A DNA stretch of 64,000 nucleotides, taken from IMG/VR virus record IMGVR_UViG_3300031993_000003. One strand, written 5' to 3'. The position numbers were made by a program, and so were the translations under genes. Of this stretch, positions 1 through 64,000 are shown piece after piece (positions within the stretch are counted from its first letter, which is position 1; each line of letters opens with the position of its first letter). Below the pieces are notes generated by a model. That model ran no database searches, was not told the origin of the DNA, and was given only the letters and a program-made list of their open reading frames with translations. Source of the DNA: a virus.

Positions 1-3000
1 AAGGCAGCCACCATAAGGGATTTCGTGACCGGTGTCCCCCTGAAGCCGGAGGAGATGCTCCCGGACGAGCACGGTATCCACCCGGTGAGCCCCCTGGGTT
101 TCCTGAACAAGGACGGGGAGGCACTGGGAGTGCATGACAGTACCGAGTGCTTCATGCCGTACAAGGTCGACGGGCTTACGCCTGAACAGGCCTACCTGGA
201 ATCCTACGTGGTCGAGGGGAAGTACAGCGTGTTTACCGGGGATGCCGTGGCCTTCCCGGTGCTTTCCATGGCAAGGGACGGGAACTACCTGGTCGTTACC
301 GTGGAGGAGACCGTCCCTGACAACGAGAACCAGGAGTTCTACTTCCGCAACGTGACTTCGGACGACTATTCGTCTACAGGAATCCCGATGGACCGGGGAA
401 GCGCAATCGGCTCGTTTTCCATTGCTCATTCCGCATCCGGTTCAGTTATCCGCATAAGCTTCAGTGGGAGTTTCTCGGGCATAGTGGGTGCGGGCAAGCT
501 GCTGCTATGCGTGAAGATGACACAGAACTCCATGACCCAGAATACCAAGAAGTACCTGTGTGTAAGCGGTAACGAAGACCCGCAGAAGAACGGTATATTT
601 ATTCCGGGTACCGACGTGGAGGACGAGTTCAGGAAGCTGTTCAACTACGGGGAACTTATCCCGGTAGAAATGGAATGTTCCTTCGACCTGATGATAGCAT
701 ACGATTCCGGTGCATACAATTACCTGAACGTGATGCATACCGACGGTACAGTGGAACCGATATACAACTCGTGCGCAGGGTCGTATGAGTTCAGGTATGA
801 CGGTGCATATGACGGCCGCCAGGCGGGTGACGACTTCAACCACGTGAAGATGGTTTGCACCGGCCTTCACTTCGACCACGTTGCTGTTTCCGGGATGAAT
901 CCGCTTTTCTCCACTAGATGCAACCATCACGGGGAATGGGGTCCGTACCTTTCGTCACTGGAGAATTCCGGGGCCAACAAGAAGATGTGTGTGGTGCGGG
1001 GACCGGGAGAATTGATAGAACTGTACAGTCACGATATTCCGCCAAAACACTATCCCTTGGTCCAGTCGGCAGCATGTGATTCTACTCATTCTGTGCCAGC
1101 AAACCTCTTCCCCAGCGAAGTGGAGGAGAATGCGCTGTTCTATCAGATGTCCGACGCGTTCTCGTATGAGAACCCGAGCGATGGGAAGCTATATAACGAC
1201 TTCTACCTTTACATCTACAACATCAAGTATACCGAGAACAAGTGCTACGCGAGCAACGGCTACAGCGACCGGGAGGTTTCCGACTGGGTGCGCGAGAAGC
1301 TCGGCCCGGTAATCGGGCACGGCAAGCACCCGTATTCTGCCGAGGGAAGGCTGGACGGTGCCGGCGCCTTTACCAGGTGGTTCGCATCGTGCGCCGACGT
1401 GGATATCTCGGGAGGTGCGGGAAACCGCCAGGTGAACATTCCCGGTTTCGGACTGGGCGCCGGGTATACCGGCAAGTGCAACACTGCATCGTATGACGGG
1501 AGCATTCCCGAGGAAGGGCTGGAACCGGGCGGCAGGTGGCTCACTTTCGGCTACGGCACGAAGCATGACGCGGAGCAGGTAGAGGTCGGCAAGACAGCAC
1601 TCCCGCTCGACTGGCCGTTCACCGACGTGGTCACCGGGGTGGACGAGTCCACCGAGAACAACATCACCCTATCAAGGGACGGCGTCGAGGCTGACGGTAC
1701 TCTGTACGGTCGGCTGGCTAAGTACGACGAGTGTGCCACCTGTGGAGGCACCGGGGAAGTCTCCGGCGAGCCCTGCCCGGACTGCTGCGGTACAGGCTAT
1801 GCGAAGACCGGTACGCTCATGAACCGGGTGCACGTGTGCCTATATAACGACTTCACTCCTACCGACAACAAGAATGGGCATGTCGACGGCACCACCGTGC
1901 TCAAGAAGACATTCATCAACCTGGCTGCGCCGATTGACACCGACGACGGGGACGAGTTCGAGGTGACAGTTTCGCTTCCCAATGTCAACCTCCCGGATGC
2001 TTTCCCGGTACCTGCCGAGCCTACCAGGCCGGCTGATGGTGCCACTGCCGAAGAGATATCGGCATATGAGACGGCATACGCTGCATACGAGACCGCATGC
2101 AGGAAGAACCAGAGCGGATACTACTCCTTCGTCTCCCAGCCGAGAGTATACGTAATCAGCGGCGCATGGAAGTTCAGTGACAGCAAGGTGGAGGTGGACA
2201 ACCCGGTAACGGACAGTTCCGTAGAGGAGACCGCCACGGTGACATCCTTCGACATCAAGGATGCATTCGAGGGGATTCCTGACGGCACCAGGATACGTGC
2301 TACAATTGTAAGCTCGGGCTACCCGTCCGAGGAGACAACCTTTACCGGCGAACTTTCCGACTCTACGGTAACGCTCGACTGCGGCCAGGAGGTCACCTTC
2401 CGCCGTGGTATATCCTATACCATATGTGGCGCCGCCTACGTTGAAGAGAACAACGAGACCCTTCCGGATGGAAGCACTCCAATCGGGCTCAACAACGCCC
2501 GCCGTTCCGGGGAGGGCGGACTTGGTCCCGACTACGGTAACGGAGAAGGAATCCAGGTGTACAACCGTATGTACGGCGTGGACGACGAAGGAAGGGAACA
2601 GGTAATCACGCAGTCCGACAAGCGGCAGGTCGTCGCGACGGTATACCCGACCGTGACCAACACTTTCGCCTGGGAGCTTTCCGGACGCAAGACACTGAAC
2701 CACCTGGACAGCCTCATGACTATGGCCGCCGAGGACGGCGCATCCAGCATAATGTCTCGAATCGCGTGGATGAACCGGCAGATACTTGCCGGCCACCAGG
2801 CCTTTGTCGACGCGGCTGGTCCGGACTTTGCGCTTACCCCGGAGGAATACCCGATTGACATGTCCAGGGTGACCGCGCCCGATTCCTCGGAAGGTTACTC
2901 GTACATCGCCAGCGTGCTGCAGGTGGCACCTGCGGTTGCCGGGGATGACGGTACCGTGAACGCGGAATCCAACCCGGTGCGCCAGGCGCTCAGGGCGGTT

Positions 3001-4755
3001 GGAATGCTCGCGGAGGACTACAGGAACGCCAGGGCCCGTACCGGAGAGCTGCAGCTCGGACAGGACGACAGCTTCACCGCCGAGCCTTCCCCGGTTACAC
3101 GTGACTGGGCCGGGATGTTCTCCGGGTCCACCTACGCTATTTCCGGGAGCGACGAGGACGAGGCCGCAAGGTCAATCCGCCTCAGGAACCTCGCGCCGGT
3201 AGTCTCCGGCACTGCTGCCAAGGACGACCTTACCCCGGTATCCCCGCTGCTCGACATGCATCCCTACGTGTGGGACGACGGAACCACGAGGACAGTATCA
3301 GAGTTCCATGCCGGCAACCCGTACGGATACGGGGAGTACGCCAGTACGGACGCCGTGCAGGAGGCCCCGTGCGACTTCGTCAACGATACGTACGGCAAGG
3401 CATATGTCGGCAACAGCTTCGCCATGGCCTGCCTCGCCAGGCACCCGTCATGGCTCGATGACGCAGACTCGAGGGACGACCTGCTCAGGGCCGTGGAGAT
3501 TGCCGCGGTAGACCTCGGGCAGGAAGTGCTTTCCGCATACATGGAAGGTACCTCTCCTTCCTGGATGCAGCCGTTCAACGCCTTCGGCTCCCTGGTCTCT
3601 CCCGACAACATCCCGGTGCCTGCCGCGGGGGCTACCTCCTGCGACAGCGACGACGATGCAGCCACCTGGTACGGCGTGGACGCTTACAACTACTATTCGA
3701 TACTGAAGGGGGACACCGGGAGCAACTGGGGGCTCATCGCCACCGAGATGGGTGACACCGAGCCCGGTCTTTCCGAGATTTCAGCCTTCCTCGCCAACTA
3801 CGTCCCGAGCTACGGTGCAGACCTCCCGGTGCGCAACTGGGACAGCTTCAGGGTCAGGGTGAAGAGGACTGACCAGGTAACTACGGACCCCGTGTACCTC
3901 GCGAGGATGAAGTGGTACGGGAACAGCTGCGGCGACTCATTCAGGGGACGCTACGTGGCGGACGCATTCATAGGCAGCGACGGGTACGAGGACGTCAACC
4001 TCAATACCGTCAAGATGACCGAGGTGGCCCGCAACTCGGGAGCAACCCCGTATGCACTGGGAGGTTCCTTCGACCCGACCAGGGGTGACGCGGTGGAACC
4101 GTTCAGCACGGAGTCCGACAAGGGCTCGGTGGCCTACATCAGGATGTTCATGAAGTTCACCTTCTCGGCCGATGCCGGTAGGTGGTACTGCACGGACTAC
4201 CGGCAGGCCCCGGTGTCGTACCTGTCCCCCCTATACGGTGCTCAGTCGCTCGAGGAGGAGATAGACGGCAAGCGCATATGGACCGAACCGGCATGCCCCG
4301 TGTTCGGGTGGAAGGAGGCCACCAGGCACACGTACGGCGAGTACATGCCGATGGACATCAACCCCGTCCTCGTTGAAGAGGTGATGACGGAAAGCAACGG
4401 CATGACCCGTCTGATGCAGCCGGCAAATGCCGTCGACTACGGCGGGCTCGGCCTTTCCGCCCCGTACAACAAGTCGGGTAACACCTGGTTGAGCCCGGCG
4501 GACCGGCAGTGTGCCAACTTCTGGAGCGTCCGGGAGAACCTACGGCCTGCCACCGGGGTGCTCACCGGGACATATGTTCCCAGCTACAGTCAGTCGGGCA
4601 GCACGAAAACCTACGGTGAGAGCGGGGGCATAATGTCCGACGCCGTCCTGTGGGGTCAGTACGACTACCCGGCCAAGGGAGCGCCCGAGTACCACTTGCC
4701 GGATACGGAGGTACCGGAAGTTGACCATACGCAGGATGATTTACCGGCGACATAG
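1..4755 (+). CDS. Very large hypothetical protein (>1576 aa), 5'-partial; the frame is open from base 1. It contains a CxxC…CxxC cluster (…CATCGGTGEVSGEPCPDCCGTGY…); it may be a virion or structural protein.
   Basis: A single uninterrupted 4.7-kb ORF with no in-frame stop back to the window start; coding-like GC3; the antisense ORFs inside it are shorter and low-complexity. Confidence 0.7.
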   Translation, partial: KAATIRDFVTGVPLKPEEMLPDEHGIHPVSPLGFLNKDGEALGVHDSTECFMPYKVDGLTPEQAYLESYVVEGKYSVFTGDAVAFPVLSMARDGNYLVVTVEETVPDNENQEFYFRNVTSDDYSSTGIPMDRGSAIGSFSIAHSASGSVIRISFSGSFSGIVGAGKLLLCVKMTQNSMTQNTKKYLCVSGNEDPQKNGIFIPGTDVEDEFRKLFNYGELIPVEMECSFDLMIAYDSGAYNYLNVMHTDGTVEPIYNSCAGSYEFRYDGAYDGRQAGDDFNHVKMVCTGLHFDHVAVSGMNPLFSTRCNHHGEWGPYLSSLENSGANKKMCVVRGPGELIELYSHDIPPKHYPLVQSAACDSTHSVPANLFPSEVEENALFYQMSDAFSYENPSDGKLYNDFYLYIYNIKYTENKCYASNGYSDREVSDWVREKLGPVIGHGKHPYSAEGRLDGAGAFTRWFASCADVDISGGAGNRQVNIPGFGLGAGYTGKCNTASYDGSIPEEGLEPGGRWLTFGYGTKHDAEQVEVGKTALPLDWPFTDVVTGVDESTENNITLSRDGVEADGTLYGRLAKYDECATCGGTGEVSGEPCPDCCGTGYAKTGTLMNRVHVCLYNDFTPTDNKNGHVDGTTVLKKTFINLAAPIDTDDGDEFEVTVSLPNVNLPDAFPVPAEPTRPADGATAEEISAYETAYAAYETACRKNQSGYYSFVSQPRVYVISGAWKFSDSKVEVDNPVTDSSVEETATVTSFDIKDAFEGIPDGTRIRATIVSSGYPSEETTFTGELSDSTVTLDCGQEVTFRRGISYTICGAAYVEENNETLPDGSTPIGLNNARRSGEGGLGPDYGNGEGIQVYNRMYGVDDEGREQVITQSDKRQVVATVYPTVTNTFAWELSGRKTLNHLDSLMTMAAEDGASSIMSRIAWMNRQILAGHQAFVDAAGPDFALTPEEYPIDMSRVTAPDSSEGYSYIASVLQVAPAVAGDDGTVNAESNPVRQALRAVGMLAEDYRNARARTGELQLGQDDSFTAEPSPVTRDWAGMFSGSTYAISGSDEDEAARSIRLRNLAPVVSGTAAKDDLTPVSPLLDMHPYVWDDGTTRTVSEFHAGNPYGYGEYASTDAVQEAPCDFVNDTYGKAYVGNSFAMACLARHPSWLDDADSRDDLLRAVEIAAVDLGQEVLSAYMEGTSPSWMQPFNAFGSLVSPDNIPVPAAGATSCDSDDDAATWYGVDAYNYYSILKGDTGSNWGLIATEMGDTEPGLSEISAFLANYVPSYGADLPVRNWDSFRVRVKRTDQVTTDPVYLARMKWYGNSCGDSFRGRYVADAFIGSDGYEDVNLNTVKMTEVARNSGATPYALGGSFDPTRGDAVEPFSTESDKGSVAYIRMFMKFTFSADAGRWYCTDYRQAPVSYLSPLYGAQSLEEEIDGKRIWTEPACPVFGWKEATRHTYGEYMPMDINPVLVEEVMTESNGMTRLMQPANAVDYGGLGLSAPYNKSGNTWLSPADRQCANFWSVRENLRPATGVLTGTYVPSYSQSGSTKTYGESGGIMSDAVLWGQYDYPAKGAPEYHLPDTEVPEVDHTQDDLPAT

Positions 4756-5029
4756 TGGTCCGTACAGTCGGCGATACCACCAGGGACGATGCGCTTTCGA
4801 TATCCAACGGCTCCGGCCACAACTAGCCGAATTTTGAAAATCCATAAACTACGAAAACGGCTTATGGATTGATGAGATGGCGGACAGCGTACACAAGCAG
4901 AAGAGGATTTCGCAACTCGCCCAGGCGGTGGTCGAGCAGGGCCGAGACATAGTCACCGAGATAATCAGCTCCAGGACGGAGGCGGCCAAGTGGTCCGTCC
5001 CCATCGACTACGCGAAGCCGGCATAACAA

Positions 5030-5434
5030 CTAGGTAGTCCCGCCGAACTTCACCGTATTGTGCATGAAGAACCGGAGTCCGCACCCGTGGCACTCCCGGA
5101 AGCTCCCGCGTATGTCATCGTGCGCAGGCAGTGCGGGCCCGTCGGTTCCCTTCCCGCATGATGGACACTTGAACCCGACAATGAACTTGTGCAGGCTAGA
5201 CCTGGCGGGCAGGGTGATGTCGACCGTGCCGTCATCCCAGAAGCGCACCGGGACTTCCGGGTGCTCCTTCATGAAGTTTGCAACGTGCCCGATGTTCGGG
5301 TTTATTTCCAGCAGTTCGTCTACGGTCATAGCAGGTACTTCACCGATGCGGCCAGCCCGAAGCCAACTGCAACAATCAAGGGCATCGCAAGTACTATCCC
5401 GGCAGTGTACCAGAACAGCCTCCTCAGGTTCCAC
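5030..5434 (-). CDS. Hypothetical protein with C-terminal Cys pairs (CPSCG…CHGCG), zinc-ribbon-like.
   Basis: ORF on the minus strand in a block of minus-strand genes; the opposite-strand ORF 5058-5483 is low-complexity. Confidence 0.45.
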   Translation of the reverse strand: MEPEEAVLVHCRDSTCDALDCCSWLRAGRIGEVPAMTVDELLEINPNIGHVANFMKEHPEVPVRFWDDGTVDITLPARSSLHKFIVGFKCPSCGKGTDGPALPAHDDIRGSFRECHGCGLRFFMHNTVKFGGTT

Positions 5435-5556
5435 TCGTCGTTTTCTATGCTGTACAGCTTCAGGTAGTCCATGGAGTATATGAACTCGGCGGCCAGGACT
5501 AGCCAGGCGAGCTCGAACATGTTCAGGTACTGGTTCTGGGGAACTCTCGTTATCAT
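5326..5556 (-). CDS. Small hydrophobic (2-TM) protein.
   Basis: 76-aa ORF with two hydrophobic stretches; overlaps the neighbouring ORF, so the true start is uncertain. Confidence 0.35.
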   Translation of the reverse strand: MITRVPQNQYLNMFELAWLVLAAEFIYSMDYLKLYSIENDEWNLRRLFWYTAGIVLAMPLIVAVGFGLAASVKYLL

Positions 5557-5565
5557 GCTACGAAA

Positions 5566-6231
5566 CTACATCAAATCGATGGTTTCGTCCTGGTTAGCCA
5601 CCGGTGCGTCGTCAACCCAGAGCTGCACCGGGATATCGGACGTCTCGTCGTCCAGTTGGCCAATGAACTGGTATCCGCTCCTGGCGAGCCCCTCGATGCA
5701 CTCCTTGTCGGTGGAGTCAACCACGATGAACGTGGGGGTGTCCAGGGCGTTAATCTGGGCACGGAGCTCCTGTCCTACTCCGCAGTTCCGGTACTCGTCG
5801 GCAACCGCGAAGAACTCCTGTTGTACGCGGCCGTCCAGGTTGTAGCCGCTGAGGAGGCTGTAGTACTTGATGGGGCAGACCCCGCGGTAGTCCTCCTTGG
5901 TAGGGTCGATGAGGTTAGCGGCCGCCACCGGGAAGTCGTCGTCGGTGATGTAGACCACCGTGACGGAGTTCAGTAGCCTGTCCAGTGTGCTCGGCGTGGC
6001 CACCGGGACGTGGTTGTCACTAGGAGGTACGATGTCGTTCTTACCGTCGATGACCGCCGCGATGTCCCTCAGTGTGGACTCGTCAATGTCCGCGGGGGAC
6101 TTGGCGAACGCCTTGAAGCGTTCCGGGTCGAGTTTCGGCGCATCGGCGGTGATTTCTTCCTGCGAGCCGATAGCCTCGCACATGATGAGTGCGGTATCCA
6201 TGCCTTCCATGTCGGAGAATATGCTGTTCAT
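5566..6231 (-). CDS. Hypothetical protein.
   Basis: 221-aa ORF, minus strand, tightly packed with neighbours. Confidence 0.55.
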   Translation of the reverse strand: MNSIFSDMEGMDTALIMCEAIGSQEEITADAPKLDPERFKAFAKSPADIDESTLRDIAAVIDGKNDIVPPSDNHVPVATPSTLDRLLNSVTVVYITDDDFPVAAANLIDPTKEDYRGVCPIKYYSLLSGYNLDGRVQQEFFAVADEYRNCGVGQELRAQINALDTPTFIVVDSTDKECIEGLARSGYQFIGQLDDETSDIPVQLWVDDAPVANQDETIDLM

Positions 6232-6233
6232 TA

Positions 6234-6710
6234 TCAGTACTCCCAGGTATTGTCCTCGGCGTTGTACGTCCCGCCGCTAGTCAAGGTGTTGTTCTCTGCG
6301 TTGTTGTATGCCGTCTCGTCACAGCAAGGCGGCGCAGAAAGGTCCAGGTTCTCCCGGTTGATGATGCGTGAGAACGTGTTGGCAAGAGCCTTCGTGTTTC
6401 CCCTGTTCAGGTCGTCGTAAATCTTCTTGGCGGCCTTCCAGGACTCGGTGTCCTCCACCCGGGAGGAATCCTGTATTTCCGTATGGATTCCGTCGGCAAT
6501 CTTCAGGGCGAGCTCGGTTACGCTGTCGCGGTTCACCGGGGCGTTCTCCGGCATACCCAGGGAAAGCTGCTGCTTGCCCCCGGTGCTGCACCCGGAGAAT
6601 ATGGTTCCTGCAACCAGTGCGCCTATGGTGAGCGCCTTCCGGATGAAACCGGATTCGGCCAGGGCGGCCTCGTAACCCTCCATAAGGGCGATTTTCAGTT
6701 CGGAATCCAT
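6234..6710 (-). CDS. Putative lipoprotein (hydrophobic signal peptide followed by FSGC lipobox).
   Basis: N-terminal …ALTIGALVAGTIFSGCSTGG… looks like a signal peptide with a lipobox cysteine. Confidence 0.5.
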   Translation of the reverse strand: MDSELKIALMEGYEAALAESGFIRKALTIGALVAGTIFSGCSTGGKQQLSLGMPENAPVNRDSVTELALKIADGIHTEIQDSSRVEDTESWKAAKKIYDDLNRGNTKALANTFSRIINRENLDLSAPPCCDETAYNNAENNTLTSGGTYNAEDNTWEY

Positions 6711-6769
6711 GGAAACCTTCGGGTTTTCTAGCAGTTTATCATTATATTGAAGTAGTTTCAGTATAAAAC

Positions 6770-6782
6770 TTTGCTATATTTG
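6770..6782 (+). promoter_or_regulatory. TTTGCTATATTTG promoter 13-mer (Bacteroidota-type -7 box TAnnTTTG).
   Basis: Exact 13-mer; GAGGAGG lies 2 nt after the motif and the ATG at 6800 is 18 nt downstream. Confidence 0.6.
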
Positions 6783-6799
6783 AGAGGAGGAATTCAATC

Positions 6800-7066
6800 A
6801 TGAATGCCAGACTTGAGGACTTTTCAGCAGACTACGTGGTCGTACCGATGTTCAACGCGGGCAACTACGGCATCACCAACGTCGACCGTGGCGACATGAC
6901 CGACAAGGAGTGGGCCGTGTGGAACCGTGTCAGGACGGTGCCGGAAATCAAGGCTGCAATCAAGTCAGCGCCTAGACCCCAGGAAATACCGGGGAAGGTC
7001 CTCGCAGTACTAGAAGAGAGAGGAATCGCAAGATGTCTAACAAACCAGGAACGACCTATCATGTAA
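6800..7066 (+). CDS. Hypothetical protein.
   Basis: ORF preceded by the promoter 13-mer and a GAGGAGG ribosome-binding site. Confidence 0.55.
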   Translation: MNARLEDFSADYVVVPMFNAGNYGITNVDRGDMTDKEWAVWNRVRTVPEIKAAIKSAPRPQEIPGKVLAVLEERGIARCLTNQERPIM

Positions 7067-7875
7067 CCGAGGCCGACTGCCGGACGGCATTCGACCAGTG
7101 TAGGGGATGCAACTACGTCTCGTCCAACGAGCGGTACAGGGACTGTGCAGACCGGGTGTACCTCTATATAGCGGAGGATACTGACCTGGTTAACGCATAC
7201 GCCGCCAGAATCAACGACCAGGCCAGGTCGTATCTCCAGCAGGTATACTCCGAGGTCAACTGGAACAAGTATGACCACATCATGATTATTACCGCCGGTA
7301 TGCTCCGGTGGGTCACCGTGATGTCCGCCATCTGCGAGTACATGGACCGCACCAGGAAGATTGGCGAGGCCAAGAAGATGCTCATCTGGGCGGCCAACAG
7401 GCTCACCCGCAGCTGCGCGGCCACCGACTTCGTAGCCCGTTTCGCCGACCAGTTCGGACTCCAGTGCGACGGCCGCCGGGAGGAGGTCTGCCGCATCTAT
7501 GCCATAGCCATGCTTATAGGCATCTTCGGTCATGAACTGGGCCACATGTGTCTCGGCCACTGCGGGGAGACCGCGCAGCGCGAGCAGAGTTCCGTATCCA
7601 GGAACAACGAGCGCTCCGCCGACATGTTCGCCTCGTCCGTCGCCCAGTCACTGGCAAACGGTTTCGCAGGTGCAGTGGGTGCAGTGTTCGCCGACATATC
7701 GTTCATGTGGATGGACGGGAAGCACAACAAGATGTATGGCGGCAAGGAATCCGAGTTCGCCACCCACCCGATGTCACGTGAACGTGTCGAGATGTTCATC
7801 GACTCGTTCAACACAGTGCTTGCCACTTCCCCGATTTCGGCAAAGATGCTCCGCAAGCTCATGAAGGACGCATAA
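7033..7875 (+). CDS. Putative zinc metallopeptidase (HExxH: FGHELGHMCLGH).
   Basis: An HELGH motif with a downstream Glu/Asp-rich segment; 280 aa. Confidence 0.45.
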   Translation: MSNKPGTTYHVTEADCRTAFDQCRGCNYVSSNERYRDCADRVYLYIAEDTDLVNAYAARINDQARSYLQQVYSEVNWNKYDHIMIITAGMLRWVTVMSAICEYMDRTRKIGEAKKMLIWAANRLTRSCAATDFVARFADQFGLQCDGRREEVCRIYAIAMLIGIFGHELGHMCLGHCGETAQREQSSVSRNNERSADMFASSVAQSLANGFAGAVGAVFADISFMWMDGKHNKMYGGKESEFATHPMSRERVEMFIDSFNTVLATSPISAKMLRKLMKDA

Positions 7876-8360
7876 TGGCTACAGTAAACGTAGAAGTCAC
7901 CGAGTTCACCGTACAGTACGTGCTCAAGGAAATCGAGCGGGACCTCCCGAAGATGCTCCCGGTGAGCAAGTATTCAGTCGAACTGGAACTCGAGATACCG
8001 GACGACCTTCAGCAGTACCTCCCGGCCTACGTCGAGGGTATGAAGCTGAGGGACAACCCGGATATCAAGGGCGGAAAGGACGGGGCACTCATCCCGGAAT
8101 ACGATGCCCCGAGGGAGGTCGTCAAGAAGTGGAAGAAGTTCCTGATGACCAACTACGACGACGCATTCGACAAGACCACCGGTCCCGACATGGTAATCGA
8201 CTCGGCAATCAGCTGCACACTGGAGGACTCCATCAAGGACTCGCTCGAGTCCCTGTGGGACGAGACACTAGAGGAGTCGCTGGGGGCTGCTCCCGAGGTG
8301 CCCCCGGGATACCGCCGGGATACCCGGTTCATTCACCTGGTTGACTGGAAGGTAAAATAA
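7875..8360 (+). CDS. Hypothetical protein.
   Basis: 161-aa ORF; its start overlaps the upstream stop (ATAATGG). Confidence 0.5.
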   Translation: MATVNVEVTEFTVQYVLKEIERDLPKMLPVSKYSVELELEIPDDLQQYLPAYVEGMKLRDNPDIKGGKDGALIPEYDAPREVVKKWKKFLMTNYDDAFDKTTGPDMVIDSAISCTLEDSIKDSLESLWDETLEESLGAAPEVPPGYRRDTRFIHLVDWKVK

Positions 8361-8414
8361 CCAATGGGGCTACCGGGAGGTAGCCTCTTGCAATAGTTTA
8401 ATTAGCGAGGAAAT

Positions 8415-9233
8415 ATGATGCACGAGTTCTTCGAGAGACTGGAAGTGTTCTCCCTGATACAGGCGGACCCCAAGTACAAGTCATTCACCTACGACAAGAT
8501 ACCGATGGTGGGTGTTACCAAGGTGTGCCAGGCATGCACGCCTCCTTTCGACAAGGTGTCTGCTGCGACCAAGAAGGCAGCCAAGCTGACTGCGGAAGGT
8601 ACCCCTACCACGCCTGAACAGCTCATAGCCGAGTGGGACCTCTCTGGAAAGATTTCGACGGAACTGGGATGCGCCCTGCATTCCTACATCGAGGCTTCTC
8701 TCGCCAACAAGTTCGCCCGCTACCCTGCCGACGAAATCAAGAAGGCGTTCCAGGGAGAGGACCCGGTGTTCCAGAGGTACACCAAGGTATGCACCCAGTT
8801 CGACGCGATGCGCGATAAGTTCCGCGGCAAGATGATACCGGTGGCATCAGAGCTAGTGGTCGGCGACCCCTCGACGATGATATGCGGCATCATCGACCAG
8901 CTCTTCTGGAACAAGACGGCGAACGAGTTCCAGATTTGGGACTGGAAGACGAACAAGGAACTCAAGATGTCCTCCCAGTTCATGCTGAACGACCCCCTGG
9001 GACACGTATCTACATCGGACGTGGACAAGTTCTCGCTGCAGGTTTCATTCTACAAGAAGATTTTCACCAAGATGACGGGCATACCCATCGGCAACTGCTA
9101 CATCTGCTGGTTCTCCTCGGAACGCGAGGCGGGACAGATAATCCCGGTCAAGGACATGAGCAGGGAAGTGGAGATACTGGAGCAGCTCTCGACGAAGCAG
9201 CGCGGCATCGTTGACCAGAATTCGGTATTCTAA
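8415..9233 (+). CDS. PD-(D/E)xK-family nuclease (RecB/Cas4-like motifs GIIDQLF … QIWDWKTNK).
   Basis: Motif II 'hhhD' and motif III 'E/D-x-K' spaced as in RecB-family phage exonucleases. Confidence 0.45.
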   Translation: MMHEFFERLEVFSLIQADPKYKSFTYDKIPMVGVTKVCQACTPPFDKVSAATKKAAKLTAEGTPTTPEQLIAEWDLSGKISTELGCALHSYIEASLANKFARYPADEIKKAFQGEDPVFQRYTKVCTQFDAMRDKFRGKMIPVASELVVGDPSTMICGIIDQLFWNKTANEFQIWDWKTNKELKMSSQFMLNDPLGHVSTSDVDKFSLQVSFYKKIFTKMTGIPIGNCYICWFSSEREAGQIIPVKDMSREVEILEQLSTKQRGIVDQNSVF

Positions 9234-9541
9234 TGGATATAGAGAAGATAGAGAAGATTAAGGCGTCGTTCACCGACGAGCAGAGGGAACTCTACAACGT
9301 GCTGCTGGGCGATACGGAGAAGCTCCACCGCGAGTGGAAGCTCTGCCACGACATGTACAGGAAGGCGGCCGCCGTGCTCAACGCCAAGGAGACAGGGCCG
9401 GAGGTCCGCCTCCTTCTTCGTCCGGCATCTACGGACTACTGGAACCGCCGCAGGCTCGCTCTCGAGCGCACCATGGAACAGGTAGGCATGAACGACCTGC
9501 TGGTTACCTGGCGCAAGGAGGCCTCGGATGCCGAGAAGTAA
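9233..9541 (+). CDS. Hypothetical protein.
   Basis: 102-aa ORF with start overlapping the upstream stop. Confidence 0.45.
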   Translation: MDIEKIEKIKASFTDEQRELYNVLLGDTEKLHREWKLCHDMYRKAAAVLNAKETGPEVRLLLRPASTDYWNRRRLALERTMEQVGMNDLLVTWRKEASDAEK

Positions 9542-9953
9542 GAAGCCCCTGGCCACTTTCACGGTGGACCTCATCGAGGCATCCACTCCTACCAAGGAAG
9601 GACGCATATATCCCCCGGAACTTGTCGAGAAGCTCCTCCAGCAGATACTGGAGAAGCCCATTACAATAGAGGAGGTCTCCCCTATAGAGCGCAAGGCGAA
9701 GGGGATTCCCGTGTGCTACTCGTGGCCGGAACACGCGATGGCGAACTCCACCGGTGCCGAAATCGTCGATAACCACCTCATGGTAAATTTCGACATCATC
9801 AACAACAAGTTCGGCAAGCTCCTCAAGAAGACATACGACGAGCATAAAATGAAGTTCATCCCGGTAGGCACCGGGGATGTGAACGACAAGAACGAGGTGA
9901 CCGACTACACGATGCAGTACGTTACCTTCAAGGTGGAAGATGGGCAGGATTAA
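9528..9953 (+). CDS. Hypothetical protein.
   Basis: 141-aa ORF, operon-like overlap. Confidence 0.45.
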   Translation: MPRSKKPLATFTVDLIEASTPTKEGRIYPPELVEKLLQQILEKPITIEEVSPIERKAKGIPVCYSWPEHAMANSTGAEIVDNHLMVNFDIINNKFGKLLKKTYDEHKMKFIPVGTGDVNDKNEVTDYTMQYVTFKVEDGQD

Positions 9954-11010
9954 CGTAATGCTCCGCATTTCCGATGACGGGAAGCTCGCCCGGACGAACG
10001 TGTTCGGGATTTCCGGCATATGGAACAAGGACAAGATTACCGACAAGTTCTACGGTACCGTGGCCATTCTCAGCGAGTTCATGGCCAAGCACGGTGCACT
10101 CCCGGGAATAGTCGCCATGTGCCCCATATCCGTACCCGTGAACGGAAGCTGGCTGCTCAGGAAGGTCGTCGAGAAGATTGTCGACTCCCAGGACGACATA
10201 GAGGCAACCGTGTTCGCCGACGAGTCCACCTACAGGGGCATTCTCGATTGCGACCGCATCAACGACGTGTGGGTCATCGAGCATACCTCCACGGAACAGC
10301 CATTCAGCTACCGCGGGTGGGACCGGGAGGAACCGGAGACGACTGGGATATACAGCATCTCCCGGTTGAAGCGAAAGGCGACCCTCGACATATCCGAGGA
10401 CGACCTTACCGCCGAGATAGAGCGCATGGAGACCGAGATGTCCGACGAGCCCATGTCCGAGAAGGAGGAGGACATGCTCGACCGCATATACGGCATAATA
10501 TCCGGCGGGTGGAAGGTGTTCGACCGATATGGCCACGACATGAACGAGTTCCTCCGCAACACCTCCCCCGGCAGCGTCACCGGGGACATCGACGGGGACG
10601 ACTACGACGGCTGCCTGGAGGACGACCCGGATTCCGGGGAGTTCATGAAGTCCCTCAAGGACGGTGCGCTCGACTCGCCCGCTCCCCTCCGCACGGTGAA
10701 GCTCATGTCGGAAACCCTGGCGATGCTCGGGGAGAACCTGGCCAAGGAGACAGACGCCAGGAAGAAGTCATATGACGAACTAACCCGCAAGTTCTCCGCC
10801 CTCGACGAGCATGCGGTGGGAGTAATCCGGGACTACGAGGAGGCCTCCGCGGTGACACGCGAGGCTGTACGGGAGGAAATCGGGGGGCTCCGGAGGCAGC
10901 TCGGGCTCACCATAGCCGAACGCAAGACGGAAGGTCTCGCGTTCAAGATATGTGCCATAGTATCGTTCGTATCCATGATAGTGAACGCCGTGCTGTTTTT
11001 CCTCAGGTAA
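9940..11010 (+). CDS. Hypothetical protein with a C-terminal transmembrane helix and an acidic central region.
   Basis: 356-aa ORF; C-terminus …ICAIVSFVSMIVNAVLFFLR. Confidence 0.5.
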   Translation: MGRINVMLRISDDGKLARTNVFGISGIWNKDKITDKFYGTVAILSEFMAKHGALPGIVAMCPISVPVNGSWLLRKVVEKIVDSQDDIEATVFADESTYRGILDCDRINDVWVIEHTSTEQPFSYRGWDREEPETTGIYSISRLKRKATLDISEDDLTAEIERMETEMSDEPMSEKEEDMLDRIYGIISGGWKVFDRYGHDMNEFLRNTSPGSVTGDIDGDDYDGCLEDDPDSGEFMKSLKDGALDSPAPLRTVKLMSETLAMLGENLAKETDARKKSYDELTRKFSALDEHAVGVIRDYEEASAVTREAVREEIGGLRRQLGLTIAERKTEGLAFKICAIVSFVSMIVNAVLFFLR

Positions 11011-11043
11011 TAAACTACGGGTATCGAACCAGATAGGTACGCG

Positions 11044-11358
11044 ATGCCTACAAAGCAAGACATTGAATCACTATGCGAAGGTACTCCCGGTGCATTCACC
11101 GAGAGCGTCCTCGGCGCATACGAGGCCATCTTCGAACAGGAAGAACAGCAGAAGGACGAGACCGTCCCGGTAGACGCAGACAGCCTCGTCAACAGCGACA
11201 GCGCCGACGCAATCCCGGCACTACTCAAGACCGCGCAGCAGGCGCAGGAACAGGCCGACCAGCTCCAGGGACAGGCCGACAAGGCCAAGCAGGACCTCAG
11301 GGACGCACTGGCAGTCTCCGGGAACGAACAGGGGAACCAGCAGAATGGCCAGGCATAG
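11044..11358 (+). CDS. Hypothetical Q/E-rich protein.
   Basis: 104-aa ORF. Confidence 0.4.
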   Translation: MPTKQDIESLCEGTPGAFTESVLGAYEAIFEQEEQQKDETVPVDADSLVNSDSADAIPALLKTAQQAQEQADQLQGQADKAKQDLRDALAVSGNEQGNQQNGQA

Positions 11359-11920
11359 CGCCATACTGTCCTTCATGAGGGACATGTACCGGAAGACCGG
11401 TAGCCCCGCAGTCCTCGAGGCCGCCAGGGCATATCGCCGTATCTTCATGGAGCAGGCGCTCTCGGCGTCAGCCACCAGGCAGACCCCGGCAATCGACTAC
11501 AAGGGCTTCATGCACACTGTGGCGCACGCGCCTGCAGGGACCAACCAGCCCGACGTGTGCCCAGCACAGGTCAACACCATCATCAACGGGACGTGCACCA
11601 GGGATACCGGGGAGGAGACCGCGAAGGAACACTGGGAACCTCCCGAGTTCGCCCAGTTCACCCCGGGTGAACTCAACGCGGAGCTCCTGCACGGCAGGGT
11701 CGGCCCGACCCCTACCCCGGAGAACTTCAACGACTACAACCGGAAGACCCGGGAGCAGCTCCAGAAGAACGGGAAGAAGAACCAGCAGGACAAGGCTTAC
11801 CTGGGAGTGCCCGACAGCACCATGCCCGCATGCTGCGGCTTCACCATCACCAACCCCCGGTACCAGCAGGGTGTCTACGCCGGGGATGCCGGGGGAGTTA
11901 CCGGGGGAGCGAATGGATAG
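11345..11920 (+). CDS. Hypothetical protein.
   Basis: 191-aa ORF. Confidence 0.45.
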   Translation: MARHSAILSFMRDMYRKTGSPAVLEAARAYRRIFMEQALSASATRQTPAIDYKGFMHTVAHAPAGTNQPDVCPAQVNTIINGTCTRDTGEETAKEHWEPPEFAQFTPGELNAELLHGRVGPTPTPENFNDYNRKTREQLQKNGKKNQQDKAYLGVPDSTMPACCGFTITNPRYQQGVYAGDAGGVTGGANG

Positions 11921-13334
11921 CTTGAGTGAGATACTCGGGGGACTCCGGGAGGATACCGGGTGCTACCGGGCTATAGTGGAGGCATACGGCGTCCTGTTCG
12001 AGGACGTCGCCTCTACCGCCACCCACAGGACCAAGAGGGTCATCCGGGAGATGTTTCCGGAAATGGCGGACAGATGGGACTCTATAGCGGTAGACGATAC
12101 CGGCCGTCCCATCCTGACGATGACCGGGAAGAAACAGACATATATCGAGTATTTTGAGAGAACCATCAGGAACCGCTTCTTCCATGACGGGGAGAACCAG
12201 AAGTTCGAGCCGGGTGTTGCAAGGATTGCCTACGGCGAGCTGAACCTGGAGAACCGGGGGCAGGATTCCAGGAAGCTGTCCTCCCTGAAGAAGATAGTCA
12301 AGCTGATATCCGATGGTCATGCGGAGGAATACGATTCCGACCTGAACGGACTGTCTTACTCCGGCCTGGAGGCCAGGTTCGGTACGGTCGTCCAGAAGGC
12401 CGACGACGAGCTCAAGACGGAACTTACTTCTGCCAAGTACAAGAACAGCGACTACATTATTGAACCGATACCCGACTTCGATACTGCGAAGAAGTTCAGC
12501 AAGTATACCAACCCGGATTCCCGCTGGTGCATCACTTACCTTAAGAACATGTGGGACAGCTATACTTCCGACGGACTGAACAGGGTCTACTTTGCCTACA
12601 AACCGAACTTCAAGAAAGTTAGCTGGGTAAAGGGGAAGAAGGCTCCACTGGATGAATACGGTCTTTCCCTGATTTCTATCATTGTCGACCCGTGGGAGAA
12701 CTTGAGGGCAGTCACTACCAGGTGGAACCACGACAACGGAGGCTCCGACCAGGCCATGGATGCCCGTCAACTATCGAAACTGCTCGGCGGAAACGTGTTC
12801 GAACTATGCCCGCCTCCGCCGAAACCGGAGCAGCATATCGACCGGGTAGACGAGGATTCGGTGAGGATAGGTGACCAGATTTGGATGTGCCACAACCTCC
12901 AGATGCCCGCAGACCCCGAACACGGTATCTATGTGGAAAACGGAGAGACCTACTTCACATGGGAAGCCGCCATGCGGGTGGCAAAGGAATACGGAAACGG
13001 TTGGAGACTTCCTTCCCGTGAGGACTGGAATAAGCTGTCCAGGTTCTGCGGGGGCGATTTCAAGGCTGGAACCCACCTGAAGTCTACCTCCGGTTGGGAC
13101 GGTGAGAACGGGTTCGATATCTACGGGTTTGACGGGAAGCCCTGTGGGTATTACGCTCCCGGTGATTCCAGGGTGGATTACGGTGGCAACAGCGGTTTCT
13201 TCTGGTCAGCTACACCGTATGGTACGTCGTACGCGTACTACCGTTACCTCGGCTGCCACGGCAGCTACTTCTACGAGTACTACCTTAGCAGGTCCTTCGG
13301 GTTTTCTGTTCGGCTGCTAAAGGATTCCGCTTAA
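11914..13334 (+). CDS. Protein with a C-terminal Fibrobacter-succinogenes-major-paralogous-type domain (…FGFSVRLLKDSA).
   Basis: C-terminal ~110 aa (W/G/Y-rich, ending SVRLLKD) resemble the TIGR02145-type domain that is common in Bacteroidota/Fibrobacter. The start at 11914 (MDSLSEILG…) was chosen over the overlapping upstream frame. Confidence 0.45.
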
Positions 13335-13392
13335 CCGGGTTCCGAAGCGCCCGCGGCCGGCGCAGCCCCGCGGCGGTAGGAACCCGAAATTA

Positions 13393-13415
13393 AAAAGCCC
13401 GCCATCAGGCGGGCT
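13393..13415 (+). terminator. Hairpin GCCCGCC-atcag-GCGGGC followed by a T-run; it fuses directly to the promoter 13-mer.
   Basis: Perfect 7-bp GC stem plus TTTT. Confidence 0.5.
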
Positions 13416-13427
13416 TTTGCTATATTT
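13415..13427 (+). promoter_or_regulatory. TTTGCTATATTTG promoter 13-mer.
   Basis: Exact motif, located at the left junction of the AT-rich IS607-like island. Confidence 0.55.
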
Positions 13428-13799
13428 GTTGTAGAACAGAGGAACACATATGCGGATAGAAGAAATACAGATAATGGAAAATGATAATAACGGTGTAATC
13501 AATCTTGTTCGAGACCGGTTATTCTGGCGGGCTTGGGAGAGGTCAGCCTATCTATTCAATATGCACATCATTCCATACAAGGTCCAGCATAAGTCATATA
13601 AGCAGATTAATAAGGAAATGCTATTTATTGGATTTCCCGATACTTCATTGGATAAGGTTAAACGGATATCAACTGGACAACATTTCGATATACATATTGT
13701 ATCGGAATCACATATTATTAAATGAAAATTGTTATAAACTATTGATAACTGTATAAAAATAATGTATATTTAATATAGTTATTGGTAGGAAACTCAATT

Positions 13800-14426
13800 A
13801 TGAGAGCAAAAGAAGCATTAAACCTGTTGGATGTCACAAGGGAAACTCTATGCCGTTATGTCCGTGAAGGCAAGATTAAGGTAAAACATAAATATAGCCG
13901 AACACGGTATGAATACGATGACGATTCGGTATATGCGTTCATCGGTAAGGTAGTAGATAAGAAGAACCGTGATATAGTTACCTATTCCCGTGTATCTACA
14001 CAAAACCAGAAGAAGCAACTTGAAGAGCAGAAACAACGGATATACGATTCGTGCGTAGCTCGTGGATTGATAGTCTCCAAGCAATACAGCGACATTAAGT
14101 CTGGTATGAACAGTGACCGCAAAGACTTCCAAGAGATAATTAGACGAGTAATCCAGGGCGAACTGGAACTAGTGGTCGTGGAGAACAAGGACAGACTGAT
14201 TCGTTTCGGCTTCGACTTGCTGGAACAGATTTTCAAGTTCTATGATTGTAAAATTCTTGTATTGAATGATGTGCTAGATAACAAGACATACGAACAGGAA
14301 CTCACCGAAGACCTAATCTCGATAATCCACTACTTCACGATGAAGAACTATTCTCACCGTAGAAAGCTCAATACGTTGAGAAAAGAACTAGAAAAGCAAG
14401 AAAACCCATCCAAATTGAATAAATAG
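13800..14426 (+). CDS. tnpA: IS607-type TnpA: N-terminal MerR-like HTH fused to a serine-recombinase (resolvase) catalytic domain.
   Basis: …IVTYSRVSTQNQKKQLEEQ… (catalytic Ser motif Y-x-R-V-S-T), preceded by a HTH. Confidence 0.65.
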   Translation: MRAKEALNLLDVTRETLCRYVREGKIKVKHKYSRTRYEYDDDSVYAFIGKVVDKKNRDIVTYSRVSTQNQKKQLEEQKQRIYDSCVARGLIVSKQYSDIKSGMNSDRKDFQEIIRRVIQGELELVVVENKDRLIRFGFDLLEQIFKFYDCKILVLNDVLDNKTYEQELTEDLISIIHYFTMKNYSHRRKLNTLRKELEKQENPSKLNK

Positions 14427-14474
14427 TTATAGACAACTATATAAACTTATAGATGAAATGGAATAAATATCTAT

Positions 14475-15770
14475 ATGAAGACGGTTAGACTGACGATAAG
14501 CAACAAGATAGATGTGCTGGACGACATGAGGCTGTTCAGCAGTATCGTGCGTGTTGCGTTTAACCGTTACCAGGACGGGATGGAAGAGAAGGAAGTACGA
14601 GCGTACTGCAATTCGATGTTCGACCACAACAGCTGGTTCATCCAGTCCGCCGTCAAGGAAGCTGCTGCGCTGTACAAGCTGAATGGCGAGAAGCATATCC
14701 TGTTCGGTGGAAAGAACAACCTGCACCAGTACCTTGTCGGGATTATAGACAAGACTACTTTCAAGTACCGCAGGATGTTCCCGATAGGCATCCAGGGCGA
14801 GAAACTGCATAAGGGCAATAGGCTGTTTGCCTTTGACCTTGACCATCAACGACTTACATACAAGCCCAGCAAGGACAGACACGTAGACATTCGGTTCCTT
14901 CCGATGAAGAAGAAAATCACCAGTGAAATTGCAAAGGTACAGCAACTTGTCGAACAGAACAAGATAACGGTTTCCGTCAAGTTGTCGGAAAAATATGTAT
15001 GGCTTACCTATGACGAGAGCCTAATATACAATGCGAGGTTCAAGAAGCTAGACTGTAGGCGAGTTCTCGGCATCGACATGAATCCTAACTACATCGGGCT
15101 TTCGGTAATAGAGTTCGACAAGAACGACGAGTTCAAGGTTCTCCATAAGCAAGTGTTCGATTTAAGCAAGCTGACGGGTTCTTCCGGCAAGGCGAGCACT
15201 GACAGTAAGTCCAAGTACATCACGAGCAAGCTAAGGCACGAGACGATTGCAATTGCTCACGAGATTTCCAAACTAGTAGATGTATGGAAGTGCAAGACCG
15301 TGGCTATCGAAGACTTGAGCATCAAGCCGAAAGACCAGAAGAAAGGCAAGAAACTAAACAAGCTGTGCAACAACAAATGGGAACGCCGATTGTTCGTTAC
15401 GAAGCTGAAGATGCTTGCTAACCTGCATAGATTCGATTTGGTTGAGGTCAATCCAGCGTATTCATCCATCGTAGGAAACTTTGCCTACGGTAGCGAGAAT
15501 ACGCCAGACATGGTTGCTGCCAGCATCGAAATCGGCAGACGTGCATACAAGAAATTTGAAAAGAGATGGTTCTATCCAAGATTCAATATTCAGTTCCGAG
15601 ATGAGCAATGGAAGCAAACACTCGGTCCGGTGGATGACTGGAAAGGACTATTCTCAAGAATCAAAGAAACGGGACTGAAATACCGTTTCCTGCTACGGGA
15701 CTATGTCCAGAATGCAGTCTTCAGCAAGAACTATATACAAAAGTGCTATAATATTTACACTTTTGCATAG
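14475..15770 (+). CDS. tnpB: TnpB-like RuvC-fold nuclease (OrfB of IS607/IS605).
   Basis: RuvC-I GIDMN, RuvC-II AIEDL, RuvC-III-like ENTPDMVAAS; 431 aa immediately downstream of tnpA. Confidence 0.6.
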   Translation: MKTVRLTISNKIDVLDDMRLFSSIVRVAFNRYQDGMEEKEVRAYCNSMFDHNSWFIQSAVKEAAALYKLNGEKHILFGGKNNLHQYLVGIIDKTTFKYRRMFPIGIQGEKLHKGNRLFAFDLDHQRLTYKPSKDRHVDIRFLPMKKKITSEIAKVQQLVEQNKITVSVKLSEKYVWLTYDESLIYNARFKKLDCRRVLGIDMNPNYIGLSVIEFDKNDEFKVLHKQVFDLSKLTGSSGKASTDSKSKYITSKLRHETIAIAHEISKLVDVWKCKTVAIEDLSIKPKDQKKGKKLNKLCNNKWERRLFVTKLKMLANLHRFDLVEVNPAYSSIVGNFAYGSENTPDMVAASIEIGRRAYKKFEKRWFYPRFNIQFRDEQWKQTLGPVDDWKGLFSRIKETGLKYRFLLRDYVQNAVFSKNYIQKCYNIYTFA

Positions 15771-16035
15771 TTATATATAGTTTTTGTATTTTAAAGTCTT
15801 TCATACCGAGAATACGGGAATTCCTTGATGGCACACTTGGACTGCAGTTGCACCCGAATAAGATACAGCTCCAGTCCATATATCATGGCTTCGAGTTTCT
15901 TGGAACATACATATTGCCATGGAGGAAGTATCCAGGCCGGAGGCTTCGTAAGAAATTGGCATCCGGCATCAATATGGACGACTATCATGGGGTTCTTTGC
16001 TATCTGAATGGTACTGAATTCCACAAATAGCGACT

Positions 16036-16051
16036 ATTTTTGCTATATTTG
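16036..16051 (+). promoter_or_regulatory. TTTTTGCTATATTTG promoter motif; the ATG of ligA is only 6 nt downstream, so the mRNA may be leaderless.
   Basis: Exact motif; in Bacteroides transcription starts ~7 nt after TAnnTTTG, which falls at or next to the ligA ATG. Confidence 0.55.
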
Positions 16052-16056
16052 TAGGC

Positions 16057-18168
16057 ATGATAGATTTCAAGCAATACACCGAGATGTGCGACGTCCTCAC
16101 CCAGTGGGCGAAGGAATACGCAGCAGGCACGCCCTCCGTTCCGGACGACGTATACGACAAGAACTACATCATGCTCAAGGAGTTCGAGGCGGCGAACCCG
16201 GACTTCATCCTCGATACGTCGCCTACCAGGCACGTCGAGGACGGCGCCGAGGGCTTCCGGAAGGTAAGGCACGAAATCCCGATGATTTCCATCTCCAACT
16301 CCAACGGCATCGAGGAGGCCACCGAGTGGTGCACTGCCACGATGACCAAGGCTCCCACACTGGAACTTGAATACAAGATTGACGGTCTCGGCCTTGCCCT
16401 GAAGTACAAGGACGGCCAGCTCATTGACTCAATCACCAGAGGCAAGGACAACGTGGGCGACTCTGTCTACGAGAACGCTCTCAGAGTCCGCAGAATCCCC
16501 CACAAGATTGACCTCATGGGAGACGTGGAAATCCGCGGCGAGGTGGTATGGAAGTTCGCTGACTTCGAACCAATCAATGACCAGCTCGAGGCGGACGGAA
16601 AGAAAACCTTCGCCAACCCGAGGAATGGCGCCGCCGGTACGCTCAAGATGCACGACCCGGAGGAGGTAGGCCGCCGCGGGCTCTCCTTCATCGGCTACCT
16701 CATCGTCAAGGGCAGCCCGAACATGACCCAGACCCAGGACATCGACACCCTCGAATCACTAGGCTTCGAGGTCCCCGAGCACCACACAGTCAACTCCATA
16801 CAGGACTTCGTTAACATAGCCGAATCCATGCGCGAGCGCCGGTTCGCCCAGGCATATCCCATCGACGGCGTGGTAATCAAGGTGGACAGCAAGGAACTCC
16901 AGTCCACCTTCGGCTACACGGCAAAGTCCCCCAACTTCTACCGTGCCTACAAGTTCCCCCCGGAGGAGAAGGAGACGCTCCTGCTCAACATCGAGGAATC
17001 CATCGGCATGTCCGGCGCAATCACCCCGGTAGCCGTAATCGAGCCGGTGAACCTGGCCATGACCACGGTCACCCGCTGTTCCCTCCACAACTGGGACCTA
17101 GTAGACTACCTCGGCTTGCACAAGGGCTGCCACGTGGTAATCCGGAAGGCGGGCGAGATTATCCCCGAGCTGGTCAAGTGCGTGGAGACCGGCCGTACCA
17201 AGGACGAGTACGAGGTACTCCGCACCAAGGCCGACCGCGAGCACGTAGCCCACGTAATGCCGTGGAACCCTACTACGGATGCAGAACGCCATTACGCCCG
17301 CTACACCCGTCCTTCCCACTGTCCGTATTGCGGCTCGGTGCTGAAGTGCCAGGTGAACGAATCCGGCAAGGAACTGGTTGGATGGGTATGCGACAACCCT
17401 GACTGCCGTGCGCAGCTTACCGGCAAGCTGTCCAACTTCGTCTCCCGCGAGTGCATGAACATCATGGGCGTCGGAGAGTCCATCGTCGACCAGCTCGTGG
17501 AGTCCGGAATGGTCACATGCTTCGCCGACCTGTATACGCTGAATGCGGAATCCGTTGCATCATGGTGTGGAAAGACGGAGAAGGGCGCACAGAAGATTAT
17601 CGACGCAATCCAGAAATCCAAGGGCAACTACCTGCACCAGCTCATCGAGGGGCTCTCCATCCCCGGCATAGGCCACCAGGTGTCACCGGCGATAGCCAAG
17701 TGCGTATCCGACGCGGGCGGGTTCGCAAAGTTCGTCTCGTCCAACCCGGAGGAGTCCGCGGAGTTCATCAGGGATTTCGCAATCAACGCATCCTCGTCCG
17801 GCGTATCTGACCTCCTCGCCAACAAGTTCGTCGAGTACATCACGAACAACGTGGTCCAGATTGCACGGTTCGTCCAGATGGGTATCGCCCAGACAGTCAA
17901 GGAAGTCCAGTCCGCCAAGCTCGCAGGCAAGGTCTGCATCATGACCGGTACCTTCGAGAAGCTCGACCGCGACGTGTTCAAGGACATGGTGGTAGCAAAT
18001 GGCGGTACAGTCTGCTCGTCGATTACCAAGAAATGCAACGTGGTGCTCATGGGAGACAATGCCGGCCCCTCCAAGGTCCAGAAAATCAAGGACCTTACCG
18101 CTGCAGGACAGCACATCGATGTCTACACCCCGGAAACCCTCGACCAGTTCCTGGACCTACTCAAGTGA
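16057..18168 (+). CDS. ligA: NAD+-dependent DNA ligase LigA.
   Basis: Adenylation motif EYKIDGLGLALKY (KxDG); the C-terminal tetra-Cys zinc finger CPYCGSVLKC…C…C; a C-terminal BRCT-like segment; 703 aa. Confidence 0.8.
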   Translation: MIDFKQYTEMCDVLTQWAKEYAAGTPSVPDDVYDKNYIMLKEFEAANPDFILDTSPTRHVEDGAEGFRKVRHEIPMISISNSNGIEEATEWCTATMTKAPTLELEYKIDGLGLALKYKDGQLIDSITRGKDNVGDSVYENALRVRRIPHKIDLMGDVEIRGEVVWKFADFEPINDQLEADGKKTFANPRNGAAGTLKMHDPEEVGRRGLSFIGYLIVKGSPNMTQTQDIDTLESLGFEVPEHHTVNSIQDFVNIAESMRERRFAQAYPIDGVVIKVDSKELQSTFGYTAKSPNFYRAYKFPPEEKETLLLNIEESIGMSGAITPVAVIEPVNLAMTTVTRCSLHNWDLVDYLGLHKGCHVVIRKAGEIIPELVKCVETGRTKDEYEVLRTKADREHVAHVMPWNPTTDAERHYARYTRPSHCPYCGSVLKCQVNESGKELVGWVCDNPDCRAQLTGKLSNFVSRECMNIMGVGESIVDQLVESGMVTCFADLYTLNAESVASWCGKTEKGAQKIIDAIQKSKGNYLHQLIEGLSIPGIGHQVSPAIAKCVSDAGGFAKFVSSNPEESAEFIRDFAINASSSGVSDLLANKFVEYITNNVVQIARFVQMGIAQTVKEVQSAKLAGKVCIMTGTFEKLDRDVFKDMVVANGGTVCSSITKKCNVVLMGDNAGPSKVQKIKDLTAAGQHIDVYTPETLDQFLDLLK

Positions 18169-18173
18169 GGATG

Positions 18174-18406
18174 AAATGGCAAAGGAAGACAACGAATACT
18201 CCAACATGTCTACCGAAAGTGAAGGCACGATATACATAGACTGTGCATCGGGTTTCGGTAACGGGTTCACCTGCCAGATATGCGGGAATGGCCAGGACCT
18301 GCCACCGGGAGTAACCCATGTAGGACTCGCCATGTGCGACAACTGCAAGAAGGTGCTGCTCGAACTCGTACAGAACCACAAGAGCAACTGGGGCAACCAT
18401 GAATAA
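18174..18406 (+). CDS. Small Cys-rich (zinc-ribbon-like) protein.
   Basis: MAKEDNEYS… CQICGNG… CDNC. Confidence 0.4.
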
Positions 18407-18556
18407 GTTGTTTGTAATTTCCATATTCGTCTCGATGCTCGCCCTCTTCGCCCTCCAGTCATGCGGCGACGAGGTCACCGGCCAGCCCGACGAGGAATGC
18501 ATCACAATAGACGACAGCACCAGGCTGTGCGGGGATAAAGAATGGACCGTATACTG
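18398..18556 (+). CDS. Small lipoprotein (MNKLFVISIFVSMLALFALQSCGDE…).
   Basis: Signal peptide plus LQSC lipobox; its 3' end is part of the tandemly duplicated segment. Confidence 0.4.
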
Positions 18557-18769
18557 AAATCGTATTCGCGCGAGGAAATCGCCGAGATGGAACCGGGAAA
18601 GGACCGGTTCTACCTCGCCGAGGACGTCGAGAAGGTAATCGGGGAACTGAACAGGAAGCTCCGGGAGAAACCTCCCGCTGCTACCGGGAGTGACCGGTGG
18701 ATTACCAACGGGCAGGTTCCGGACGACATCCATGAGAACAAAAGGGGCAAGTTGGGAATCTTCGGCTGA
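18542..18769 (+). CDS. Small hypothetical protein, paralog A (MDRILKSYSREEIAEMEPGKDRFYLAEDVE…).
   Basis: 75 aa; the first 30 aa are identical to the ORF at 18826. Confidence 0.5.
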   Translation: MDRILKSYSREEIAEMEPGKDRFYLAEDVEKVIGELNRKLREKPPAATGSDRWITNGQVPDDIHENKRGKLGIFG

Positions 18770-18825
18770 CACCGGGAGGAATGTATAACCATCGACGACA
18801 GCACCAGGCTGTGCGGGGATAAAGA

Positions 18826-19083
18826 ATGGACCGTATACTGAAATCGTATTCGCGCGAGGAAATCGCCGAGATGGAACCGGGAAAGGACCGGTTCTACCTC
18901 GCCGAGGACGTCGAGAGGGAAATCGGCAGGCTCCGGAGGGAACTCCGGGAGGTTAAGGAAGCTCCCGGGGAGAACCGGGAGAAGGTTGTCATATACAAGG
19001 ATGACCGCTGGATATGTAACGGGAATGTCCCGGACCCGGACCCTGCAGAAATCGAGCGTCAAAAGTGGGGACTTTTCGGTTGA
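18826..19083 (+). CDS. Small hypothetical protein, paralog B.
   Basis: 85 aa; its N-terminus is identical to 18542-18769 and its C-terminus has diverged. Confidence 0.5.
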   Translation: MDRILKSYSREEIAEMEPGKDRFYLAEDVEREIGRLRRELREVKEAPGENREKVVIYKDDRWICNGNVPDPDPAEIERQKWGLFG

Positions 19084-19097
19084 CGCCGGGAGGAACC

Positions 19098-19110
19098 TTT
19101 GCTATATTGG
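19098..19110 (+). promoter_or_regulatory. Variant promoter motif TTTGCTATATTGG upstream of the tRNA-Gly fragment.
   Basis: 12/13 match to the 13-mer. Confidence 0.4.
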
Positions 19111-19116
19111 GGGGCA

Positions 19117-19174
19117 TGCGGCGGTAATTCAGTAGGTAGAATATCTGCCTTCCAAGCAGACTGTCGCCGGTTCG
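19117..19174 (+). pseudogene. tRNA-Gly(UCC) 5' portion (acceptor 5' strand through T-loop TTCGA), interrupted by an insertion element.
   Basis: GCGGCGG-TA-ATTC/GAAT D-arm; anticodon stem TCTGC/GCAGA with loop CTTCCAA; T-stem GCCGG; the sequence then leaves the tRNA fold after TTCGA. Confidence 0.55.
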
Positions 19175-21166
19175 ACCGTTGGCTGAAATCTACTCAAACT
19201 TACCAGCAGTAAGAATTGTGTGATTTCCCATGGCCTGCTTGAACAGGCCACTGCAACGGCATTTTTCCAGGCACCTCCTTACCTTCCACATGGGCAGGCT
19301 CTTTGGCTGGAAGTACCTGTATCCGCCATCCCCTGCCAGTTCAAGCAGGTTCCCCCTTAACACGGTCGAGGTAACGCGGAATTTTATGTTTACCGAACTG
19401 TTGCGGTCTGCATTGTCCTGATGGTGGCATTCCACACAGTCGAAAGTTTCCTGGTCAGGGCGGTTACGGTCGTCTATCGCGCCGCATACCGGGCACATCT
19501 TGGAAGTATATTCCGGGTGTATCAGCGAAAGCGATTCGCCGTACTTCGGGGCGATGTGCTCGACCTCGTCCTTCAGAGATGAAAGTCCTATCCGGAGATG
19601 CAGACGGCCCAGGTTCATACCGTTCCTATCCGTCGAATCCAGCCGCCTTCCCTGGAACCCGGTCAGGTTCTCCATCACTATGTGACGGTAACCCCGCGAG
19701 TACAGGTCCTTGCACATGGCCGCTATGCGTCTTTTGTTTGACTCGTTCAGCTTCAAGGTAATGGCTTCAATGCGTTTCTTGTCCTTGTGAGAAATCTTGA
19801 ACGCATCATGTTCTTCGTCCTTAGCAAACCGGGCATTGTAGTTCTTCTGCTTCTGGTCTATTTTTAGCAGTTCGGTCTCCAGTTCCGCAACGAGTTCCTC
19901 GTCGTGTGGGATGAACTCCCCGGTGCTCAAAGCGAACATGTTGTGCTTGGAATTGACGTCTATGCCGACGGTATTTTCTTCTGTAATTTCATCGGTATTC
20001 TTGTAACGGTAACCGTCCCTTGCGAGGACTATATGGATGTCCTTTCCTCGGACAACCATCGTATAGGATGTATCTTCCCCGTTGCAGTAGCGGTTCAACG
20101 AGCGATGGTAGGCCTTGTTGTATTTGAATGGCATACACAAGGTATTCTTGCTATCACCACGGTATCCTTGGTCGAACCAATCCCATGAAAATTCGATGAA
20201 ATAGTCGAACTTTCCGGTTTCGTTACGCCTAGCATCTACGATAGGACGCTTGATACGGCTACGACCGGAAAATGTGAGCGATTCGAAGGTAATCTTGCCA
20301 CGCTTCTCGTATTCGGAGAATACAGATGTCCTTCTTGACAGCGCCAACCGCATGAGGCGGGCGAAGCCGAACTTGCGTATCTTGGCCAGTATCGTTCTAT
20401 AGAACTTCTGCTTGGATTCTACTGCGGTAGGAATAGCAGATTCAAGCCAATAAACGGTTTCTTCCTTGCCGTACCGAGCAAGCCAAGTAAGTACCTTCGT
20501 TAGTTCAGTCTTCTTGGTATGGCACTCTATGGACTTCAAGTCACCTTTCTTGTGTCCCTTGACATTTATCTTGTAGAACGAGGGAACAAGTTCCTCTACC
20601 TTGACGAACTCAATCTTCTTGCGGATTGCATCAAAGCGAAGCTGGTACGCTCGCCACACATCTTCAATAGCCTTCTTCAAGTAGTGGCTAGATAGGCGTG
20701 TATTGAATGTCGGGTTGAATAAATTGAACGCCTCGAACTTAGACATATCCTGGAAGCCGAGCATATCCGAGAAGAACACTTCCGATATGTCGTTCCTTAC
20801 TGCACGGATTTCCTCTGCTCGATGAATAATTTCGGCTCGCTTGGTGTCGGACAACAGGATAGGATAGAACGCGGCGGAGAACTGCGACTTGTACCTATCC
20901 TTCAATGTCCAACAATGATTGCTCATACAATACAGAAATGGCTCGTTAGGAACTTATTGTGAGATTCAATTCCAAACGAGCCATCATAAAGGTCTCTTAC
21001 GGAGCTTAATGAAGAATCTCACTAATTCATTAAACCTATATACATTAAGTTTATAACAATATACAAAATTTTATGCCGAATTTCAACTTAAAAATACACT
21101 AAATGCATGCAAATTTAGTTAGATTTAAGTAAGATTAGGCAGATTTTAAGTTAGCTGTGGGTAACC
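19175..21166 (-). mobile_element. TnpB-only (IS200/IS605-family, IS1341-like) insertion element of ~2 kb inserted in the T-loop of tRNA-Gly(UCC).
   Basis: tRNA 5' portion at 19117-19174 and the matching 3' portion (CCGGT-CCGCCGC) at 21167-21178; TnpB ORF between them; a TTAC tetranucleotide at the element end next to the 3' tRNA piece (minus strand). Confidence 0.5.
19190..20926 (-). CDS. tnpB: TnpB-like RuvC nuclease (578 aa) with a C-terminal zinc finger.
   Basis: RuvC-I …VGIDVNSKHN…, RuvC-II …HIVMENLTGF…, CPVCG…CVECHH zinc finger plus RuvC-III DNADRNSSVNI. Confidence 0.65.
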   Translation of the reverse strand: MSNHCWTLKDRYKSQFSAAFYPILLSDTKRAEIIHRAEEIRAVRNDISEVFFSDMLGFQDMSKFEAFNLFNPTFNTRLSSHYLKKAIEDVWRAYQLRFDAIRKKIEFVKVEELVPSFYKINVKGHKKGDLKSIECHTKKTELTKVLTWLARYGKEETVYWLESAIPTAVESKQKFYRTILAKIRKFGFARLMRLALSRRTSVFSEYEKRGKITFESLTFSGRSRIKRPIVDARRNETGKFDYFIEFSWDWFDQGYRGDSKNTLCMPFKYNKAYHRSLNRYCNGEDTSYTMVVRGKDIHIVLARDGYRYKNTDEITEENTVGIDVNSKHNMFALSTGEFIPHDEELVAELETELLKIDQKQKNYNARFAKDEEHDAFKISHKDKKRIEAITLKLNESNKRRIAAMCKDLYSRGYRHIVMENLTGFQGRRLDSTDRNGMNLGRLHLRIGLSSLKDEVEHIAPKYGESLSLIHPEYTSKMCPVCGAIDDRNRPDQETFDCVECHHQDNADRNSSVNIKFRVTSTVLRGNLLELAGDGGYRYFQPKSLPMWKVRRCLEKCRCSGLFKQAMGNHTILTAGKFE

Positions 21167-21179
21167 CCGGTCCGCCGCT
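21167..21179 (+). pseudogene. tRNA-Gly(UCC) 3' portion (T-stem 3' strand CCGGT + acceptor 3' strand CCGCCGC + discriminator).
   Basis: CCGCCGC is the exact complement of the 5' acceptor strand GCGGCGG at 19117. Confidence 0.5.
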
Positions 21180-21452
21180 CTAATGTAAAGGAAATTTTAC
21201 AAGGAATTTCCGGCAAAACCCTTGAAATCGTCAAGCCACTTTGCTAAACTTAACCACAAAGGATAATGAAAATGCAAACTCTGCAATTAAATATCATCGC
21301 ATGTGAAGAACAGTTGGCCAACGCCGACCGATTTTTCGCGTATGCGTATGATAGCAAATTGCTAGAGTTGCACCGTTGATTTCCTTGTTTGATGTTTGAA
21401 GAGGACCCGGTTGCAACCATGCAGCCGGGTTCTTTTCTTATATCCGACATAT

Positions 21453-21528
21453 GGGCCTGTGGCAGAATGGAATTGCCCCTCCCCTGCAAGGAGTGTGTTT
21501 TTGTGGGTTCGAATCCCACCAGTGTCCA
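21453..21528 (+). tRNA. tRNA-Ala(UGC)-like, with G3:U wobble, an 8-nt 3' acceptor strand (bulged U), C33 and an unusually long T-rich variable loop.
   Basis: GGGCCTG-TG-GCAG…TTGC; anticodon stem CCTCC/GGAGT with loop CCTGCAA; T-arm GTGGG-TTCGAAT-CCCAC; 3' CAGTGTCC-A. Confidence 0.45.
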
Positions 21529-21587
21529 CTAACGGTAGCTCCCGGAGAGCTGCCGGCAGATTGACAGTCCGGAATGAATTTCTTTTT

Positions 21588-21660
21588 GGGCCATTAGCTC
21601 AATGGTAGAGCGCCTGTCCGGCAGACAGGAGGTTATCGGTTCGAGCCCGATATGTGTCCA
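21588..21660 (+). tRNA. tRNA-Ala(GGC), with G3:U, a bulged U in the 3' acceptor strand and C33.
   Basis: GGGCCAT-TA-GCTC-AATGGTA-GAGC-G-CCTGT-CCGGCAG-ACAGG-AGGTT-ATCGG-TTCGAGC-CCGAT-ATGTGTCC-A. Confidence 0.55.
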
Positions 21661-21670
21661 GTATATCTTT

Positions 21671-21742
21671 GGGTCATTAGTTCAATGGTAGAACTCCCGG
21701 TCCGCATCCGGGGGATACCGGTTCGACTCCGGTATGTATCCA
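21671..21742 (+). tRNA. tRNA-Ala(CGC), with G3:U, a bulged U in the 3' acceptor strand and C33.
   Basis: GGGTCAT-TA-GTTC-AATGGTA-GAAC-T-CCCGG-TCCGCAT-CCGGG-GGAT-ACCGG-TTCGACT-CCGGT-ATGTATCC-A. Confidence 0.55.
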
Positions 21743-21746
21743 CTAA

Positions 21747-21823
21747 GGTCACTTAGCTCAGCAGGATTTCAGAGCGCCGTGCTACGAACGCGGAGGCCGG
21801 GAGTTCGAACCTCTCAGTGACTA
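21747..21823 (+). tRNA. tRNA-Arg(ACG).
   Basis: GGTCACT…; anticodon stem CCGTG/CGCGG with loop CTACGAA; T-arm GGGAG-TTCGAAC-CTCTC; 3' AGTGACT-A. Confidence 0.65.
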
Positions 21824-21838
21824 CTAACAAACTAATTC

Positions 21839-21911
21839 GGTCCCTTCGGCCAGTGGTTGAAGCCATCGCACTTTCTATGCGAAGACCCCGGTTCGAATCC
21901 GGGAGGGACTA
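21839..21911 (+). tRNA. tRNA-Glu(UUC).
   Basis: GGTCCCT…; stem TCGCA/TGCGA with loop CTTTCTA; T-arm CCCGG-TTCGAAT-CCGGG; 3' AGGGACT-A. Confidence 0.6.
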
Positions 21912-21915
21912 CTAC

Positions 21916-21989
21916 GTTCGTCTAGCTCAATTGGTTAGAGCTTCTGTCTGATATGCAGAGGGTTGCACGTTCAAGTCGTGCGGCGAACA
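21916..21989 (+). tRNA. tRNA-Ile(GAU).
   Basis: GTTCGTC-TA-GCTC…GAGC; stem TCTGT/GCAGA with loop CTGATAT; T-arm GCACG-TTCAAGT-CGTGC; 3' GGCGAAC-A. Confidence 0.65.
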
Positions 21990-21994
21990 CTAAT

Positions 21995-22067
21995 GCCGCT
22001 GTAGCTCAGTTGGTAGAGCGGAAGCCTGAAGAGCTTCGCGTCGGACGTTCGAGCCGTCCCGGCGGCA
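21995..22067 (+). tRNA. tRNA-Phe(GAA).
   Basis: GCCGCTG-TA-GCTC-AGTTGGTA-GAGC; stem GAAGC/GCTTC with loop CTGAAGA; T-arm GGACG-TTCGAGC-CGTCC; 3' CGGCGGC-A. Confidence 0.7.
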
Positions 22068-22074
22068 CTAAATT

Positions 22075-22146
22075 GGGGCCATAGTATAGTGGTCAGTACT
22101 CCGGCTTGTCACGCCGGCAACGCGGGTCCGATTCCCGCTGGTCCCG
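22075..22146 (+). tRNA. tRNA-Asp(GUC) (discriminator G).
   Basis: GGGGCCA-TA-GTAT…GTAC; stem CCGGC/GCCGG with loop TTGTCAC; T-arm GCGGG-TCCGATT-CCCGC; 3' TGGTCCC-G. Confidence 0.65.
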
Positions 22147-22156
22147 CTAGATTTTT

Positions 22157-22240
22157 GGGTGTGCGCCGACGATGGCGAGTCGGGACGGTCTGTAAAACCG
22201 TTGCCTTCGGGCTTAGCTGGTTCGAATCCAGCTACACCCA
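22157..22240 (+). tRNA. tRNA-Tyr(GUA), type II (long variable arm).
   Basis: GGGTGTG…; D-stem CCGA/TCGG; anticodon stem ACGGT/ACCGT with loop CTGTAAA; variable arm GCC-TTCG-GGC; T-arm GCTGG-TTCGAAT-CCAGC; 3' TACACCC-A. Confidence 0.6.
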
Positions 22241-22244
22241 CTAT

Positions 22245-22317
22245 TCCACCCTAGTTCAACTGGTAGAACGCCCGGCCGTTAACCGGGAGGTTCCAGGGTC
22301 GTAGCCTGGGGGTGGAG
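22245..22317 (+). tRNA. tRNA-Asn(GUU), with C33 and an atypical T-loop GTCGTAG.
   Basis: TCCACCC-TA-GTTC…GAAC; stem CCCGG/CCGGG with loop CCGTTAA; 3' GGGTGGA-G. Confidence 0.5.
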
Positions 22318-22323
22318 CTAAAT

Positions 22324-22409
22324 GGGTGTTCTCTGGTGATGGTGAATCGGGGCTGGCTGTAACCCAGCTGCCTTAAACGGCTTAGGGCGTTCGAATCGCT
22401 CAACACCCA
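22324..22409 (+). tRNA. Second type-II tRNA with anticodon GUA (Tyr), sequence-divergent from the one at 22157.
   Basis: GGGTGTT…; anticodon stem GCTGG/CCAGC with loop CTGTAAC; variable arm GCC-TTAAAC-GGC; T-arm GGGCG-TTCGAAT-CGCTC; 3' AACACCC-A (perfect acceptor pairing). Confidence 0.55.
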
Positions 22410-22549
22410 CTAAAGGATATAATTTCTGTAGTGCAATATAAATTACCAGAGGACAGGTAACTGGCATTACTTGACTTGTCGTTCTAGTCTAACTCTGGTA
22501 ATTATCAATCTATATAAACTGCATATAGAACATTGCCAGATGTTTTATC

Positions 22550-23245
22550 ATGAATTACACTAAGATTTACGCAAGTATTGTCTTGCGAGCTCAGACTGAA
22601 CGAACTGAGCGGTTAGCCTTGAAGAAACAGGGCCAGTATTTCGAGAACCATCATATAATACCTCGTTGCTTAGGCGGTATCGACAATGCATCTAATATGG
22701 CGTTATTAACTGGGCGCGAACATTTTATATGTCATTGGTTGCTAGTTAAAATTTATAGGCCGAATACTGTTGAATATTCTAAAATGATTCTAGCGCTGTG
22801 GCGAATGCGCTCTGCCGGTCAAGACCATCATGGTCGATATATCAACGCTCGTACATACGAATATCTTCGTGAAGACTATGCCCATGCTATTGGTAAAATT
22901 ACGTCTGTGACTCAGCACGGTTCAAAAAATTCTCACTATGGCGCTAAATGGTACACGAATTCGTATGATGGGACTGTTATAATATCTAAAACTGCATTAG
23001 AGTTTCCTTGGGTGCTTGGTCGAAATTTATTTAAAGGGGAATCGGTTTGTCTACAAACTTCTAGACAGCATATGCGGTTGTATGCACAAAGGTTATGGAA
23101 TCAATTCCATTCCGGTGATTATACTTCATTAAGAGACTTTAAGCGAAGAGAACATATTTCTGGTGCTTTGGTGAGCCGATTATTTTTACATCATATTCCG
23201 TTATACAGTACATTAAATGCTAATGGTCGTAAAAAAGTATTGTAA
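22550..23245 (+). CDS. HNH homing endonuclease.
   Basis: HHIIPRCLGGIDNASNMALLTGREHFICH motif; located in an AT-rich island between tRNA genes. Confidence 0.7.
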   Translation: MNYTKIYASIVLRAQTERTERLALKKQGQYFENHHIIPRCLGGIDNASNMALLTGREHFICHWLLVKIYRPNTVEYSKMILALWRMRSAGQDHHGRYINARTYEYLREDYAHAIGKITSVTQHGSKNSHYGAKWYTNSYDGTVIISKTALEFPWVLGRNLFKGESVCLQTSRQHMRLYAQRLWNQFHSGDYTSLRDFKRREHISGALVSRLFLHHIPLYSTLNANGRKKVL

Positions 23246-23757
23246 ATTTTTAAAAATATTCGAGAAAAAGGTTGCAAAAATAAGAAAAAATATATAAACT
23301 GTATGAGATGAGTGAACGAACAAGTTATGCCCTTGCACGCAGAACCATCAAAGCATAACCGACCATATAACTAACATTCAGAGCCTTCGGCTACGACCTT
23401 AATTGGGGAAGTTGAAGGACAAGGTATGGAAGGGCCGAGATGCGGAGCCGCAAGTCTTCAGAAGCATGACCGCTGTAACTGCCGTCAAGACATAGAGATG
23501 CAAATGCAGTCCCCAAAACTCACGTGGAGGGGATAGAGGCCGTTGTAGTTCGGCCATCACGTACTTCGTTGCGTGACTAATCGCTTTCATGATTTTTCAT
23601 TGAAAGCGGAAACTATTACCAAATAAAGCACTAATTGATAAATTTGAGTAATATAACTTTCCTAGGGGCTATAATCTGGTGACAACACCTCCCCAGAAGG
23701 GGAGGGCTTATAAGTAGAACATTTTTCTTATGCATGTTTGACACGAAGCAAGATTTT

Positions 23758-23770
23758 TTGCTATATTTGT
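23758..23770 (+). promoter_or_regulatory. TTTGCTATATTTG promoter 13-mer upstream of the second tRNA cluster.
   Basis: Exact motif. Confidence 0.55.
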
Positions 23771-23833
23771 CTTCGAAAAGGGAAATCCCCCGAGATTTCC
23801 GAGCAGATTTACATTTCGGATGCAATTATTCAA

Positions 23834-23907
23834 CGTGACCTACGCCAAATGGAGAGCGGCAGGTAGAGAGTGCCTGTGGTATGCCGGTTCAACTCCGGCT
23901 GTCACGT
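23834..23907 (+). tRNA. tRNA-like gene with a good acceptor stem (6 bp) and T-arm (GCCGG-TTCAACT-CCGGC) but a non-canonical anticodon arm (9-nt loop TAGAGAGTG, or a 7-nt loop lacking U33); identity unassigned.
   Basis: CGTGACC-TA…; 3' TGTCACG; standard 74-nt length; the anticodon region does not fold canonically. Confidence 0.3.
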
Positions 23908-24017
23908 TTATTAAACCCTTGATACCGGTGTCGGCCGGCGGCTTATTTCCATGGCCGCGCCTCCTAAACGGTTGTTGTGTTCTCTAGGCTGGCACCGGTA
24001 TAGGGGTGGAGTTTTAT

Positions 24018-24091
24018 CGCGGGTTGGAGCAGTTGGTAGCTCGCCAGGCCCATAACCTGGAGGCCGCGGCGTTCGAGTCCCGCACCCGCTA
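24018..24091 (+). tRNA. tRNA-Met(CAU), with a C1·U72 mismatch (initiator-like?), C33 and an imperfect T-stem.
   Basis: CGCGGGT-TG-GAGC-AGTTGGTA-GCTC-G-CCAGG-CCCATAA-CCTGG…TTCGAGT…ACCCGC. Confidence 0.45.
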
Positions 24092-24293
24092 GAAATTCCC
24101 TAAACATCTCCCGGTGACAAGCCGGGGGCACCCGGCGCCCGGACCGGGGACAACCGGGCAAACCTTTGACGTAGCCAGCGCATATCTATGGATATGCCTG
24201 GTTGCGGACGTGCTTGCGTGGTATGTACCGGCCTTGTGCTGGCGGCAACACCGTGGTATCTCCCTAGTGTGTCCGGGAGGTACCTAAAATTTA

Positions 24294-24368
24294 GCCCCGG
24301 TAGCTCAATTGGATGAGAGTACTACCCTCCGAAGGTAGTGGTTACCGGTTCAAGCCCGGTCTGGGGTA
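24294..24368 (+). tRNA. tRNA-Arg(CCG).
   Basis: GCCCCGG-TA-GCTC…; stem CTACC/GGTAG with loop CTCCGAA; T-arm ACCGG-TTCAAGC-CCGGT; 3' CTGGGGT-A. Confidence 0.6.
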
Positions 24369-24501
24369 CGAGAAATTTCCCTGGTGTAGCCACCGGGGTT
24401 TCCGGAGTAAGGACCGCGATATCTCCGGTAGAAAGCGCAAAGTTATTCGGGGGCGCTCTAAAGGCCGTGACTGGGTTAACACGGCTGACCCGTGCGGTTT
24501 C

Positions 24502-24576
24502 CGGAGTGTAGCTCAGCCTGGTAGAGCATCGGTTTTGGGAACCGAGGGTTCGCGTGTTCGAATCACGCTACTCCGA
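24502..24576 (+). tRNA. tRNA-Pro(UGG).
   Basis: CGGAGTG-TA-GCTC-AGCCTGGTA-GAGC-A-TCGGT-TTTGGGA-ACCGA…GCGTG-TTCGAAT-CACGC-TACTCCG-A. Confidence 0.65.
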
Positions 24577-24890
24577 CTAAATCCCCGACACACAAGGGGT
24601 CATTCCCCGTCGTGTGCGCCCCTACCTGGCATGCCGACATTCCGGTAGGTTCAAATTGCGAGGATAAGGGTGGACCTCGCCGGGGAGACCATTGAAATAC
24701 CCATGCACCGGGAAATCTACGGCCGTGGAATCCTCCCTTGGAGGGAGGACGGTGAAGCGGCAAGGGGCCCGTTCCTACAGTTAACATCATTGATGTCTAC
24801 GATAGGTTGCCACCGGTAGTCCCGGTAGGTGGTGGCGTAAAACGGTCGAAGGAGGCAGTTCAAGGCGTCCCCGGGCACCGAGTTTAAGTT

Positions 24891-25257
24891 GGACCGATAA
24901 CTCAATGGTTAGAGTTGCGGACTCATATATGTGCATATATGCATAAAAGCTATATGCGACTTGTGACCTCCCGGGGAAACCCTGGAGTGAAAACGGGAAG
25001 AATTCGGCGAAACCTAACCTGCCCTAGCCATAGGACCGAAAGGTTACTAGACCGGCAGTATGGTGACGCCGAGCCGAGCCCCGGGTACACCCGGGGAAGG
25101 TGTAGAGACTAGTGGAGGAGTCCAGTCTCCTTAATGACCACAACAGCATCCCGCATCTAAACCGGAAACGGCACGATGAAGACATAGTCCCGGGTAGTAT
25201 GAAAATATTACTTTATAAGGAACCCGTCGGTTGCAGGTTCGAATCCTGCTCGGTCCA
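24891..25257 (+). tRNA. tRNA-Met/Ile2(CAU) interrupted by a ~294-nt intron in the anticodon loop (exon 1 24891-24926, exon 2 25221-25257).
   Basis: 5' GGACCGA and 3' TCGGTCC are perfectly complementary 367 nt apart; D-arm ACTC/GAGT; the loop would be CTCAT|AA after splicing; T-arm GCAGG-TTCGAAT-CCTGC. Confidence 0.55.
24927..25220 (+). other. Putative group I intron (no ORF) in the tRNA anticodon loop.
   Basis: Inserted after U36 (exon 1 ends with U); the intron ends in G; GC-rich paired elements (CCCGGGG…CCCCGGG). The size and position are typical of bacterial or phage tRNA group I introns. Confidence 0.4.
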
Positions 25258-25277
25258 CTATTTAGTTTGAAAGTTTT

Positions 25278-25354
25278 GTCCTCGTCGCCTAATTGGAATG
25301 GCACCTCTCTCCTAAAGAGGTTTTTAAATGCAGGTTCGAGTCCTGCCGGGGATA
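25278..25354 (+). tRNA. tRNA-Arg(CCU), with a 9-nt T/A-rich variable loop.
   Basis: GTCCTCG…; stem CCTCT/AGAGG with loop CTCCTAA; T-arm GCAGG-TTCGAGT-CCTGC; 3' CGGGGAT-A. Confidence 0.55.
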
Positions 25355-26227
25355 CTATCCGGTGGGTGAAATTTTACTACGAAGCAAGGTAAGTAATTCT
25401 TCAATTTTGTTGGGGCGATAGCAATCCTTAAAATGTAGCTCAATAACTTCCCAGCCTTGCGATACTAAATAATCATGTCGTTCTTGATAATATGGCTTCA
25501 GTTGACCACCATAGTAATGTTGATTTCCGTTGACTTCAATGTCTAACTTTATATCAATAAAGGCTATGTCTAATGAATATGCATGTGACCACGATGCATC
25601 AGTATATTCACTTTCAAACTTGAATTTGTTGTCGGCCAATATCGTTTTCAGTGTTTCACATGGTGGAGATACAAACTTATCCGTGGATTTCCAGTTACAC
25701 TTCTCTGGATGTTCTTTAGCAAACTGGCGTTTAACTTCGGCTAGATGCGCCCTTTCCTCATTAGTCCATTTATGAGGGCCATGCGGTTTCTTTGTACATA
25801 ACTTATAATGGTCACGTTTCTTTCCGGTGTATTTCTCATTACAATATGGACATACACTATCTCGGTTCTTGGACTTGATAGTGTCTGGATGTTCCGCATG
25901 CCTATGTGCATATAGTTTGTTTTTTGACATGAAGATGCTATCGCAGAATGGACATTTCCACCCTTCTGGTCTGGCGAGTCGTTCACTGTGGAAATTGCAG
26001 TAATTATGTTTTATCTGCACTCTATTCGGATTAGAATGGCATGACTGTTCATGAAGCTTTAGTGTTCCTGGACGTTTGCATATCTTTCCACAATATTGAC
26101 AGTGGTATTCACCGGAGTCTGGCATTGTGTTGATTCGGTTTTGATTACATGGGCAGTGTTTTTCATGCACCATGCATGCTGATTTTACTGGTATTTCTTT
26201 TGAACAATATTTGCATTTCATACACAA
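25355..26227 (-). CDS. Homing-endonuclease-like protein: three C2H2-type zinc fingers plus a C-terminal DUF559/Vsr-like (PD-(D/E)xK) endonuclease domain.
   Basis: C..C…H..H repeats (CQYCGKICKRPGTLKLHEQSCH; CPFCDS…HRHAEH; CPYCNEKY…); C-terminus …LDIAFIDIKLDIEVNGNQHY…QERHDYLVSQGWEVIELHF; AT-rich island abutting the tRNA-Arg 3' end. Confidence 0.55.
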   Translation of the reverse strand: MCMKCKYCSKEIPVKSACMVHEKHCPCNQNRINTMPDSGEYHCQYCGKICKRPGTLKLHEQSCHSNPNRVQIKHNYCNFHSERLARPEGWKCPFCDSIFMSKNKLYAHRHAEHPDTIKSKNRDSVCPYCNEKYTGKKRDHYKLCTKKPHGPHKWTNEERAHLAEVKRQFAKEHPEKCNWKSTDKFVSPPCETLKTILADNKFKFESEYTDASWSHAYSLDIAFIDIKLDIEVNGNQHYYGGQLKPYYQERHDYLVSQGWEVIELHFKDCYRPNKIEELLTLLRSKISPTG

Positions 26228-26432
26228 TAGTTTATATCCGCTTTAGCTAACGGATGATGCTAACTCTGTGTTCTGTACCACTTTATTTATGCTATTAAAA
26301 GCTAGCCTCTCCGCAATAGACTCCCGGAAGTACAACGGGATGTTCGATAAGGTGGTCCTTTGCGATACATGTGGAGCAACTTACGGAATCACGGCAGGGA
26401 GTCTGAGACTCACCGTATCCGTAAGCCATCGG

Positions 26433-26457
26433 GCCGGTCCGATTCCGGCGGGAGGCA
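26433..26457 (+). other. Orphan tRNA-like 3' end (T-arm GCCGG-TCCGATT-CCGGC + acceptor 3' strand GGGAGGC-A); a complementary 5' strand GCCTCTC lies 150 nt upstream (26305), but no canonical tRNA body was found.
   Basis: A strong T-arm consensus; the intervening 26312-26432 does not fold as a D-arm or anticodon arm. Confidence 0.25.
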
Positions 26458-26601
26458 CTAAGACCGCGAACCTGCGCCGAAGCTCTTTGAGGCTGGTTTT
26501 CTCGTGGGAGGCGATATCGCCCTAGGACAGGTACAGGACTGCATGTAATGGCCGGGGTAGCTCCACGGAAAGATGCAAGCCGTAGGGGGAACAATGCTAT
26601 C

Positions 26602-26688
26602 TGGAGGGCTACGCTAATTGGTAAGCGACCACGGTGCTAACGTGGCGTCCCGGAAACGGGGCTTACAGGTTCGAACCCTGTGCCCTCC
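26602..26688 (+). tRNA. tRNA-Ser(GCU), type II.
   Basis: GGAGGGC-TA-CGCT…AGCG; stem CCACG/CGTGG with loop GTGCTAA; variable arm CCCG-GAAA-CGGG; T-arm ACAGG-TTCGAAC-CCTGT; 3' GCCCTCC (perfect). Confidence 0.65.
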
Positions 26689-26719
26689 TCTATATAAACC
26701 ACATATTCGGAGAAACATT

Positions 26720-27013
26720 ATGGACTTGTCGTCGTTCGCAATATGGAAGTTTAGGTACGTCGAGGGATACCTCGAGGGAATGCAGTCATATGACGTGGAG
26801 ACGACCAAGTACGTGAACCCGAAGACGTTCATGACTACCTGGATAAGGTACGACATGAAGAACGAGACGGCCAGCATCGAGGAGTTCGATAGGCCTCCCG
26901 TAGTCTGCAAGTTTGCCGAACTGGAGGCCACCCTGAAGAAGCTGGGTATGTACCGGGAGCGCCCGGTGACTGCCAGGCACATGCTGGCGGGGCCCCAGGA
27001 GAAGGAAGATTAA
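26720..27013 (+). CDS. Small hypothetical protein.
   Basis: The ORF track's start at 26618 lies inside tRNA-Ser; the first plausible ATG is at 26720 (MDLSSFAIWKF…). Confidence 0.45.
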   Translation: MDLSSFAIWKFRYVEGYLEGMQSYDVETTKYVNPKTFMTTWIRYDMKNETASIEEFDRPPVVCKFAELEATLKKLGMYRERPVTARHMLAGPQEKED

Positions 27014-27031
27014 AGCATAAGCACTGACCCG

Positions 27032-27157
27032 ATAGGTGTCTGCGCGGGTTGCGAACTGCGCAGGTGCCGACAAGGAGGTTCCTTCGGGCCCGGCGTTAAG
27101 CCGGTGCAAAAGTGCTTCCGGTGTCGCAACGCCGGAGGTCCCGGTTCGATTCCGGCG
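27032..27157 (+). other. 126-nt GC-rich tRNA-like element with a canonical 3' T-arm (CCGG-TTCGATT-CCGG) and 6-7-bp pairing between its 5' end (GCGCGGG) and 3' end (CCGCGC-A); the internal hairpins are too long for a standard tRNA.
   Basis: U8-like TT after the 5' acceptor strand; multiple CCGG-stem hairpins inside; it could be an unusual or intron-bearing tRNA, or a tRNA-like ncRNA. Confidence 0.25.
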
Positions 27158-27680
27158 GTGCCGCGCATTTTTTATTTGAGTTTGCCGCGAGGGTGGACGT
27201 CATCCCGGAGCGCGGCAGGGTGCTTCCCGATTAAGCACAGCCGAGTAGGCCTACTGGCGAAAGGAAATCGGAAAAACGCTACCCCGGGTTGGGCGAAAGA
27301 CATAAGTCCGACGCAAGGTAGTTAGTTTGGCAATGCGATGCTATGTGGGAAAACTGCCCGTCATTGCCCCCTGATAGGCTTGCTACGCCGGCAAGCGAGC
27401 GCTAAATCAACGCACGGGGCGAAGTTTCTAACAGGTTGACCCACGTCCATTTCGAGGCGTTCCAACATTCGGGTTTCCGGATGGGAGAAACCACCCGTCA
27501 ATTCGGGCAAACTTCTAAAGCTGGCGTTTCTAGAGCGCATCGTAGCTCCCCGCGTTGGTAGCGGCGACACCGGGTTAAAATCCGTGAGCCGGCGTGCAGA
27601 CTGTGCGCCCCATGAACGAGCGGCATAATCGTAGGTGTATGACAGGTTTCCGGTCCTGGGGAGATTTAAAACCGGTTTAT

Positions 27681-27753
27681 GGCCACGTCGAATAACGGTT
27701 CAGTTCGCCGCCCTCTCAAGGCGGAAATTCGGGTTCGAGTCCCGGCGCGGCTA
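27681..27753 (+). tRNA. tRNA-Glu(CUC).
   Basis: GGCCACG-TC-GAAT…GTTC; stem CCGCC/GGCGG with loop CTCTCAA; T-arm TCGGG-TTCGAGT-CCCGG; 3' CGCGGCT-A (one A·C mismatch). Confidence 0.5.
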
Positions 27754-27757
27754 CTAA

Positions 27758-28261
27758 ATGTCAAAGCTGATTCTCATGATAGGAATCCCCGGTTGCGGCA
27801 AGTCGACCTGGGCGACCCGGTATGCACAGGAGCATCCCGGGTGTTTCGTCGTGTCCAGCGACGGAATCAGGCGGGAACTGTACGGTACGGAGGAATTCGA
27901 CCCTGACCCGGCGGTGAACATGAGAGTGTTCGCCATGGTTCGCGCCAGGGTTTCTTCCGGTATCATCAAGGGAGATGTCATAGTGGACGCGACGAACGTC
28001 CATGTGCGCGACTGGAGGCAGTACATAGAACTGTGCCCGGGAGGTACGGACTGCAGAGCCGTGCTGCTCGACGTGGGACCGGACGAGGCGATGCGCCGCC
28101 AGGAGGGACGCGAGAGAAAGGTGCCGAGGGAGGTGCTGGAGAGGATGTGGGAGACCATCGGGAGCAACCGGGGGAGAATCCCGGAGTTCTTCGGGAGATG
28201 GCTCGTAATCGGCGAAGATGGAATAGTTTCGGAGATGACACGAGAAGAGGGACGACAATGA
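27758..28261 (+). CDS. pnk: Polynucleotide 5'-kinase (T4 Pnk kinase-domain-like, P-loop).
   Basis: MSKLILMIGIPGCGKSTWA…HPGCFVVSSDGIRRE versus T4 Pnk MKKIILTIGCPGSGKSTWA…NPGFYNINRDDYRQ; 167 aa, kinase domain only. Confidence 0.7.
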   Translation: MSKLILMIGIPGCGKSTWATRYAQEHPGCFVVSSDGIRRELYGTEEFDPDPAVNMRVFAMVRARVSSGIIKGDVIVDATNVHVRDWRQYIELCPGGTDCRAVLLDVGPDEAMRRQEGRERKVPREVLERMWETIGSNRGRIPEFFGRWLVIGEDGIVSEMTREEGRQ

Positions 28262-28425
28262 AAGTTAGAGAATGGTTAGCCAGCTTGACTAAAGAACAGC
28301 TTGACAGCTATGCGCTGCTCGGGTTCGGGTTCTGGCCGCGGCTTCTCATGAAGATGACTGAAGAGGATAGCTTCAGGATAGGCTGTAAGAGCCGATACGA
28401 CTTTGCGAAGAATATGACGAGATGA
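28259..28425 (+). CDS. Small hypothetical protein.
   Basis: ATGA overlap with pnk. Confidence 0.35.
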
Positions 28426-28444
28426 AAAGAGAAGAGGTACAACA

Positions 28445-28639
28445 ATGAGCGCATGGAAGAAAACTGCCGAGGAGCTTCCCGAGAATGACGAGCCGGTGGC
28501 AATCCGCCCAAGTTTCCATGGGCGACAGTTCGCCGTATGGAACCGGAAGTGCGACTGTTGGGACGACGAGACTGGCGACGACTACATGTGCGACCGTGAC
28601 GCGGTCGAGGAATGGTACCCTATTCCATGGAACGAATAA
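28445..28639 (+). CDS. Small hypothetical protein.
   Basis: 64-aa ORF. Confidence 0.4.
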   Translation: MSAWKKTAEELPENDEPVAIRPSFHGRQFAVWNRKCDCWDDETGDDYMCDRDAVEEWYPIPWNE

Positions 28640-28649
28640 CAGGAGCGAA

Positions 28650-28833
28650 CATGAAGAAGCACGAGGATATCCCGGAAGAGACCGAGGAACAGAAGAGGGA
28701 GCGCTGGGAGAAGTCCCAGAAGAAGGCGAGGTCGTTCGCGAGGCAGTGCGGCGTGGACCTGAAGAAGATTACCAGGGAGCGCCGGAAGATTGCCATGGAG
28801 CATGCCAGGGGTTCCGAGAAGTACGACTACTGA
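28650..28833 (+). CDS. Small basic hypothetical protein.
   Basis: ORF starting MKKHEDIPEE…. Confidence 0.4.
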
Positions 28834-28842
28834 TTTTAAGGA

Positions 28843-28932
28843 GGTGTGGCCGAGAGGTTGATGGCTGCCGATTTGAAATCGGCCGAGGGCTGATGAGGTC
28901 CTCCGTGGGTTCGAATCCTACCACCTCTTCTA
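28843..28932 (+). tRNA. tRNA-Ser(UGA), type II.
   Basis: GGAGGTG-TG-GCC…GGC; stem GCCGA/TCGGC with loop TTTGAAA; variable arm GAGG…CCTC; T-arm GTGGG-TTCGAAT-CCTAC; 3' CACCTCT. Confidence 0.6.
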
Positions 28933-28983
28933 AAGATTGTATCCGAACAAAATCACGTCAAGCGGGTCGCCACGGCGGCCCGC

Positions 28984-28997
28984 TTTTGCTATATTTG
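28984..28997 (+). promoter_or_regulatory. Terminator hairpin (GCGGGTCGCCACGGCGGCCCGC) fused to the TTTTGCTATATTTG promoter.
   Basis: Exact motif; the ATG at 29003 is 6 nt downstream. Confidence 0.55.
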
Positions 28998-29002
28998 GTG
29001 GC

Positions 29003-29227
29003 ATGAAAAAGGTATTAGACTATTTTGCTGAGGCGTTCGTCCTCATGGGATTCTCCACGGCAGGTACCGGGCTGCTCGCCAGTATCGCCCTGCTGCTCGG
29101 CATGGAAGACTACGGCAAGGCACTCTTGTCGGTCACGCTGATGCTTATGGCGTCAACGCTGGTGGCGTTCGTGGCCGGGTGGGCAGCATACTTCATCGGA
29201 AGGAAGATGGGAAAATGGAAAAGGTGA
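29003..29227 (+). CDS. Small membrane protein (2 TM).
   Basis: Hydrophobic MKKVLDYFAEAFVLMGFSTAG…. Confidence 0.45.
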   Translation: MKKVLDYFAEAFVLMGFSTAGTGLLASIALLLGMEDYGKALLSVTLMLMASTLVAFVAGWAAYFIGRKMGKWKR

Positions 29228-29424
29228 TTAACGTTGCATTCACGGCGTTCGCCGTTGCACTCGGGAGTTCGCTCGGGTGCAGCCTGACTGCTATATTCGG
29301 CAAGTTCGTAGGATACGAGGAACTGACGAATACGTCTACCGTCATGAGCATGGTGATGGCTGGCATATCCGGGCTGTCCTACATAGTATACGCCATAGCG
29401 TCAAGAAAAAAGACCGGGGAGTAG
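29179..29424 (+). CDS. Small membrane protein (holin-like size, 2-3 TM).
   Basis: 81-aa hydrophobic ORF. Confidence 0.4.
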   Translation: MGSILHRKEDGKMEKVINVAFTAFAVALGSSLGCSLTAIFGKFVGYEELTNTSTVMSMVMAGISGLSYIVYAIASRKKTGE

Positions 29425-29427
29425 GAT

Positions 29428-30060
29428 ATGGGAATACTGACGGATACGGACTACTCGAACATCACGGTGGAGGAATACCGGGCGATGCAGACGTTGCTCA
29501 GGTCGGACAGGTGCGGGATACTTGTCAGTAGTCTGTGCGATTCCATGGTGGACATGGACCAGGAAGCTGCCGGATACCTCGTATCGATGATACCCGGTAT
29601 CGTGCAGGCCTATACCAAGAAGACTACTGAGCGCATCGGGAACATGCGGAACTTCATGTACATGCTGGGGAGGAACCTGTCGAGCGACAAGGTATCTACC
29701 GGTAGCCGCCGGGGTAAGCCCGCGTTCCTTACGGCAAAGTTCGAGGAACGGATGGAGCACTGGACGTGGTATGTCCTGGCGTTCGTGTTCGACTTCGCTA
29801 ACTTCCAGGAGTCCGCCAGGAAGGTGGATGCGAGCGGAGACAGGGCTACCCAGCTTACGGCATCTTCCGTATGCGAGCAGGACGAGCTTTCAAGGTGTTA
29901 CGTGGAGCGGTTCCGGAAGTTCCTGGACGACATGGAGACGACCGACGTGAAGGACCTGGTGTCCCCCACGGTATTCGACGAGTACCCGGGCATGAGGGAG
30001 TTCGTGGACTGGTGCCGGGAGAACCGGAAGGTATGGGATGACATGGGGGAGAAGAAATGA
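29428..30060 (+). CDS. Hypothetical protein.
   Basis: 210 aa. Confidence 0.5.
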   Translation: MGILTDTDYSNITVEEYRAMQTLLRSDRCGILVSSLCDSMVDMDQEAAGYLVSMIPGIVQAYTKKTTERIGNMRNFMYMLGRNLSSDKVSTGSRRGKPAFLTAKFEERMEHWTWYVLAFVFDFANFQESARKVDASGDRATQLTASSVCEQDELSRCYVERFRKFLDDMETTDVKDLVSPTVFDEYPGMREFVDWCRENRKVWDDMGEKK

Positions 30061-30452
30061 AAGATATAGGACTGAAGCCGAAGTTCGAGTTCTGCGGTGA
30101 ATACGGTTACTCCAAGGACGAGGTGGACGAGCTCTTCGAGAAGATGGAAGAGGAGCACCGCATGGAGCTGGACCAGTTCGTCATGGAGCTTGCAGGCAAG
30201 GACCTGAGGATTAGGTTATTGAACCGGCAGAAGTGGTACTCCCGGTATCTCCACGCGAGGAGCGAGAGGAAGTACTGGGAGCTGATGGAGCGGGAGAAGG
30301 TCGGTCTTGGCTGCCACTACCGGGTGACCCACCGTGCATCCGAGAAGGACGGGACCAAGCGGATGCGTACGGACGAGTGGGTGAAGATTTGGAAGAAGGT
30401 TGAGAAGAAACTGAAGAAGAAGGCCGATGAATGCCTGCAGGAGGTGAAATGA
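30057..30452 (+). CDS. Hypothetical protein.
   Basis: 131 aa; ATGA overlap. Confidence 0.5.
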   Translation: MKDIGLKPKFEFCGEYGYSKDEVDELFEKMEEEHRMELDQFVMELAGKDLRIRLLNRQKWYSRYLHARSERKYWELMEREKVGLGCHYRVTHRASEKDGTKRMRTDEWVKIWKKVEKKLKKKADECLQEVK

Positions 30453-31015
30453 TTTCGATGTATGCCGAGTACAGGACTCCCGGTGGCACCTGGCTGCTTG
30501 CCGGGAAGGGCCCGGTGATTGCCGACGTGGAGGACCTGCTGATATTCCACGGGGCATGGTGGGAGATGCTGGACGACTTCTACGAGATTGAGCCGAAGGA
30601 GCTCTCCCGGGGCCTCCGGAAGGCTGCCGGGAGCCTGAAGGAATGCGAGGTAAAGTACATTCCCTACGTGGAGTTCTGTGACCGGTGCTCAGCGTCGTAT
30701 GACGAGTTCGCTAGGTCAACCGAGACGATGTACCGTGCGCTCGGCATAGACGCCAGGGTGGTGCGAGAAGGGTGCCGCCTGCTGAACTGCATGGCCGAGG
30801 GTGACAAGAAGTACACCCCGAAGGGGGACATCAGGAAGAACTACAACCAGATGACATTCCCTGTGGACAAGGAACTGGCGATTGACCTCAACAGGAAGAG
30901 CGAGGACGCATACAAGGCCGTGGTATGGAGGGGCATACTTCATACTGTCAGGGACAGTGTAAGCGTGCGGGACATAAAGGAAGACATCAGGCTGGTGTTC
31001 GTCCGGCCGTACTAG
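30431..31015 (+). CDS. Hypothetical protein.
   Basis: 194 aa. Confidence 0.5.
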   Translation: MPAGGEMISMYAEYRTPGGTWLLAGKGPVIADVEDLLIFHGAWWEMLDDFYEIEPKELSRGLRKAAGSLKECEVKYIPYVEFCDRCSASYDEFARSTETMYRALGIDARVVREGCRLLNCMAEGDKKYTPKGDIRKNYNQMTFPVDKELAIDLNRKSEDAYKAVVWRGILHTVRDSVSVRDIKEDIRLVFVRPY

Positions 31016-31026
31016 GGGAGACTGAA

Positions 31027-31464
31027 ATGGCGATTATGTACATCTGTGCCGGACTGCTGCTGACTGCGTTCCTGGTATGGAGTTTCATTAGGGGAGACCG
31101 GCACCTGGAACAGGTGCGCCTGATGGAGATTAGGGCGAAGCTTGATTCGTTCATGAAGCTGGAGAAGGGCTGGTACGCCTATGACAATCCACCGATAGAC
31201 CCTCTTGTGATGGCCAACGCGGGATACCTTGTCGACTGCATGGAGCTTTCGGGCCAGTGCGGCCACTGGGAGGTGTTCCCTTGTGTAGACGGGACGATAC
31301 AGTTCGAGCTGGACAAGAAGCCGAACAGGTACTGGTTCATTGTAAGCGTGGAGAAGGACCACTACGTGCTGTGGACCAATTCGGACAGTTTCGCCGAGGG
31401 CAGGGTCGACAACCCGGAGGTGGTGTTCGACTGGATGCTGCGTGCGATGCCGTTCGTGAAGTAG
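31027..31464 (+). CDS. Hypothetical protein with an N-terminal TM helix.
   Basis: MAIMYICAGLLLTAFLVWSF…. Confidence 0.45.
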   Translation: MAIMYICAGLLLTAFLVWSFIRGDRHLEQVRLMEIRAKLDSFMKLEKGWYAYDNPPIDPLVMANAGYLVDCMELSGQCGHWEVFPCVDGTIQFELDKKPNRYWFIVSVEKDHYVLWTNSDSFAEGRVDNPEVVFDWMLRAMPFVK

Positions 31465-31599
31465 AAGGCTATGTCAACCCAAAGTGTTGCTATTGCATAA
31501 TCAAAAAATAAATTGCTATATTTGCAATAGGCTAACTCCCGTTCATTTCGTAGCGAAAAATGCCTGAGCAACAACTTGGGTGGACAAAGCCAAGTAGTA

Positions 31600-31612
31600 T
31601 TTGCTATATTTG
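31600..31612 (+). promoter_or_regulatory. TTTGCTATATTTG promoter 13-mer (a second, weaker copy lies at 31512-31524).
   Basis: Exact motif 31 nt upstream of the ATG at 31643. Confidence 0.55.
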
Positions 31613-31642
31613 TGTTGCAAACTTTCAGACAAAGGAAACAAG

Positions 31643-32407
31643 ATGAAGAAACTCATTGGGCTTATCGTGGTGGCACTGCTCGCGGGCTGTGCGCAGATTG
31701 ACGAGACGGAGCGCGGTGTCGTGCTCGAGTTCGGAAAGTACTCCGAGTCGTTCGACCCGGGACTCCACTTCTACAACGTGTTCACCAAGGACATCGTGCG
31801 CATCCCGGTGGCAACCCAGCTGGAGACGGTACGCATCGAGTCCGGCTCCAAGGACCTCCAGACGGTACGCGTGGAGACGAACGTGAACTACCATGTCGAC
31901 CCCCTGCAGGTGGGCAAGGTCTACTCGCAGTTCGGCAAGGCGTATGTATCTACCATATTGCAACCGAAAATCAAGGAGACGATTACCGGTATCACCCCGC
32001 AGTACGTTCCGGAGGAGATGCTCCAGAAGCGCGAGGAAATCCGTGCGAGGATGGAGACCGCGCTGAAGGAGAAGCTTGACTCCGCAAAGGCTAACATCGT
32101 AATCGACGGCTTCACCATCACTTCCTTCAGTTTCTCCCAGGCGTTCGACCGTGCTATCGAGGAGAAGCAGGTAGCCGAGCAGGAGGCTCTGCGCGAGAAG
32201 AACATCAAGATTAAGGTGGACTACCAGAACGAGCAGCGCATCGCGAAGGCGAAGGCTGACTCTGCGGTAATCGCCCTCCAGATGGAGGCCCTCAAGAAGC
32301 AGAACGGCAAGGAGTACCTGATGCTCAAGTGGATTGAGAAGTGGGACGGAAAACTACCGCAGGTCAACGCCAACGAGAAGACCATCCCGGTAATCAACAT
32401 GAATTGA
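31643..32407 (+). CDS. SPFH/band-7 (prohibitin/HflC-like) lipoprotein.
   Basis: MKKLIGLIVVALLAGCAQ signal peptide plus lipobox; the central region follows the SPFH pattern with a C-terminal coiled-coil (EEKQVAEQEALREKN…). Confidence 0.55.
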   Translation: MKKLIGLIVVALLAGCAQIDETERGVVLEFGKYSESFDPGLHFYNVFTKDIVRIPVATQLETVRIESGSKDLQTVRVETNVNYHVDPLQVGKVYSQFGKAYVSTILQPKIKETITGITPQYVPEEMLQKREEIRARMETALKEKLDSAKANIVIDGFTITSFSFSQAFDRAIEEKQVAEQEALREKNIKIKVDYQNEQRIAKAKADSAVIALQMEALKKQNGKEYLMLKWIEKWDGKLPQVNANEKTIPVINMN

Positions 32408-32420
32408 ACAGAGGCTGGCT

Positions 32421-32942
32421 ATGGAAAGAGTTACGTGGATAGACCATATACGCCTGTGCACCCGGAACCTACTGAACGAACTGATGGATACGGTGGAGAA
32501 GGAAGCGGATGGCATGAAGTCTCTCGATATGAGTTCTCGGCTGAAGCAGGCTACGGAGCGTATCCGTACAAAGCTGGAAGTCATTGACGATTTCGACAAG
32601 TACATCACCACATGCGACGAGAACAACCGGTTCGTGGATAAGACGCTGAAGCCACACCGGAGAGACTCCCTTCCTCCCCACGGTATGCCTGCTCCTGTTC
32701 CCCCTCTCCCGGAAAGGAAGGACGACTATGCGCCACCCAAGGACGGACTGGTAGGACACTGGCCTCCCCCGTACTGGGACGGGTTCAACCCCGGACAGTT
32801 CCCGTGCGAGTGCAATCCCGGGCAGTTCCCGTGCGAGACCGATTCCACCTACGTGAAGCCGTGCGAGTGGAAGCCGGCAGTTCCTGGCACGGAGACTTAC
32901 AACGTGATGTACTCGGACAAGACTTCCGGAGGCATGCAATGA
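32421..32942 (+). CDS. Hypothetical Pro-rich protein.
   Basis: 173 aa. Confidence 0.4.
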   Translation: MERVTWIDHIRLCTRNLLNELMDTVEKEADGMKSLDMSSRLKQATERIRTKLEVIDDFDKYITTCDENNRFVDKTLKPHRRDSLPPHGMPAPVPPLPERKDDYAPPKDGLVGHWPPPYWDGFNPGQFPCECNPGQFPCETDSTYVKPCEWKPAVPGTETYNVMYSDKTSGGMQ

Positions 32943-33238
32943 TTTCAGTAGTGGAAGCCGCCGAGAGTCTAGTGCACAAGTACCTCCCGGATACTGCCGG
33001 TTACGTCGACAGGCTCCGGAACGACATCTACGCGGCACTTGTCGCGGTAGGGGTGAACTCCGACATCGACCTGGACTGGGAAGGCAGTAACCGGCACGTC
33101 GTGTATTCCCCAAGGAACGCCGCGGAGGAGCTCCTGGAGAAGTACTGGCCAGAGGCCGGAATGGGCGAGGTGATTTCCGTGGAGAAGGCTATAGTTGACT
33201 CGTTGAGCCGACTGGGAGCCACCGGGATTTCCTTGTAA
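32939..33238 (+). CDS. Hypothetical protein.
   Basis: Start MISVVEAAESL…. Confidence 0.4.
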   Translation: MISVVEAAESLVHKYLPDTAGYVDRLRNDIYAALVAVGVNSDIDLDWEGSNRHVVYSPRNAAEELLEKYWPEAGMGEVISVEKAIVDSLSRLGATGISL

Positions 33239-33250
33239 ACTTCTTGCAAA

Positions 33251-33263
33251 ATTGCTATATTTG
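33251..33263 (+). promoter_or_regulatory. ATTGCTATATTTG promoter motif.
   Basis: 12/13 match. Confidence 0.45.
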
Positions 33264-33313
33264 GGACATAGGCGAAAGCCGTGTCCCATTTATAGTTTTT
33301 GGAGTTTTAACAT

Positions 33314-33661
33314 ATGAAGACAGACAGTAAGAAAAAGAAAACATTGATGCAGAAGATTGCGAAGCTCCTCGTGAAGAACCCGGTATCCTCCCGGTTCCGC
33401 CAGGTGTTCTGCCGGTGGCGCAAGGTGAAGCGCCACGGGGTGACGATTTGGTACCAGCCGGTGAAGCGTCTCCCTGGATACAGCGAGTACGACCACGAGA
33501 TGATGTTCGAGAAGGCCGTGCGCGTATCGAGGAAGTTCAAGCGGGAGTACAGCGACCGCCGCGTGGCTATACCGGTGGAGGTGTACTACTCGGGCGGCAG
33601 GCCCGGTATCGGTACCCGCATGGTGAGCTACAAGATTATGCCCTACCGCAAGGTGTTCTAG
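33314..33661 (+). CDS. Small basic hypothetical protein.
   Basis: 115 aa. Confidence 0.45.
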   Translation: MKTDSKKKKTLMQKIAKLLVKNPVSSRFRQVFCRWRKVKRHGVTIWYQPVKRLPGYSEYDHEMMFEKAVRVSRKFKREYSDRRVAIPVEVYYSGGRPGIGTRMVSYKIMPYRKVF

Positions 33662-35269
33662 TTGATTGACCCGAAGAAAAGAGCCGCTGCCGAGATGGCG
33701 ATTAAGGATGCCGTGCTGGCCATGTCAAGGACCGCCCACGGCATGCTCCCGGTGTACATGGGCATGCGCCAGAGGGCGACCGATGACCCCGCCGTTACCG
33801 TGAGGACAAACGTGGGCAACGGCGGTGTCGAGCTCGAGTACAACGTGGACTTCGTAACCAAGCTGGAGACGTCCATGCTTGGCGCAGTCGTGTACATGCA
33901 GTGCCTGAAGGTGGCGCTGCATCACTGCGACCACAGGAAGAAGGAACCGCTGGCCATGCTGAAGCTCGCGAGCGACATAGTGGTCGCCGAGTACGCGAGG
34001 AAGGTGGTGGACACGTCCAGGGCCGACAACTACGAGATTCTCAACAGGCTGTTCCCTAGCATCTGGGAGCACTGGGACGTGCTGGGCAAGCACGGGTTCA
34101 TGCCGGAGAACGACCTGGTGCTCGAGAAGCTGTTCGCCATATTCTCCGAGGAGCAGGAGTCGATAGAGAAGCAGAAGGGCATGAAGCCACGCGAGGAAAG
34201 GGAACAGTCCTCCTCCGAGGGAGAACCCGGGGAGGAAGGCGAGGAATCCGGGGAAGAGTCAGATGAAGGCGAACCGCAGGATTCCAAGTCCGGGGGTGAC
34301 GAGGGTAAAGGCGATGGAGAAGACTCTGACGATTCAGGGGAAAGTTCTCCAGGTGACTCCGGGGAGCAGCGGGAAGGCGACGGGGACAACCCGGGTGAAG
34401 GCGAGGGCGAAGGGGACAAGTCCGATGAAGGCGACGGGGAACCCGGTGACGGGGAACCCGGCGAGGGCGAAGGCGATGGAGAATCTGACGGTGACGGGGA
34501 CGCCGAAGGCGATACCGGGGATGCACCGGCAGCTCCCGGGGCAGGCACCGGTAACTACGAGGCGATGGAGAAGTACTTCTCGCTGGAGAGCGCCGAGGCC
34601 GAGACCGAGAACTGGGCGCAGGACGAGGCGGCAACCGACCGCATAACGGCGACAGTGATGGACGCGCTGGACAAGGGAATGTTCGATAGGATGCGTGGAA
34701 AGCTCCCGCTGGCCCTGCGCGATGCCAACCGGCTGAAGGTGGACACCGCCGCGATGTTCAGGAAGTTCCTTACGAGCGTGATGGATGACGAGACCAAGTC
34801 TAGCTGGGGCAGGCGGAACCGGAAGTACATGAGGTACGGGGTGATTGCCCCGGGATACCTGTATGACGAGACGCCGAGGATACTCGTTTGCGTGGACGTG
34901 TCCGGGTCGATGTACGTGGACAACCTGATAGGCGAGTGCCTGAAGGTCATGGACGCAGTGTGCAACGGGATATCGGTGGACCTGGTTTACTGGGATGCCG
35001 TGTGCAGCCCGGTGTTCGACACCCCCAAGACTATCAAGGAAGTGGAGATTTACGGTGGCGGCTATACGAACCCCGACTGCGTCCTGCAGAAGCTGGGTCC
35101 CGACAGGTTCAAGTACGACGGGCTGGTGTTCATAACCGACTGCGAGTTCTCATGGAACGAGCCTCCCCGGGCGAAACAGATTATGATACTCCGTGCCGGT
35201 GACAGGAAGTACGACTTTCCTTCCTGGTGCGTGTACAAGGATGAACTGAAGAATTTCATAAACAAATAG
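33662..35269 (+). CDS. von Willebrand factor A (vWA) domain protein with a long acidic D/E/G low-complexity linker (CobT-like).
   Basis: MIDAS motif VCVDVSGSM; ~120-aa acidic repeat EGEPGEEGEESGEESDEGE…GDGEPGEGEGDGESDGDGD. Confidence 0.6.
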   Translation: MIDPKKRAAAEMAIKDAVLAMSRTAHGMLPVYMGMRQRATDDPAVTVRTNVGNGGVELEYNVDFVTKLETSMLGAVVYMQCLKVALHHCDHRKKEPLAMLKLASDIVVAEYARKVVDTSRADNYEILNRLFPSIWEHWDVLGKHGFMPENDLVLEKLFAIFSEEQESIEKQKGMKPREEREQSSSEGEPGEEGEESGEESDEGEPQDSKSGGDEGKGDGEDSDDSGESSPGDSGEQREGDGDNPGEGEGEGDKSDEGDGEPGDGEPGEGEGDGESDGDGDAEGDTGDAPAAPGAGTGNYEAMEKYFSLESAEAETENWAQDEAATDRITATVMDALDKGMFDRMRGKLPLALRDANRLKVDTAAMFRKFLTSVMDDETKSSWGRRNRKYMRYGVIAPGYLYDETPRILVCVDVSGSMYVDNLIGECLKVMDAVCNGISVDLVYWDAVCSPVFDTPKTIKEVEIYGGGYTNPDCVLQKLGPDRFKYDGLVFITDCEFSWNEPPRAKQIMILRAGDRKYDFPSWCVYKDELKNFINK

Positions 35270-35273
35270 TCCA

Positions 35274-36554
35274 ATGAGAATCGAAGAAGCGAAAGATATC
35301 GAGAGTGTTGAAAGAGGTCTCCGGCTTGTGCGGGAGATTGAGTCGTGCGGATATACCGCATGCATCGCGGGCGGCTGCGTACGCGACCTTGTAAGGTGGA
35401 AGATTAGCCTTTCGCACGACCCGGACATACATGACGTGGATATAGCGACCAACATGCCCATGGAAAGGCTGAAGGAGCACTTCAGGTGCGCCAGCAACAA
35501 CGGGGAGGCCCACGGTACCATCCTGGTGCTGTTCGAGGATGTTCCGTACGAGGTGACCCAGTACAGGGCCGACGGGAAGTACACCGACGGGCGGCATCCC
35601 GATTCGGTGAAGTGGGCCGATACGTTCGAGGAAGATACCCGGAGAAGGGACTTCACCATGAACTCGATGGGACTCGATTCCGATTACAATGTGCTGGACT
35701 ACCACGGCGGGGAAGATTCCATACGTTTTGGCGAGATTGCAACCGTAGGCGACCCCATAGAGAGGTTCAACGAGGATGCCCTGAGGATTGTGCGTGCCTA
35801 CCGGTTCGCCTCCCGGTTCGGAATGTCGATTTCCCCGGTGACTTCCGCGGCCTGCATGGCGCTTGCCGGGAGGGTCTCCCACCTTACCCCGGAGAGACTG
35901 CATGACGAGTTCTACAAGACTGCGTCGTACGGGGTGAAGGCGTTCGCCGAGTTCATCAGCTACCTCGCCGAGGGCGTCGGTCCGTACATATGCGGCGGCA
36001 TAGACTGGAAGGAACTGTCCACCCAGATGCACCGCATAAGGTCCTCCCAGTTGCTCCAGTGGGACCCCGACTATGCCCTCGCGCTGGTCTTCGACACCGA
36101 GGAGCAGATGAGGGCCTTCCGGTGCAGCCTGGACGAGATAAGGGCGATGAAGTTCATCCACTCGTACTACCCACGGTACCTTGCCGGGGAGCTCGACCTG
36201 GTGGACTTCGTGGACGGCACCAACGACCCACGGTGGGACGCGCTGAGGGCCTATGCGATATCCAGGCAGGGGTTCTTCGTGCTGCGCCCCGACGAGGAGG
36301 CGAGGTTCCGCTCGTTCAGGTACAGGTATCCTACGGCCGGGGACATAAGCAAGGAACTTGAGGAGTCCGGGGTAGCATCCGGGAAGCAGTTTGGGGAGTA
36401 CCTCAAGGAGGTCCGGAAGATGGCCTACCGGGAGATGCTGGCTAGGAAGGATATTGGTAAAGATGACCTGCATAAACTGGTTGCCGAAGCAAGGAGACAA
36501 GTCGACAGCCGATGCACGCAGTCCTCAGTATCATCTTCTGGCTCCTCGGAATAG
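35274..36554 (+). CDS. cca: tRNA nucleotidyltransferase (CCA-adding enzyme), class II.
   Basis: Head-domain motifs GGCVRD…DVD, RRDFTMN and DPIERFNEDALRIVRAYRF. Confidence 0.75.
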   Translation: MRIEEAKDIESVERGLRLVREIESCGYTACIAGGCVRDLVRWKISLSHDPDIHDVDIATNMPMERLKEHFRCASNNGEAHGTILVLFEDVPYEVTQYRADGKYTDGRHPDSVKWADTFEEDTRRRDFTMNSMGLDSDYNVLDYHGGEDSIRFGEIATVGDPIERFNEDALRIVRAYRFASRFGMSISPVTSAACMALAGRVSHLTPERLHDEFYKTASYGVKAFAEFISYLAEGVGPYICGGIDWKELSTQMHRIRSSQLLQWDPDYALALVFDTEEQMRAFRCSLDEIRAMKFIHSYYPRYLAGELDLVDFVDGTNDPRWDALRAYAISRQGFFVLRPDEEARFRSFRYRYPTAGDISKELEESGVASGKQFGEYLKEVRKMAYREMLARKDIGKDDLHKLVAEARRQVDSRCTQSSVSSSGSSE

Positions 36555-36799
36555 CGGGAGCAGTGGCATTCGCATTCAACCTGGCCCCGCAGCTGGTTTC
36601 CGCCTTGAGGAAGAAGGCTACCGGGCTGACCTACGGGTTCTTCGCGCTGGCACTGGTGGGGAACATAGGTTCGTGCTCGTATGTATTCTGGACTAACCTG
36701 CAGACCGGGGTGTGGCAGTGGCCACTGTACGGGAACTACGGGGTTGCCACCGGGCTTACGGTGTCGCTGCTGGTGCTCCGGAAAAAGTACGGAAAGTGA
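36512..36799 (+). CDS. Small integral membrane protein (3 TM).
   Basis: 95-aa hydrophobic ORF. Confidence 0.4.
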   Translation: MHAVLSIIFWLLGIAGAVAFAFNLAPQLVSALRKKATGLTYGFFALALVGNIGSCSYVFWTNLQTGVWQWPLYGNYGVATGLTVSLLVLRKKYGK

Positions 36800-36841
36800 C
36801 ATAAACTGTGTATAACAGTATGGAATCGAGGAAGATTTACC

Positions 36842-37396
36842 ATGAACAAGCAGCAGAAGACCTACACAGCATTCATAGAGAGTGTATGCAAGAAGTTTAA
36901 CCGGCCGGAGATGGCTCCGGCACTCCAGGAAGGGTTCCAGGCCTTCTGTGAGGCGGACGACAATGTTATTGAACATGGACAGGAAGCCGAGCATCTTGGC
37001 GATATCAATGTTATCCTTGACCCGAGCGATAACGATGGAAAGGGAGAGGACGTTGCTGCACTCAAGTTCTTATACAATGGTAAAATTGTCGGTCGTGAGT
37101 ATATTACAGTGGGCAAGACCAAGTCCGGTGATTACGATTTTGGAAAGTATTTCCATTGGGAAGGGATAGAATCGCTTGATAACAACAACATGGTTCATGG
37201 GTTAGGTGGACTGGATGATAGCATTATAAAGAATAGTGAATGGTTCAAAAACAATGTTAGTAAGCATGCCGCTGAGGAAGCTGCCGAAACGGAGCGTATG
37301 AAAGAACATCAGCATCGATATGAAACTGACCCACAATATCGACGGCAATGCCGTAAAGAAACGGTGGACTGGTTCAAACAATTGTTTGACCGATAA
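36842..37396 (+). CDS. Hypothetical protein.
   Basis: 184 aa. Confidence 0.5.
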   Translation: MNKQQKTYTAFIESVCKKFNRPEMAPALQEGFQAFCEADDNVIEHGQEAEHLGDINVILDPSDNDGKGEDVAALKFLYNGKIVGREYITVGKTKSGDYDFGKYFHWEGIESLDNNNMVHGLGGLDDSIIKNSEWFKNNVSKHAAEEAAETERMKEHQHRYETDPQYRRQCRKETVDWFKQLFDR

Positions 37397-37450
37397 ATAG
37401 GTGAATTTCTTCAAAAAAAGTCCGCGGAAATGCTCCGTGGACTTTTCTCT

Positions 37451-37463
37451 TTTGCTATATTTG
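37451..37463 (+). promoter_or_regulatory. Terminator hairpin (GTCCGCGG…CCGTGGAC) followed by the TTTGCTATATTTG promoter.
   Basis: Exact motif 25 nt upstream of the ATG at 37488. Confidence 0.55.
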
Positions 37464-37487
37464 CTTTAGGAAAATTAAGAGGCTGCG

Positions 37488-38678
37488 ATGAGAGAAGGCT
37501 ACAGCATAGCCCAGTTCTACGACCTTATGAGGATTAGCCCCACCAGGCAGGCGATACTGCTGGAGGGCGAGACCGGCATCGGAAAGACGACCATAGTGAA
37601 GGACTTCGCAGAGAACGTGGCGAAGCTCCCGCTGTGCACCATACAGGTTTCCGAGGGAACCGACATGGTGGACGTGTTCGGCCTACCGGACATCTCCGGC
37701 GACCACACGATATACAAGCCGCCATCATGGTACATTCCCGGCCAGCGCTGCGTCCTGTTCATGGACGAGGTGAACCGCAACAAAACAATCATGAAGGGCC
37801 TGATGCGCCTGGCTACCGACCAGCGGATAGGCGACCTCGTATTGCCAGACGGCTCCTACGTGTTCGGCGCGATAAATCCCGAGTTCGGACAGAAGTACCA
37901 GGTGGTCGAGCTCGACCCGGCGCACCGTGCCAGGTTCATGCTGGTTGAACTCAACCCGACGACTGACGAGTGGCTGACTTTTGCAAGGAAGGAAAATGTC
38001 CACCATGCTATCCTGGAGTATATCGAGGAGCACGGGGAGGACCTTGACTCCTTCACCAACGAGAGCAACATGGTAGCGGCCAACGGCCGGTTCTACCACA
38101 ACGTGCTGCCGTGCCGCCGCCAGTGGCATGCCCTGTCCCCGTACCTGTACAACGGGGAGGATTTCCCGGGAGGCAAGTCGAGGTTCGACGTGAACGCCTA
38201 CGAGGACGCCGAGGACTTCCTGAGGGGAGTGGTGAGCGGCCTGGTTGGAGTAGGAGTTGCCGACCGGTTCGTACCTTTCTACTATGCATCGGGCGGAGGC
38301 ATAAGCGCAATAAGGATTCTGGAAGGCGACGACGATACCTGGAGCCCGAAGGGTGAGCTGGTGAAGGAGATACGGAAGATGGCCGATACTGACCTGCCGT
38401 CGCTCACCAGGCTATCCGAGCGCGTATTCGGCAGGGTAGCCAGGTCGGAATCCGAACTGTGGAACGCACCGAAGAGCGGATACAGCGAGCTCGCGATGAA
38501 GTATTCGAGGAATGTATACAAGTTCCTCCACCTGTGCCCCCCGGAAGTTCAGAGCAACGTGTACTTCAGCATCGTGCGCCCTGCGACCAAGTCCGGCAAC
38601 AAGTGGCCCAACCTTTTATGCAACGCTACGCCTGCACTGGTCGACATGTTTACCAAGGCGTGCACAAAGTCCAAATGA
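37488..38678 (+). CDS. AAA+ ATPase of the MoxR/CobS-like (AAA_5) type; the likely partner of the vWA protein.
   Basis: Walker A GETGIGKTT; Walker B VLFMDEVNR; sensor residues; 396 aa. Confidence 0.6.
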   Translation: MREGYSIAQFYDLMRISPTRQAILLEGETGIGKTTIVKDFAENVAKLPLCTIQVSEGTDMVDVFGLPDISGDHTIYKPPSWYIPGQRCVLFMDEVNRNKTIMKGLMRLATDQRIGDLVLPDGSYVFGAINPEFGQKYQVVELDPAHRARFMLVELNPTTDEWLTFARKENVHHAILEYIEEHGEDLDSFTNESNMVAANGRFYHNVLPCRRQWHALSPYLYNGEDFPGGKSRFDVNAYEDAEDFLRGVVSGLVGVGVADRFVPFYYASGGGISAIRILEGDDDTWSPKGELVKEIRKMADTDLPSLTRLSERVFGRVARSESELWNAPKSGYSELAMKYSRNVYKFLHLCPPEVQSNVYFSIVRPATKSGNKWPNLLCNATPALVDMFTKACTKSK

Positions 38679-38689
38679 GGAGACAATAA

Positions 38690-39127
38690 ATGGCTGCTAT
38701 GGAAACAAATGAAAACACTACCGTACCTCCCGACGAGGACAGCGAGTACATCAAGGGATTGCCTAGTCTTGTCCGGGAGAGGATAGACGAGGCCCGGGCA
38801 ATGGACTACGAGGACGGCGACAGCATCGTGCTGCTGCATGGCATGGAACGCGCCATGATTGGTACGGTCGAGAATGCCGCCGGGAAGATAGTAGCCGTGT
38901 ACGAGGAGAGTCTCTGCATAAAGTGCATCATGGATGACATGTCGAAGCCGGAAGATGCCGGTGACGACTGGGGAGAGGACGACGCCTACACGGACGCGCT
39001 GGAGTTCTACGAGTACAATACCGTGCGTGCCCTGCCCTACATAGGCGAGAGCGCTCCCATCATTATACGAGGTTTCGTCGTAGACTCAGAACGATGGGAG
39101 GCCTTCAAGGATGCCGCAGGAAATTGA
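38690..39127 (+). CDS. Acidic hypothetical protein.
   Basis: 145 aa. Confidence 0.45.
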   Translation: MAAMETNENTTVPPDEDSEYIKGLPSLVRERIDEARAMDYEDGDSIVLLHGMERAMIGTVENAAGKIVAVYEESLCIKCIMDDMSKPEDAGDDWGEDDAYTDALEFYEYNTVRALPYIGESAPIIIRGFVVDSERWEAFKDAAGN

Positions 39128-39650
39128 CTATAACGCAGTTGTCCGCATGGCCGCCGGTGTCGGGCTCAGGCTCGGCAACCACGAGGGCCGCCCGGTGTTC
39201 GTCTACGGGAAGCCAGGGGGATTCGGTATGGAGTTCGCCTGCCAGTGGCTGACCGAGGACGGCAAGTACGACCCGCAGCAGGTACGGACACAACTCCAGG
39301 CGATGCTGGGCTCGGCCAAGCTGGACGAGAAGGTGTACGACTTCCTTCACGTGCAGTCGAACGTGGACAGGATTACCAAGGCGTGCAAGGACTTCGGTAT
39401 GGTCTACGACAGCTCCACCGGCAGCTTCTACTACGTGAAGAAGGGCAAGGCCGTATTCGGAGTGGACCATGACTATATAGCCAGCCTGGTATGCACCGGC
39501 AAGGCATCGATGGATAAGCTGAAGGAACTGCTGGAGACGTTCCTGGAGACTGCCGAGTTCGAGGCGGAGTGCTCCCGGGTGGCATCCGGGGAGGACCTGC
39601 TTGAAGTCCGGGCGAAGCCAAAGAGGAAATCAAATGGAAAGAAGAAGTAA
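39111..39650 (+). CDS. Hypothetical protein.
   Basis: 179 aa. Confidence 0.45.
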   Translation: MPQEIDYNAVVRMAAGVGLRLGNHEGRPVFVYGKPGGFGMEFACQWLTEDGKYDPQQVRTQLQAMLGSAKLDEKVYDFLHVQSNVDRITKACKDFGMVYDSSTGSFYYVKKGKAVFGVDHDYIASLVCTGKASMDKLKELLETFLETAEFEAECSRVASGEDLLEVRAKPKRKSNGKKK

Positions 39651-40098
39651 CCAAGGTGTCACCGGGAGGAAGCAGCTCACGATAGCCGTTGACTTCGACG
39701 GTACTATCGCGCTGGGCTCGTGGCCGGACGTACACCAGGGGAAACTGAACCTCCCGGTATATCACTGGCTCATCAAGAGGCAGAAGAAGGGCGACCGGAT
39801 AATACTGTGGACCTGCCGGGAGAACTACGGCGGCCGGCAGTTTCCTGACGGGGAGTACCTGAACGATGCGATACAGTTCTGCAACAGGAACAGGCTGTTC
39901 CTCTCGAACGTCAACCGGAACATCGGGGAGGCTCCCGGTGAGTACCAGGAAGGCTCCAGGAACTACGGGAGGAAGATATGCGCGGACGTATATATCGACG
40001 ACCATTCGGTTCCGTTCAATCCGGAATCCCGGCTGGCCGTCTGGTGGTGGAAGATTTATTTCTGGCTCATGGACAGGAAACTAGCGAGGATGACATGA
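39634..40098 (+). CDS. HAD-superfamily phosphatase, Pnk 3'-phosphatase-domain-like.
   Basis: Motif I IAVDFDGTI (DxDGT); C-terminal DVYIDD motif comparable to the T4 Pnk phosphatase IFDVDGTL…AIDD. Confidence 0.5.
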   Translation: MERRSNQGVTGRKQLTIAVDFDGTIALGSWPDVHQGKLNLPVYHWLIKRQKKGDRIILWTCRENYGGRQFPDGEYLNDAIQFCNRNRLFLSNVNRNIGEAPGEYQEGSRNYGRKICADVYIDDHSVPFNPESRLAVWWWKIYFWLMDRKLARMT

Positions 40099-40853
40099 TT
40101 AAATGGACGGACGAGAAGGTAACCAAGCTGGCCAGGAAATACCGGTACCAGCGTGACTTCCGAGAGAATCAATATAGCGCGTTCCACTATGCCTATCGGA
40201 ACGGGCTTCTAGACTCCTTCACCTGGCTGAAGCTGAAGCGCCCTAAGGTACAGTCCGAGGAAGAATGCCGCCGTCTGGCCAGTCAGTGCAGCACGTTCAA
40301 GGAATTCAGGGAAAGCCACTTTTCCGAGTACATGTCGGCCTACCGCAAGGGATGGCTGAAGGATTACACCTGGCTTGCCCACGGCAGGTCGCCAAACGGG
40401 ACATGGACGGAGACGTCCTGTCGCCGTGAAGCAAAGAAATACCGCTCGCTGAAGGATTTCAGCATGAAATCCACCAGCGCATACAGCAAGGCTGGAAGGG
40501 AAGGATGGCTGGCATCGTACGACTGGCTGGAGCGGAAGAAGTTCAGGCCGTCCGCAACTGGCCCAACCTATGATGAATGCATGGATGCTGCAAGGAAGTA
40601 CAGCATGCAGAAGGACTTCCGGCTCGGCGACAAGAGGTTGTATATGTTCGCAGCCAAGAAGGACTGGCTTAAGGACTTCTCCTGGCTCCGTAAGTTGAAG
40701 GAACATGCTGCGCATTCCTACGGGGAATGCCGGGAGGTAGCCAGGCAGTACGGTACTCTACAGGAGTTCAGGGAAAACTGCAAGAGCATGTACCACTATG
40801 CGTACAAGCACGGATGGCTGAAGAAGTTCAAGTGGCTCAGAAGGTTACGATAG
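40097..40853 (+). CDS. Tandem-repeat protein (≈6 × ~35-aa repeats: …EC..A.KY..L.DF….Y..AYR.GWL.D..WL…).
   Basis: Clear internal periodicity in the translation (KYRYQRDFRENQYSAFHYAYRNGLLDSFTWL / KYRSLKDFSMKSTSAYSKAGREGWLASYDWL / …). Confidence 0.5.
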
Positions 40854-40878
40854 AAAGAGTCCCGCCGGCGGCGGGATT

Positions 40879-40891
40879 TTTGCTATATTTG
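40879..40891 (+). promoter_or_regulatory. Terminator hairpin (CCCGCCGGCGGCGGG) followed by TTTGCTATATTTG.
   Basis: Exact motif. Confidence 0.55.
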
Positions 40892-40913
40892 TGTCAGTCA
40901 AGGAGTTACGTAT

Positions 40914-41210
40914 ATGTTTGTGCTGCTACATTCTTCAACCAGGCCGGGTAACCGGGCTCTGCAGGCGCCGGAAGTTGTCACCCGTAGCGACTACAAGAGT
41001 ATGCTGGTAAGCAGGCTGTGCGACGAGGTCGAGGGCTGCATAGGGTTCGGGTCACGCGTGTATGCCAGGGTGCCTAACGAGGGAGAGACCAGGATAGAAC
41101 CCCCTAACAACATGTATGCGCTGGCCTCCGCAGTGGACCGGGGTTGCACAGGGGTCACCGTAGAGGTTCCCGGGAGCTACCGGGAGCACTTTGTGATAGC
41201 AGAAATATAG
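40914..41210 (+). CDS. Hypothetical protein.
   Basis: 98 aa. Confidence 0.4.
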   Translation: MFVLLHSSTRPGNRALQAPEVVTRSDYKSMLVSRLCDEVEGCIGFGSRVYARVPNEGETRIEPPNNMYALASAVDRGCTGVTVEVPGSYREHFVIAEI

Positions 41211-41233
41211 TGGTTTCATCACCTGATGATTTT

Positions 41234-41246
41234 TTTGCTATATTTG
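41234..41246 (+). promoter_or_regulatory. TTTGCTATATTTG promoter 13-mer.
   Basis: Exact motif. Confidence 0.5.
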
Positions 41247-41296
41247 GATATGTAACAAAAACATAATAACTCAATAGCAAGGAAACAGGTTGCCTA

Positions 41297-41644
41297 ATGA
41301 CGAAGACGGTACAGAAGGGCCGGAGCCACGAGCTGGAACACCTCCGCAAGGAGGTGGAACGCCTGTCTTCCGCCCTTACTGCAATAAAGAACCAGAAGGA
41401 CGCTTACTTCCTCGAAATCCGGGAGGATGACGGGGAGAGCTTCCGCATAACGAGGACGTATTATCGCGCCAAGAAGGATGCGGTGAACGACCTCAACGTC
41501 GCCAAGCACGCTTTCTGCGAGGGGGACGAGGCATTGCTTGCCAAGTCGCCGGAGCAGGTAGCCAGAGGCAACGTAGACCTTACAATATCGCGGGACGACG
41601 GTCACGTGTTTCGCGGAATCATAACCAGAATAAAAATCATATAG
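41297..41644 (+). CDS. Hypothetical coiled-coil protein.
   Basis: 115 aa. Confidence 0.45.
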   Translation: MTKTVQKGRSHELEHLRKEVERLSSALTAIKNQKDAYFLEIREDDGESFRITRTYYRAKKDAVNDLNVAKHAFCEGDEALLAKSPEQVARGNVDLTISRDDGHVFRGIITRIKII

Positions 41645-41674
41645 GAGAGTTAGTCAAAGTATAGTAAAATATAC

Positions 41675-42985
41675 CTAATGACCTTTTATCGAATCCGGGA
41701 CTCTTAGCTCCGAACCATCTATCCTGAATATTCCGGTAGGCAACCAGAAGAAGCCTTCCTTCCTAGCCAGTCTGGACAACTCATCGGTACGAGGTATGGC
41801 GGGCAGCTCTAATTCGTGGTTCCTGGCGGCATTTATGTCCGCGTCAATCACGAGTCCACATAACGGGCAGATGTAGAGCTTTCCCTTCCTCGCCTTCTTG
41901 AGTACGTGGCCGCACCCGGAGCAGCGTTGAGAACGGTAGGCGTTCGACTGCGGATTTATTCGGACACCGAACTCCTCCGCGACTTGCGCCAGCCTGATGA
42001 CTATCTCCGGGTTGGACCAATGTTTAAGTTTTCGTGAAGTATTCCTTCCGTATTTGATGTTGTCAATCTTCTCCAGGCCTATTTCCTTAATGCCTGAGAA
42101 GTTCAGCCGCTTGATTGCGTAGTTGATATAGTTCCTTCTCTCGCACTGGCAGCGTTCGAATGCCTTGGAACCCTTCGTCTTGCGGCACATCTTGTCCGTT
42201 ATCGTGTCCAGGTTGACTTTCAGTTTCCTGGTAGGCTCTCCCTTCCTGGGAGCATCTAGAACCATGTCGGCCGTAGTCTGGCCGTCAGATAGGGAAATGC
42301 AGGTAAGTAAGCCCTGGTCTGCACCGACCTTCTCTCCTTCTTCCTTCTGTGCGAATTCCTTCTGCCAACGGAGCTGGATTCCGTACTCGTCGATGAGGTA
42401 CCCGTTACAGGCTTCCCACGTCCCGTCGAGATACTTCGCCATGTGTTTATGACGGCATACAGGAACGTTGAATATATCAAGACCGGTGGACCTTATCTTC
42501 AGGAATCCATAAAATTCCCCTTCGGGTGTTGGGTAGAACTCGGCACACTTGCTTGAAATCTCTATACCCGCATCCGATAGGTCGGGTTTGGAAGGGTTCC
42601 TCTCCTCTATGACTTCCCACAACCGTTCGAGATAATTGCCTTGTGCTGCTTCCTTGTCGAATACGTATAGCCTCTTGGCGTTCTTCGAGCAGATGGCGCG
42701 AAGCTTCCCGCTTAGCTGGGTAACCAGAGAACTCATCATCCTGGCAGAAAGCCAGGTATCTATCTCGAACCTGTTGTAGTCCAGGTACTTCGGAAGCTCG
42801 TACTTGAACTTGTCGGGATTGAACTCGTGCCAGCCGTCCTCTTCCTGCCATCGGTATCCGTTCGACCATATGTCGTCGCAAATCAGCTGCATCACGCGCC
42901 GCCATTCGGCAAGGAGGCGGTCTATCGACTCCCTCTTGCCGGTATTGGCGAACTTGAGCGTATGTCTGGTGGCGCGAACTATCAT
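41675..42985 (-). CDS. tnpB: TnpB-like RuvC nuclease with zinc finger.
   Basis: RuvC-I GADQG; RuvC-II LEKIDN; CSGCG…CPLCG zinc finger plus DADINAARN (RuvC-III). Confidence 0.65.
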   Translation of the reverse strand: MIVRATRHTLKFANTGKRESIDRLLAEWRRVMQLICDDIWSNGYRWQEEDGWHEFNPDKFKYELPKYLDYNRFEIDTWLSARMMSSLVTQLSGKLRAICSKNAKRLYVFDKEAAQGNYLERLWEVIEERNPSKPDLSDAGIEISSKCAEFYPTPEGEFYGFLKIRSTGLDIFNVPVCRHKHMAKYLDGTWEACNGYLIDEYGIQLRWQKEFAQKEEGEKVGADQGLLTCISLSDGQTTADMVLDAPRKGEPTRKLKVNLDTITDKMCRKTKGSKAFERCQCERRNYINYAIKRLNFSGIKEIGLEKIDNIKYGRNTSRKLKHWSNPEIVIRLAQVAEEFGVRINPQSNAYRSQRCSGCGHVLKKARKGKLYICPLCGLVIDADINAARNHELELPAIPRTDELSRLARKEGFFWLPTGIFRIDGSELRVPDSIKGH

Positions 42986-42990
42986 GGCTA

Positions 42991-43575
42991 CTAGTCTTCC
43001 GAGTTGAGTGCTTCCTTCATCTTGTTCGCCTTGTTGTGCCCCCTACGGGCTCCGTACAACCGGCAACAGAAACTGGTCACGATTGCTATCATGTCCTTGA
43101 TGATGTCCTGCTCGTTGTTGTCGTTCGGATACATCACGTCTATCGAGCAGCCGTTTCGCGAAAGCAGCCTCTCTATGTAGTTGAAGCCGAACCTGGTAAG
43201 CCGGTCCTTGTTCTCGCAGATGATTGTTGTCGGCTCCGAGTAGAGCATTTCCCAGAATTTCGGCCTGTTGTCGTTCATGCCGGAAGCAATTTCCTTGTAG
43301 ATGGCATCCACCTTGTAGCCGTTATGCGCGGCATAGTCCTTGCACCGTTCTACCTGACGGTTGAGGTCGTCCTTCTTGTCGTGACTGCTTACACGGGCAT
43401 ATATTACAATCCTGGGTCGGTCAAGTTCGGAATGGTTCGGGGTTATCGTGACGAATATGCTCTTGGTATCCGGGTCCTGGTAGGCATTGAGTATCTTCCC
43501 CATGTGGAACCAGCGGTGGGCCGTCCTGTACTTTATCCCATGCTCCTTGGCATATGTCGATAGCTTGATGTCCAT
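42991..43575 (-). CDS. tnpA: IS607-type TnpA (MerR-HTH + serine recombinase).
   Basis: …IVIYARVSSHDKKDDLNRQ… catalytic Ser motif; N-terminal HTH (YRTAHRWF). Confidence 0.65.
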   Translation of the reverse strand: MDIKLSTYAKEHGIKYRTAHRWFHMGKILNAYQDPDTKSIFVTITPNHSELDRPRIVIYARVSSHDKKDDLNRQVERCKDYAAHNGYKVDAIYKEIASGMNDNRPKFWEMLYSEPTTIICENKDRLTRFGFNYIERLLSRNGCSIDVMYPNDNNEQDIIKDMIAIVTSFCCRLYGARRGHNKANKMKEALNSED

Positions 43576-43650
43576 ATACTATCCTGTTTATATATGTTCA
43601 TGACATAAACTATGACATTTCATGAAAATAGTTGGTATGAATGAGTATTT

Positions 43651-43663
43651 TTTGCTATATTTG
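43651..43663 (+). promoter_or_regulatory. TTTGCTATATTTG promoter 13-mer.
   Basis: Exact motif. Confidence 0.5.
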
Positions 43664-43683
43664 TGGTGTTATGATGGAGACCA

Positions 43684-43903
43684 TATGGACACTAGAAAGA
43701 CTAGACCGGCAGCGGTTAAAGATTTCGCCGAATATTTCAACCGACTGGTTGAACTTGGCATGGGCGACCTTGTAGTATTGATTAATGACAATCTCGGCCG
43801 AAACTATCCTATCGAATTGGACCTGTCTCTTGGAAAGAATGAACAAGGGCTGCGCTCTGAGTTCGGCTCCATCTATACTGACGGTGTGAACCTAGGAGGT
43901 TAA
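43684..43903 (+). CDS. Small hypothetical protein.
   Basis: Start MDTRKTRPAAV… downstream of the promoter. Confidence 0.4.
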
Positions 43904-43904
43904 T

Positions 43905-44459
43905 ATGCCGGTACCTGTATCAAGAATCATGAAGCTCGGGACGCCGCGTCTTGACCTCCCGACCGGTGACTATCCGGCCATCATCGTCGCCATGATATAC
44001 CCGAAGGAAGTCAACGGTGCATGCAACAGGACCCGCGGGGAATATATCCTCCAGGTCCATACCAAGGACGACATGGTGTGCTACGTGGCCACCAAGCCGT
44101 TCGACATCTCTATAAACGAGAGCAGCCCGCTGTATACATTGCTGTGCGGACTCAGCAACACCCATTCGCCCGACCAGCTCTTCGCCTGGCTCGAGAGGAA
44201 CGAGTACTTCATCGACGACATGTTCGACGAGACCGACTTCCTGGGTGCCGCAGTGATGGCCCACGTGGAGCGCCGGGAGAAGCGCAAGGTCAACGTTCCC
44301 GGGCAGTCCAAGTTCTACAACCTTGTTACCGAGTTCGCTCCCATCGACGAGTCCAAGGAACCAACCCTGAATACCGGGAGGCTCATCCCGGCAGGATTCA
44401 CGAACTCCTCCAAGTACGTAATCGAGAAGCTCGAAGAGCTTGACGTGGACGAGGGCTAG
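43905..44459 (+). CDS. Hypothetical protein.
   Basis: 184 aa. Confidence 0.5.
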   Translation: MPVPVSRIMKLGTPRLDLPTGDYPAIIVAMIYPKEVNGACNRTRGEYILQVHTKDDMVCYVATKPFDISINESSPLYTLLCGLSNTHSPDQLFAWLERNEYFIDDMFDETDFLGAAVMAHVERREKRKVNVPGQSKFYNLVTEFAPIDESKEPTLNTGRLIPAGFTNSSKYVIEKLEELDVDEG

Positions 44460-44742
44460 CATGACACTGGGTCAGGCGCTATTCAACATGAACGACGGTA
44501 TCCACATGGTTACCGACTTCATGTGGGTTCGTAACGGCAAAATTACCTACACCAGCCCGATGCAGGAGATGCTCCCGGTGAATACCAGCATGCACCTCAT
44601 ATCGCGCAACGACTTCCTGGAGTACCTGGAATCCGTGGGCGCCACGTATAGCGACCTGGAGAAACCCTACGGGACCTACAACACGTTTGCCAAGGCGGAC
44701 GACACAGAGGACTACTTTGCCTACTACGACAACGATAGATAA
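44440..44742 (+). CDS. Hypothetical protein.
   Basis: 100 aa. Confidence 0.45.
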   Translation: MTWTRASMTLGQALFNMNDGIHMVTDFMWVRNGKITYTSPMQEMLPVNTSMHLISRNDFLEYLESVGATYSDLEKPYGTYNTFAKADDTEDYFAYYDNDR

Positions 44743-45319
44743 TACCCCGTGGTTGCCTACCGGTTCACCTACCGATAAGGACAGGAAGGAACTCGGCGAA
44801 GTACTCGACATGTGGACCTCGATATCACCGGTATGTACAGTATCGACCGAGACGCATGACCAGTGGAACCATGACCTTCTATGGCGCGGCCACATCTTCG
44901 GCCTCGTTACACAGGGGTTGGGAATGATAGGGTTTACTTCCAAGGTATGCCTCGGGAGGGACCCGTATGCTTGCAAGCCGGTCTCCATAGCGGACATGCC
45001 TGAAGTCTATGGGGGATTTTGTGGGTATGTCTCCCGGATGGAGGCCATGGTGCGCCAGTGGCCAGACGTCCTATTGGATGCCGCCGGCAACATCCGGCTG
45101 CTATACGGGAAAGGAGAATACGGGCTAATCGAGTTCGCCATAAACGAGGTGAAGTTCAGAAAGGTCAAGAGCGTAAACAAGCACAACCCGAGGCTGAGTA
45201 CATGGGAATACGCAGATTTAGAAGTAATGGAAAGGTACACGGAGAGCATCGTGGACCAGATAGACGCGAAGGACGACCAGAAGCTGGCCGACGAGATAAG
45301 GGGACTGCTGACGCTGTAG
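44687..45319 (+). CDS. Hypothetical protein (the true start may be internal).
   Basis: 210-aa ORF; a -1-frame ORF (45019-45561) continues past its stop. Confidence 0.4.
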   Translation: MPRRTTQRTTLPTTTTIDNTPWLPTGSPTDKDRKELGEVLDMWTSISPVCTVSTETHDQWNHDLLWRGHIFGLVTQGLGMIGFTSKVCLGRDPYACKPVSIADMPEVYGGFCGYVSRMEAMVRQWPDVLLDAAGNIRLLYGKGEYGLIEFAINEVKFRKVKSVNKHNPRLSTWEYADLEVMERYTESIVDQIDAKDDQKLADEIRGLLTL

Positions 45320-45553
45320 ACAAGGAGATTGATGCCGCCGAGAAGGAACTGGAGGAAAGGAAGCTCCCGGTGAGGATGCGTGACTCCCGGATGGCTCCCG
45401 ACGACGGGGTGGAGAACTACCTGACGCAGGCCGAGGAGATAGCCAGGTCGGTCCGGGTGGCCGCCACGATGGACAAGCTGAAGCTCCTCAGGGACTTCAA
45501 GCGGTACAAGGAATACGGCGAGGAACTCAAACATCAAGCAAAGGATAGGAAAG

Positions 45554-45838
45554 ATGACTAAGGATATGCAAGGATGGCTGCAGGATGCTCCGGGAAGAGC
45601 GTTCCTGACTGCGAAGATTGAACTTGAACGGGCCGGATACGTGCAGGTTAAGTCCGTGCGCAACCGTGCCACCAAGAATACGGTTGTGTCGTTCCGCAAG
45701 GCTGAACGCGGGGAGGACCCCGCATACACCATCGAGATGGAACACGACTGGATATATGACAGCTACGGCATAGGCAAGCCGGGCAAGGTTGTCAGGACCA
45801 GCGAGATGTCCGGGGGGTTGCGAAATGACTATACCTGA
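45554..45838 (+). CDS. Hypothetical protein.
   Basis: 94 aa. Confidence 0.4.
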   Translation: MTKDMQGWLQDAPGRAFLTAKIELERAGYVQVKSVRNRATKNTVVSFRKAERGEDPAYTIEMEHDWIYDSYGIGKPGKVVRTSEMSGGLRNDYT

Positions 45839-46184
45839 TGCCTTCCTCAAGGTTGCCGATGCGGCCGTACAGACAGGCTGTGGGATACTGCTGGCCAGGA
45901 TATTGAGGACCATGGATTATCCGGTTTCTGACCCGTCAGGCGAGGACGGACTGCTGGACGAGGATGAACTACTGACTGTAAGTCCTGACCACATGTGTAT
46001 AGTTGGGTGTATGCTACTGGGAAGGTTCTACGAGCCGATGTCAGGCATCATGCCGCGGGTTCCTGTGGAATGCGCTGATAAGATACGTAGAGGTATGGAG
46101 CGCATAGCGAAGGGGCTTACATCGGAAGGTGTGTCCGACTCCGCACTGGAAGCGGACATGGACAACAACATGGACCTGCTCTAG
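45789..46184 (+). CDS. Hypothetical protein.
   Basis: 131 aa. Confidence 0.4.
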   Translation: MSGPARCPGGCEMTIPDAFLKVADAAVQTGCGILLARILRTMDYPVSDPSGEDGLLDEDELLTVSPDHMCIVGCMLLGRFYEPMSGIMPRVPVECADKIRRGMERIAKGLTSEGVSDSALEADMDNNMDLL

Positions 46185-46618
46185 CGGCGCTTCCTGTCCT
46201 TCTCGCGGTAGCGCTTGCGCCAGCTGTCCCTGTCGCCACGCATGTAGTCCAGCTTGTCGCTGTAGGAGTCTCGGGTGCTGTATGCCCTGTCGCGGGCCTT
46301 GTTCGCCCTCTCTACGTCGCGGACGGCCTTGTCATACTGGCGGCCGGCCCGTCGGATTTCAGACAGGATTGACGTTCGGAGCGAGTCAACGTCGCGCATG
46401 ATGTCATACGGGGCCTGCCGGTAGCTCCCGGTGGCAGCCCGGTCCTCCCTCCTGGCATTCTTCTCGTAGAAGCGGTCGAAGATGTCGTTGACCTTTTCCT
46501 CGAGACGCTGCGAGGGGGACTTCCCGGAGCCGAACAGCCAGCCGAACAGTCCTTCGACCATTGGCCGGCCCGCGATGCCCTCATAGGCTTCCGACAGTGC
46601 CTTCTCGATTGATTCCAT
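46181..46618 (-). CDS. Hypothetical R/D-rich protein.
   Basis: 145 aa on the minus strand, convergent with the gene at 45789. Confidence 0.45.
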   Translation of the reverse strand: MESIEKALSEAYEGIAGRPMVEGLFGWLFGSGKSPSQRLEEKVNDIFDRFYEKNARREDRAATGSYRQAPYDIMRDVDSLRTSILSEIRRAGRQYDKAVRDVERANKARDRAYSTRDSYSDKLDYMRGDRDSWRKRYREKDRKRR

Positions 46619-46663
46619 GGATTCCCCGGGAGTTTTCCGGTAGTTTATGGATGGCTGGAGAAA

Positions 46664-46676
46664 ATTGCTATATTTG
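46664..46676 (+). promoter_or_regulatory. ATTGCTATATTTG promoter motif.
   Basis: 12/13 match 34 nt upstream of the ATG at 46710. Confidence 0.45.
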
Positions 46677-46709
46677 AAGAAAACTTAAACCAACCTAAAG
46701 AGGTACCAA

Positions 46710-47006
46710 ATGAACACCAAGACAAAAGTAATCATCGCAACCACGTGTGCCGCCGTCCTGGTAGGCTCCGCGCTGTCCTTCAAGAAGATTAAGGCCGGCG
46801 TCACCAAGATTATCAAGGCGGAGGAACCGGAGGACGAGGAAGACCGCAAGGCCAAGTTCGACAGCACCAACGAGTATGTCGGCGATAGCTGCGAGGCAGA
46901 AGCCTGCGACTGTGCCGCACGCCGTCAACGCCGAGCTGAATCCATGTCGGCTATTGAACCCTGCTGTGATTCCGCAGTCATGGGCAAGACCCGCCTGGTC
47001 GACTAG
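46710..47006 (+). CDS. Small secreted protein (signal peptide).
   Basis: MNTKTKVIIATTCAAVLVGSALSF…. Confidence 0.45.
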   Translation: MNTKTKVIIATTCAAVLVGSALSFKKIKAGVTKIIKAEEPEDEEDRKAKFDSTNEYVGDSCEAEACDCAARRQRRAESMSAIEPCCDSAVMGKTRLVD

Positions 47007-47031
47007 CATAAACTCCGGACGAGGAATTACA

Positions 47032-47709
47032 ATGGCTATTACTGTTATCTTTTCGGACCTTGGGGATGTGGACTGCGCGAGCATCCCGAACCTCTGGGCA
47101 GGCATTCCTGACGTCAACGTACTCAGGTTGACCATGGATTCTCCCTTTACCCGGGAGGACGTCCATGAAGCCATCCGCAACGAGTCGGATACGCTCATCA
47201 TGGCCGGCCATGGAACCCCGGCAGGCCTTCTTGGCTACGTCGCCCCTCCGAAGGAGGAAGAGGACGAGGAAGCGGACGAACTTGAAGCCGGCGATACCTT
47301 CGGGTACAATACCGCTCTCGGCCCTGCAGCGTCGAGGAAACGCCGGCCGTACCCGGGATACCGCCACCTCGATACCGTCGTCGACAGCATGATGGCCAAG
47401 GACATCCACGCCGACAAGGTAATCGCAGTATGGTGCCATGCGTCCAGCTTCGCCAAGGCGAACAACCTGTACGGGTTCTGGTCCTCCATGTTCATCTCCA
47501 ACAGCTCCGAGGCACGCTACTGCGGATATCCCGGAGTTCCCAACGAGATTATCGTGAAGGAGACCGTGAAGTTCTGGCGCGATGCCAACGTGCTACTCAA
47601 GGCAGGAGTTCCCCTGGAGGAATGGGTCGACCGTCTCAAGTCCGTAGCCAACATGAACTACCCGACCACCAAGTACAACTACGACGGGCTGATGTACTTC
47701 CCGAAATAG
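47032..47709 (+). CDS. Hypothetical protein with a caspase-like His/Cys dyad context (…LIMAGHGTP… / …VIAVWCHASS…).
   Basis: β-strand-like N-terminus ITVIFSD; the spacing between HG and C is compatible with the C14/CHAT fold; weak. Confidence 0.3.
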   Translation: MAITVIFSDLGDVDCASIPNLWAGIPDVNVLRLTMDSPFTREDVHEAIRNESDTLIMAGHGTPAGLLGYVAPPKEEEDEEADELEAGDTFGYNTALGPAASRKRRPYPGYRHLDTVVDSMMAKDIHADKVIAVWCHASSFAKANNLYGFWSSMFISNSSEARYCGYPGVPNEIIVKETVKFWRDANVLLKAGVPLEEWVDRLKSVANMNYPTTKYNYDGLMYFPK

Positions 47710-47755
47710 CTGAGTTCATGAAGTGATTTATGAAATCCCCCGGTATACCGGGGGA

Positions 47756-47770
47756 TTTTTGCTATATTTG
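47756..47770 (+). promoter_or_regulatory. Terminator hairpin (CCCCCGGTATACCGGGGG) followed by TTTTTGCTATATTTG.
   Basis: Exact motif. Confidence 0.55.
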
Positions 47771-47921
47771 TTTAAAAAAGATTGGCAAAATGAACGACTT
47801 CATCATTCTGGACCACGAGGAAGGTCCAACAAATGTAAATTAAAATTTTACATTTAAACCCTTGACAACAGGGTATTTTTAATATAATTTTCAGAGAGAA
47901 CAAACAACAAAGGAGCACACC

Positions 47922-48578
47922 ATGGCATACCGCAACATCGCATCTCTCTTCGGAGGCCGCTGGATTAGACCGGAAGATATCCGCGTCATTACCTGGAAGT
48001 TCCCGGCGAAGCTGTACGACGTGGAAGTCTACTTCACCGACGGCTCCAGTAAGCCCCTCGCAGAATGCACTGGCAAGGAAAGGAACGTCGAGAAGATTGT
48101 AATCTCGTATATCGACGGTACCGGCAAGCAGGATATCGAGCCGTACGTCGAGCATGTCTACGGGCCGGTAAACGGGCACCAGTTCCTCGCCGGCACATTC
48201 GACCGAAACCCTGTGCTCTACTTCTACGAGCGCGGCAAGGACGAGTTCCACCCGCAGACACGCAACGAGGACCCGAGGAGCATCGCCATGTTCCGTGAGG
48301 CCGCCCGCAGGCGCTTTGTCGACTTCGTCGGCATGGACGGCGTCGACACCGGGAAGAAGGACGGCACGCTCCACATCCCGCTCAACATCTTCAACAAGGC
48401 GGGACGCAAGAACCTGCTCCGTATCCTCGAGAACCTGGACAACGACGGTATCAACGTGTTCGTGGACGTGGAATTCGACCATAGCACCATAGACCAGCTC
48501 CAGCGCCTCGATACCGAGATGGAACTCATCCGTGTCGAGGAATCCATCGAAAATGAACCCGTGCAGGAGGAACTCTGA
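47922..48578 (+). CDS. Hypothetical protein.
   Basis: 218 aa; preceded by GGAG. Confidence 0.5.
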   Translation: MAYRNIASLFGGRWIRPEDIRVITWKFPAKLYDVEVYFTDGSSKPLAECTGKERNVEKIVISYIDGTGKQDIEPYVEHVYGPVNGHQFLAGTFDRNPVLYFYERGKDEFHPQTRNEDPRSIAMFREAARRRFVDFVGMDGVDTGKKDGTLHIPLNIFNKAGRKNLLRILENLDNDGINVFVDVEFDHSTIDQLQRLDTEMELIRVEESIENEPVQEEL

Positions 48579-49039
48579 TGGCAGTCTACGTGAAGCAGAA
48601 GAAGGACCGCTGGCTCCCGGAGGAGGTTGCACTACTCCGCATAGGCCAGGTACCCGAGGGACGAACCCTCGCTGCCGCCCGGGCCAAGGCCAAGACGCTC
48701 GGCATCACCCTGTTCGACCGGGAAGGCCCGGGTACCAGGTGGACCCCCGATGAAATCGACTCCCTGGAGAAGGGGGTGCAGCCTCCCGGACGCTCCCAGG
48801 TGGCATGCACGTACAAGGGGATATCCCTTGGCCTGGACGTAAGGTTCGACGACGACGGCAACATGTATGTCACCCAGAAGGTACCGGGAGGCGACCGCAG
48901 GAAGTCCCTGCTGGAACGCGCCAGGAAGTACGCCATGATGAAGGACTGCGGTCAGTCCCTGGCGGAAATAGGAAGGCGCGACGGTGTGTCGCGCCAGCGT
49001 GTGAACGAGATTATCGGCGAGCTAACTATTCGTCGCTGA
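48578..49039 (+). CDS. Hypothetical protein with a C-terminal HTH (sigma region-4-like: KDCGQSLAEIGRRDGVSRQRVNEIIGE).
   Basis: HTH pattern at the C-terminus. Confidence 0.4.
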   Translation: MAVYVKQKKDRWLPEEVALLRIGQVPEGRTLAAARAKAKTLGITLFDREGPGTRWTPDEIDSLEKGVQPPGRSQVACTYKGISLGLDVRFDDDGNMYVTQKVPGGDRRKSLLERARKYAMMKDCGQSLAEIGRRDGVSRQRVNEIIGELTIRR

Positions 49040-50171
49040 ACGCCTCTACGCGTCCGTCCGGGGAGACTTCGGCCTCGGGAAGGATTTCCCCGCCGTCAAC
49101 CATCCGCTGCACGTCCGACTCGGACGATGCGGTGAACAATTCCTTCCAGTCGGTTTCCAAGGACGCCCCTTCGTTGAACGGGGCGTTTCCGTTGTACCTG
49201 TCGGTCACCCCGTAAATCCCCACGGGCTTCCCGGTAGCAGCCGCGACTGCGCCAGCTATGCTCCCGGAAGTTTCCGGGGTGCACCGGGAGACCATCACCT
49301 GGCCGTCCACGGTGACGCACAGGAGCTTCTCCTGGACTTCCTTCCCGGTATTTTCCAGGTATTCCCCGGTCTCGTCCTTGACCACCCCGGAATCCTCCAG
49401 CTCGGACAGGTATGATTCGGGTACCGTGCTGGTCTTGACCATGTCGTCTGAATCGGGGAAGTACTTCATGATTACGTGCGACTCGGCGGTGGACAGTATG
49501 CGGAACTGCATGCCGCCCTCCCTCAGCTTCATCACGGCCTTCCTGAGCTTCGGGGCGGCCATGCCGACTACGTTCACTGCACCTGCCTGGTCCGCGGGGG
49601 CCACCAGGAGGAATTCCTTTTCGCCTGCCGGGATGCTCCGGGAGGCAACCCCGTCCTGGATTATGGGCTGGTCGTTTGTCACGGTCACCTGGAGCCCGAG
49701 GTCGCGGTTGATTTCGTCCGCGAGCTTTCTGAACTCCTCGCCATGACCCATTTCGTCCTCGGCCAGCTGCCGGTAGTGGAATTTGCCTTCCGCTGCGCCC
49801 TCGGTTGCCATCCTGGTCACTGCCATTGTAAGGAGCAGATGAATCATCTCGTGGGCCATGACGTTCATGAGCTGGAAGGGGGTGAGGCGGAACTGGTTGC
49901 TGAACTCGATTTCGTAGTCAGTGGAGGTCATCTCATGGATTGCCCCGTCAGGTGCAGTCATGTACTGGATGTTGGCCTTGAATTCTCCCAGGTAGTCGTC
50001 GGTATTGCCGAAGGTGAACTCTACGTCAACGGGGAATTCCACGCCCATTGTGTCGCCCCGTTCGGCGAACCACTGCTGTCTGAGGGCGGTATACATCCTC
50101 TGCAGGGTAGGGATTCCGAATTCTCCCGGTGTCTTCAATGTTTCTGCTTTCTTCTCGTATGTCAGTGGCAT
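49026..50171 (-). CDS. SprT-like zinc metallopeptidase domain protein (HEMIH).
   Basis: …QLMNVMAHEMIHLLL… within the N-terminal ~130 aa; 381 aa. Confidence 0.45.
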   Translation of the reverse strand: MPLTYEKKAETLKTPGEFGIPTLQRMYTALRQQWFAERGDTMGVEFPVDVEFTFGNTDDYLGEFKANIQYMTAPDGAIHEMTSTDYEIEFSNQFRLTPFQLMNVMAHEMIHLLLTMAVTRMATEGAAEGKFHYRQLAEDEMGHGEEFRKLADEINRDLGLQVTVTNDQPIIQDGVASRSIPAGEKEFLLVAPADQAGAVNVVGMAAPKLRKAVMKLREGGMQFRILSTAESHVIMKYFPDSDDMVKTSTVPESYLSELEDSGVVKDETGEYLENTGKEVQEKLLCVTVDGQVMVSRCTPETSGSIAGAVAAATGKPVGIYGVTDRYNGNAPFNEGASLETDWKELFTASSESDVQRMVDGGEILPEAEVSPDGRVEAFSDE

Positions 50172-50266
50172 GTCAAGTTCCGCGGTTTTCTACCAGTTTA
50201 TCCGGTTAGCAAGATTCAAAACGTATAAACTGCGGGTAATCGCGATTAAACCATGGAGATTTCCAT

Positions 50267-51229
50267 ATGAAGCAGACATTCGACCAGTTCCTCGCTATGC
50301 TCGAGAGCAAGGCCTCAACTCCGGAAAGGAAGGCCGACCTCCACGCTGCGCGCGAACTCTACCACAAGGGCGCCCTGACCGAGGGCTGGACCACCATTTC
50401 CGACATCGGCAAGTGGGGCCGCAGCAAGCTCGGCAACGTGTTCGGCGGCGCCGGCAAGGACAGCACCAAGTACGGCAACGCCACGAAGGCTCCCGAAATC
50501 AAGGAGCGTGACGACGCCAAGGCAGCCCGCCTCCGCGAGGTGGACGAGAACCTCAACAAGGCAGGCAAGCTCGTCATCGACGCTACCGAGTGGAACCCTG
50601 GCCAGGTCGACGCATGGGTAGACTGCCGCCTGAAGCCGGCAATCATCAAGTCCCTCAACACCGAGGGCGGCTTCCTCACTTCCGAGGAGAAGAAGGCCGC
50701 CTTCAAGGAAGAGAAGAAGAAGTTCGAGAAAATCTACAGGAACGCCGACAAGTCCGACAAGAAGGTCTGGGAAGACAACATGGCCGACGCAATGAAGAAG
50801 GCCGAAGAGGACGAGGCATACAGGAAGGAAGAGGAACAGGTGAAGGCAGCCGATGAAGCCGACCGCAAGGAACGCGAACTCGCCGCAGCCGCCCAGGAGA
50901 AGCGTGACGCGCTCGACAAGAAGGACGAGGGCCATACAGCGCTCGACCCGGTGAACGGCTCCGAGCTCGACTCCAACATGCGTGCCGCCACGGCCCGCTC
51001 CGAGGACTTCAACAAGGCCGAGGAGGACCGCAAGAAGAACACCATTACCGGTGACGACGGCAACACAATCAACATCGACGACATCATGATGAAGTTCCCG
51101 GATGTCGCCTCGGTGAACGACAAGGGCCTCCGTGCCGCCTTCGAGAGCGTCTACGGCGACTCCGCCGGATACAGTGACGGTGAAATCCGCGCAATCTGCG
51201 GTTCCTGCTACCGCCGCCTCAAGAAGTAG
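50267..51229 (+). CDS. Hypothetical K/E/A-rich protein.
   Basis: 320 aa. Confidence 0.5.
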   Translation: MKQTFDQFLAMLESKASTPERKADLHAARELYHKGALTEGWTTISDIGKWGRSKLGNVFGGAGKDSTKYGNATKAPEIKERDDAKAARLREVDENLNKAGKLVIDATEWNPGQVDAWVDCRLKPAIIKSLNTEGGFLTSEEKKAAFKEEKKKFEKIYRNADKSDKKVWEDNMADAMKKAEEDEAYRKEEEQVKAADEADRKERELAAAAQEKRDALDKKDEGHTALDPVNGSELDSNMRAATARSEDFNKAEEDRKKNTITGDDGNTINIDDIMMKFPDVASVNDKGLRAAFESVYGDSAGYSDGEIRAICGSCYRRLKK

Positions 51230-51242
51230 TATTCGGAAAATC

Positions 51243-51290
51243 AAAAAAATTAAAAATCCCGGGAATTCTCCCGGGATTTTCCTTTTCCAC
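51243..51290. terminator. Bidirectional terminator hairpin (AAAATCCCGGGAATTCTCCCGGGATTTT) between convergent genes.
   Basis: Perfect 10-bp palindromic GC stem flanked by A- and T-runs. Confidence 0.55.
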
Positions 51291-51302
51291 ACAAATAATG
51301 TA

Positions 51303-51971
51303 CTATTGCCGGACCATTTCCCGGATGAAATCCTCGATGTCTATCTCGGTATTCCCTAGTTTTTCCAGAAGGATTCTATTGTCCCTAATGAACTGTTTAA
51401 CTGCATCTATGTCGGATGCAGACAGTTCCATATCGGGGGATTGTACCAGGATGCGCGGATTATCCTCGATGGACATCGGAATCATGTCACGCGTGATTGG
51501 ACGGTCACCCTTGTCTCGCTGAAACTTGATTCTGTTTGCATGGCCAGACTCCTTCCATGCACCGCTGTCGTCAACATAAATGTTCACCGGCAATCCAGTC
51601 TTGTTCTTTCGGAGGCATGCCATCTCAAACAATGAATCACCAGAATCATTGAACGTGGCATTAAACCCTTGCCTTACAGCGTCGGCAAATACTGACTGTC
51701 GATTGCAGTCGTCTAGCATAGAATCAAAATATTTTTGAGATACGGGCATATTTTTGCAATACCACTTTTTCTCACAGTTTATTACGAGAAGTCCTGGTTG
51801 AAGCACCAGTCGCTCTCCTCGCAGTACTTCTTGCGGAGCTTCTGCAGGGCCTGCTTGTGTTTGCTCCTGATATAGTCCTTGCTGCTCCCGGTGACTCCGG
51901 CGATGGACGCGAAGGACCACGTATGGCCGCTCATGCGCCCGTCGGTGTCGGCCTCGTCCTTCATGTAGCAC
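51303..51971 (-). CDS. Hypothetical protein.
   Basis: 222 aa. Confidence 0.45.
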   Translation of the reverse strand: MLHEGRGRHRRAHERPYVVLRVHRRSHREQQGLYQEQTQAGPAEAPQEVLRGERLVLQPGLLVINCEKKWYCKNMPVSQKYFDSMLDDCNRQSVFADAVRQGFNATFNDSGDSLFEMACLRKNKTGLPVNIYVDDSGAWKESGHANRIKFQRDKGDRPITRDMIPMSIEDNPRILVQSPDMELSASDIDAVKQFIRDNRILLEKLGNTEIDIEDFIREMVRQ

Positions 51972-52552
51972 TTGTCGACGATGTCCTTCTCCTCTTTGTC
52001 GAGGACGCAGGAGATGCTGTCGGTGATTGTCCGGTATTCCCTGGTGGCCGAGTAGTTGACCACGGAGTCGGCGGCTTCCCCTTCGAGGGTGTCGAACAGG
52101 GTGAGGCTACCGCCTTCCTTGACGGACTTGTAGCCGGACTCGAGCTTGACGTACTTGTCGCACTTGTTGGCCTTCACGATGTTCTCCGGGAGGTGGATGA
52201 GTCGGTCCTCGTAGCATTCCTTGTTCATTGCGGAGAACACGTGGTTGCGGAGGAACGTCCAGAAGCGGTTTCCCTGGGTCGGGTCGAACAGTTCGATTGC
52301 ACGGTCGATGGCCAGCATAGCGGCGGAAATGAGCTCCTCCACGTTGCCCTTGAAGTGCTTGTACTTGTCCTTGCTGGCCATCTCCATGATGGCCGGTAAC
52401 TGCTTCTCGAACAGTAGGTTACGGGCTATTATGTCGCCCTTCTTGGCCCGCATGATGATGGAGTTCTCGGCATCAGCCGTGTATGCCGCCTTGCTGGCCC
52501 TGGTGTATACCTTCCTTACCCTGTCCTTGAACTGCTCCGTTGCCTTTTCCAT
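51782..52552 (-). CDS. Sigma-70-family RNA polymerase sigma factor.
   Basis: Region-2-like (…FDPTQGNRFWTFLRNHV…) and region-4.2 HTH (SFASIAGVTGSSKDYIRSKHKQALQKLRK). Confidence 0.55.
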   Translation of the reverse strand: MEKATEQFKDRVRKVYTRASKAAYTADAENSIIMRAKKGDIIARNLLFEKQLPAIMEMASKDKYKHFKGNVEELISAAMLAIDRAIELFDPTQGNRFWTFLRNHVFSAMNKECYEDRLIHLPENIVKANKCDKYVKLESGYKSVKEGGSLTLFDTLEGEAADSVVNYSATREYRTITDSISCVLDKEEKDIVDKCYMKDEADTDGRMSGHTWSFASIAGVTGSSKDYIRSKHKQALQKLRKKYCEESDWCFNQDFS

Positions 52553-52673
52553 TCTTTCGTCTCCGGTTAGTTTGTTGTTAAGTTGTGTTCTTTTGAAAAT
52601 AATTTCGTGATAGAAATATAATAAATAAATCCATCACGAAACATATTTTTCAAAAATAATTTGTAAAAAATTA

Positions 52674-53270
52674 TTACTCCTGCTCGATGAAGAGTTCGGG
52701 GTGGACCCTGCGCATCGAGGAAAAGCCCTGGCGGCTCACCACCATGCTGTCGAGCAGGCGGATTCCGAGTAGCTTTCCGGCCTCGATTAGACCCTTCGTG
52801 AAGGAGGCATCCTTGCCGGAGAACTCGAGGCTCCCGCTCGGGTGGTTGTGCGCCACGATGATGCCGGTCGCTTGGTCCTCGATTGCGTAACGGTATACCT
52901 CTCCGTAGTTTACGCACACGCCGCCGGCGCTCCCGGTAGCGACAAGGTGACGCCCGATGAGCGTGTTCTCGGAGGTGACGGTGAGGACGACGAGGTTCTC
53001 GACCATCTTGTCCTTGAGGTCGCTGAGGCGCCACGCGACGATGTCCGGGTTGGACAGCGGCAGCATCATGGTGCCGAATACGAACTTGGTGGACATCCCG
53101 GCGGCAGCCGCAATCTTTCGAGCGGTGACCATCGGTACCTTGAGCGCGGAGGCTATCTGCTCCGGCTCGGGAATCGCGCGGCATGTCGCGAGGTAGCTAA
53201 CCGCGCTTTCGGCCACCCGGCGGTTGCCGAGCAGTGTGGCCATGAGTGTGATTGTTTCGCTGTTTGCCAT
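52674..53270 (-). CDS. radC: RadC-like JAB/MPN-domain protein.
   Basis: JAMM-like motif …GIIVAHNHPSGSLEFSGKD…. Confidence 0.6.
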   Translation of the reverse strand: MANSETITLMATLLGNRRVAESAVSYLATCRAIPEPEQIASALKVPMVTARKIAAAAGMSTKFVFGTMMLPLSNPDIVAWRLSDLKDKMVENLVVLTVTSENTLIGRHLVATGSAGGVCVNYGEVYRYAIEDQATGIIVAHNHPSGSLEFSGKDASFTKGLIEAGKLLGIRLLDSMVVSRQGFSSMRRVHPELFIEQE

Positions 53271-53311
53271 GATTGACTCCTGTTGTTGAAAAATCGAAAT
53301 ATTTTCCCTGC

Positions 53312-54586
53312 CTATGCGTACATGACCGTCTCGGGTCCCTGCACCCAGCCCAGGTCAGCGAGACGCTTTCCTGCCGCTGCGCATGCCTTAATCTCATCGT
53401 CCGTAAGCATGCACCCGTGCAGTCTCGTCGGCACGTCGCCGTCCGGGCCCACGTAGAGCATGTCCCCGCGTCCGCACAGGGTCTCCGCTCCCCCGCGGTC
53501 GATGATGACCTGGGAGTCGGTCCTGGAGGCCACCTTCAACGCCACGCGGGTGGAGAGGTTGGCCTTCAGGGCGCCCTTCACCACGTCGGCGCTAGGACGC
53601 TGCGTGGCCAGCACCAGGTGGATACCCGCGCTCCTTGCCTTCGCAGCGAGGACGGAGAGGGGTTCCTCGAATGCCGCCCCGAAGGACACCATAAGGTCAT
53701 AGAACTCGTCGATTACCACCACGACCCTCGGGAAGATGTTCCCTACGCTGTAGTGGCGGCCCTCATAGTCGAAAACGATTATTTTTTCCGCGTCGCGGAT
53801 TACCGAGTTGCACGCATCGAGACTGTTCACCCCGACGTGGCGGAAGAAGGCCATGCGGAACCTCATAGTCTCCACCATGTGCTCCACCACCTCCACCGCG
53901 TCATCGGTGCCGTACGCGACGTTCACCGCCAGGCCGCCCTCGCGAGTCATCCCCCCGATGGAGGGATGGCCGGAAAAAGAATTAAATTCCGTGCCCTTCG
54001 GGTCCACGATGATGACCCTGGCCTCGCCCGGGAAGTAGTTCGTCACTATCCCGCAAATCAAAGAATTCAGGAACACGGACTTGCCGGAGCCGCTCTGCCC
54101 GGCCACCAGCATGTGCGGGGCCTTCGCCACGTCCACCGTGTACGGCCTGCCGGCAGTGTCCACGCCGAAGCACACCTTCAGGCCCGCCCCGCCGCCGCAC
54201 GGCACGACTACGCCGCTCGGGACAGCCACGCGCTCCATGTTCGGTACCTCCACCGCGAGGCACACCCTGCCGTTCCACATCGTCTCTCCGATGTAGACCT
54301 TCGCGGAGCCGACCCCGAGACGCAGCCCGAGGTCCCTGCGGAGGTTCTCTATCCTGGAAATGTGCTCCGTGTCCTTGCTCAGCTCGAGGATGTACGTCGA
54401 CACCACCGGGCCCCTCTCGGTGCCCACTACCTTCGCCCCCACGCCGTTCGACCTGAAGAACGCGTCGATGCGGCTCCCCATGTCGTCAGCCGGGAACTCC
54501 GGCATGATTCCGCCGAAGATGCCGGAAGTGGACTTCCTCCACACTCCAAGGTATCTCGGGTCGTGCCATTCGCTGTAGTAGGACAT
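53312..54586 (-). CDS. FtsK/SpoIIIE-family DNA translocase ATPase.
   Basis: Walker A LVAGQSGSGKSVFLNSLI; motif IIVDPKGTEF; Walker B VVVIDEFYDL. Confidence 0.6.
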   Translation of the reverse strand: MSYYSEWHDPRYLGVWRKSTSGIFGGIMPEFPADDMGSRIDAFFRSNGVGAKVVGTERGPVVSTYILELSKDTEHISRIENLRRDLGLRLGVGSAKVYIGETMWNGRVCLAVEVPNMERVAVPSGVVVPCGGGAGLKVCFGVDTAGRPYTVDVAKAPHMLVAGQSGSGKSVFLNSLICGIVTNYFPGEARVIIVDPKGTEFNSFSGHPSIGGMTREGGLAVNVAYGTDDAVEVVEHMVETMRFRMAFFRHVGVNSLDACNSVIRDAEKIIVFDYEGRHYSVGNIFPRVVVVIDEFYDLMVSFGAAFEEPLSVLAAKARSAGIHLVLATQRPSADVVKGALKANLSTRVALKVASRTDSQVIIDRGGAETLCGRGDMLYVGPDGDVPTRLHGCMLTDDEIKACAAAGKRLADLGWVQGPETVMYA

Positions 54587-54655
54587 ATCGCTATTCTCCG
54601 TTAAATTTGACGTTTTTCCTTTACATTCCCTCTATGCCACAGGGAATCCTCCCAG

Positions 54656-54680
54656 GCATCCCCCGGGCGTACCCGGTAGT
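54656..54680 (-). promoter_or_regulatory. GC-rich upstream motif (top strand …GCATCCCCCGG…CCCGGTAG), variant copy, upstream of the FtsK-like gene.
   Basis: Shares the GCATCCCCCGG core with 11 other copies. Confidence 0.35.
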
Positions 54681-54689
54681 TCCCGGGAG

Positions 54690-55355
54690 CTACCTCCCGT
54701 CCCACCCGACATCCACCTCCCGGTAGACATCGCGGGTGTTCCTCCGGTGCATGTCGGGCCCCTCGTAGTATTCGACCTGGCGCCTGTACACCGAATCAGC
54801 GCACTTCCCGAACAGCCTAGGCTTCGTCCGGTGGGATATGTCGAAGAAGATGTCCCCCGGCACTCCACGGGAAGTGTACCGGCCCGGGTTGTCTCCCTTC
54901 CGGTAATACTTCGCGCCAAGGACGCGCATGCGCCCGTCCCCCGACGAGGTAACAACTATGTCCGGGCAGTGGGAAACCACCCCCGTCACCATCACAGCCT
55001 GAGGGCCCGGATAGGCGGCATCGTACTCGCAGGTGAATCCCCTGCACTCGCCGCCCTCCCTCACCATTATCACCTGGCGCAGGTGCCTCACGGTCACGTC
55101 CGGGCAGCGCCAGGCGTATTCCCCGGTGTAAGGGTCGGTATACCTCCCGGCAGGTACATCGAGGTCCCCCAGGAACACGCAGTAGCGCCTCCCGTCCTCC
55201 ACCCGCAGCTCCCCGGTACGCCCCGGGAGGTCCCAGGCCGTACTGGTTGCACCCGGGATGTAGGGCATAGAGAAATTGAAGTCCGACGGAACCGGGTCCG
55301 CCGGGCATATGCCGGCGAAGGCCAGCCCGAAGGCAATCGTGGCAATCCTATTCAT
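54690..55355 (-). CDS. Secreted hypothetical protein (signal peptide).
   Basis: MNRIATIAFGLAFAGICPA…. Confidence 0.45.
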   Translation of the reverse strand: MNRIATIAFGLAFAGICPADPVPSDFNFSMPYIPGATSTAWDLPGRTGELRVEDGRRYCVFLGDLDVPAGRYTDPYTGEYAWRCPDVTVRHLRQVIMVREGGECRGFTCEYDAAYPGPQAVMVTGVVSHCPDIVVTSSGDGRMRVLGAKYYRKGDNPGRYTSRGVPGDIFFDISHRTKPRLFGKCADSVYRRQVEYYEGPDMHRRNTRDVYREVDVGWDGR

Positions 55356-55692
55356 GGGTGACCCCCTTCATGGAAACGGCACGCTGGACGGCCCGCAGCA
55401 CCGCCCCGGAAACCTTGCCGTAGGGCTCCACCTTGCCGTGGGCCCCGCGGCAGTCCAGCGACAGCGAAAGCGCCTGTATGCCCCCGTCCGTGCGGAGACG
55501 GAATACAATCCTCGGGACCACCGGGGAACCTCCCGGGAGACCCGCGCGGGAAAGGAGCGCCTCCCTCTCCCCGTCAGTCGAGAAGGCCATCTCGGCTATA
55601 ACCGTGGCCTGGCCGTTCCTCCTGCGCGTGGTCGTGACGCTGAAAATCTTCACGTATCTCATATCTCTCTCCTTTCCTGCCTTGCAATCCAC
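55348..55692 (-). CDS. Hypothetical protein.
   Basis: 114 aa. Confidence 0.4.
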   Translation of the reverse strand: MDCKAGKERDMRYVKIFSVTTTRRRNGQATVIAEMAFSTDGEREALLSRAGLPGGSPVVPRIVFRLRTDGGIQALSLSLDCRGAHGKVEPYGKVSGAVLRAVQRAVSMKGVTHE

Positions 55693-55710
55693 GTATCCCG
55701 CCAGTAACCT

Positions 55711-55742
55711 CCCGGAAGCATCCCCCGGGAAAACCCGGTGGT
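55711..55742 (-). promoter_or_regulatory. GC-rich upstream motif copy (CCTCCCGGAAGCATCCCCCGGG…CCCGGTGG).
   Basis: Core plus CCGGTGG half-site. Confidence 0.4.
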
Positions 55743-55821
55743 TCCCCGGGAAATCCCCCTGGAGGACACGGGAAGGTCCCCGGCACGTGCCGGGGGCCCT
55801 CCGGGAGACGTAAAATTTTCC

Positions 55822-56073
55822 TTACAGCGGGGGCATGTCCTCGAAGTCCACTATGCGCTTGTCAATGAACCATTCCTTGCCCTTGTGGTTCTCCACCTCG
55901 GCCCCGGTGTACTGCATGGCCCAGTCCCTCCCGAAACGGGCCATGAAGATGTTCCTGGCCTCCTCGTAGGCATCCGGGCATTCCCTCTCGTAGGGGACGG
56001 TAACGCGCACGTAGATGTCCTTGTTGGGGCTGTCACAGCCGAAGGTGAAGTAGTAGCTAGTCTTTCCTGCCAT
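55822..56073 (-). CDS. Hypothetical protein.
   Basis: 83 aa. Confidence 0.4.
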   Translation of the reverse strand: MAGKTSYYFTFGCDSPNKDIYVRVTVPYERECPDAYEEARNIFMARFGRDWAMQYTGAEVENHKGKEWFIDKRIVDFEDMPPL

Positions 56074-56136
56074 ATTTGACTCCTTGATGTATGTTCCTAT
56101 TGTATATATCGTCTCGCCCGCCGAAAATGTAAAGCG

Positions 56137-56517
56137 CTATGCCGACGCCATGCGGGAAACGACCTCGCCCAGGGCAGTGCGGCTGAACTTGCAGCGTTCG
56201 CGCATGCTAGGCTTCCCGGGACCGTCATGGCGGCTCACCAGCACGGAAGATTCCTCCTTCACCCGGCCGTCCCCGGCATAATCCAGCTCGAACTCGAAGG
56301 TCCACCTGGACTTGCCCCCTGACGTGGACACGCAGGCCACCAGCCCGCGCTTACCCCCCGCAAAAAGGTTGCTGCTGTAAGATATCCCGTTGCTTTCCTC
56401 CGGAGAAAGCGCCCCAGCCATGCACACCGATACCATCAGGCGGAGGTCCGCCAGCAGTACGTTCACGTGCTTGACTGCATTTCCGAGGTCCTTGCCGTAG
56501 TCTATCCTTGCACTCAT
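56137..56517 (-). CDS. Hypothetical protein.
   Basis: 126 aa. Confidence 0.4.
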   Translation of the reverse strand: MSARIDYGKDLGNAVKHVNVLLADLRLMVSVCMAGALSPEESNGISYSSNLFAGGKRGLVACVSTSGGKSRWTFEFELDYAGDGRVKEESSVLVSRHDGPGKPSMRERCKFSRTALGEVVSRMASA

Positions 56518-56551
56518 GTCATATCTCCTTGTCTATCTGTTTGCAACTCCC

Positions 56552-57556
56552 CTATCCATCCCGGGCAACCCCCGGAGCATCCCCCGGGACATCCCGGTGG
56601 TCCACGCGGAGACGGCACAGGAGCCTCTTGTACTGCTCCCTGCCCCCGACGTAAGCCTTCATCCGTATCCCGGTATCCCACCCGGAGGGTCTGCCGTGAG
56701 GGTAGGAACACCCCAATATCTCGAACTGCTCCGGGCACAGCCGGTTCAAGGCCGTCACCGGGACCCCGAACACCCCGTAGTAGTCCGACGGGATGCACTC
56801 CGCCCACGGAACGTCTATGGCGTCGTACCGGTCGTACCTACGGTAGCCCCTGCACTTTTCCGGCTTGTGCTCCAGGTTCCACCCCATGCTCTCCAGGTGC
56901 ATCTCCCGGTGCCTCCCCGGATAGTCCACCGTGGTAAGCCAGCATACCCCGGACACCCGCATCACCGCCTCTCCGCCGACCTCCCGCTCCTCGTGGTAGC
57001 TCTCCGCGTACCCGTAACCCTCCGGCACACGGAAGAACATCCCGCGGTTGAAACCCGTCGCCCCCGCCCAGCACTCGCCGTCCCTTATCGCCGGGAACAC
57101 CTCCGGGTACGTCACGCAGTTCACCGGGGCTATCACCGAAAAACCCTTCCCGGTACCAAGGAGCCACCGGGAGAAACCGTGCATCAGGCTGAAAGGGGGA
57201 TTGGTCGCTATGAAGTCGCACTCCCCCGCAAGGTCCGTGCTCTCCGCAGAACAGTAGCTCCCGTCCCCCGCCATGTCCCAGGTCACCCATTCCCTACCGT
57301 CATAGGACCCGGCCTTCCCGTGCCCTCCCGGTACGTACCCGGAACACACCACGCGGGACAGCCCGAAAGAGGAAAAATTATCCGCGAAAAATTTCGGGAA
57401 CGCGCTCTCTCCCGGGAGGTCGCACGGGCAGTACACCGCCTTCCCCTCGAGCGTCCCCTCCGGATATGCCGAGAACTCGGCCCCTATGTCCGACTCCCGA
57501 GTGTAGAACTCGTCGCTCCTGCTCTCCCGCGCCTTGACCAGCTGTCCACGTCCCAT
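56552..57556 (-). CDS. Putative DNA N6-adenine methyltransferase.
   Basis: Motif IV IATNPPF; N-terminal DEFYTRESD (the EFYTP pattern common in phage adenine MTases). Confidence 0.5.
   Translation of the reverse strand: MGRGQLVKARESRSDEFYTRESDIGAEFSAYPEGTLEGKAVYCPCDLPGESAFPKFFADNFSSFGLSRVVCSGYVPGGHGKAGSYDGREWVTWDMAGDGSYCSAESTDLAGECDFIATNPPFSLMHGFSRWLLGTGKGFSVIAPVNCVTYPEVFPAIRDGECWAGATGFNRGMFFRVPEGYGYAESYHEEREVGGEAVMRVSGVCWLTTVDYPGRHREMHLESMGWNLEHKPEKCRGYRRYDRYDAIDVPWAECIPSDYYGVFGVPVTALNRLCPEQFEILGCSYPHGRPSGWDTGIRMKAYVGGREQYKRLLCRLRVDHRDVPGDAPGVARDG
56574..56600 (-). promoter_or_regulatory. GC-rich upstream motif copy.
   Basis: GGAGCATCCCCCGGGACATCCCGGTGG. Confidence 0.4.
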
Positions 57557-57601
57557 CCTATAGTCTCCAAAAATATTTTCCCGTAAGGAAAATATAGCAT
57601 C

Positions 57602-57951
57602 TTACCCGTCGCTTACCTCGGTCTCCCCGGAAAGCAGCCCGGTGAGTATCCGGGAGTACCGGGAATGCTCCGAACTTCCCGGGTCGCACACACCGCAGGC
57701 CTCCGTGTAGTGAGCTATGGCCGCCTCCCGGGTGCCCCAGTGCACCGTCTCCCCGTAGCACGTCACGTCAACCCCGTGGACGGCCTCCATCAGCACCGAG
57801 GGAGTTCCGGTATGCACCGGGAGGGGAAGGCCGAGCCTGTCCATGAGGGCAACCCCGGAAATTCCCTCGATGGAACGGGTGAACTCGTCCGGGTTCACCC
57901 CGTCATCCAGGACTACCGGAATCTTCAATGTAAAATTAAATTTTCTCATGT
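57602..57951 (-). CDS. Hypothetical protein (start trimmed to MRKFNFTLK…).
   Basis: The upstream part of the listed ORF runs through the GC-rich promoter motif. Confidence 0.4.
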
Positions 57952-58102
57952 CATACCCCGAAACATGCCGTGGCGGCCTCGTCCGCGGAGCGTCCCCCAA
58001 AGGGTCGCCAGCGATACGCAGACCGTCTCGCCTTCCGTAAACTTTGCCGTGCTCACGATTCTGTCTCCTTTTGTTTGAATCTTGTATTCCGGCGGGAATG
58101 CC

Positions 58103-58131
58103 CGGGAGCATCCCCCGGAAATCCCCGGTGG
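58103..58131 (-). promoter_or_regulatory. GC-rich upstream motif copy.
   Basis: GGGAGCATCCCCCGGAAATCCCCGGTGG. Confidence 0.4.
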
Positions 58132-58132
58132 G

Positions 58133-58560
58133 CTACCCGAACTCCTTCTTCAGTTCCTCGTATTGCTTCCGGCGCCTGTCCTTCTCGATGGCTTCCCATT
58201 TCTTGCGGTCAGCCTCCGCCTTGGCCCTGCGTTCCTCCTCGACCTTGCGTTTCTCCTCGCCGTGGATGCGCTTCAGTTCCTTGTATGCCTCGGCACGTGT
58301 CTCCTCGCACATGCACTTTTCCAGGAGAGCCCCGTCCACGCTGAACGTCTCGTCGTATTCGGTATCGCCGCCCTGGATTTCCCAGTCGACCGTAATCACG
58401 TAGCGGTCACCCTTGCGTTCGATGCCCTTGAATGTATACCAGCCATGATTAGATATATACATGGCTCCGAGCTTCTCGGCTACCCAGTGCATGTCCTTCC
58501 ATAGGCTGTCAATCGTCCTTTTCGCCTTTATGTAGGCGTCTATCTTTTCCTTTCCCGTCA
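58133..58560 (-). CDS. Hypothetical K/E-rich protein (start trimmed to MTGKEKIDAY…).
   Basis: As above; GGAG lies before the ATG. Confidence 0.45.
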
Positions 58561-58610
58561 TAGCGAGGTCTCCTTTTCTGTTTCTATCCACCGTATCCTC
58601 CCGGTAGCCC

Positions 58611-58641
58611 CCGGGAGCATCCCCCGGGAAAATCCGGTGGG
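58611..58641 (-). promoter_or_regulatory. GC-rich upstream motif copy (~45 nt upstream of the ATG at 58560).
   Basis: GGGAGCATCCCCCGGGAAAATCCGGTGGG. Confidence 0.45.
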
Positions 58642-58643
58642 CC

Positions 58644-58889
58644 CTACCGGGGTATCCGGTACACATGCACCGAGCTGTACCAGTCGCCACCGGTAGGCTC
58701 CCCGAAACTCCTCTCGGACACCTTCCCGTAGCCGTTCTCCTCCATCACCCAGTCCAGGTGGAGGTGGTCGTGCTTCCAGTCCCCGTCCGCCACCGTGACC
58801 TCCACGTTCCCCTCGCGGGTCACGCTCCAGTCGTAGGGCAAGTCGTTGTCCTTGAAGAACTTGCTAACCTTGTCAATCAGTGTCTGCAT
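58644..58889 (-). CDS. Small hypothetical protein (start MQTLIDKVSKFF…).
   Basis: The start was trimmed from the listed ORF. Confidence 0.4.
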   Translation of the reverse strand: MQTLIDKVSKFFKDNDLPYDWSVTREGNVEVTVADGDWKHDHLHLDWVMEENGYGKVSERSFGEPTGGDWYSSVHVYRIPR

Positions 58890-58900
58890 GTCTATTCCTC

Positions 58901-59275
58901 TTACTGCATCTCCCCGTCGACCGGGACGATGGAATAGATGGTCTCGATGCAGTTCTTGGGCTTGATGACGATTACGTCGACCTTGCCGTCCACGAGCTGC
59001 ATCTTCAGGTCGAGAAGGTCCTCCTCGTGCTCGTCCTTGTCGGTGATGCGGAAATGCACCGGGTTGCACAGGTCGGCACGGTAGGCCACCACGTCGACGT
59101 ATTCCTCGTCGCAGTTCACCAGCGCGTCGTACAGCGTGAGGAACAGCTCGTCAGCGGTAGCCCTCCGGCCCGCCGGGGAGGCCAGTACCTTCGTGAAGTC
59201 CGGGAAGTGCCTCCTCCCAATCGAGAAGGCGCTGCCGCCCACGATTAGGCCGATGTAGTGTTTCAGTTCGCTCAT
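58901..59275 (-). CDS. Hypothetical protein.
   Basis: 124 aa. Confidence 0.45.
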   Translation of the reverse strand: MSELKHYIGLIVGGSAFSIGRRHFPDFTKVLASPAGRRATADELFLTLYDALVNCDEEYVDVVAYRADLCNPVHFRITDKDEHEEDLLDLKMQLVDGKVDVIVIKPKNCIETIYSIVPVDGEMQ

Positions 59276-59337
59276 GATAACGTCTCCTTTTCAGTTAAAA
59301 GTTTTTCCCTGCCTCCCGTATCCTCCCGGAAGCCCCC

Positions 59338-59365
59338 GGGAGCATCCCCCGGCACAACCCGGTGG
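59338..59365 (-). promoter_or_regulatory. GC-rich upstream motif copy.
   Basis: GGGAGCATCCCCCGGCACAACCCGGTGG. Confidence 0.45.
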
Positions 59366-59642
59366 CTACCAGTCCACCTTCTTCCCGGTGACCTTCTCGA
59401 TAGTGAGGTTCTTCTTTCCGGCGGTGTGTACATAGAGATAGCAGAAGGGACCTCCGTCACCTACGATGAAGCGGTGGCCCTTTCCGTTCCACCCGCTGTA
59501 CTCCGCGAGGCGCACGATGGTTCCACCGGTAAGGACCTTACGGGTCTCGTCCTGGATGGCGAGCATCATTTCTTCCATAGAGGAAAATGTTTTCCCCTTG
59601 CTCCATTCGGCAAGATGTTCAGTATATTTGGTGATGGCCATG
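59366..59642 (-). CDS. Hypothetical protein (start MAITKYTEHL…).
   Basis: Trimmed start; the GC motif lies upstream. Confidence 0.4.
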
Positions 59643-59702
59643 ATTCTTTCTCCTTGTTGAAATTCTCTGCCCACAATATCGCATATCCTCCCGGTACTCC
59701 CC

Positions 59703-59730
59703 GGGTGCATCCCCCGTCCATACCCGGTGA
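59703..59730 (-). promoter_or_regulatory. GC-rich upstream motif copy (variant).
   Basis: GGGTGCATCCCCCGTCCATACCCGGTGA. Confidence 0.35.
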
Positions 59731-59733
59731 TTC

Positions 59734-59940
59734 TCACCCGTAGTACTCCGACAACGCCTCCTCCACGCTGCCCCCAACGAAGTCCCGGTCCGCCATAGGG
59801 TCCTCTACAGAAAAAAATTCCCCGTAGTCAACCAGCGACAGACGACCCCACCGAACACGGTCACCATCCAGCCTCACCCCGGTAGCTCCCGGGAGACCCC
59901 TCGATTCCAAATAATCCCTAACCTTCTCCACGTTCCCCAT
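59734..59940 (-). CDS. Small hypothetical protein.
   Basis: 68 aa. Confidence 0.35.
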   Translation of the reverse strand: MGNVEKVRDYLESRGLPGATGVRLDGDRVRWGRLSLVDYGEFFSVEDPMADRDFVGGSVEEALSEYYG

Positions 59941-59944
59941 ATAC

Positions 59945-60277
59945 CTATCCCCCTGTCACGAATATCCTTACCCCGCCAACGTCAACCTCGTTCACAGAGC
60001 CGGTGGCAACCGCGCCCTCGAGAGCCTCCAGCAACTCCCCGCACCCCTTCCCGCTCTCAATAGAAGGAAGGACGAAACGGCACCTCCCAGTACCCCCCAG
60101 GCTGTTGTGGAAGCCCACGACCGTAGTCCCCTGACCGTAAGCCTGCTGGCGCTCCACTATAGAACGTACCTCACGCGCCGCCTCCCGGAGTCCCCGGAAG
60201 GTACCGTCGCTCCACGTAGACCTCGCCACGCCGTTCACCTTCACCTCGCTCTGCCCGTATACTACTACGTGTACCAT
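59945..60277 (-). CDS. Hypothetical protein.
   Basis: 110 aa; GC motif upstream. Confidence 0.45.
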   Translation of the reverse strand: MVHVVVYGQSEVKVNGVARSTWSDGTFRGLREAAREVRSIVERQQAYGQGTTVVGFHNSLGGTGRCRFVLPSIESGKGCGELLEALEGAVATGSVNEVDVGGVRIFVTGG

Positions 60278-60342
60278 GTCTATGTCTCCTATGTTGAGTG
60301 TTAAATTCCTTTCTCACCCCATATACATCCCGGCATGCCCCG

Positions 60343-60369
60343 CAGGCATCCCCCGGTTCTCCCCGGTGG
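60343..60369 (-). promoter_or_regulatory. GC-rich upstream motif copy (variant).
   Basis: CAGGCATCCCCCGGTTCTCCCCGGTGG. Confidence 0.4.
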
Positions 60370-60699
60370 CCACCGGGAGGTACCTACGGATATTACCCGC
60401 ATGCACGCCGGGTGATTCCTTCGGGTGATGCCCGACAGTACACCACCGACAGTACACCAGCATGATACCGGGAGGTAATATGGCAACTCATGGACCGGTT
60501 ACACGGGGCACGTACCCCCACTATCCCCCACCGCGTACCACATATACCCACTACCGCCATGACACCCTGCTCACCCGTGCAGGGTATCCAGTGCCCTGGC
60601 TATGGGACGCACGCCAACCTCCCGGGAGACCCCCGTCGCTGAATACATGGGGCGCTCCGGGGGTTACCGGGAGGAAACCGGGTCAAACCCGTGAAAAAC

Positions 60700-61550
60700 G
60701 ACAAATTTGTTAGCGTTTTTGAGCTAAAAACGCCACTTGGTTAACCAAAATTTACAGAAAACACCTCCCGGAACCTTCCGTTCCGCTTTTTGGTCAAAAA
60801 ACGGGTACCTGCCAGTACCCCCACCGCGTACCTGGGGAATCTCCCGGAATCTCCCGGAACCTCCCGGAATCTCCCGGAATCTCCCGGAACCTCCCGGAAC
60901 CTCCCGGAAGCACCCAGTAACCTCCCGGAATCTCCCGGAAGCAACCCAGTAACCTCCCGGAATCTCCCGGAATCTCCCGGAACCTCCCGGAAGCACCCAC
61001 GTATGCCACCCGTCCCCGGAGGGGAACCTGGGGCAGACCGGGAGGCGACCGGGAGGCGACCGGGATGTAACCATGGTATATACCGGGAGGCGACCGGGAG
61101 GCATCCCCCGGTGGGACCCGGTGGGTCACGGTGGGGAGAACCGGGAGGTACCTCCCGGAGCAGACCTGGGAATCGTACTGGGGGAATACCGGGAGGTGAC
61201 CGGGAGGTGTCCACCCTTGAACCCGACGAGCGCGTAGGACCTGGTAATAACCGGGAGACATCCCCCGGTGGGACCCGGTGGGATACATGGTGGGGAACCG
61301 TGGGGAATTCCGGGAGGTACCTCCCGGTAGCACCCTTGAACCCGACGAGCGCGTAGGAGGTGTCCACCCTTGAAGCCGACCAAAGCGTATGACTGGGGAG
61401 CCACCCTTGAATCCGACCAAAGCATATGAGGAGTCCACCCTTGAAGCCGACCAAAGCGTATGACCGGGGAGCCACCGGGAGGTTGAGAAATAAAAAAATA
61501 AAAAAGTCCCCCCGGGGAGACCCGGGAGGACAGTAGGGGACGACACAAGA
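60700..61550. repeat. Non-coding iteron-rich region. Repeat family (a): ~15 tandem copies of CTCCCGGAA(T/C) at 60833-60990. Family (b): GACCGGGAGGC ×4-5 at 61025-61100. Family (c): 5 copies of a ~31-bp unit CCACCCTTGAANCCGAC…GCGTATGA at 61207-61470. The region ends in an A-rich run.
   Basis: Direct reading of the repeats; the only ORF here (60741-61889, minus) is a low-complexity artefact of the repeats. Confidence 0.65.
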
Positions 61551-61557
61551 AAAAATT

Positions 61558-62109
61558 TTAGGAATAGAACACCGGGGTGGTGGTGATGCGGGGGTTTTGT
61601 ACGGGGTTACCTTCGGTGTCGCGCGCCAGGAGGGAACCACGGGCGGAAGCGATGGCTTCCTCGATGGTGTCCTCGGGCGGGAGGTCGTATACCTTGACGA
61701 GCTTACCGTTTTCGTCGACGGTATTGATTGTGGGGACGAAGGCATCCGGGGTGGGGGGTTCGTCGACCTTCTCCTGGAGGGAGTCGAGTCGTTCGCGGAT
61801 GCCCTCTGCGGTTTCCTGGAACTCGTCCTTGAATGAGTCGGTCTCGTCCGAGAGGGTGTCGAGCTTGTCGGAGAGTTCATCCAGGGCATCCTGCTCGGCC
61901 TTCTTCTTACCCCATTTCGGGAGATGGAAGGCGGGTGAGCCGACTGCCTTGACGAAGGCGGCGCCTGCGAGGATGAGGATGATGGCGTAGACCGCGACGG
62001 TCTCGACGATGGTGGTCGGGGAGGCCTGTCCGGTGACGATGAGGAAGGTGTTGAAGCCGGCGACCGCGAGGATAGCTACGGCTACGGTGTAGATGAGTGT
62101 CTTGAGCAT
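61558..62109 (-). CDS. Membrane protein (2-3 N-terminal TM helices) with a coiled-coil/acidic tail.
   Basis: MLKTLIYTVAVAILAVAGFNTFLIVTG…. Confidence 0.5.
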   Translation of the reverse strand: MLKTLIYTVAVAILAVAGFNTFLIVTGQASPTTIVETVAVYAIILILAGAAFVKAVGSPAFHLPKWGKKKAEQDALDELSDKLDTLSDETDSFKDEFQETAEGIRERLDSLQEKVDEPPTPDAFVPTINTVDENGKLVKVYDLPPEDTIEEAIASARGSLLARDTEGNPVQNPRITTTPVFYS

Positions 62110-62167
62110 TGGTTGACTCCTTGGTTTATGGTTTAAGTTCTTGATTGTTATGGTATCGGGAGTTACC

Positions 62168-62197
62168 GGGAGGCATCCCCCGGTGGCATCCGGTGGT
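62168..62197 (-). promoter_or_regulatory. GC-rich upstream motif copy.
   Basis: GGGAGGCATCCCCCGGTGGCATCCGGTGG. Confidence 0.4.
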
Positions 62198-62199
62198 AA

Positions 62200-62763
62200 T
62201 TACTGGTTGAGCATCCTGTCGATGATGTTGGCGAGTTCCTGTAGTTTTTCCTTGTCGCCGTTGACCGCGTGAACCCGGATGGACATGGAGAGCCTCTTGA
62301 GGAAGCGTGGGTCCTTCCGGGAGGGGAATGGTAGCTGGTCGAGGGGGATACGGGAGAGTTCGGCCTCCTTCTTGAGTCGGAGTTCCTCGGCCTGTGCCTG
62401 GGCGGCGAGCGCCTTGAGCTGTAGGTAGTGCTGGTGTGCGTCGTCTGCGGAGGTGTAGTTTGCCTTGGAGAGTGTACCGGTGGCGCAGTTCCCGCATGAG
62501 ACGGGGAAGCCCTTGTTGATTCTGGAGTAGTGGAGGTCCTTGCCGCAGGAACAGCGGTAGGGGTACGGGAGCCCGAGGAGCATGGCGAAGCACTCGTCGA
62601 CGCGTGCGCCGTGGTCGTGGTAGACGTGGTCCTCGAAGTTTCTTTTCGGGAAGGGCTGCCTGCACAGGGGGCAGTGGATGGTGGTACGGGAGTACTTCAT
62701 GCCCTCGGTCTTCTGGTGGGTGACGTACTGTGGTTTCGGCTCGGTAATGAACTTGAGTTGCAT
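62200..62763 (-). CDS. Hypothetical Cys/His-rich (zinc-finger-like) protein.
   Basis: HCPLC…H…H; CSCG…CGNC. Confidence 0.45.
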   Translation of the reverse strand: MQLKFITEPKPQYVTHQKTEGMKYSRTTIHCPLCRQPFPKRNFEDHVYHDHGARVDECFAMLLGLPYPYRCSCGKDLHYSRINKGFPVSCGNCATGTLSKANYTSADDAHQHYLQLKALAAQAQAEELRLKKEAELSRIPLDQLPFPSRKDPRFLKRLSMSIRVHAVNGDKEKLQELANIIDRMLNQ

Positions 62764-62794
62764 CGTTGTCGGCTCCTTTAAAAAATTTTTCTGA

Positions 62795-62870
62795 AACGGG
62801 TATTCCTCCCGGAGATTGCCGGGAGCATCCCCCGGGGATACCCGGTGGGAATTACGGGAGGCTACCGGGA
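62795..62870 (-). promoter_or_regulatory. GC-rich upstream motif copy embedded in a ~70-bp repeat (copy 1 of 2).
   Basis: GTATTCCTCCCGGAGATTGCCGGGAGCATCCCCCGGGGATACCCGGTGGGAATTACGGGAGGCTACCGGG; the identical repeat recurs at 63465-63540. Confidence 0.5.
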
Positions 62871-62880
62871 GGAATCCGGG

Positions 62881-63443
62881 TTAATCGTCGGTGAAAACGG
62901 GTTCGATTTCCTCGAGGTCTTTGATTTTATCCTTGTCGTTGGTAATTTCGATGGAATTGAATGCCCATGAGCCTACCAGTGGGTCTTCCTTGTGGTAGTC
63001 GCCGCCACCGCGCCCGTTGCCGAGGGCGGTAAGGATAGAAACCGGGAATATGCACCATCCGTCCTTGTCCGAGGAGGCCTCCTTGTACTTCTTGAGGTCT
63101 ACGAACTGTTTCTTGTCGTGGTTGACGAGGTAGGCGTAGTCGTCGAGGGAGAAGCCATCGGGCGCGGGGTCGATGGGTTCGTCGATGTCCTCGTCCCATA
63201 CCCTGCCGTAGGAGAAGCCGAGTGCCTGGCATTCGTCTTCCTTTGCGTAGTCGCCGCACCAGCATACCTGGGTGGGTTTGTCGACGATGGAAGCGGCGAG
63301 CGCCTTGCAGACGCGGTTGTCCCACCAGGAGTGTTCGAGGAGCTTCGCCATGACGTAGCTGCCGTCGCCCTTGATGTTGCGGTCGTTGACGGTGAGCTTG
63401 CCGTCGGAAGTCTTGGTAACGATTTTGTAGTATTGGCCCATGA
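62881..63443 (-). CDS. Hypothetical protein (start MGQYYKIV…).
   Basis: AAAAGGAGAC ribosome-binding site before the ATG. Confidence 0.45.
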
Positions 63444-63464
63444 TTATGTCTCCTTTTGTTGTAT

Positions 63465-63540
63465 TGCAGGTATTCCTCCCGGAGATTGCCGGGAGCATCC
63501 CCCGGGGATACCCGGTGGGAATTACGGGAGGCTACCGGGT
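63465..63540 (-). promoter_or_regulatory. GC-rich upstream motif copy embedded in a ~70-bp repeat (copy 2 of 2).
   Basis: Near-identical to 62795-62870. Confidence 0.5.
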
Positions 63541-63575
63541 CCTGCCGGTGCCCCCGTCCTCACCCGGTGGGTCAG

Positions 63576-64000
63576 CTAGTAGTTCTCCGCTTCCTTCTTG
63601 GTACGGAAGAAGTGGATTCCGGTGGAACACTCGACGTTGTACGCGAGGTCGAAGTCCTTGACCTTTAAAATTTTTCCCGGAGTATAAGTGAACTCAGGGT
63701 CATGCCGGGAATGGAGTACCTTGCACTTACCCATGTCTAAATGGAGTACCTTGCACTTACCTATGTCTATTACCTTGGCGGTGTTCGTGCGGCACTTGGA
63801 ACCGTTGATGCAGAACACTACGGCACCCTTGGGGATTTCCAGGGTAATAACCACTCCTTCGGCAGTTGTCTTGTAGCCCTTAATGGGTTTGTCGAGGATG
63901 ATTCCCTTGCGGAATTCATCTTTAGGAGAAAGTGTCGTCCCGGAGAGGTTCGCCCCGGAGAGTGTCGCCCCGGCGAGGTCCGCCTGTCGGAGGTCCGCCC
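63576..64000 (-). CDS. Pentapeptide-repeat protein, 5'-partial (continues beyond the window end).
   Basis: Translating the minus strand from the window end gives ADLRQ-ADLAG-ATLSG-ANLSG-TTLS…, in frame with the listed ORF 63576-63854. Confidence 0.55.
   Translation of the reverse strand, partial: ADLRQADLAGATLSGANLSGTTLSPKDEFRKGIILDKPIKGYKTTAEGVVITLEIPKGAVVFCINGSKCRTNTAKVIDIGKCKVLHLDMGKCKVLHSRHDPEFTYTPGKILKVKDFDLAYNVECSTGIHFFRTKKEAENY

What the first reader, a model, noticed from the sequence alone, without database searches (positions are those of the whole stretch)
60700..61550. 850-bp iteron-rich non-coding region: candidate replication origin or packaging site
Three distinct direct-repeat families lie side by side: ~15× 10-bp CTCCCGGAAY, 4-5× GACCGGGAGGC, and 5× a ~31-bp unit CCACCCTTGAANCCGAC…GCGTATGA. 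They are followed by an A-rich tract and flanked by the GC-rich promoter motifs. The only ORF here is a repeat-generated artefact. Arrays of iterons next to an A/T-rich tract are typical of phage and plasmid origins or pac sites.
Basis: seen in the sequence. Interest (0 to 1): 0.6.

Follow-up and report, generated by a model that had tools for sequence, protein, structure and literature searches.

The report
Conserved iteron-rich control region, probable origin
A 1.3-kb gene-free stretch of an uncultured ~195-kb rumen phage is packed with helically phased copies of the phage's own promoter motif around an AT-rich patch and an invariant 21-bp core; relatives conserve it and it looks most like a replication origin, but that is unproven.

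Summary
The repeats are real and far beyond chance. They form part of a larger non-coding unit, window 60278-61557, between two minus-strand genes.

New here:
A genuine AT-rich patch (60702-60764) lies at the other end, beside an invariant 21-bp core (60681-60701).
- The 10/11-bp iterons are sub-elements of a ~50-nt promoter found before about 24 neighbouring genes.
- The heptamer CCGGGAG is selected at DNA level genome-wide (70 sites inside genes against 17 expected).
- Nine of ten relatives examined (44-79% identity in the flanking protein) keep the layout: C-rich iterons, G-rich iterons, AT-rich patch, core, C-rich iterons, GTGGGG repeats. One relative swapped the iteron to TACGGGA and kept the core.
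- Synonymous-site GC and AT skews step at the region with origin polarity in most relatives, although all flanking genes share one strand. Skew elsewhere in the window does not fit a single-origin model.

No initiator, terminase or partition gene lies nearby. There are no DnaA boxes, no Rfam hit and no RNA covariation.

Best reading: a transcription-activated, iteron-type origin bound by a genome-wide phage DNA-binding protein (about 0.4). Rivals are a transcription-factor hub, a packaging or terminus site, and a centromere-like site.

The parts
60278..61557 (-). Whole non-coding unit between the 110-aa gene (59945-60277, minus strand) and the 183-aa gene (61558-62109, minus strand)
   Evidence: No ORF with a coding GC1/2/3 signature. 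A syntenic gap of 0.7-1.3 kb follows the 183-aa homologue in 9 of 10 relatives.
61488..61531 (-).
   Evidence: Terminator scan: 11 pairs, 9 of them GC, tail TTTTTTATTT. Equivalent terminators occur in L053, L056, L057, L061 and L078.
61211..61468 (.). Five ~34-bp units CCACCCTTGAANCCGAC-N-GCGTA(G/T)GA, starting at 61211, 61330, 61364, 61401 and 61435
   Evidence: A single TTCAAGGGT(G)-containing copy lies at a similar upstream offset in L057, L061 and L065.
61141..61158 (.). Perfect 18-bp palindrome CCGGGAGGTACCTCCCGG; a second copy lies at 61310-61327
   Evidence: (I7).
61310..61327 (.). Second copy of the 18-bp palindrome
61243..61282 (-). Gene-less promoter-like module 2 (blocks A, B and C of the phage promoter class)
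   Evidence: Matches the consensus CCCACCGGGT-N4-CCGGGGGATG-CTCCCGG.
61075..61125 (-). Gene-less promoter-like module 1. It closely resembles the promoter of the 183-aa gene (62152-62196), ends in TATATACC, and points toward the arrays and the AT-rich patch.
61036..61102 (+). Five 11-bp iterons (G/T)ACCGGGAGGC; two more lie at 61187-61208
60836..60992 (-). About 15 tandem 10-bp iterons, TTCCGGGAGR on the minus strand. The length is polymorphic by 30 bp between samples.
60795..60820 (-). Terminator-like hairpin plus T6 between the 10-mer array and the AT-rich patch; specific to this genome
   Evidence: Not seen in relatives.
60702..60764 (.). AT-rich patch with phased A/T tracts; candidate DNA unwinding element
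   Evidence: GC is 0.32 in 60 bp, the second lowest in 52-64 kb. The equivalent patch has GC 0.20-0.46 in all 10 relatives.
60681..60701 (-). Invariant core TCGTTTTTCACGGGTTTGACC (consensus CGTT-KWW-C-R-CG-RR-TTTGACC)
   Evidence: It is invariant in six relatives found independently of the pattern (A1) and present in five more found with it. It is unique in the window.
60565..60584 (-). Hairpin CCCTGC-ACGGGTGA-GCAGGG, conserved only in the close clade
60515..60554 (-). Phased GTGGG(G) repeats, the inverse of promoter block A (CCCAC)
   Evidence: A G-rich block at +100 to +200 from the core occurs in all relatives.
60432..60459 (.). Two tandem copies of the 14-bp unit CCGACAGTACACCA
60321..60369 (-). 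Promoter of the 110-aa gene, belonging to the same GC-rich promoter class

Best explanation
The region is a cis-acting assembly site on the DNA of an uncultured ~195-kb rumen phage. It is most likely a replication origin of the 'iterons plus promoter plus unwinding element' type.

Shown:
- A 1.28-kb gene-free unit carries 32 CCGGGAG sites at 10-11-bp (one helical turn) spacing.
- These sites are arranged in opposite orientations on the two sides of an AT-rich patch and an invariant 21-bp core.
- The same motif forms the sub-elements of the phage's own about 50-nt promoter class.
- The motif is also kept at high frequency inside genes across the genome.

Inferred:
- One phage-encoded, still unidentified, sequence-specific DNA-binding protein recognises this motif. 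It acts at the promoters and coats the arrays cooperatively along one face of the helix.
- This bends and stresses the AT-rich patch.
- Transcription from the gene-less promoter modules, or from the last promoter-type iteron next to the patch, runs into the AT-rich DNA.
- That transcription helps to open the DNA or to prime synthesis, as at T4 oriF/oriG or the T7 primary origin.
- The invariant core would be the site of a second, conserved factor or of the start of unwinding.
- The terminator upstream shields the site from read-through transcription.
For: Anatomy:
- Phased 10/11-bp arrays, palindromes and gene-less promoter modules.
- An AT-rich patch that is the second-lowest-GC 60-mer in 12 kb.

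Conservation:
- Nine of ten relatives examined (44-79% identity in the flanking 183-aa protein) have a syntenic 0.7-1.3-kb gap with the same order of blocks when aligned on the core.
- The core is invariant, while iteron number, order and even sequence change.
- L078 has 20 TACGGGA and 0 CCGGGAG in its gap. The window has 32 CCGGGAG and 0 TACGGGA.
- L078's promoter-like modules changed in the same way.

DNA level rather than RNA:
- No Rfam hit.
- No consensus structure or covariation.

Composition:
- Total GC skew goes from negative to positive and AT skew falls at the gap in 6 of 6 loci, although all genes are co-oriented.
- At 4-fold sites GC skew is about -0.5 upstream and about 0 downstream. 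AT skew is about +0.4 upstream and about -0.15 downstream. For GC skew, p is 2e-4 in three loci, 0.004 in L061 and 0.07 in L053; AT-skew p ranges from 1e-4 to 0.2.
- The step is also seen in L065, L071 and L076.
- Genes on both sides use the same promoter class.
- One orthologue that sits upstream in three phages and downstream in a fourth has shifted toward the downstream composition (p = 0.02).

Precedent:
- T4 oriF and oriG consist of a factor-dependent middle promoter plus an AT-rich DUE.
- T4 oriE has evenly spaced iterons that are conserved in syntenic regions of relatives.
- Several T4 origins coincide with compositional shifts (PMC3016281).
Against: - No Rep-like initiator, helicase loader, primase or polymerase gene lies within about 10 kb by Pfam, PHROGs or precomputed Pfam.
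- There are no DnaA boxes.
- The iteron motif is not origin-specific. It sits in about 24 promoters and about once per 620 bp genome-wide, so the binding protein is at least also a transcription or chromatin factor.
- Four-fold-site skew varies cluster by cluster elsewhere in the window regardless of strand. It does not fit one origin with two replichores.
- The step is weak in L060 and L078.
- One relative, L058, lacks the element at this position.
- Full-genome skew, termini and read depth could not be examined.
Confidence: 0.4

Rival explanations
1. The region is a binding platform, sink or enhancer-and-boundary for the transcription factor of the GC-rich promoter class. In this reading the arrays are amplified promoter sub-elements. 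They hold or titrate the factor and so time or insulate expression of the two flanking gene clusters, with no role in replication.
For: - The iterons are identical to promoter blocks C and D, and the GTGGGG/CCCAC repeats match block A.
- Iteron and promoter modules changed together in L078.
- The region lies between a terminator and the next promoter, in the middle of a cluster of about 24 promoters.
- Copy number differs between samples.
- L058, the relative without the array, also lacks the dispersed heptamer, with 1 site in 10 kb.
Against: - It does not explain the invariant non-promoter core and the AT-rich patch that are kept while the iterons drift.
- It does not explain the compositional step.
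- 1.3 kb is a large cost for a titration site.
Confidence: 0.25
2. The region is a packaging recognition site or a physical genome end, that is a pac/cos site or the boundary of a direct terminal repeat. This would resemble the repeat arrays and promoters next to the T7 terminal repeat, or the host-takeover gene modules at the ends of SPO1 and T5 (my own knowledge, not tested here).
For: - Repeat arrays plus promoters plus a conserved unique core would suit terminase recognition.
- The flanking clusters of small genes, each with its own promoter, look like early host-takeover modules.
Against: - No terminase or structural gene was found among the roughly 50 of about 85 window ORFs scanned, or within 8 kb beyond the window.
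- The long contigs of three relatives start at unrelated positions: the region lies at about 35, 94 and 145 kb. The assemblies therefore show no fixed end here.
- The polarity of the skew step, negative to positive, is that of diverging replication. It is not what is expected at joined ends of a genome replicated from an internal origin.
Confidence: 0.12
3. The region is a centromere-like or translocase-loading site. In this reading the phased arrays are bound by an adaptor protein for segregation or DNA pumping, as with R1 parC/ParR, pSM19035 omega sites or Streptomyces TraB-clt. The phage FtsK-like ATPase might be the motor.
For: - 10-11-bp phased arrays that overlap promoter elements are typical of ParR- or omega-type centromeres (my own knowledge).
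- In L065 the region directly precedes the p221 / FtsK-like / RadC / sigma gene block.
- TCCGGGAG resembles the TraB recognition sequence, whose reverse complement I recall as TCCGGGTC (recollection, not tested).
Against: - There is no ParA, ParM or TubZ gene within about 10 kb.
- The FtsK-like protein aligns with the FtsK alpha-beta motor up to residue 407 of 424, so it has no gamma (sequence-reading) domain.
- The motif has no strand polarity along the genome.
- L058 keeps p221 and FtsK but has no arrays and no dispersed motif.
- The core was not found with arrays in any of 185,579 species-representative genomes, so there is no sign of a plasmid or prophage state.
Confidence: 0.08
4. The region is a non-coding RNA locus. 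In this reading a roughly 260-nt transcript from module 1 carries about 15 GGGAG(G/A) Shine-Dalgarno-like repeats and acts as a sponge for ribosomes or for an RNA-binding protein.
For: - A promoter-like module lies upstream and a terminator-like hairpin downstream of the 10-mer array.
- The predicted RNA is very stable, with z = -4.3.
Against: - There is no Rfam match and no covariation.
- The terminator-like hairpin and the long G-strand array are specific to this genome.
- Relatives carry mostly the opposite (C-rich) orientation and only 1-3 G-strand copies.
- The predicted stability follows trivially from the inverted arrays.
Confidence: 0.05

Closest known systems
Iteron-type theta origins (lambda ori, P1 oriR/incA, R6K gamma, pSC101)
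   Same: They have phased direct repeats next to an AT-rich stretch. Direct repeats at the origin are combined with inverted repeats of the same motif at promoters, as with Rep monomers at iterons and dimers at operators (my own knowledge).
   Different: - No Rep-like gene is adjacent and there are no DnaA boxes.
- The iterons are only 10-11 bp, against 17-22 bp in the known origins.
- There are about 32 sites, in both orientations.
- The motif also occupies about 24 promoters and the whole genome.
T4 oriF/oriG (MotA-dependent middle promoter plus DUE), T4 oriE iterons, and the T7 primary origin (two phage promoters plus an AT-rich region)
   Same: - A phage-class promoter or factor site is followed by an AT-rich unwinding element.
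- Evenly spaced iterons are conserved in syntenic regions of relatives.
- The site coincides with a compositional shift (PMC3016281; the T7 comparison is my own knowledge).
   Different: - The T4 minimal origins are about 100 bp with one promoter.
- Here there are dozens of amplified promoter sub-elements, an invariant 21-bp core, and no transcriptional divergence at the site.
- Function is untested.
EBV oriP (family of repeats plus dyad symmetry, bound by EBNA1) and papillomavirus E2 sites
   Same: One sequence-specific protein serves promoters and a dense repeat array next to the origin. Palindromic and tandem versions of the same site both occur (my own knowledge; an analogy of how it may work).
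   Different: These are eukaryotic viruses with no homology to this phage. The binding protein here is unknown.
Genome-wide dispersed phage operators (P1 C1 operators; mycobacteriophage L5 gp71 'stoperators')
   Same: A short phage-specific motif is scattered over the genome, including inside genes and at many promoters (my own knowledge).
   Different: - L5 stoperators are orientation-biased and number about 30.
- Here there is about one site per 620 bp, with no orientation bias (36 co-oriented, 33 anti).
- Here there is also a 32-site array.
R1 parC/ParR and pSM19035 omega-binding heptad arrays
   Same: They are tandem repeats of 7-11 bp at helical phase that double as promoter operators (my own knowledge).
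   Different: No partition NTPase operon is adjacent.

Membership tests
Iteron-type replication origin | Cluster of at least 3 phased direct repeats (iterons) | tested here: met
   About 15 x 10 bp, 7 x 11 bp and 5 x 34 bp. Periods of 10-11 bp are also found in relatives.
Iteron-type replication origin | Adjacent AT-rich DNA unwinding element | tested here: met
   60702-60764 has GC 0.32. Equivalent patches have GC 0.20-0.46 in 10 relatives. Unwinding itself was not tested.
Iteron-type replication origin | Cognate initiator (Rep) gene next to the iterons | tested here: not met
   No Rep, helicase-loader or primase family was found within about 10 kb. The neighbours are unknown small proteins, so a novel initiator cannot be excluded.
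Iteron-type replication origin | Host-factor sites (DnaA boxes) | tested here: not met
   There is no conserved TTATCCACA match with at most 1 mismatch. Only two isolated matches occur across 10 relatives.
Iteron-type replication origin | Switch of strand composition with origin polarity | tested here: inconclusive
   A step with the correct polarity occurs at the site in 8 of 10 relatives, at all sites and at 4-fold sites. The pattern elsewhere in the window is not replichore-like, and the full genome was not available.
Iteron-type replication origin | Initiation of replication maps here, or the fragment replicates autonomously | not testable with these tools
   This needs read-depth or marker-frequency data, or an experiment.
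Transcription-primed phage origin (T4 oriF/oriG, T7 primary origin) | Phage-class promoter directed into an AT-rich DUE | tested here: inconclusive
   Gene-less promoter-like modules lie at 61075-61125 and 61243-61282. A block-D iteron at 60764-60771 directly abuts the AT-rich patch. Promoter activity and R-loop formation are untested.
pac/cos packaging site | Adjacent terminase (small subunit) gene | tested here: not met
   No terminase was found among the roughly 50 of about 85 window ORFs scanned, or in the 8-kb extension.
pac/cos packaging site | Physical ends or first headful cut map here | not testable with these tools
   No reads were available. Contig start points in relatives are unrelated to the region.
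Plasmid/phage centromere (parS/parC) | Adjacent operon with a partition NTPase and a centromere-binding protein | tested here: not met
   No ParA, ParM or TubZ gene lies within about 10 kb.
FtsK/SpoIIIE/TraB recognition sequences (KOPS, SRS, TRS-clt) | Strand-polar distribution of the motif along the replicon | tested here: not met
   Plus- and minus-strand counts are balanced in all 6-kb bins, with no switch.
FtsK/SpoIIIE/TraB recognition sequences (KOPS, SRS, TRS-clt) | Translocase with a C-terminal winged-helix gamma domain | tested here: not met
   The phage FtsK-like protein ends 17 residues after the alpha-beta motor, and no gamma-domain Pfam hit was found.
Structured non-coding RNA | Match to a known RNA family, or covariation supporting a fold | tested here: not met
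   Rfam E-values are all at least 0.2 and far below gathering scores. Zero compensatory pairs were found in 10 relatives.

The most novel reading that the evidence does not exclude
A single phage protein reads a short 'self' motif (CCGGGAG) that selection maintains across the entire ~195-kb genome, including inside genes. It uses the motif at dozens of promoters and nucleates on a 32-site array beside the origin. This would be a bacterial-virus counterpart of EBNA1/oriP or papillomavirus E2, coupling transcription, replication start and perhaps marking or condensing of the phage chromosome. Specificity would be re-programmable, since one relative uses TACGGGA around the same invariant core.
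Probability: 0.15. Interest if true: 0.8.

Novelty: new variant of a known kind. Interest (0 to 1): 0.55.

Why it matters
Origins and other cis-acting sites of large uncultured phages are almost entirely unknown. This region offers three things.

- It gives a concrete, conserved and testable candidate for a family of ~195-235-kb rumen phages.
- It shows iterons built from the phage's own promoter elements.
- It reveals a heptamer under DNA-level selection throughout the genome. This implies a so far unidentified global DNA-binding protein.

If one protein links promoters, the array and replication start, that would be an unusual regulatory design for a phage. The swap of iteron specificity around an invariant core would provide a natural system for studying how a protein and its sites co-evolve.

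Tried and rejected
- Known phage genomes. Megablast of the region and tblastn of the 183-aa protein against 50,697 phage records found no match. The FtsK-like protein has only distant hits below 37% identity.
- IMG/VR scans with the 34-bp unit, the promoter and the 10-mer dimer gave only chance single hits or none.
- GTDB genome scan with the core gave 17 chance hits, none with arrays. There is therefore no host or prophage clue.
- Rfam search gave nothing.
- RNA consensus fold around the core showed no structure and no covariation.
- A conserved AT-rich hairpin next to the core is not reproducible across relatives.
- DnaA boxes are absent.
- A KOPS- or Chi-like polar motif is rejected, because no polarity was found.
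- FtsK gamma-domain recognition is rejected, because the domain is absent.
- A resemblance between the core and the 34-bp units is not significant, with p about 0.1.
- Neighbouring proteins of 110, 68, 183, 187 and 205 aa gave no informative Pfam, PHROG or PDB hit.
- Walking to the full 195-kb contig was not possible, because look-ups are limited to window proteins.
- A literature search for this rumen phage group found nothing specific.
- Slippage junk is rejected, because block order and an invariant core are conserved down to 44-45% identity of the flanking protein.

Full report
**Observation**

- TRF reports a 10-bp array at 60836-60992, with 15.4 copies and a 30-bp super-unit. It also reports 11-bp GACCGGGAGGC units at 61036-61102 and 61188-61209, and a 34/71-bp repeat at 61331-61476.
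- Exact searches give 13 CTCCCGGAA in the array plus one at 60765. They also give seven (G/T)ACCGGGAGG(C/T) units and five 34-bp units at 61211, 61330, 61364, 61401 and 61435.
- The 17-mer of the 34-bp unit is expected 0.08 times by chance and occurs 5 times.
- ORFs crossing the region have flat GC1/2/3 of about 0.6/0.63/0.63. Real genes here show 0.6/0.4/0.8.

Two corrections are needed.
- The A-rich tract (61485-61505) is the T-run of an intrinsic terminator on the minus strand, directly after the 183-aa gene.
- The gene-free unit is larger than reported.

**What genome this is**

The window belongs to an uncultured large phage.
- It carries 19 tRNA genes and an NAD-dependent ligase, a CCA-adding enzyme, two TnpB genes and an FtsK-like ATPase.
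- It also carries an EcoRI-like methyltransferase, and RadC and a sigma factor.
- There is no close relative among 50,697 deposited phage genomes.
- The exact 183-aa protein is found on a 195,296-bp ENA contig and on JGI rumen contigs.
- One of these contigs (L044) is identical to the window over the region. The 195-kb contig (L043) differs only by 30 bp, which is three units of the 10-mer array.

**The iterons are promoter parts**

In the 20.5-kb locus L043, which corresponds to the window's minus strand, a composite motif occurs about 24 times. Its consensus is CCCACCGGGT-N4-CCGGGGGATGC-(C)TCCCGG-N5-6-ACCGGGAGG(C)ATAC.
- All copies are in gene orientation, and most lie 57-80 nt before a start codon with a strong ribosome-binding site.
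- Within the window the central block occurs only on the minus strand between 54.6 and 63.5 kb. The non-coding unit therefore sits in the middle of this promoter cluster.
- The 10-mer (TTCCGGGAGR on the minus strand) is block D of the motif.
- The 11-mer (GCCTCCCGGTC on the minus strand) is the junction of blocks B and C.
- CCCAC/GTGGG repeats correspond to block A.
- Two gene-less promoter-like modules (61075-61125 and 61243-61282) point toward the arrays.
- Two perfect 18-bp palindromes, CCGGGAGGTACCTCCCGG, are also present.

**A genome-wide motif**

- CCGGGAGG occurs 73 times in the window against 5.1 expected.
- Inside genes of the first 53 kb, far from the promoter cluster, the heptamer CCGGGAG occurs 70 times. 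Synonymous-codon shuffles give 17.0 +/- 3.9.
- Its orientation is balanced, with 36 sites co-oriented with the gene and 33 opposite. There is no strand polarity along the window.
- Density is 32 sites per 1.28 kb in the unit, against about one per 620 bp elsewhere.

**Relatives**

Homologues of the 183-aa protein at 44-79% identity led to further contigs. A metagenome scan with the conserved core led to more.
- Nine of ten relatives carry a 0.7-1.3-kb gap directly after the homologue's terminator. The gaps contain 10-11-bp phased CTCCCGG/CCGGGAG-type arrays.
- When aligned on the core, all nine show the same order:
  - C-rich iterons at -600 to -200.
  - G-rich iterons at -150 to -50.
  - An AT-rich patch with GC 0.20-0.46.
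  - The core CGTT-KWW-C-R-CG-RR-TTTGACC.
  - C-rich iterons at 0 to +100.
  - GTGGGG repeats at +100 to +200.
- The core is invariant in six relatives that were found independently of it. It is unique in the window.
- Iteron number and sequence drift between relatives.
- L078 has 20 TACGGGA and no CCGGGAG in its gap, and its promoter-like modules changed in the same way.
- L058, at 46% identity, lacks the gap and the arrays and has only one CCGGGAG in 10 kb.

**DNA or RNA**

- Rfam gives nothing near threshold.
- The alignment of ten relatives has no consensus fold and no compensatory pair.
- A hairpin in the AT-rich patch is not reproducible across relatives.
- The high predicted stability of a putative array transcript follows from the inverted arrays.
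- The features are therefore best read as protein-binding DNA.

**Strand composition**

- In six loci the total GC skew changes from negative to positive and the AT skew falls exactly at the gap, although all flanking genes are on one strand.
- At 4-fold degenerate sites the upstream genes have GC skew of about -0.5 and AT skew of about +0.4. The downstream genes have about 0 and -0.15. The GC-skew step reaches p = 2e-4 in three loci, 0.004 in L061 and 0.07 in L053; AT-skew p ranges from 1e-4 to 0.2.
- L065, L071 and L076 show the same step. L060 and L078 show it weakly.
- The polarity is that of an origin.
- One orthologue lies upstream in three phages and downstream in L071. There it has moved toward the downstream composition (p = 0.02).
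- Against a replication cause, 4-fold skew elsewhere in the window changes by gene cluster irrespective of strand and cannot be fitted to one origin.
- Large phages can have several origins. In T4 only some of them coincide with compositional shifts (PMC3016281).

**Neighbours**

- No initiator, helicase loader, primase, terminase or partition NTPase is detectable within about 10 kb.
- The FtsK-like protein lacks a sequence-reading gamma domain.
- The only universal neighbour is the 183-aa membrane and coiled-coil protein.
- There are no DnaA boxes.
- The core plus arrays is absent from species-representative bacterial genomes.

**Interpretation**

The best-supported reading, at about 0.4, is a replication origin.
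- It would be built from phased sites for a genome-wide phage DNA-binding protein.
- It also has an AT-rich unwinding patch, an invariant core and inward-pointing promoter modules.
- It would work like T4 oriF/oriG or the T7 primary origin. It also resembles iteron origins, in using direct repeats at the origin and inverted repeats of the same motif at promoters (PMC3016281; the remainder is my own knowledge).

The main rival, at about 0.25, is a pure transcription-factor platform. The two readings are not exclusive. Packaging or terminus (0.12), centromere-like (0.08) and non-coding RNA (0.05) readings have less support.

The decisive data are the full-genome skew and read-depth and read-start profiles of the 195-kb contigs, which were out of reach here.

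Noticed in passing
window 54600-63600 (minus strand) and L043 690-17420: There are about 24 copies of a long (about 50-nt) GC-rich composite promoter-like motif, one before almost every small gene, each followed by a strong AAGGAG ribosome-binding site. The cluster looks like a host-takeover or early-to-middle gene cluster.
   Followed up: yes
window 6771-47770 (plus strand; 15 sites, e.g. 6771, 13417, 16040, 31513, 47759): A second promoter-like class, TTGCTATATTTG, resembles an extended -10 element with no conserved -35. It occurs 15 times against 0.08 expected. All copies lie on the plus strand before plus-strand genes, often just after a terminator hairpin. These may be the targets of the phage sigma factor.
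   Followed up: partly
window 52560-52680: An extremely AT-rich intergenic stretch (GC 0.13 over 60 bp) lies upstream of the phage sigma-factor gene (51782-52552, minus strand). It contains the inverted repeat TTTCGTGATGG...CTATCACGAAA, which is a probable operator or promoter of a third type.
   Followed up: no
whole window; genes in 1-53000: The heptamer CCGGGAG is about 4-fold enriched inside coding sequence relative to synonymous-codon shuffles, in both orientations. It is nearly absent from the low-GC island at 12-18 kb.
   Followed up: yes
window 21453-28930: There are 19 tRNA genes in a low-GC (0.44-0.50) segment, including an array of 11 at 21453-22410.
   Followed up: no
window 19190-20926 (minus strand) and 41675-43575 (minus strand): There are two TnpB-like genes (Cas12f1-like TNB domain). 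The second lies next to a serine resolvase gene (42991-43575), an IS607-like arrangement.
   Followed up: no
window 33662-38678: A putative metallopeptidase domain protein (DUF2201_N), a CCA-adding or poly(A) polymerase-family enzyme and an AAA_5 (dynein-related) ATPase lie in a row. An NAD-dependent DNA ligase is at 16057-18168.
   Followed up: no
window 63710-63769 and 63935-63984: Two further tandem repeats (30 bp x 2 and 15 bp x 3.3) lie near the right edge of the window. They were not examined.
   Followed up: no
window 62200-62763 (minus strand): The 187-aa protein two genes upstream of the region has C2H2-like and CxxC motifs plus a coiled-coil tail. It is conserved at 75-83% in the close clade only. 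It is a possible nucleic-acid-binding protein with no database match.
   Followed up: partly
window 46000-53300 against 26000-41000 and 53300-60300: Four-fold-site GC skew of the coding strand alternates between blocks of genes, C-rich then G-rich, regardless of strand. No explanation was found; mosaic ancestry or expression class are possibilities.
   Followed up: partly
L065 4039-8936: In this relative the repeat region directly precedes the p221 / FtsK-like / RadC / sigma block. In the window about 12 small genes are inserted between them. The downstream border of the region therefore seems to be a hotspot for gene insertion.
   Followed up: partly
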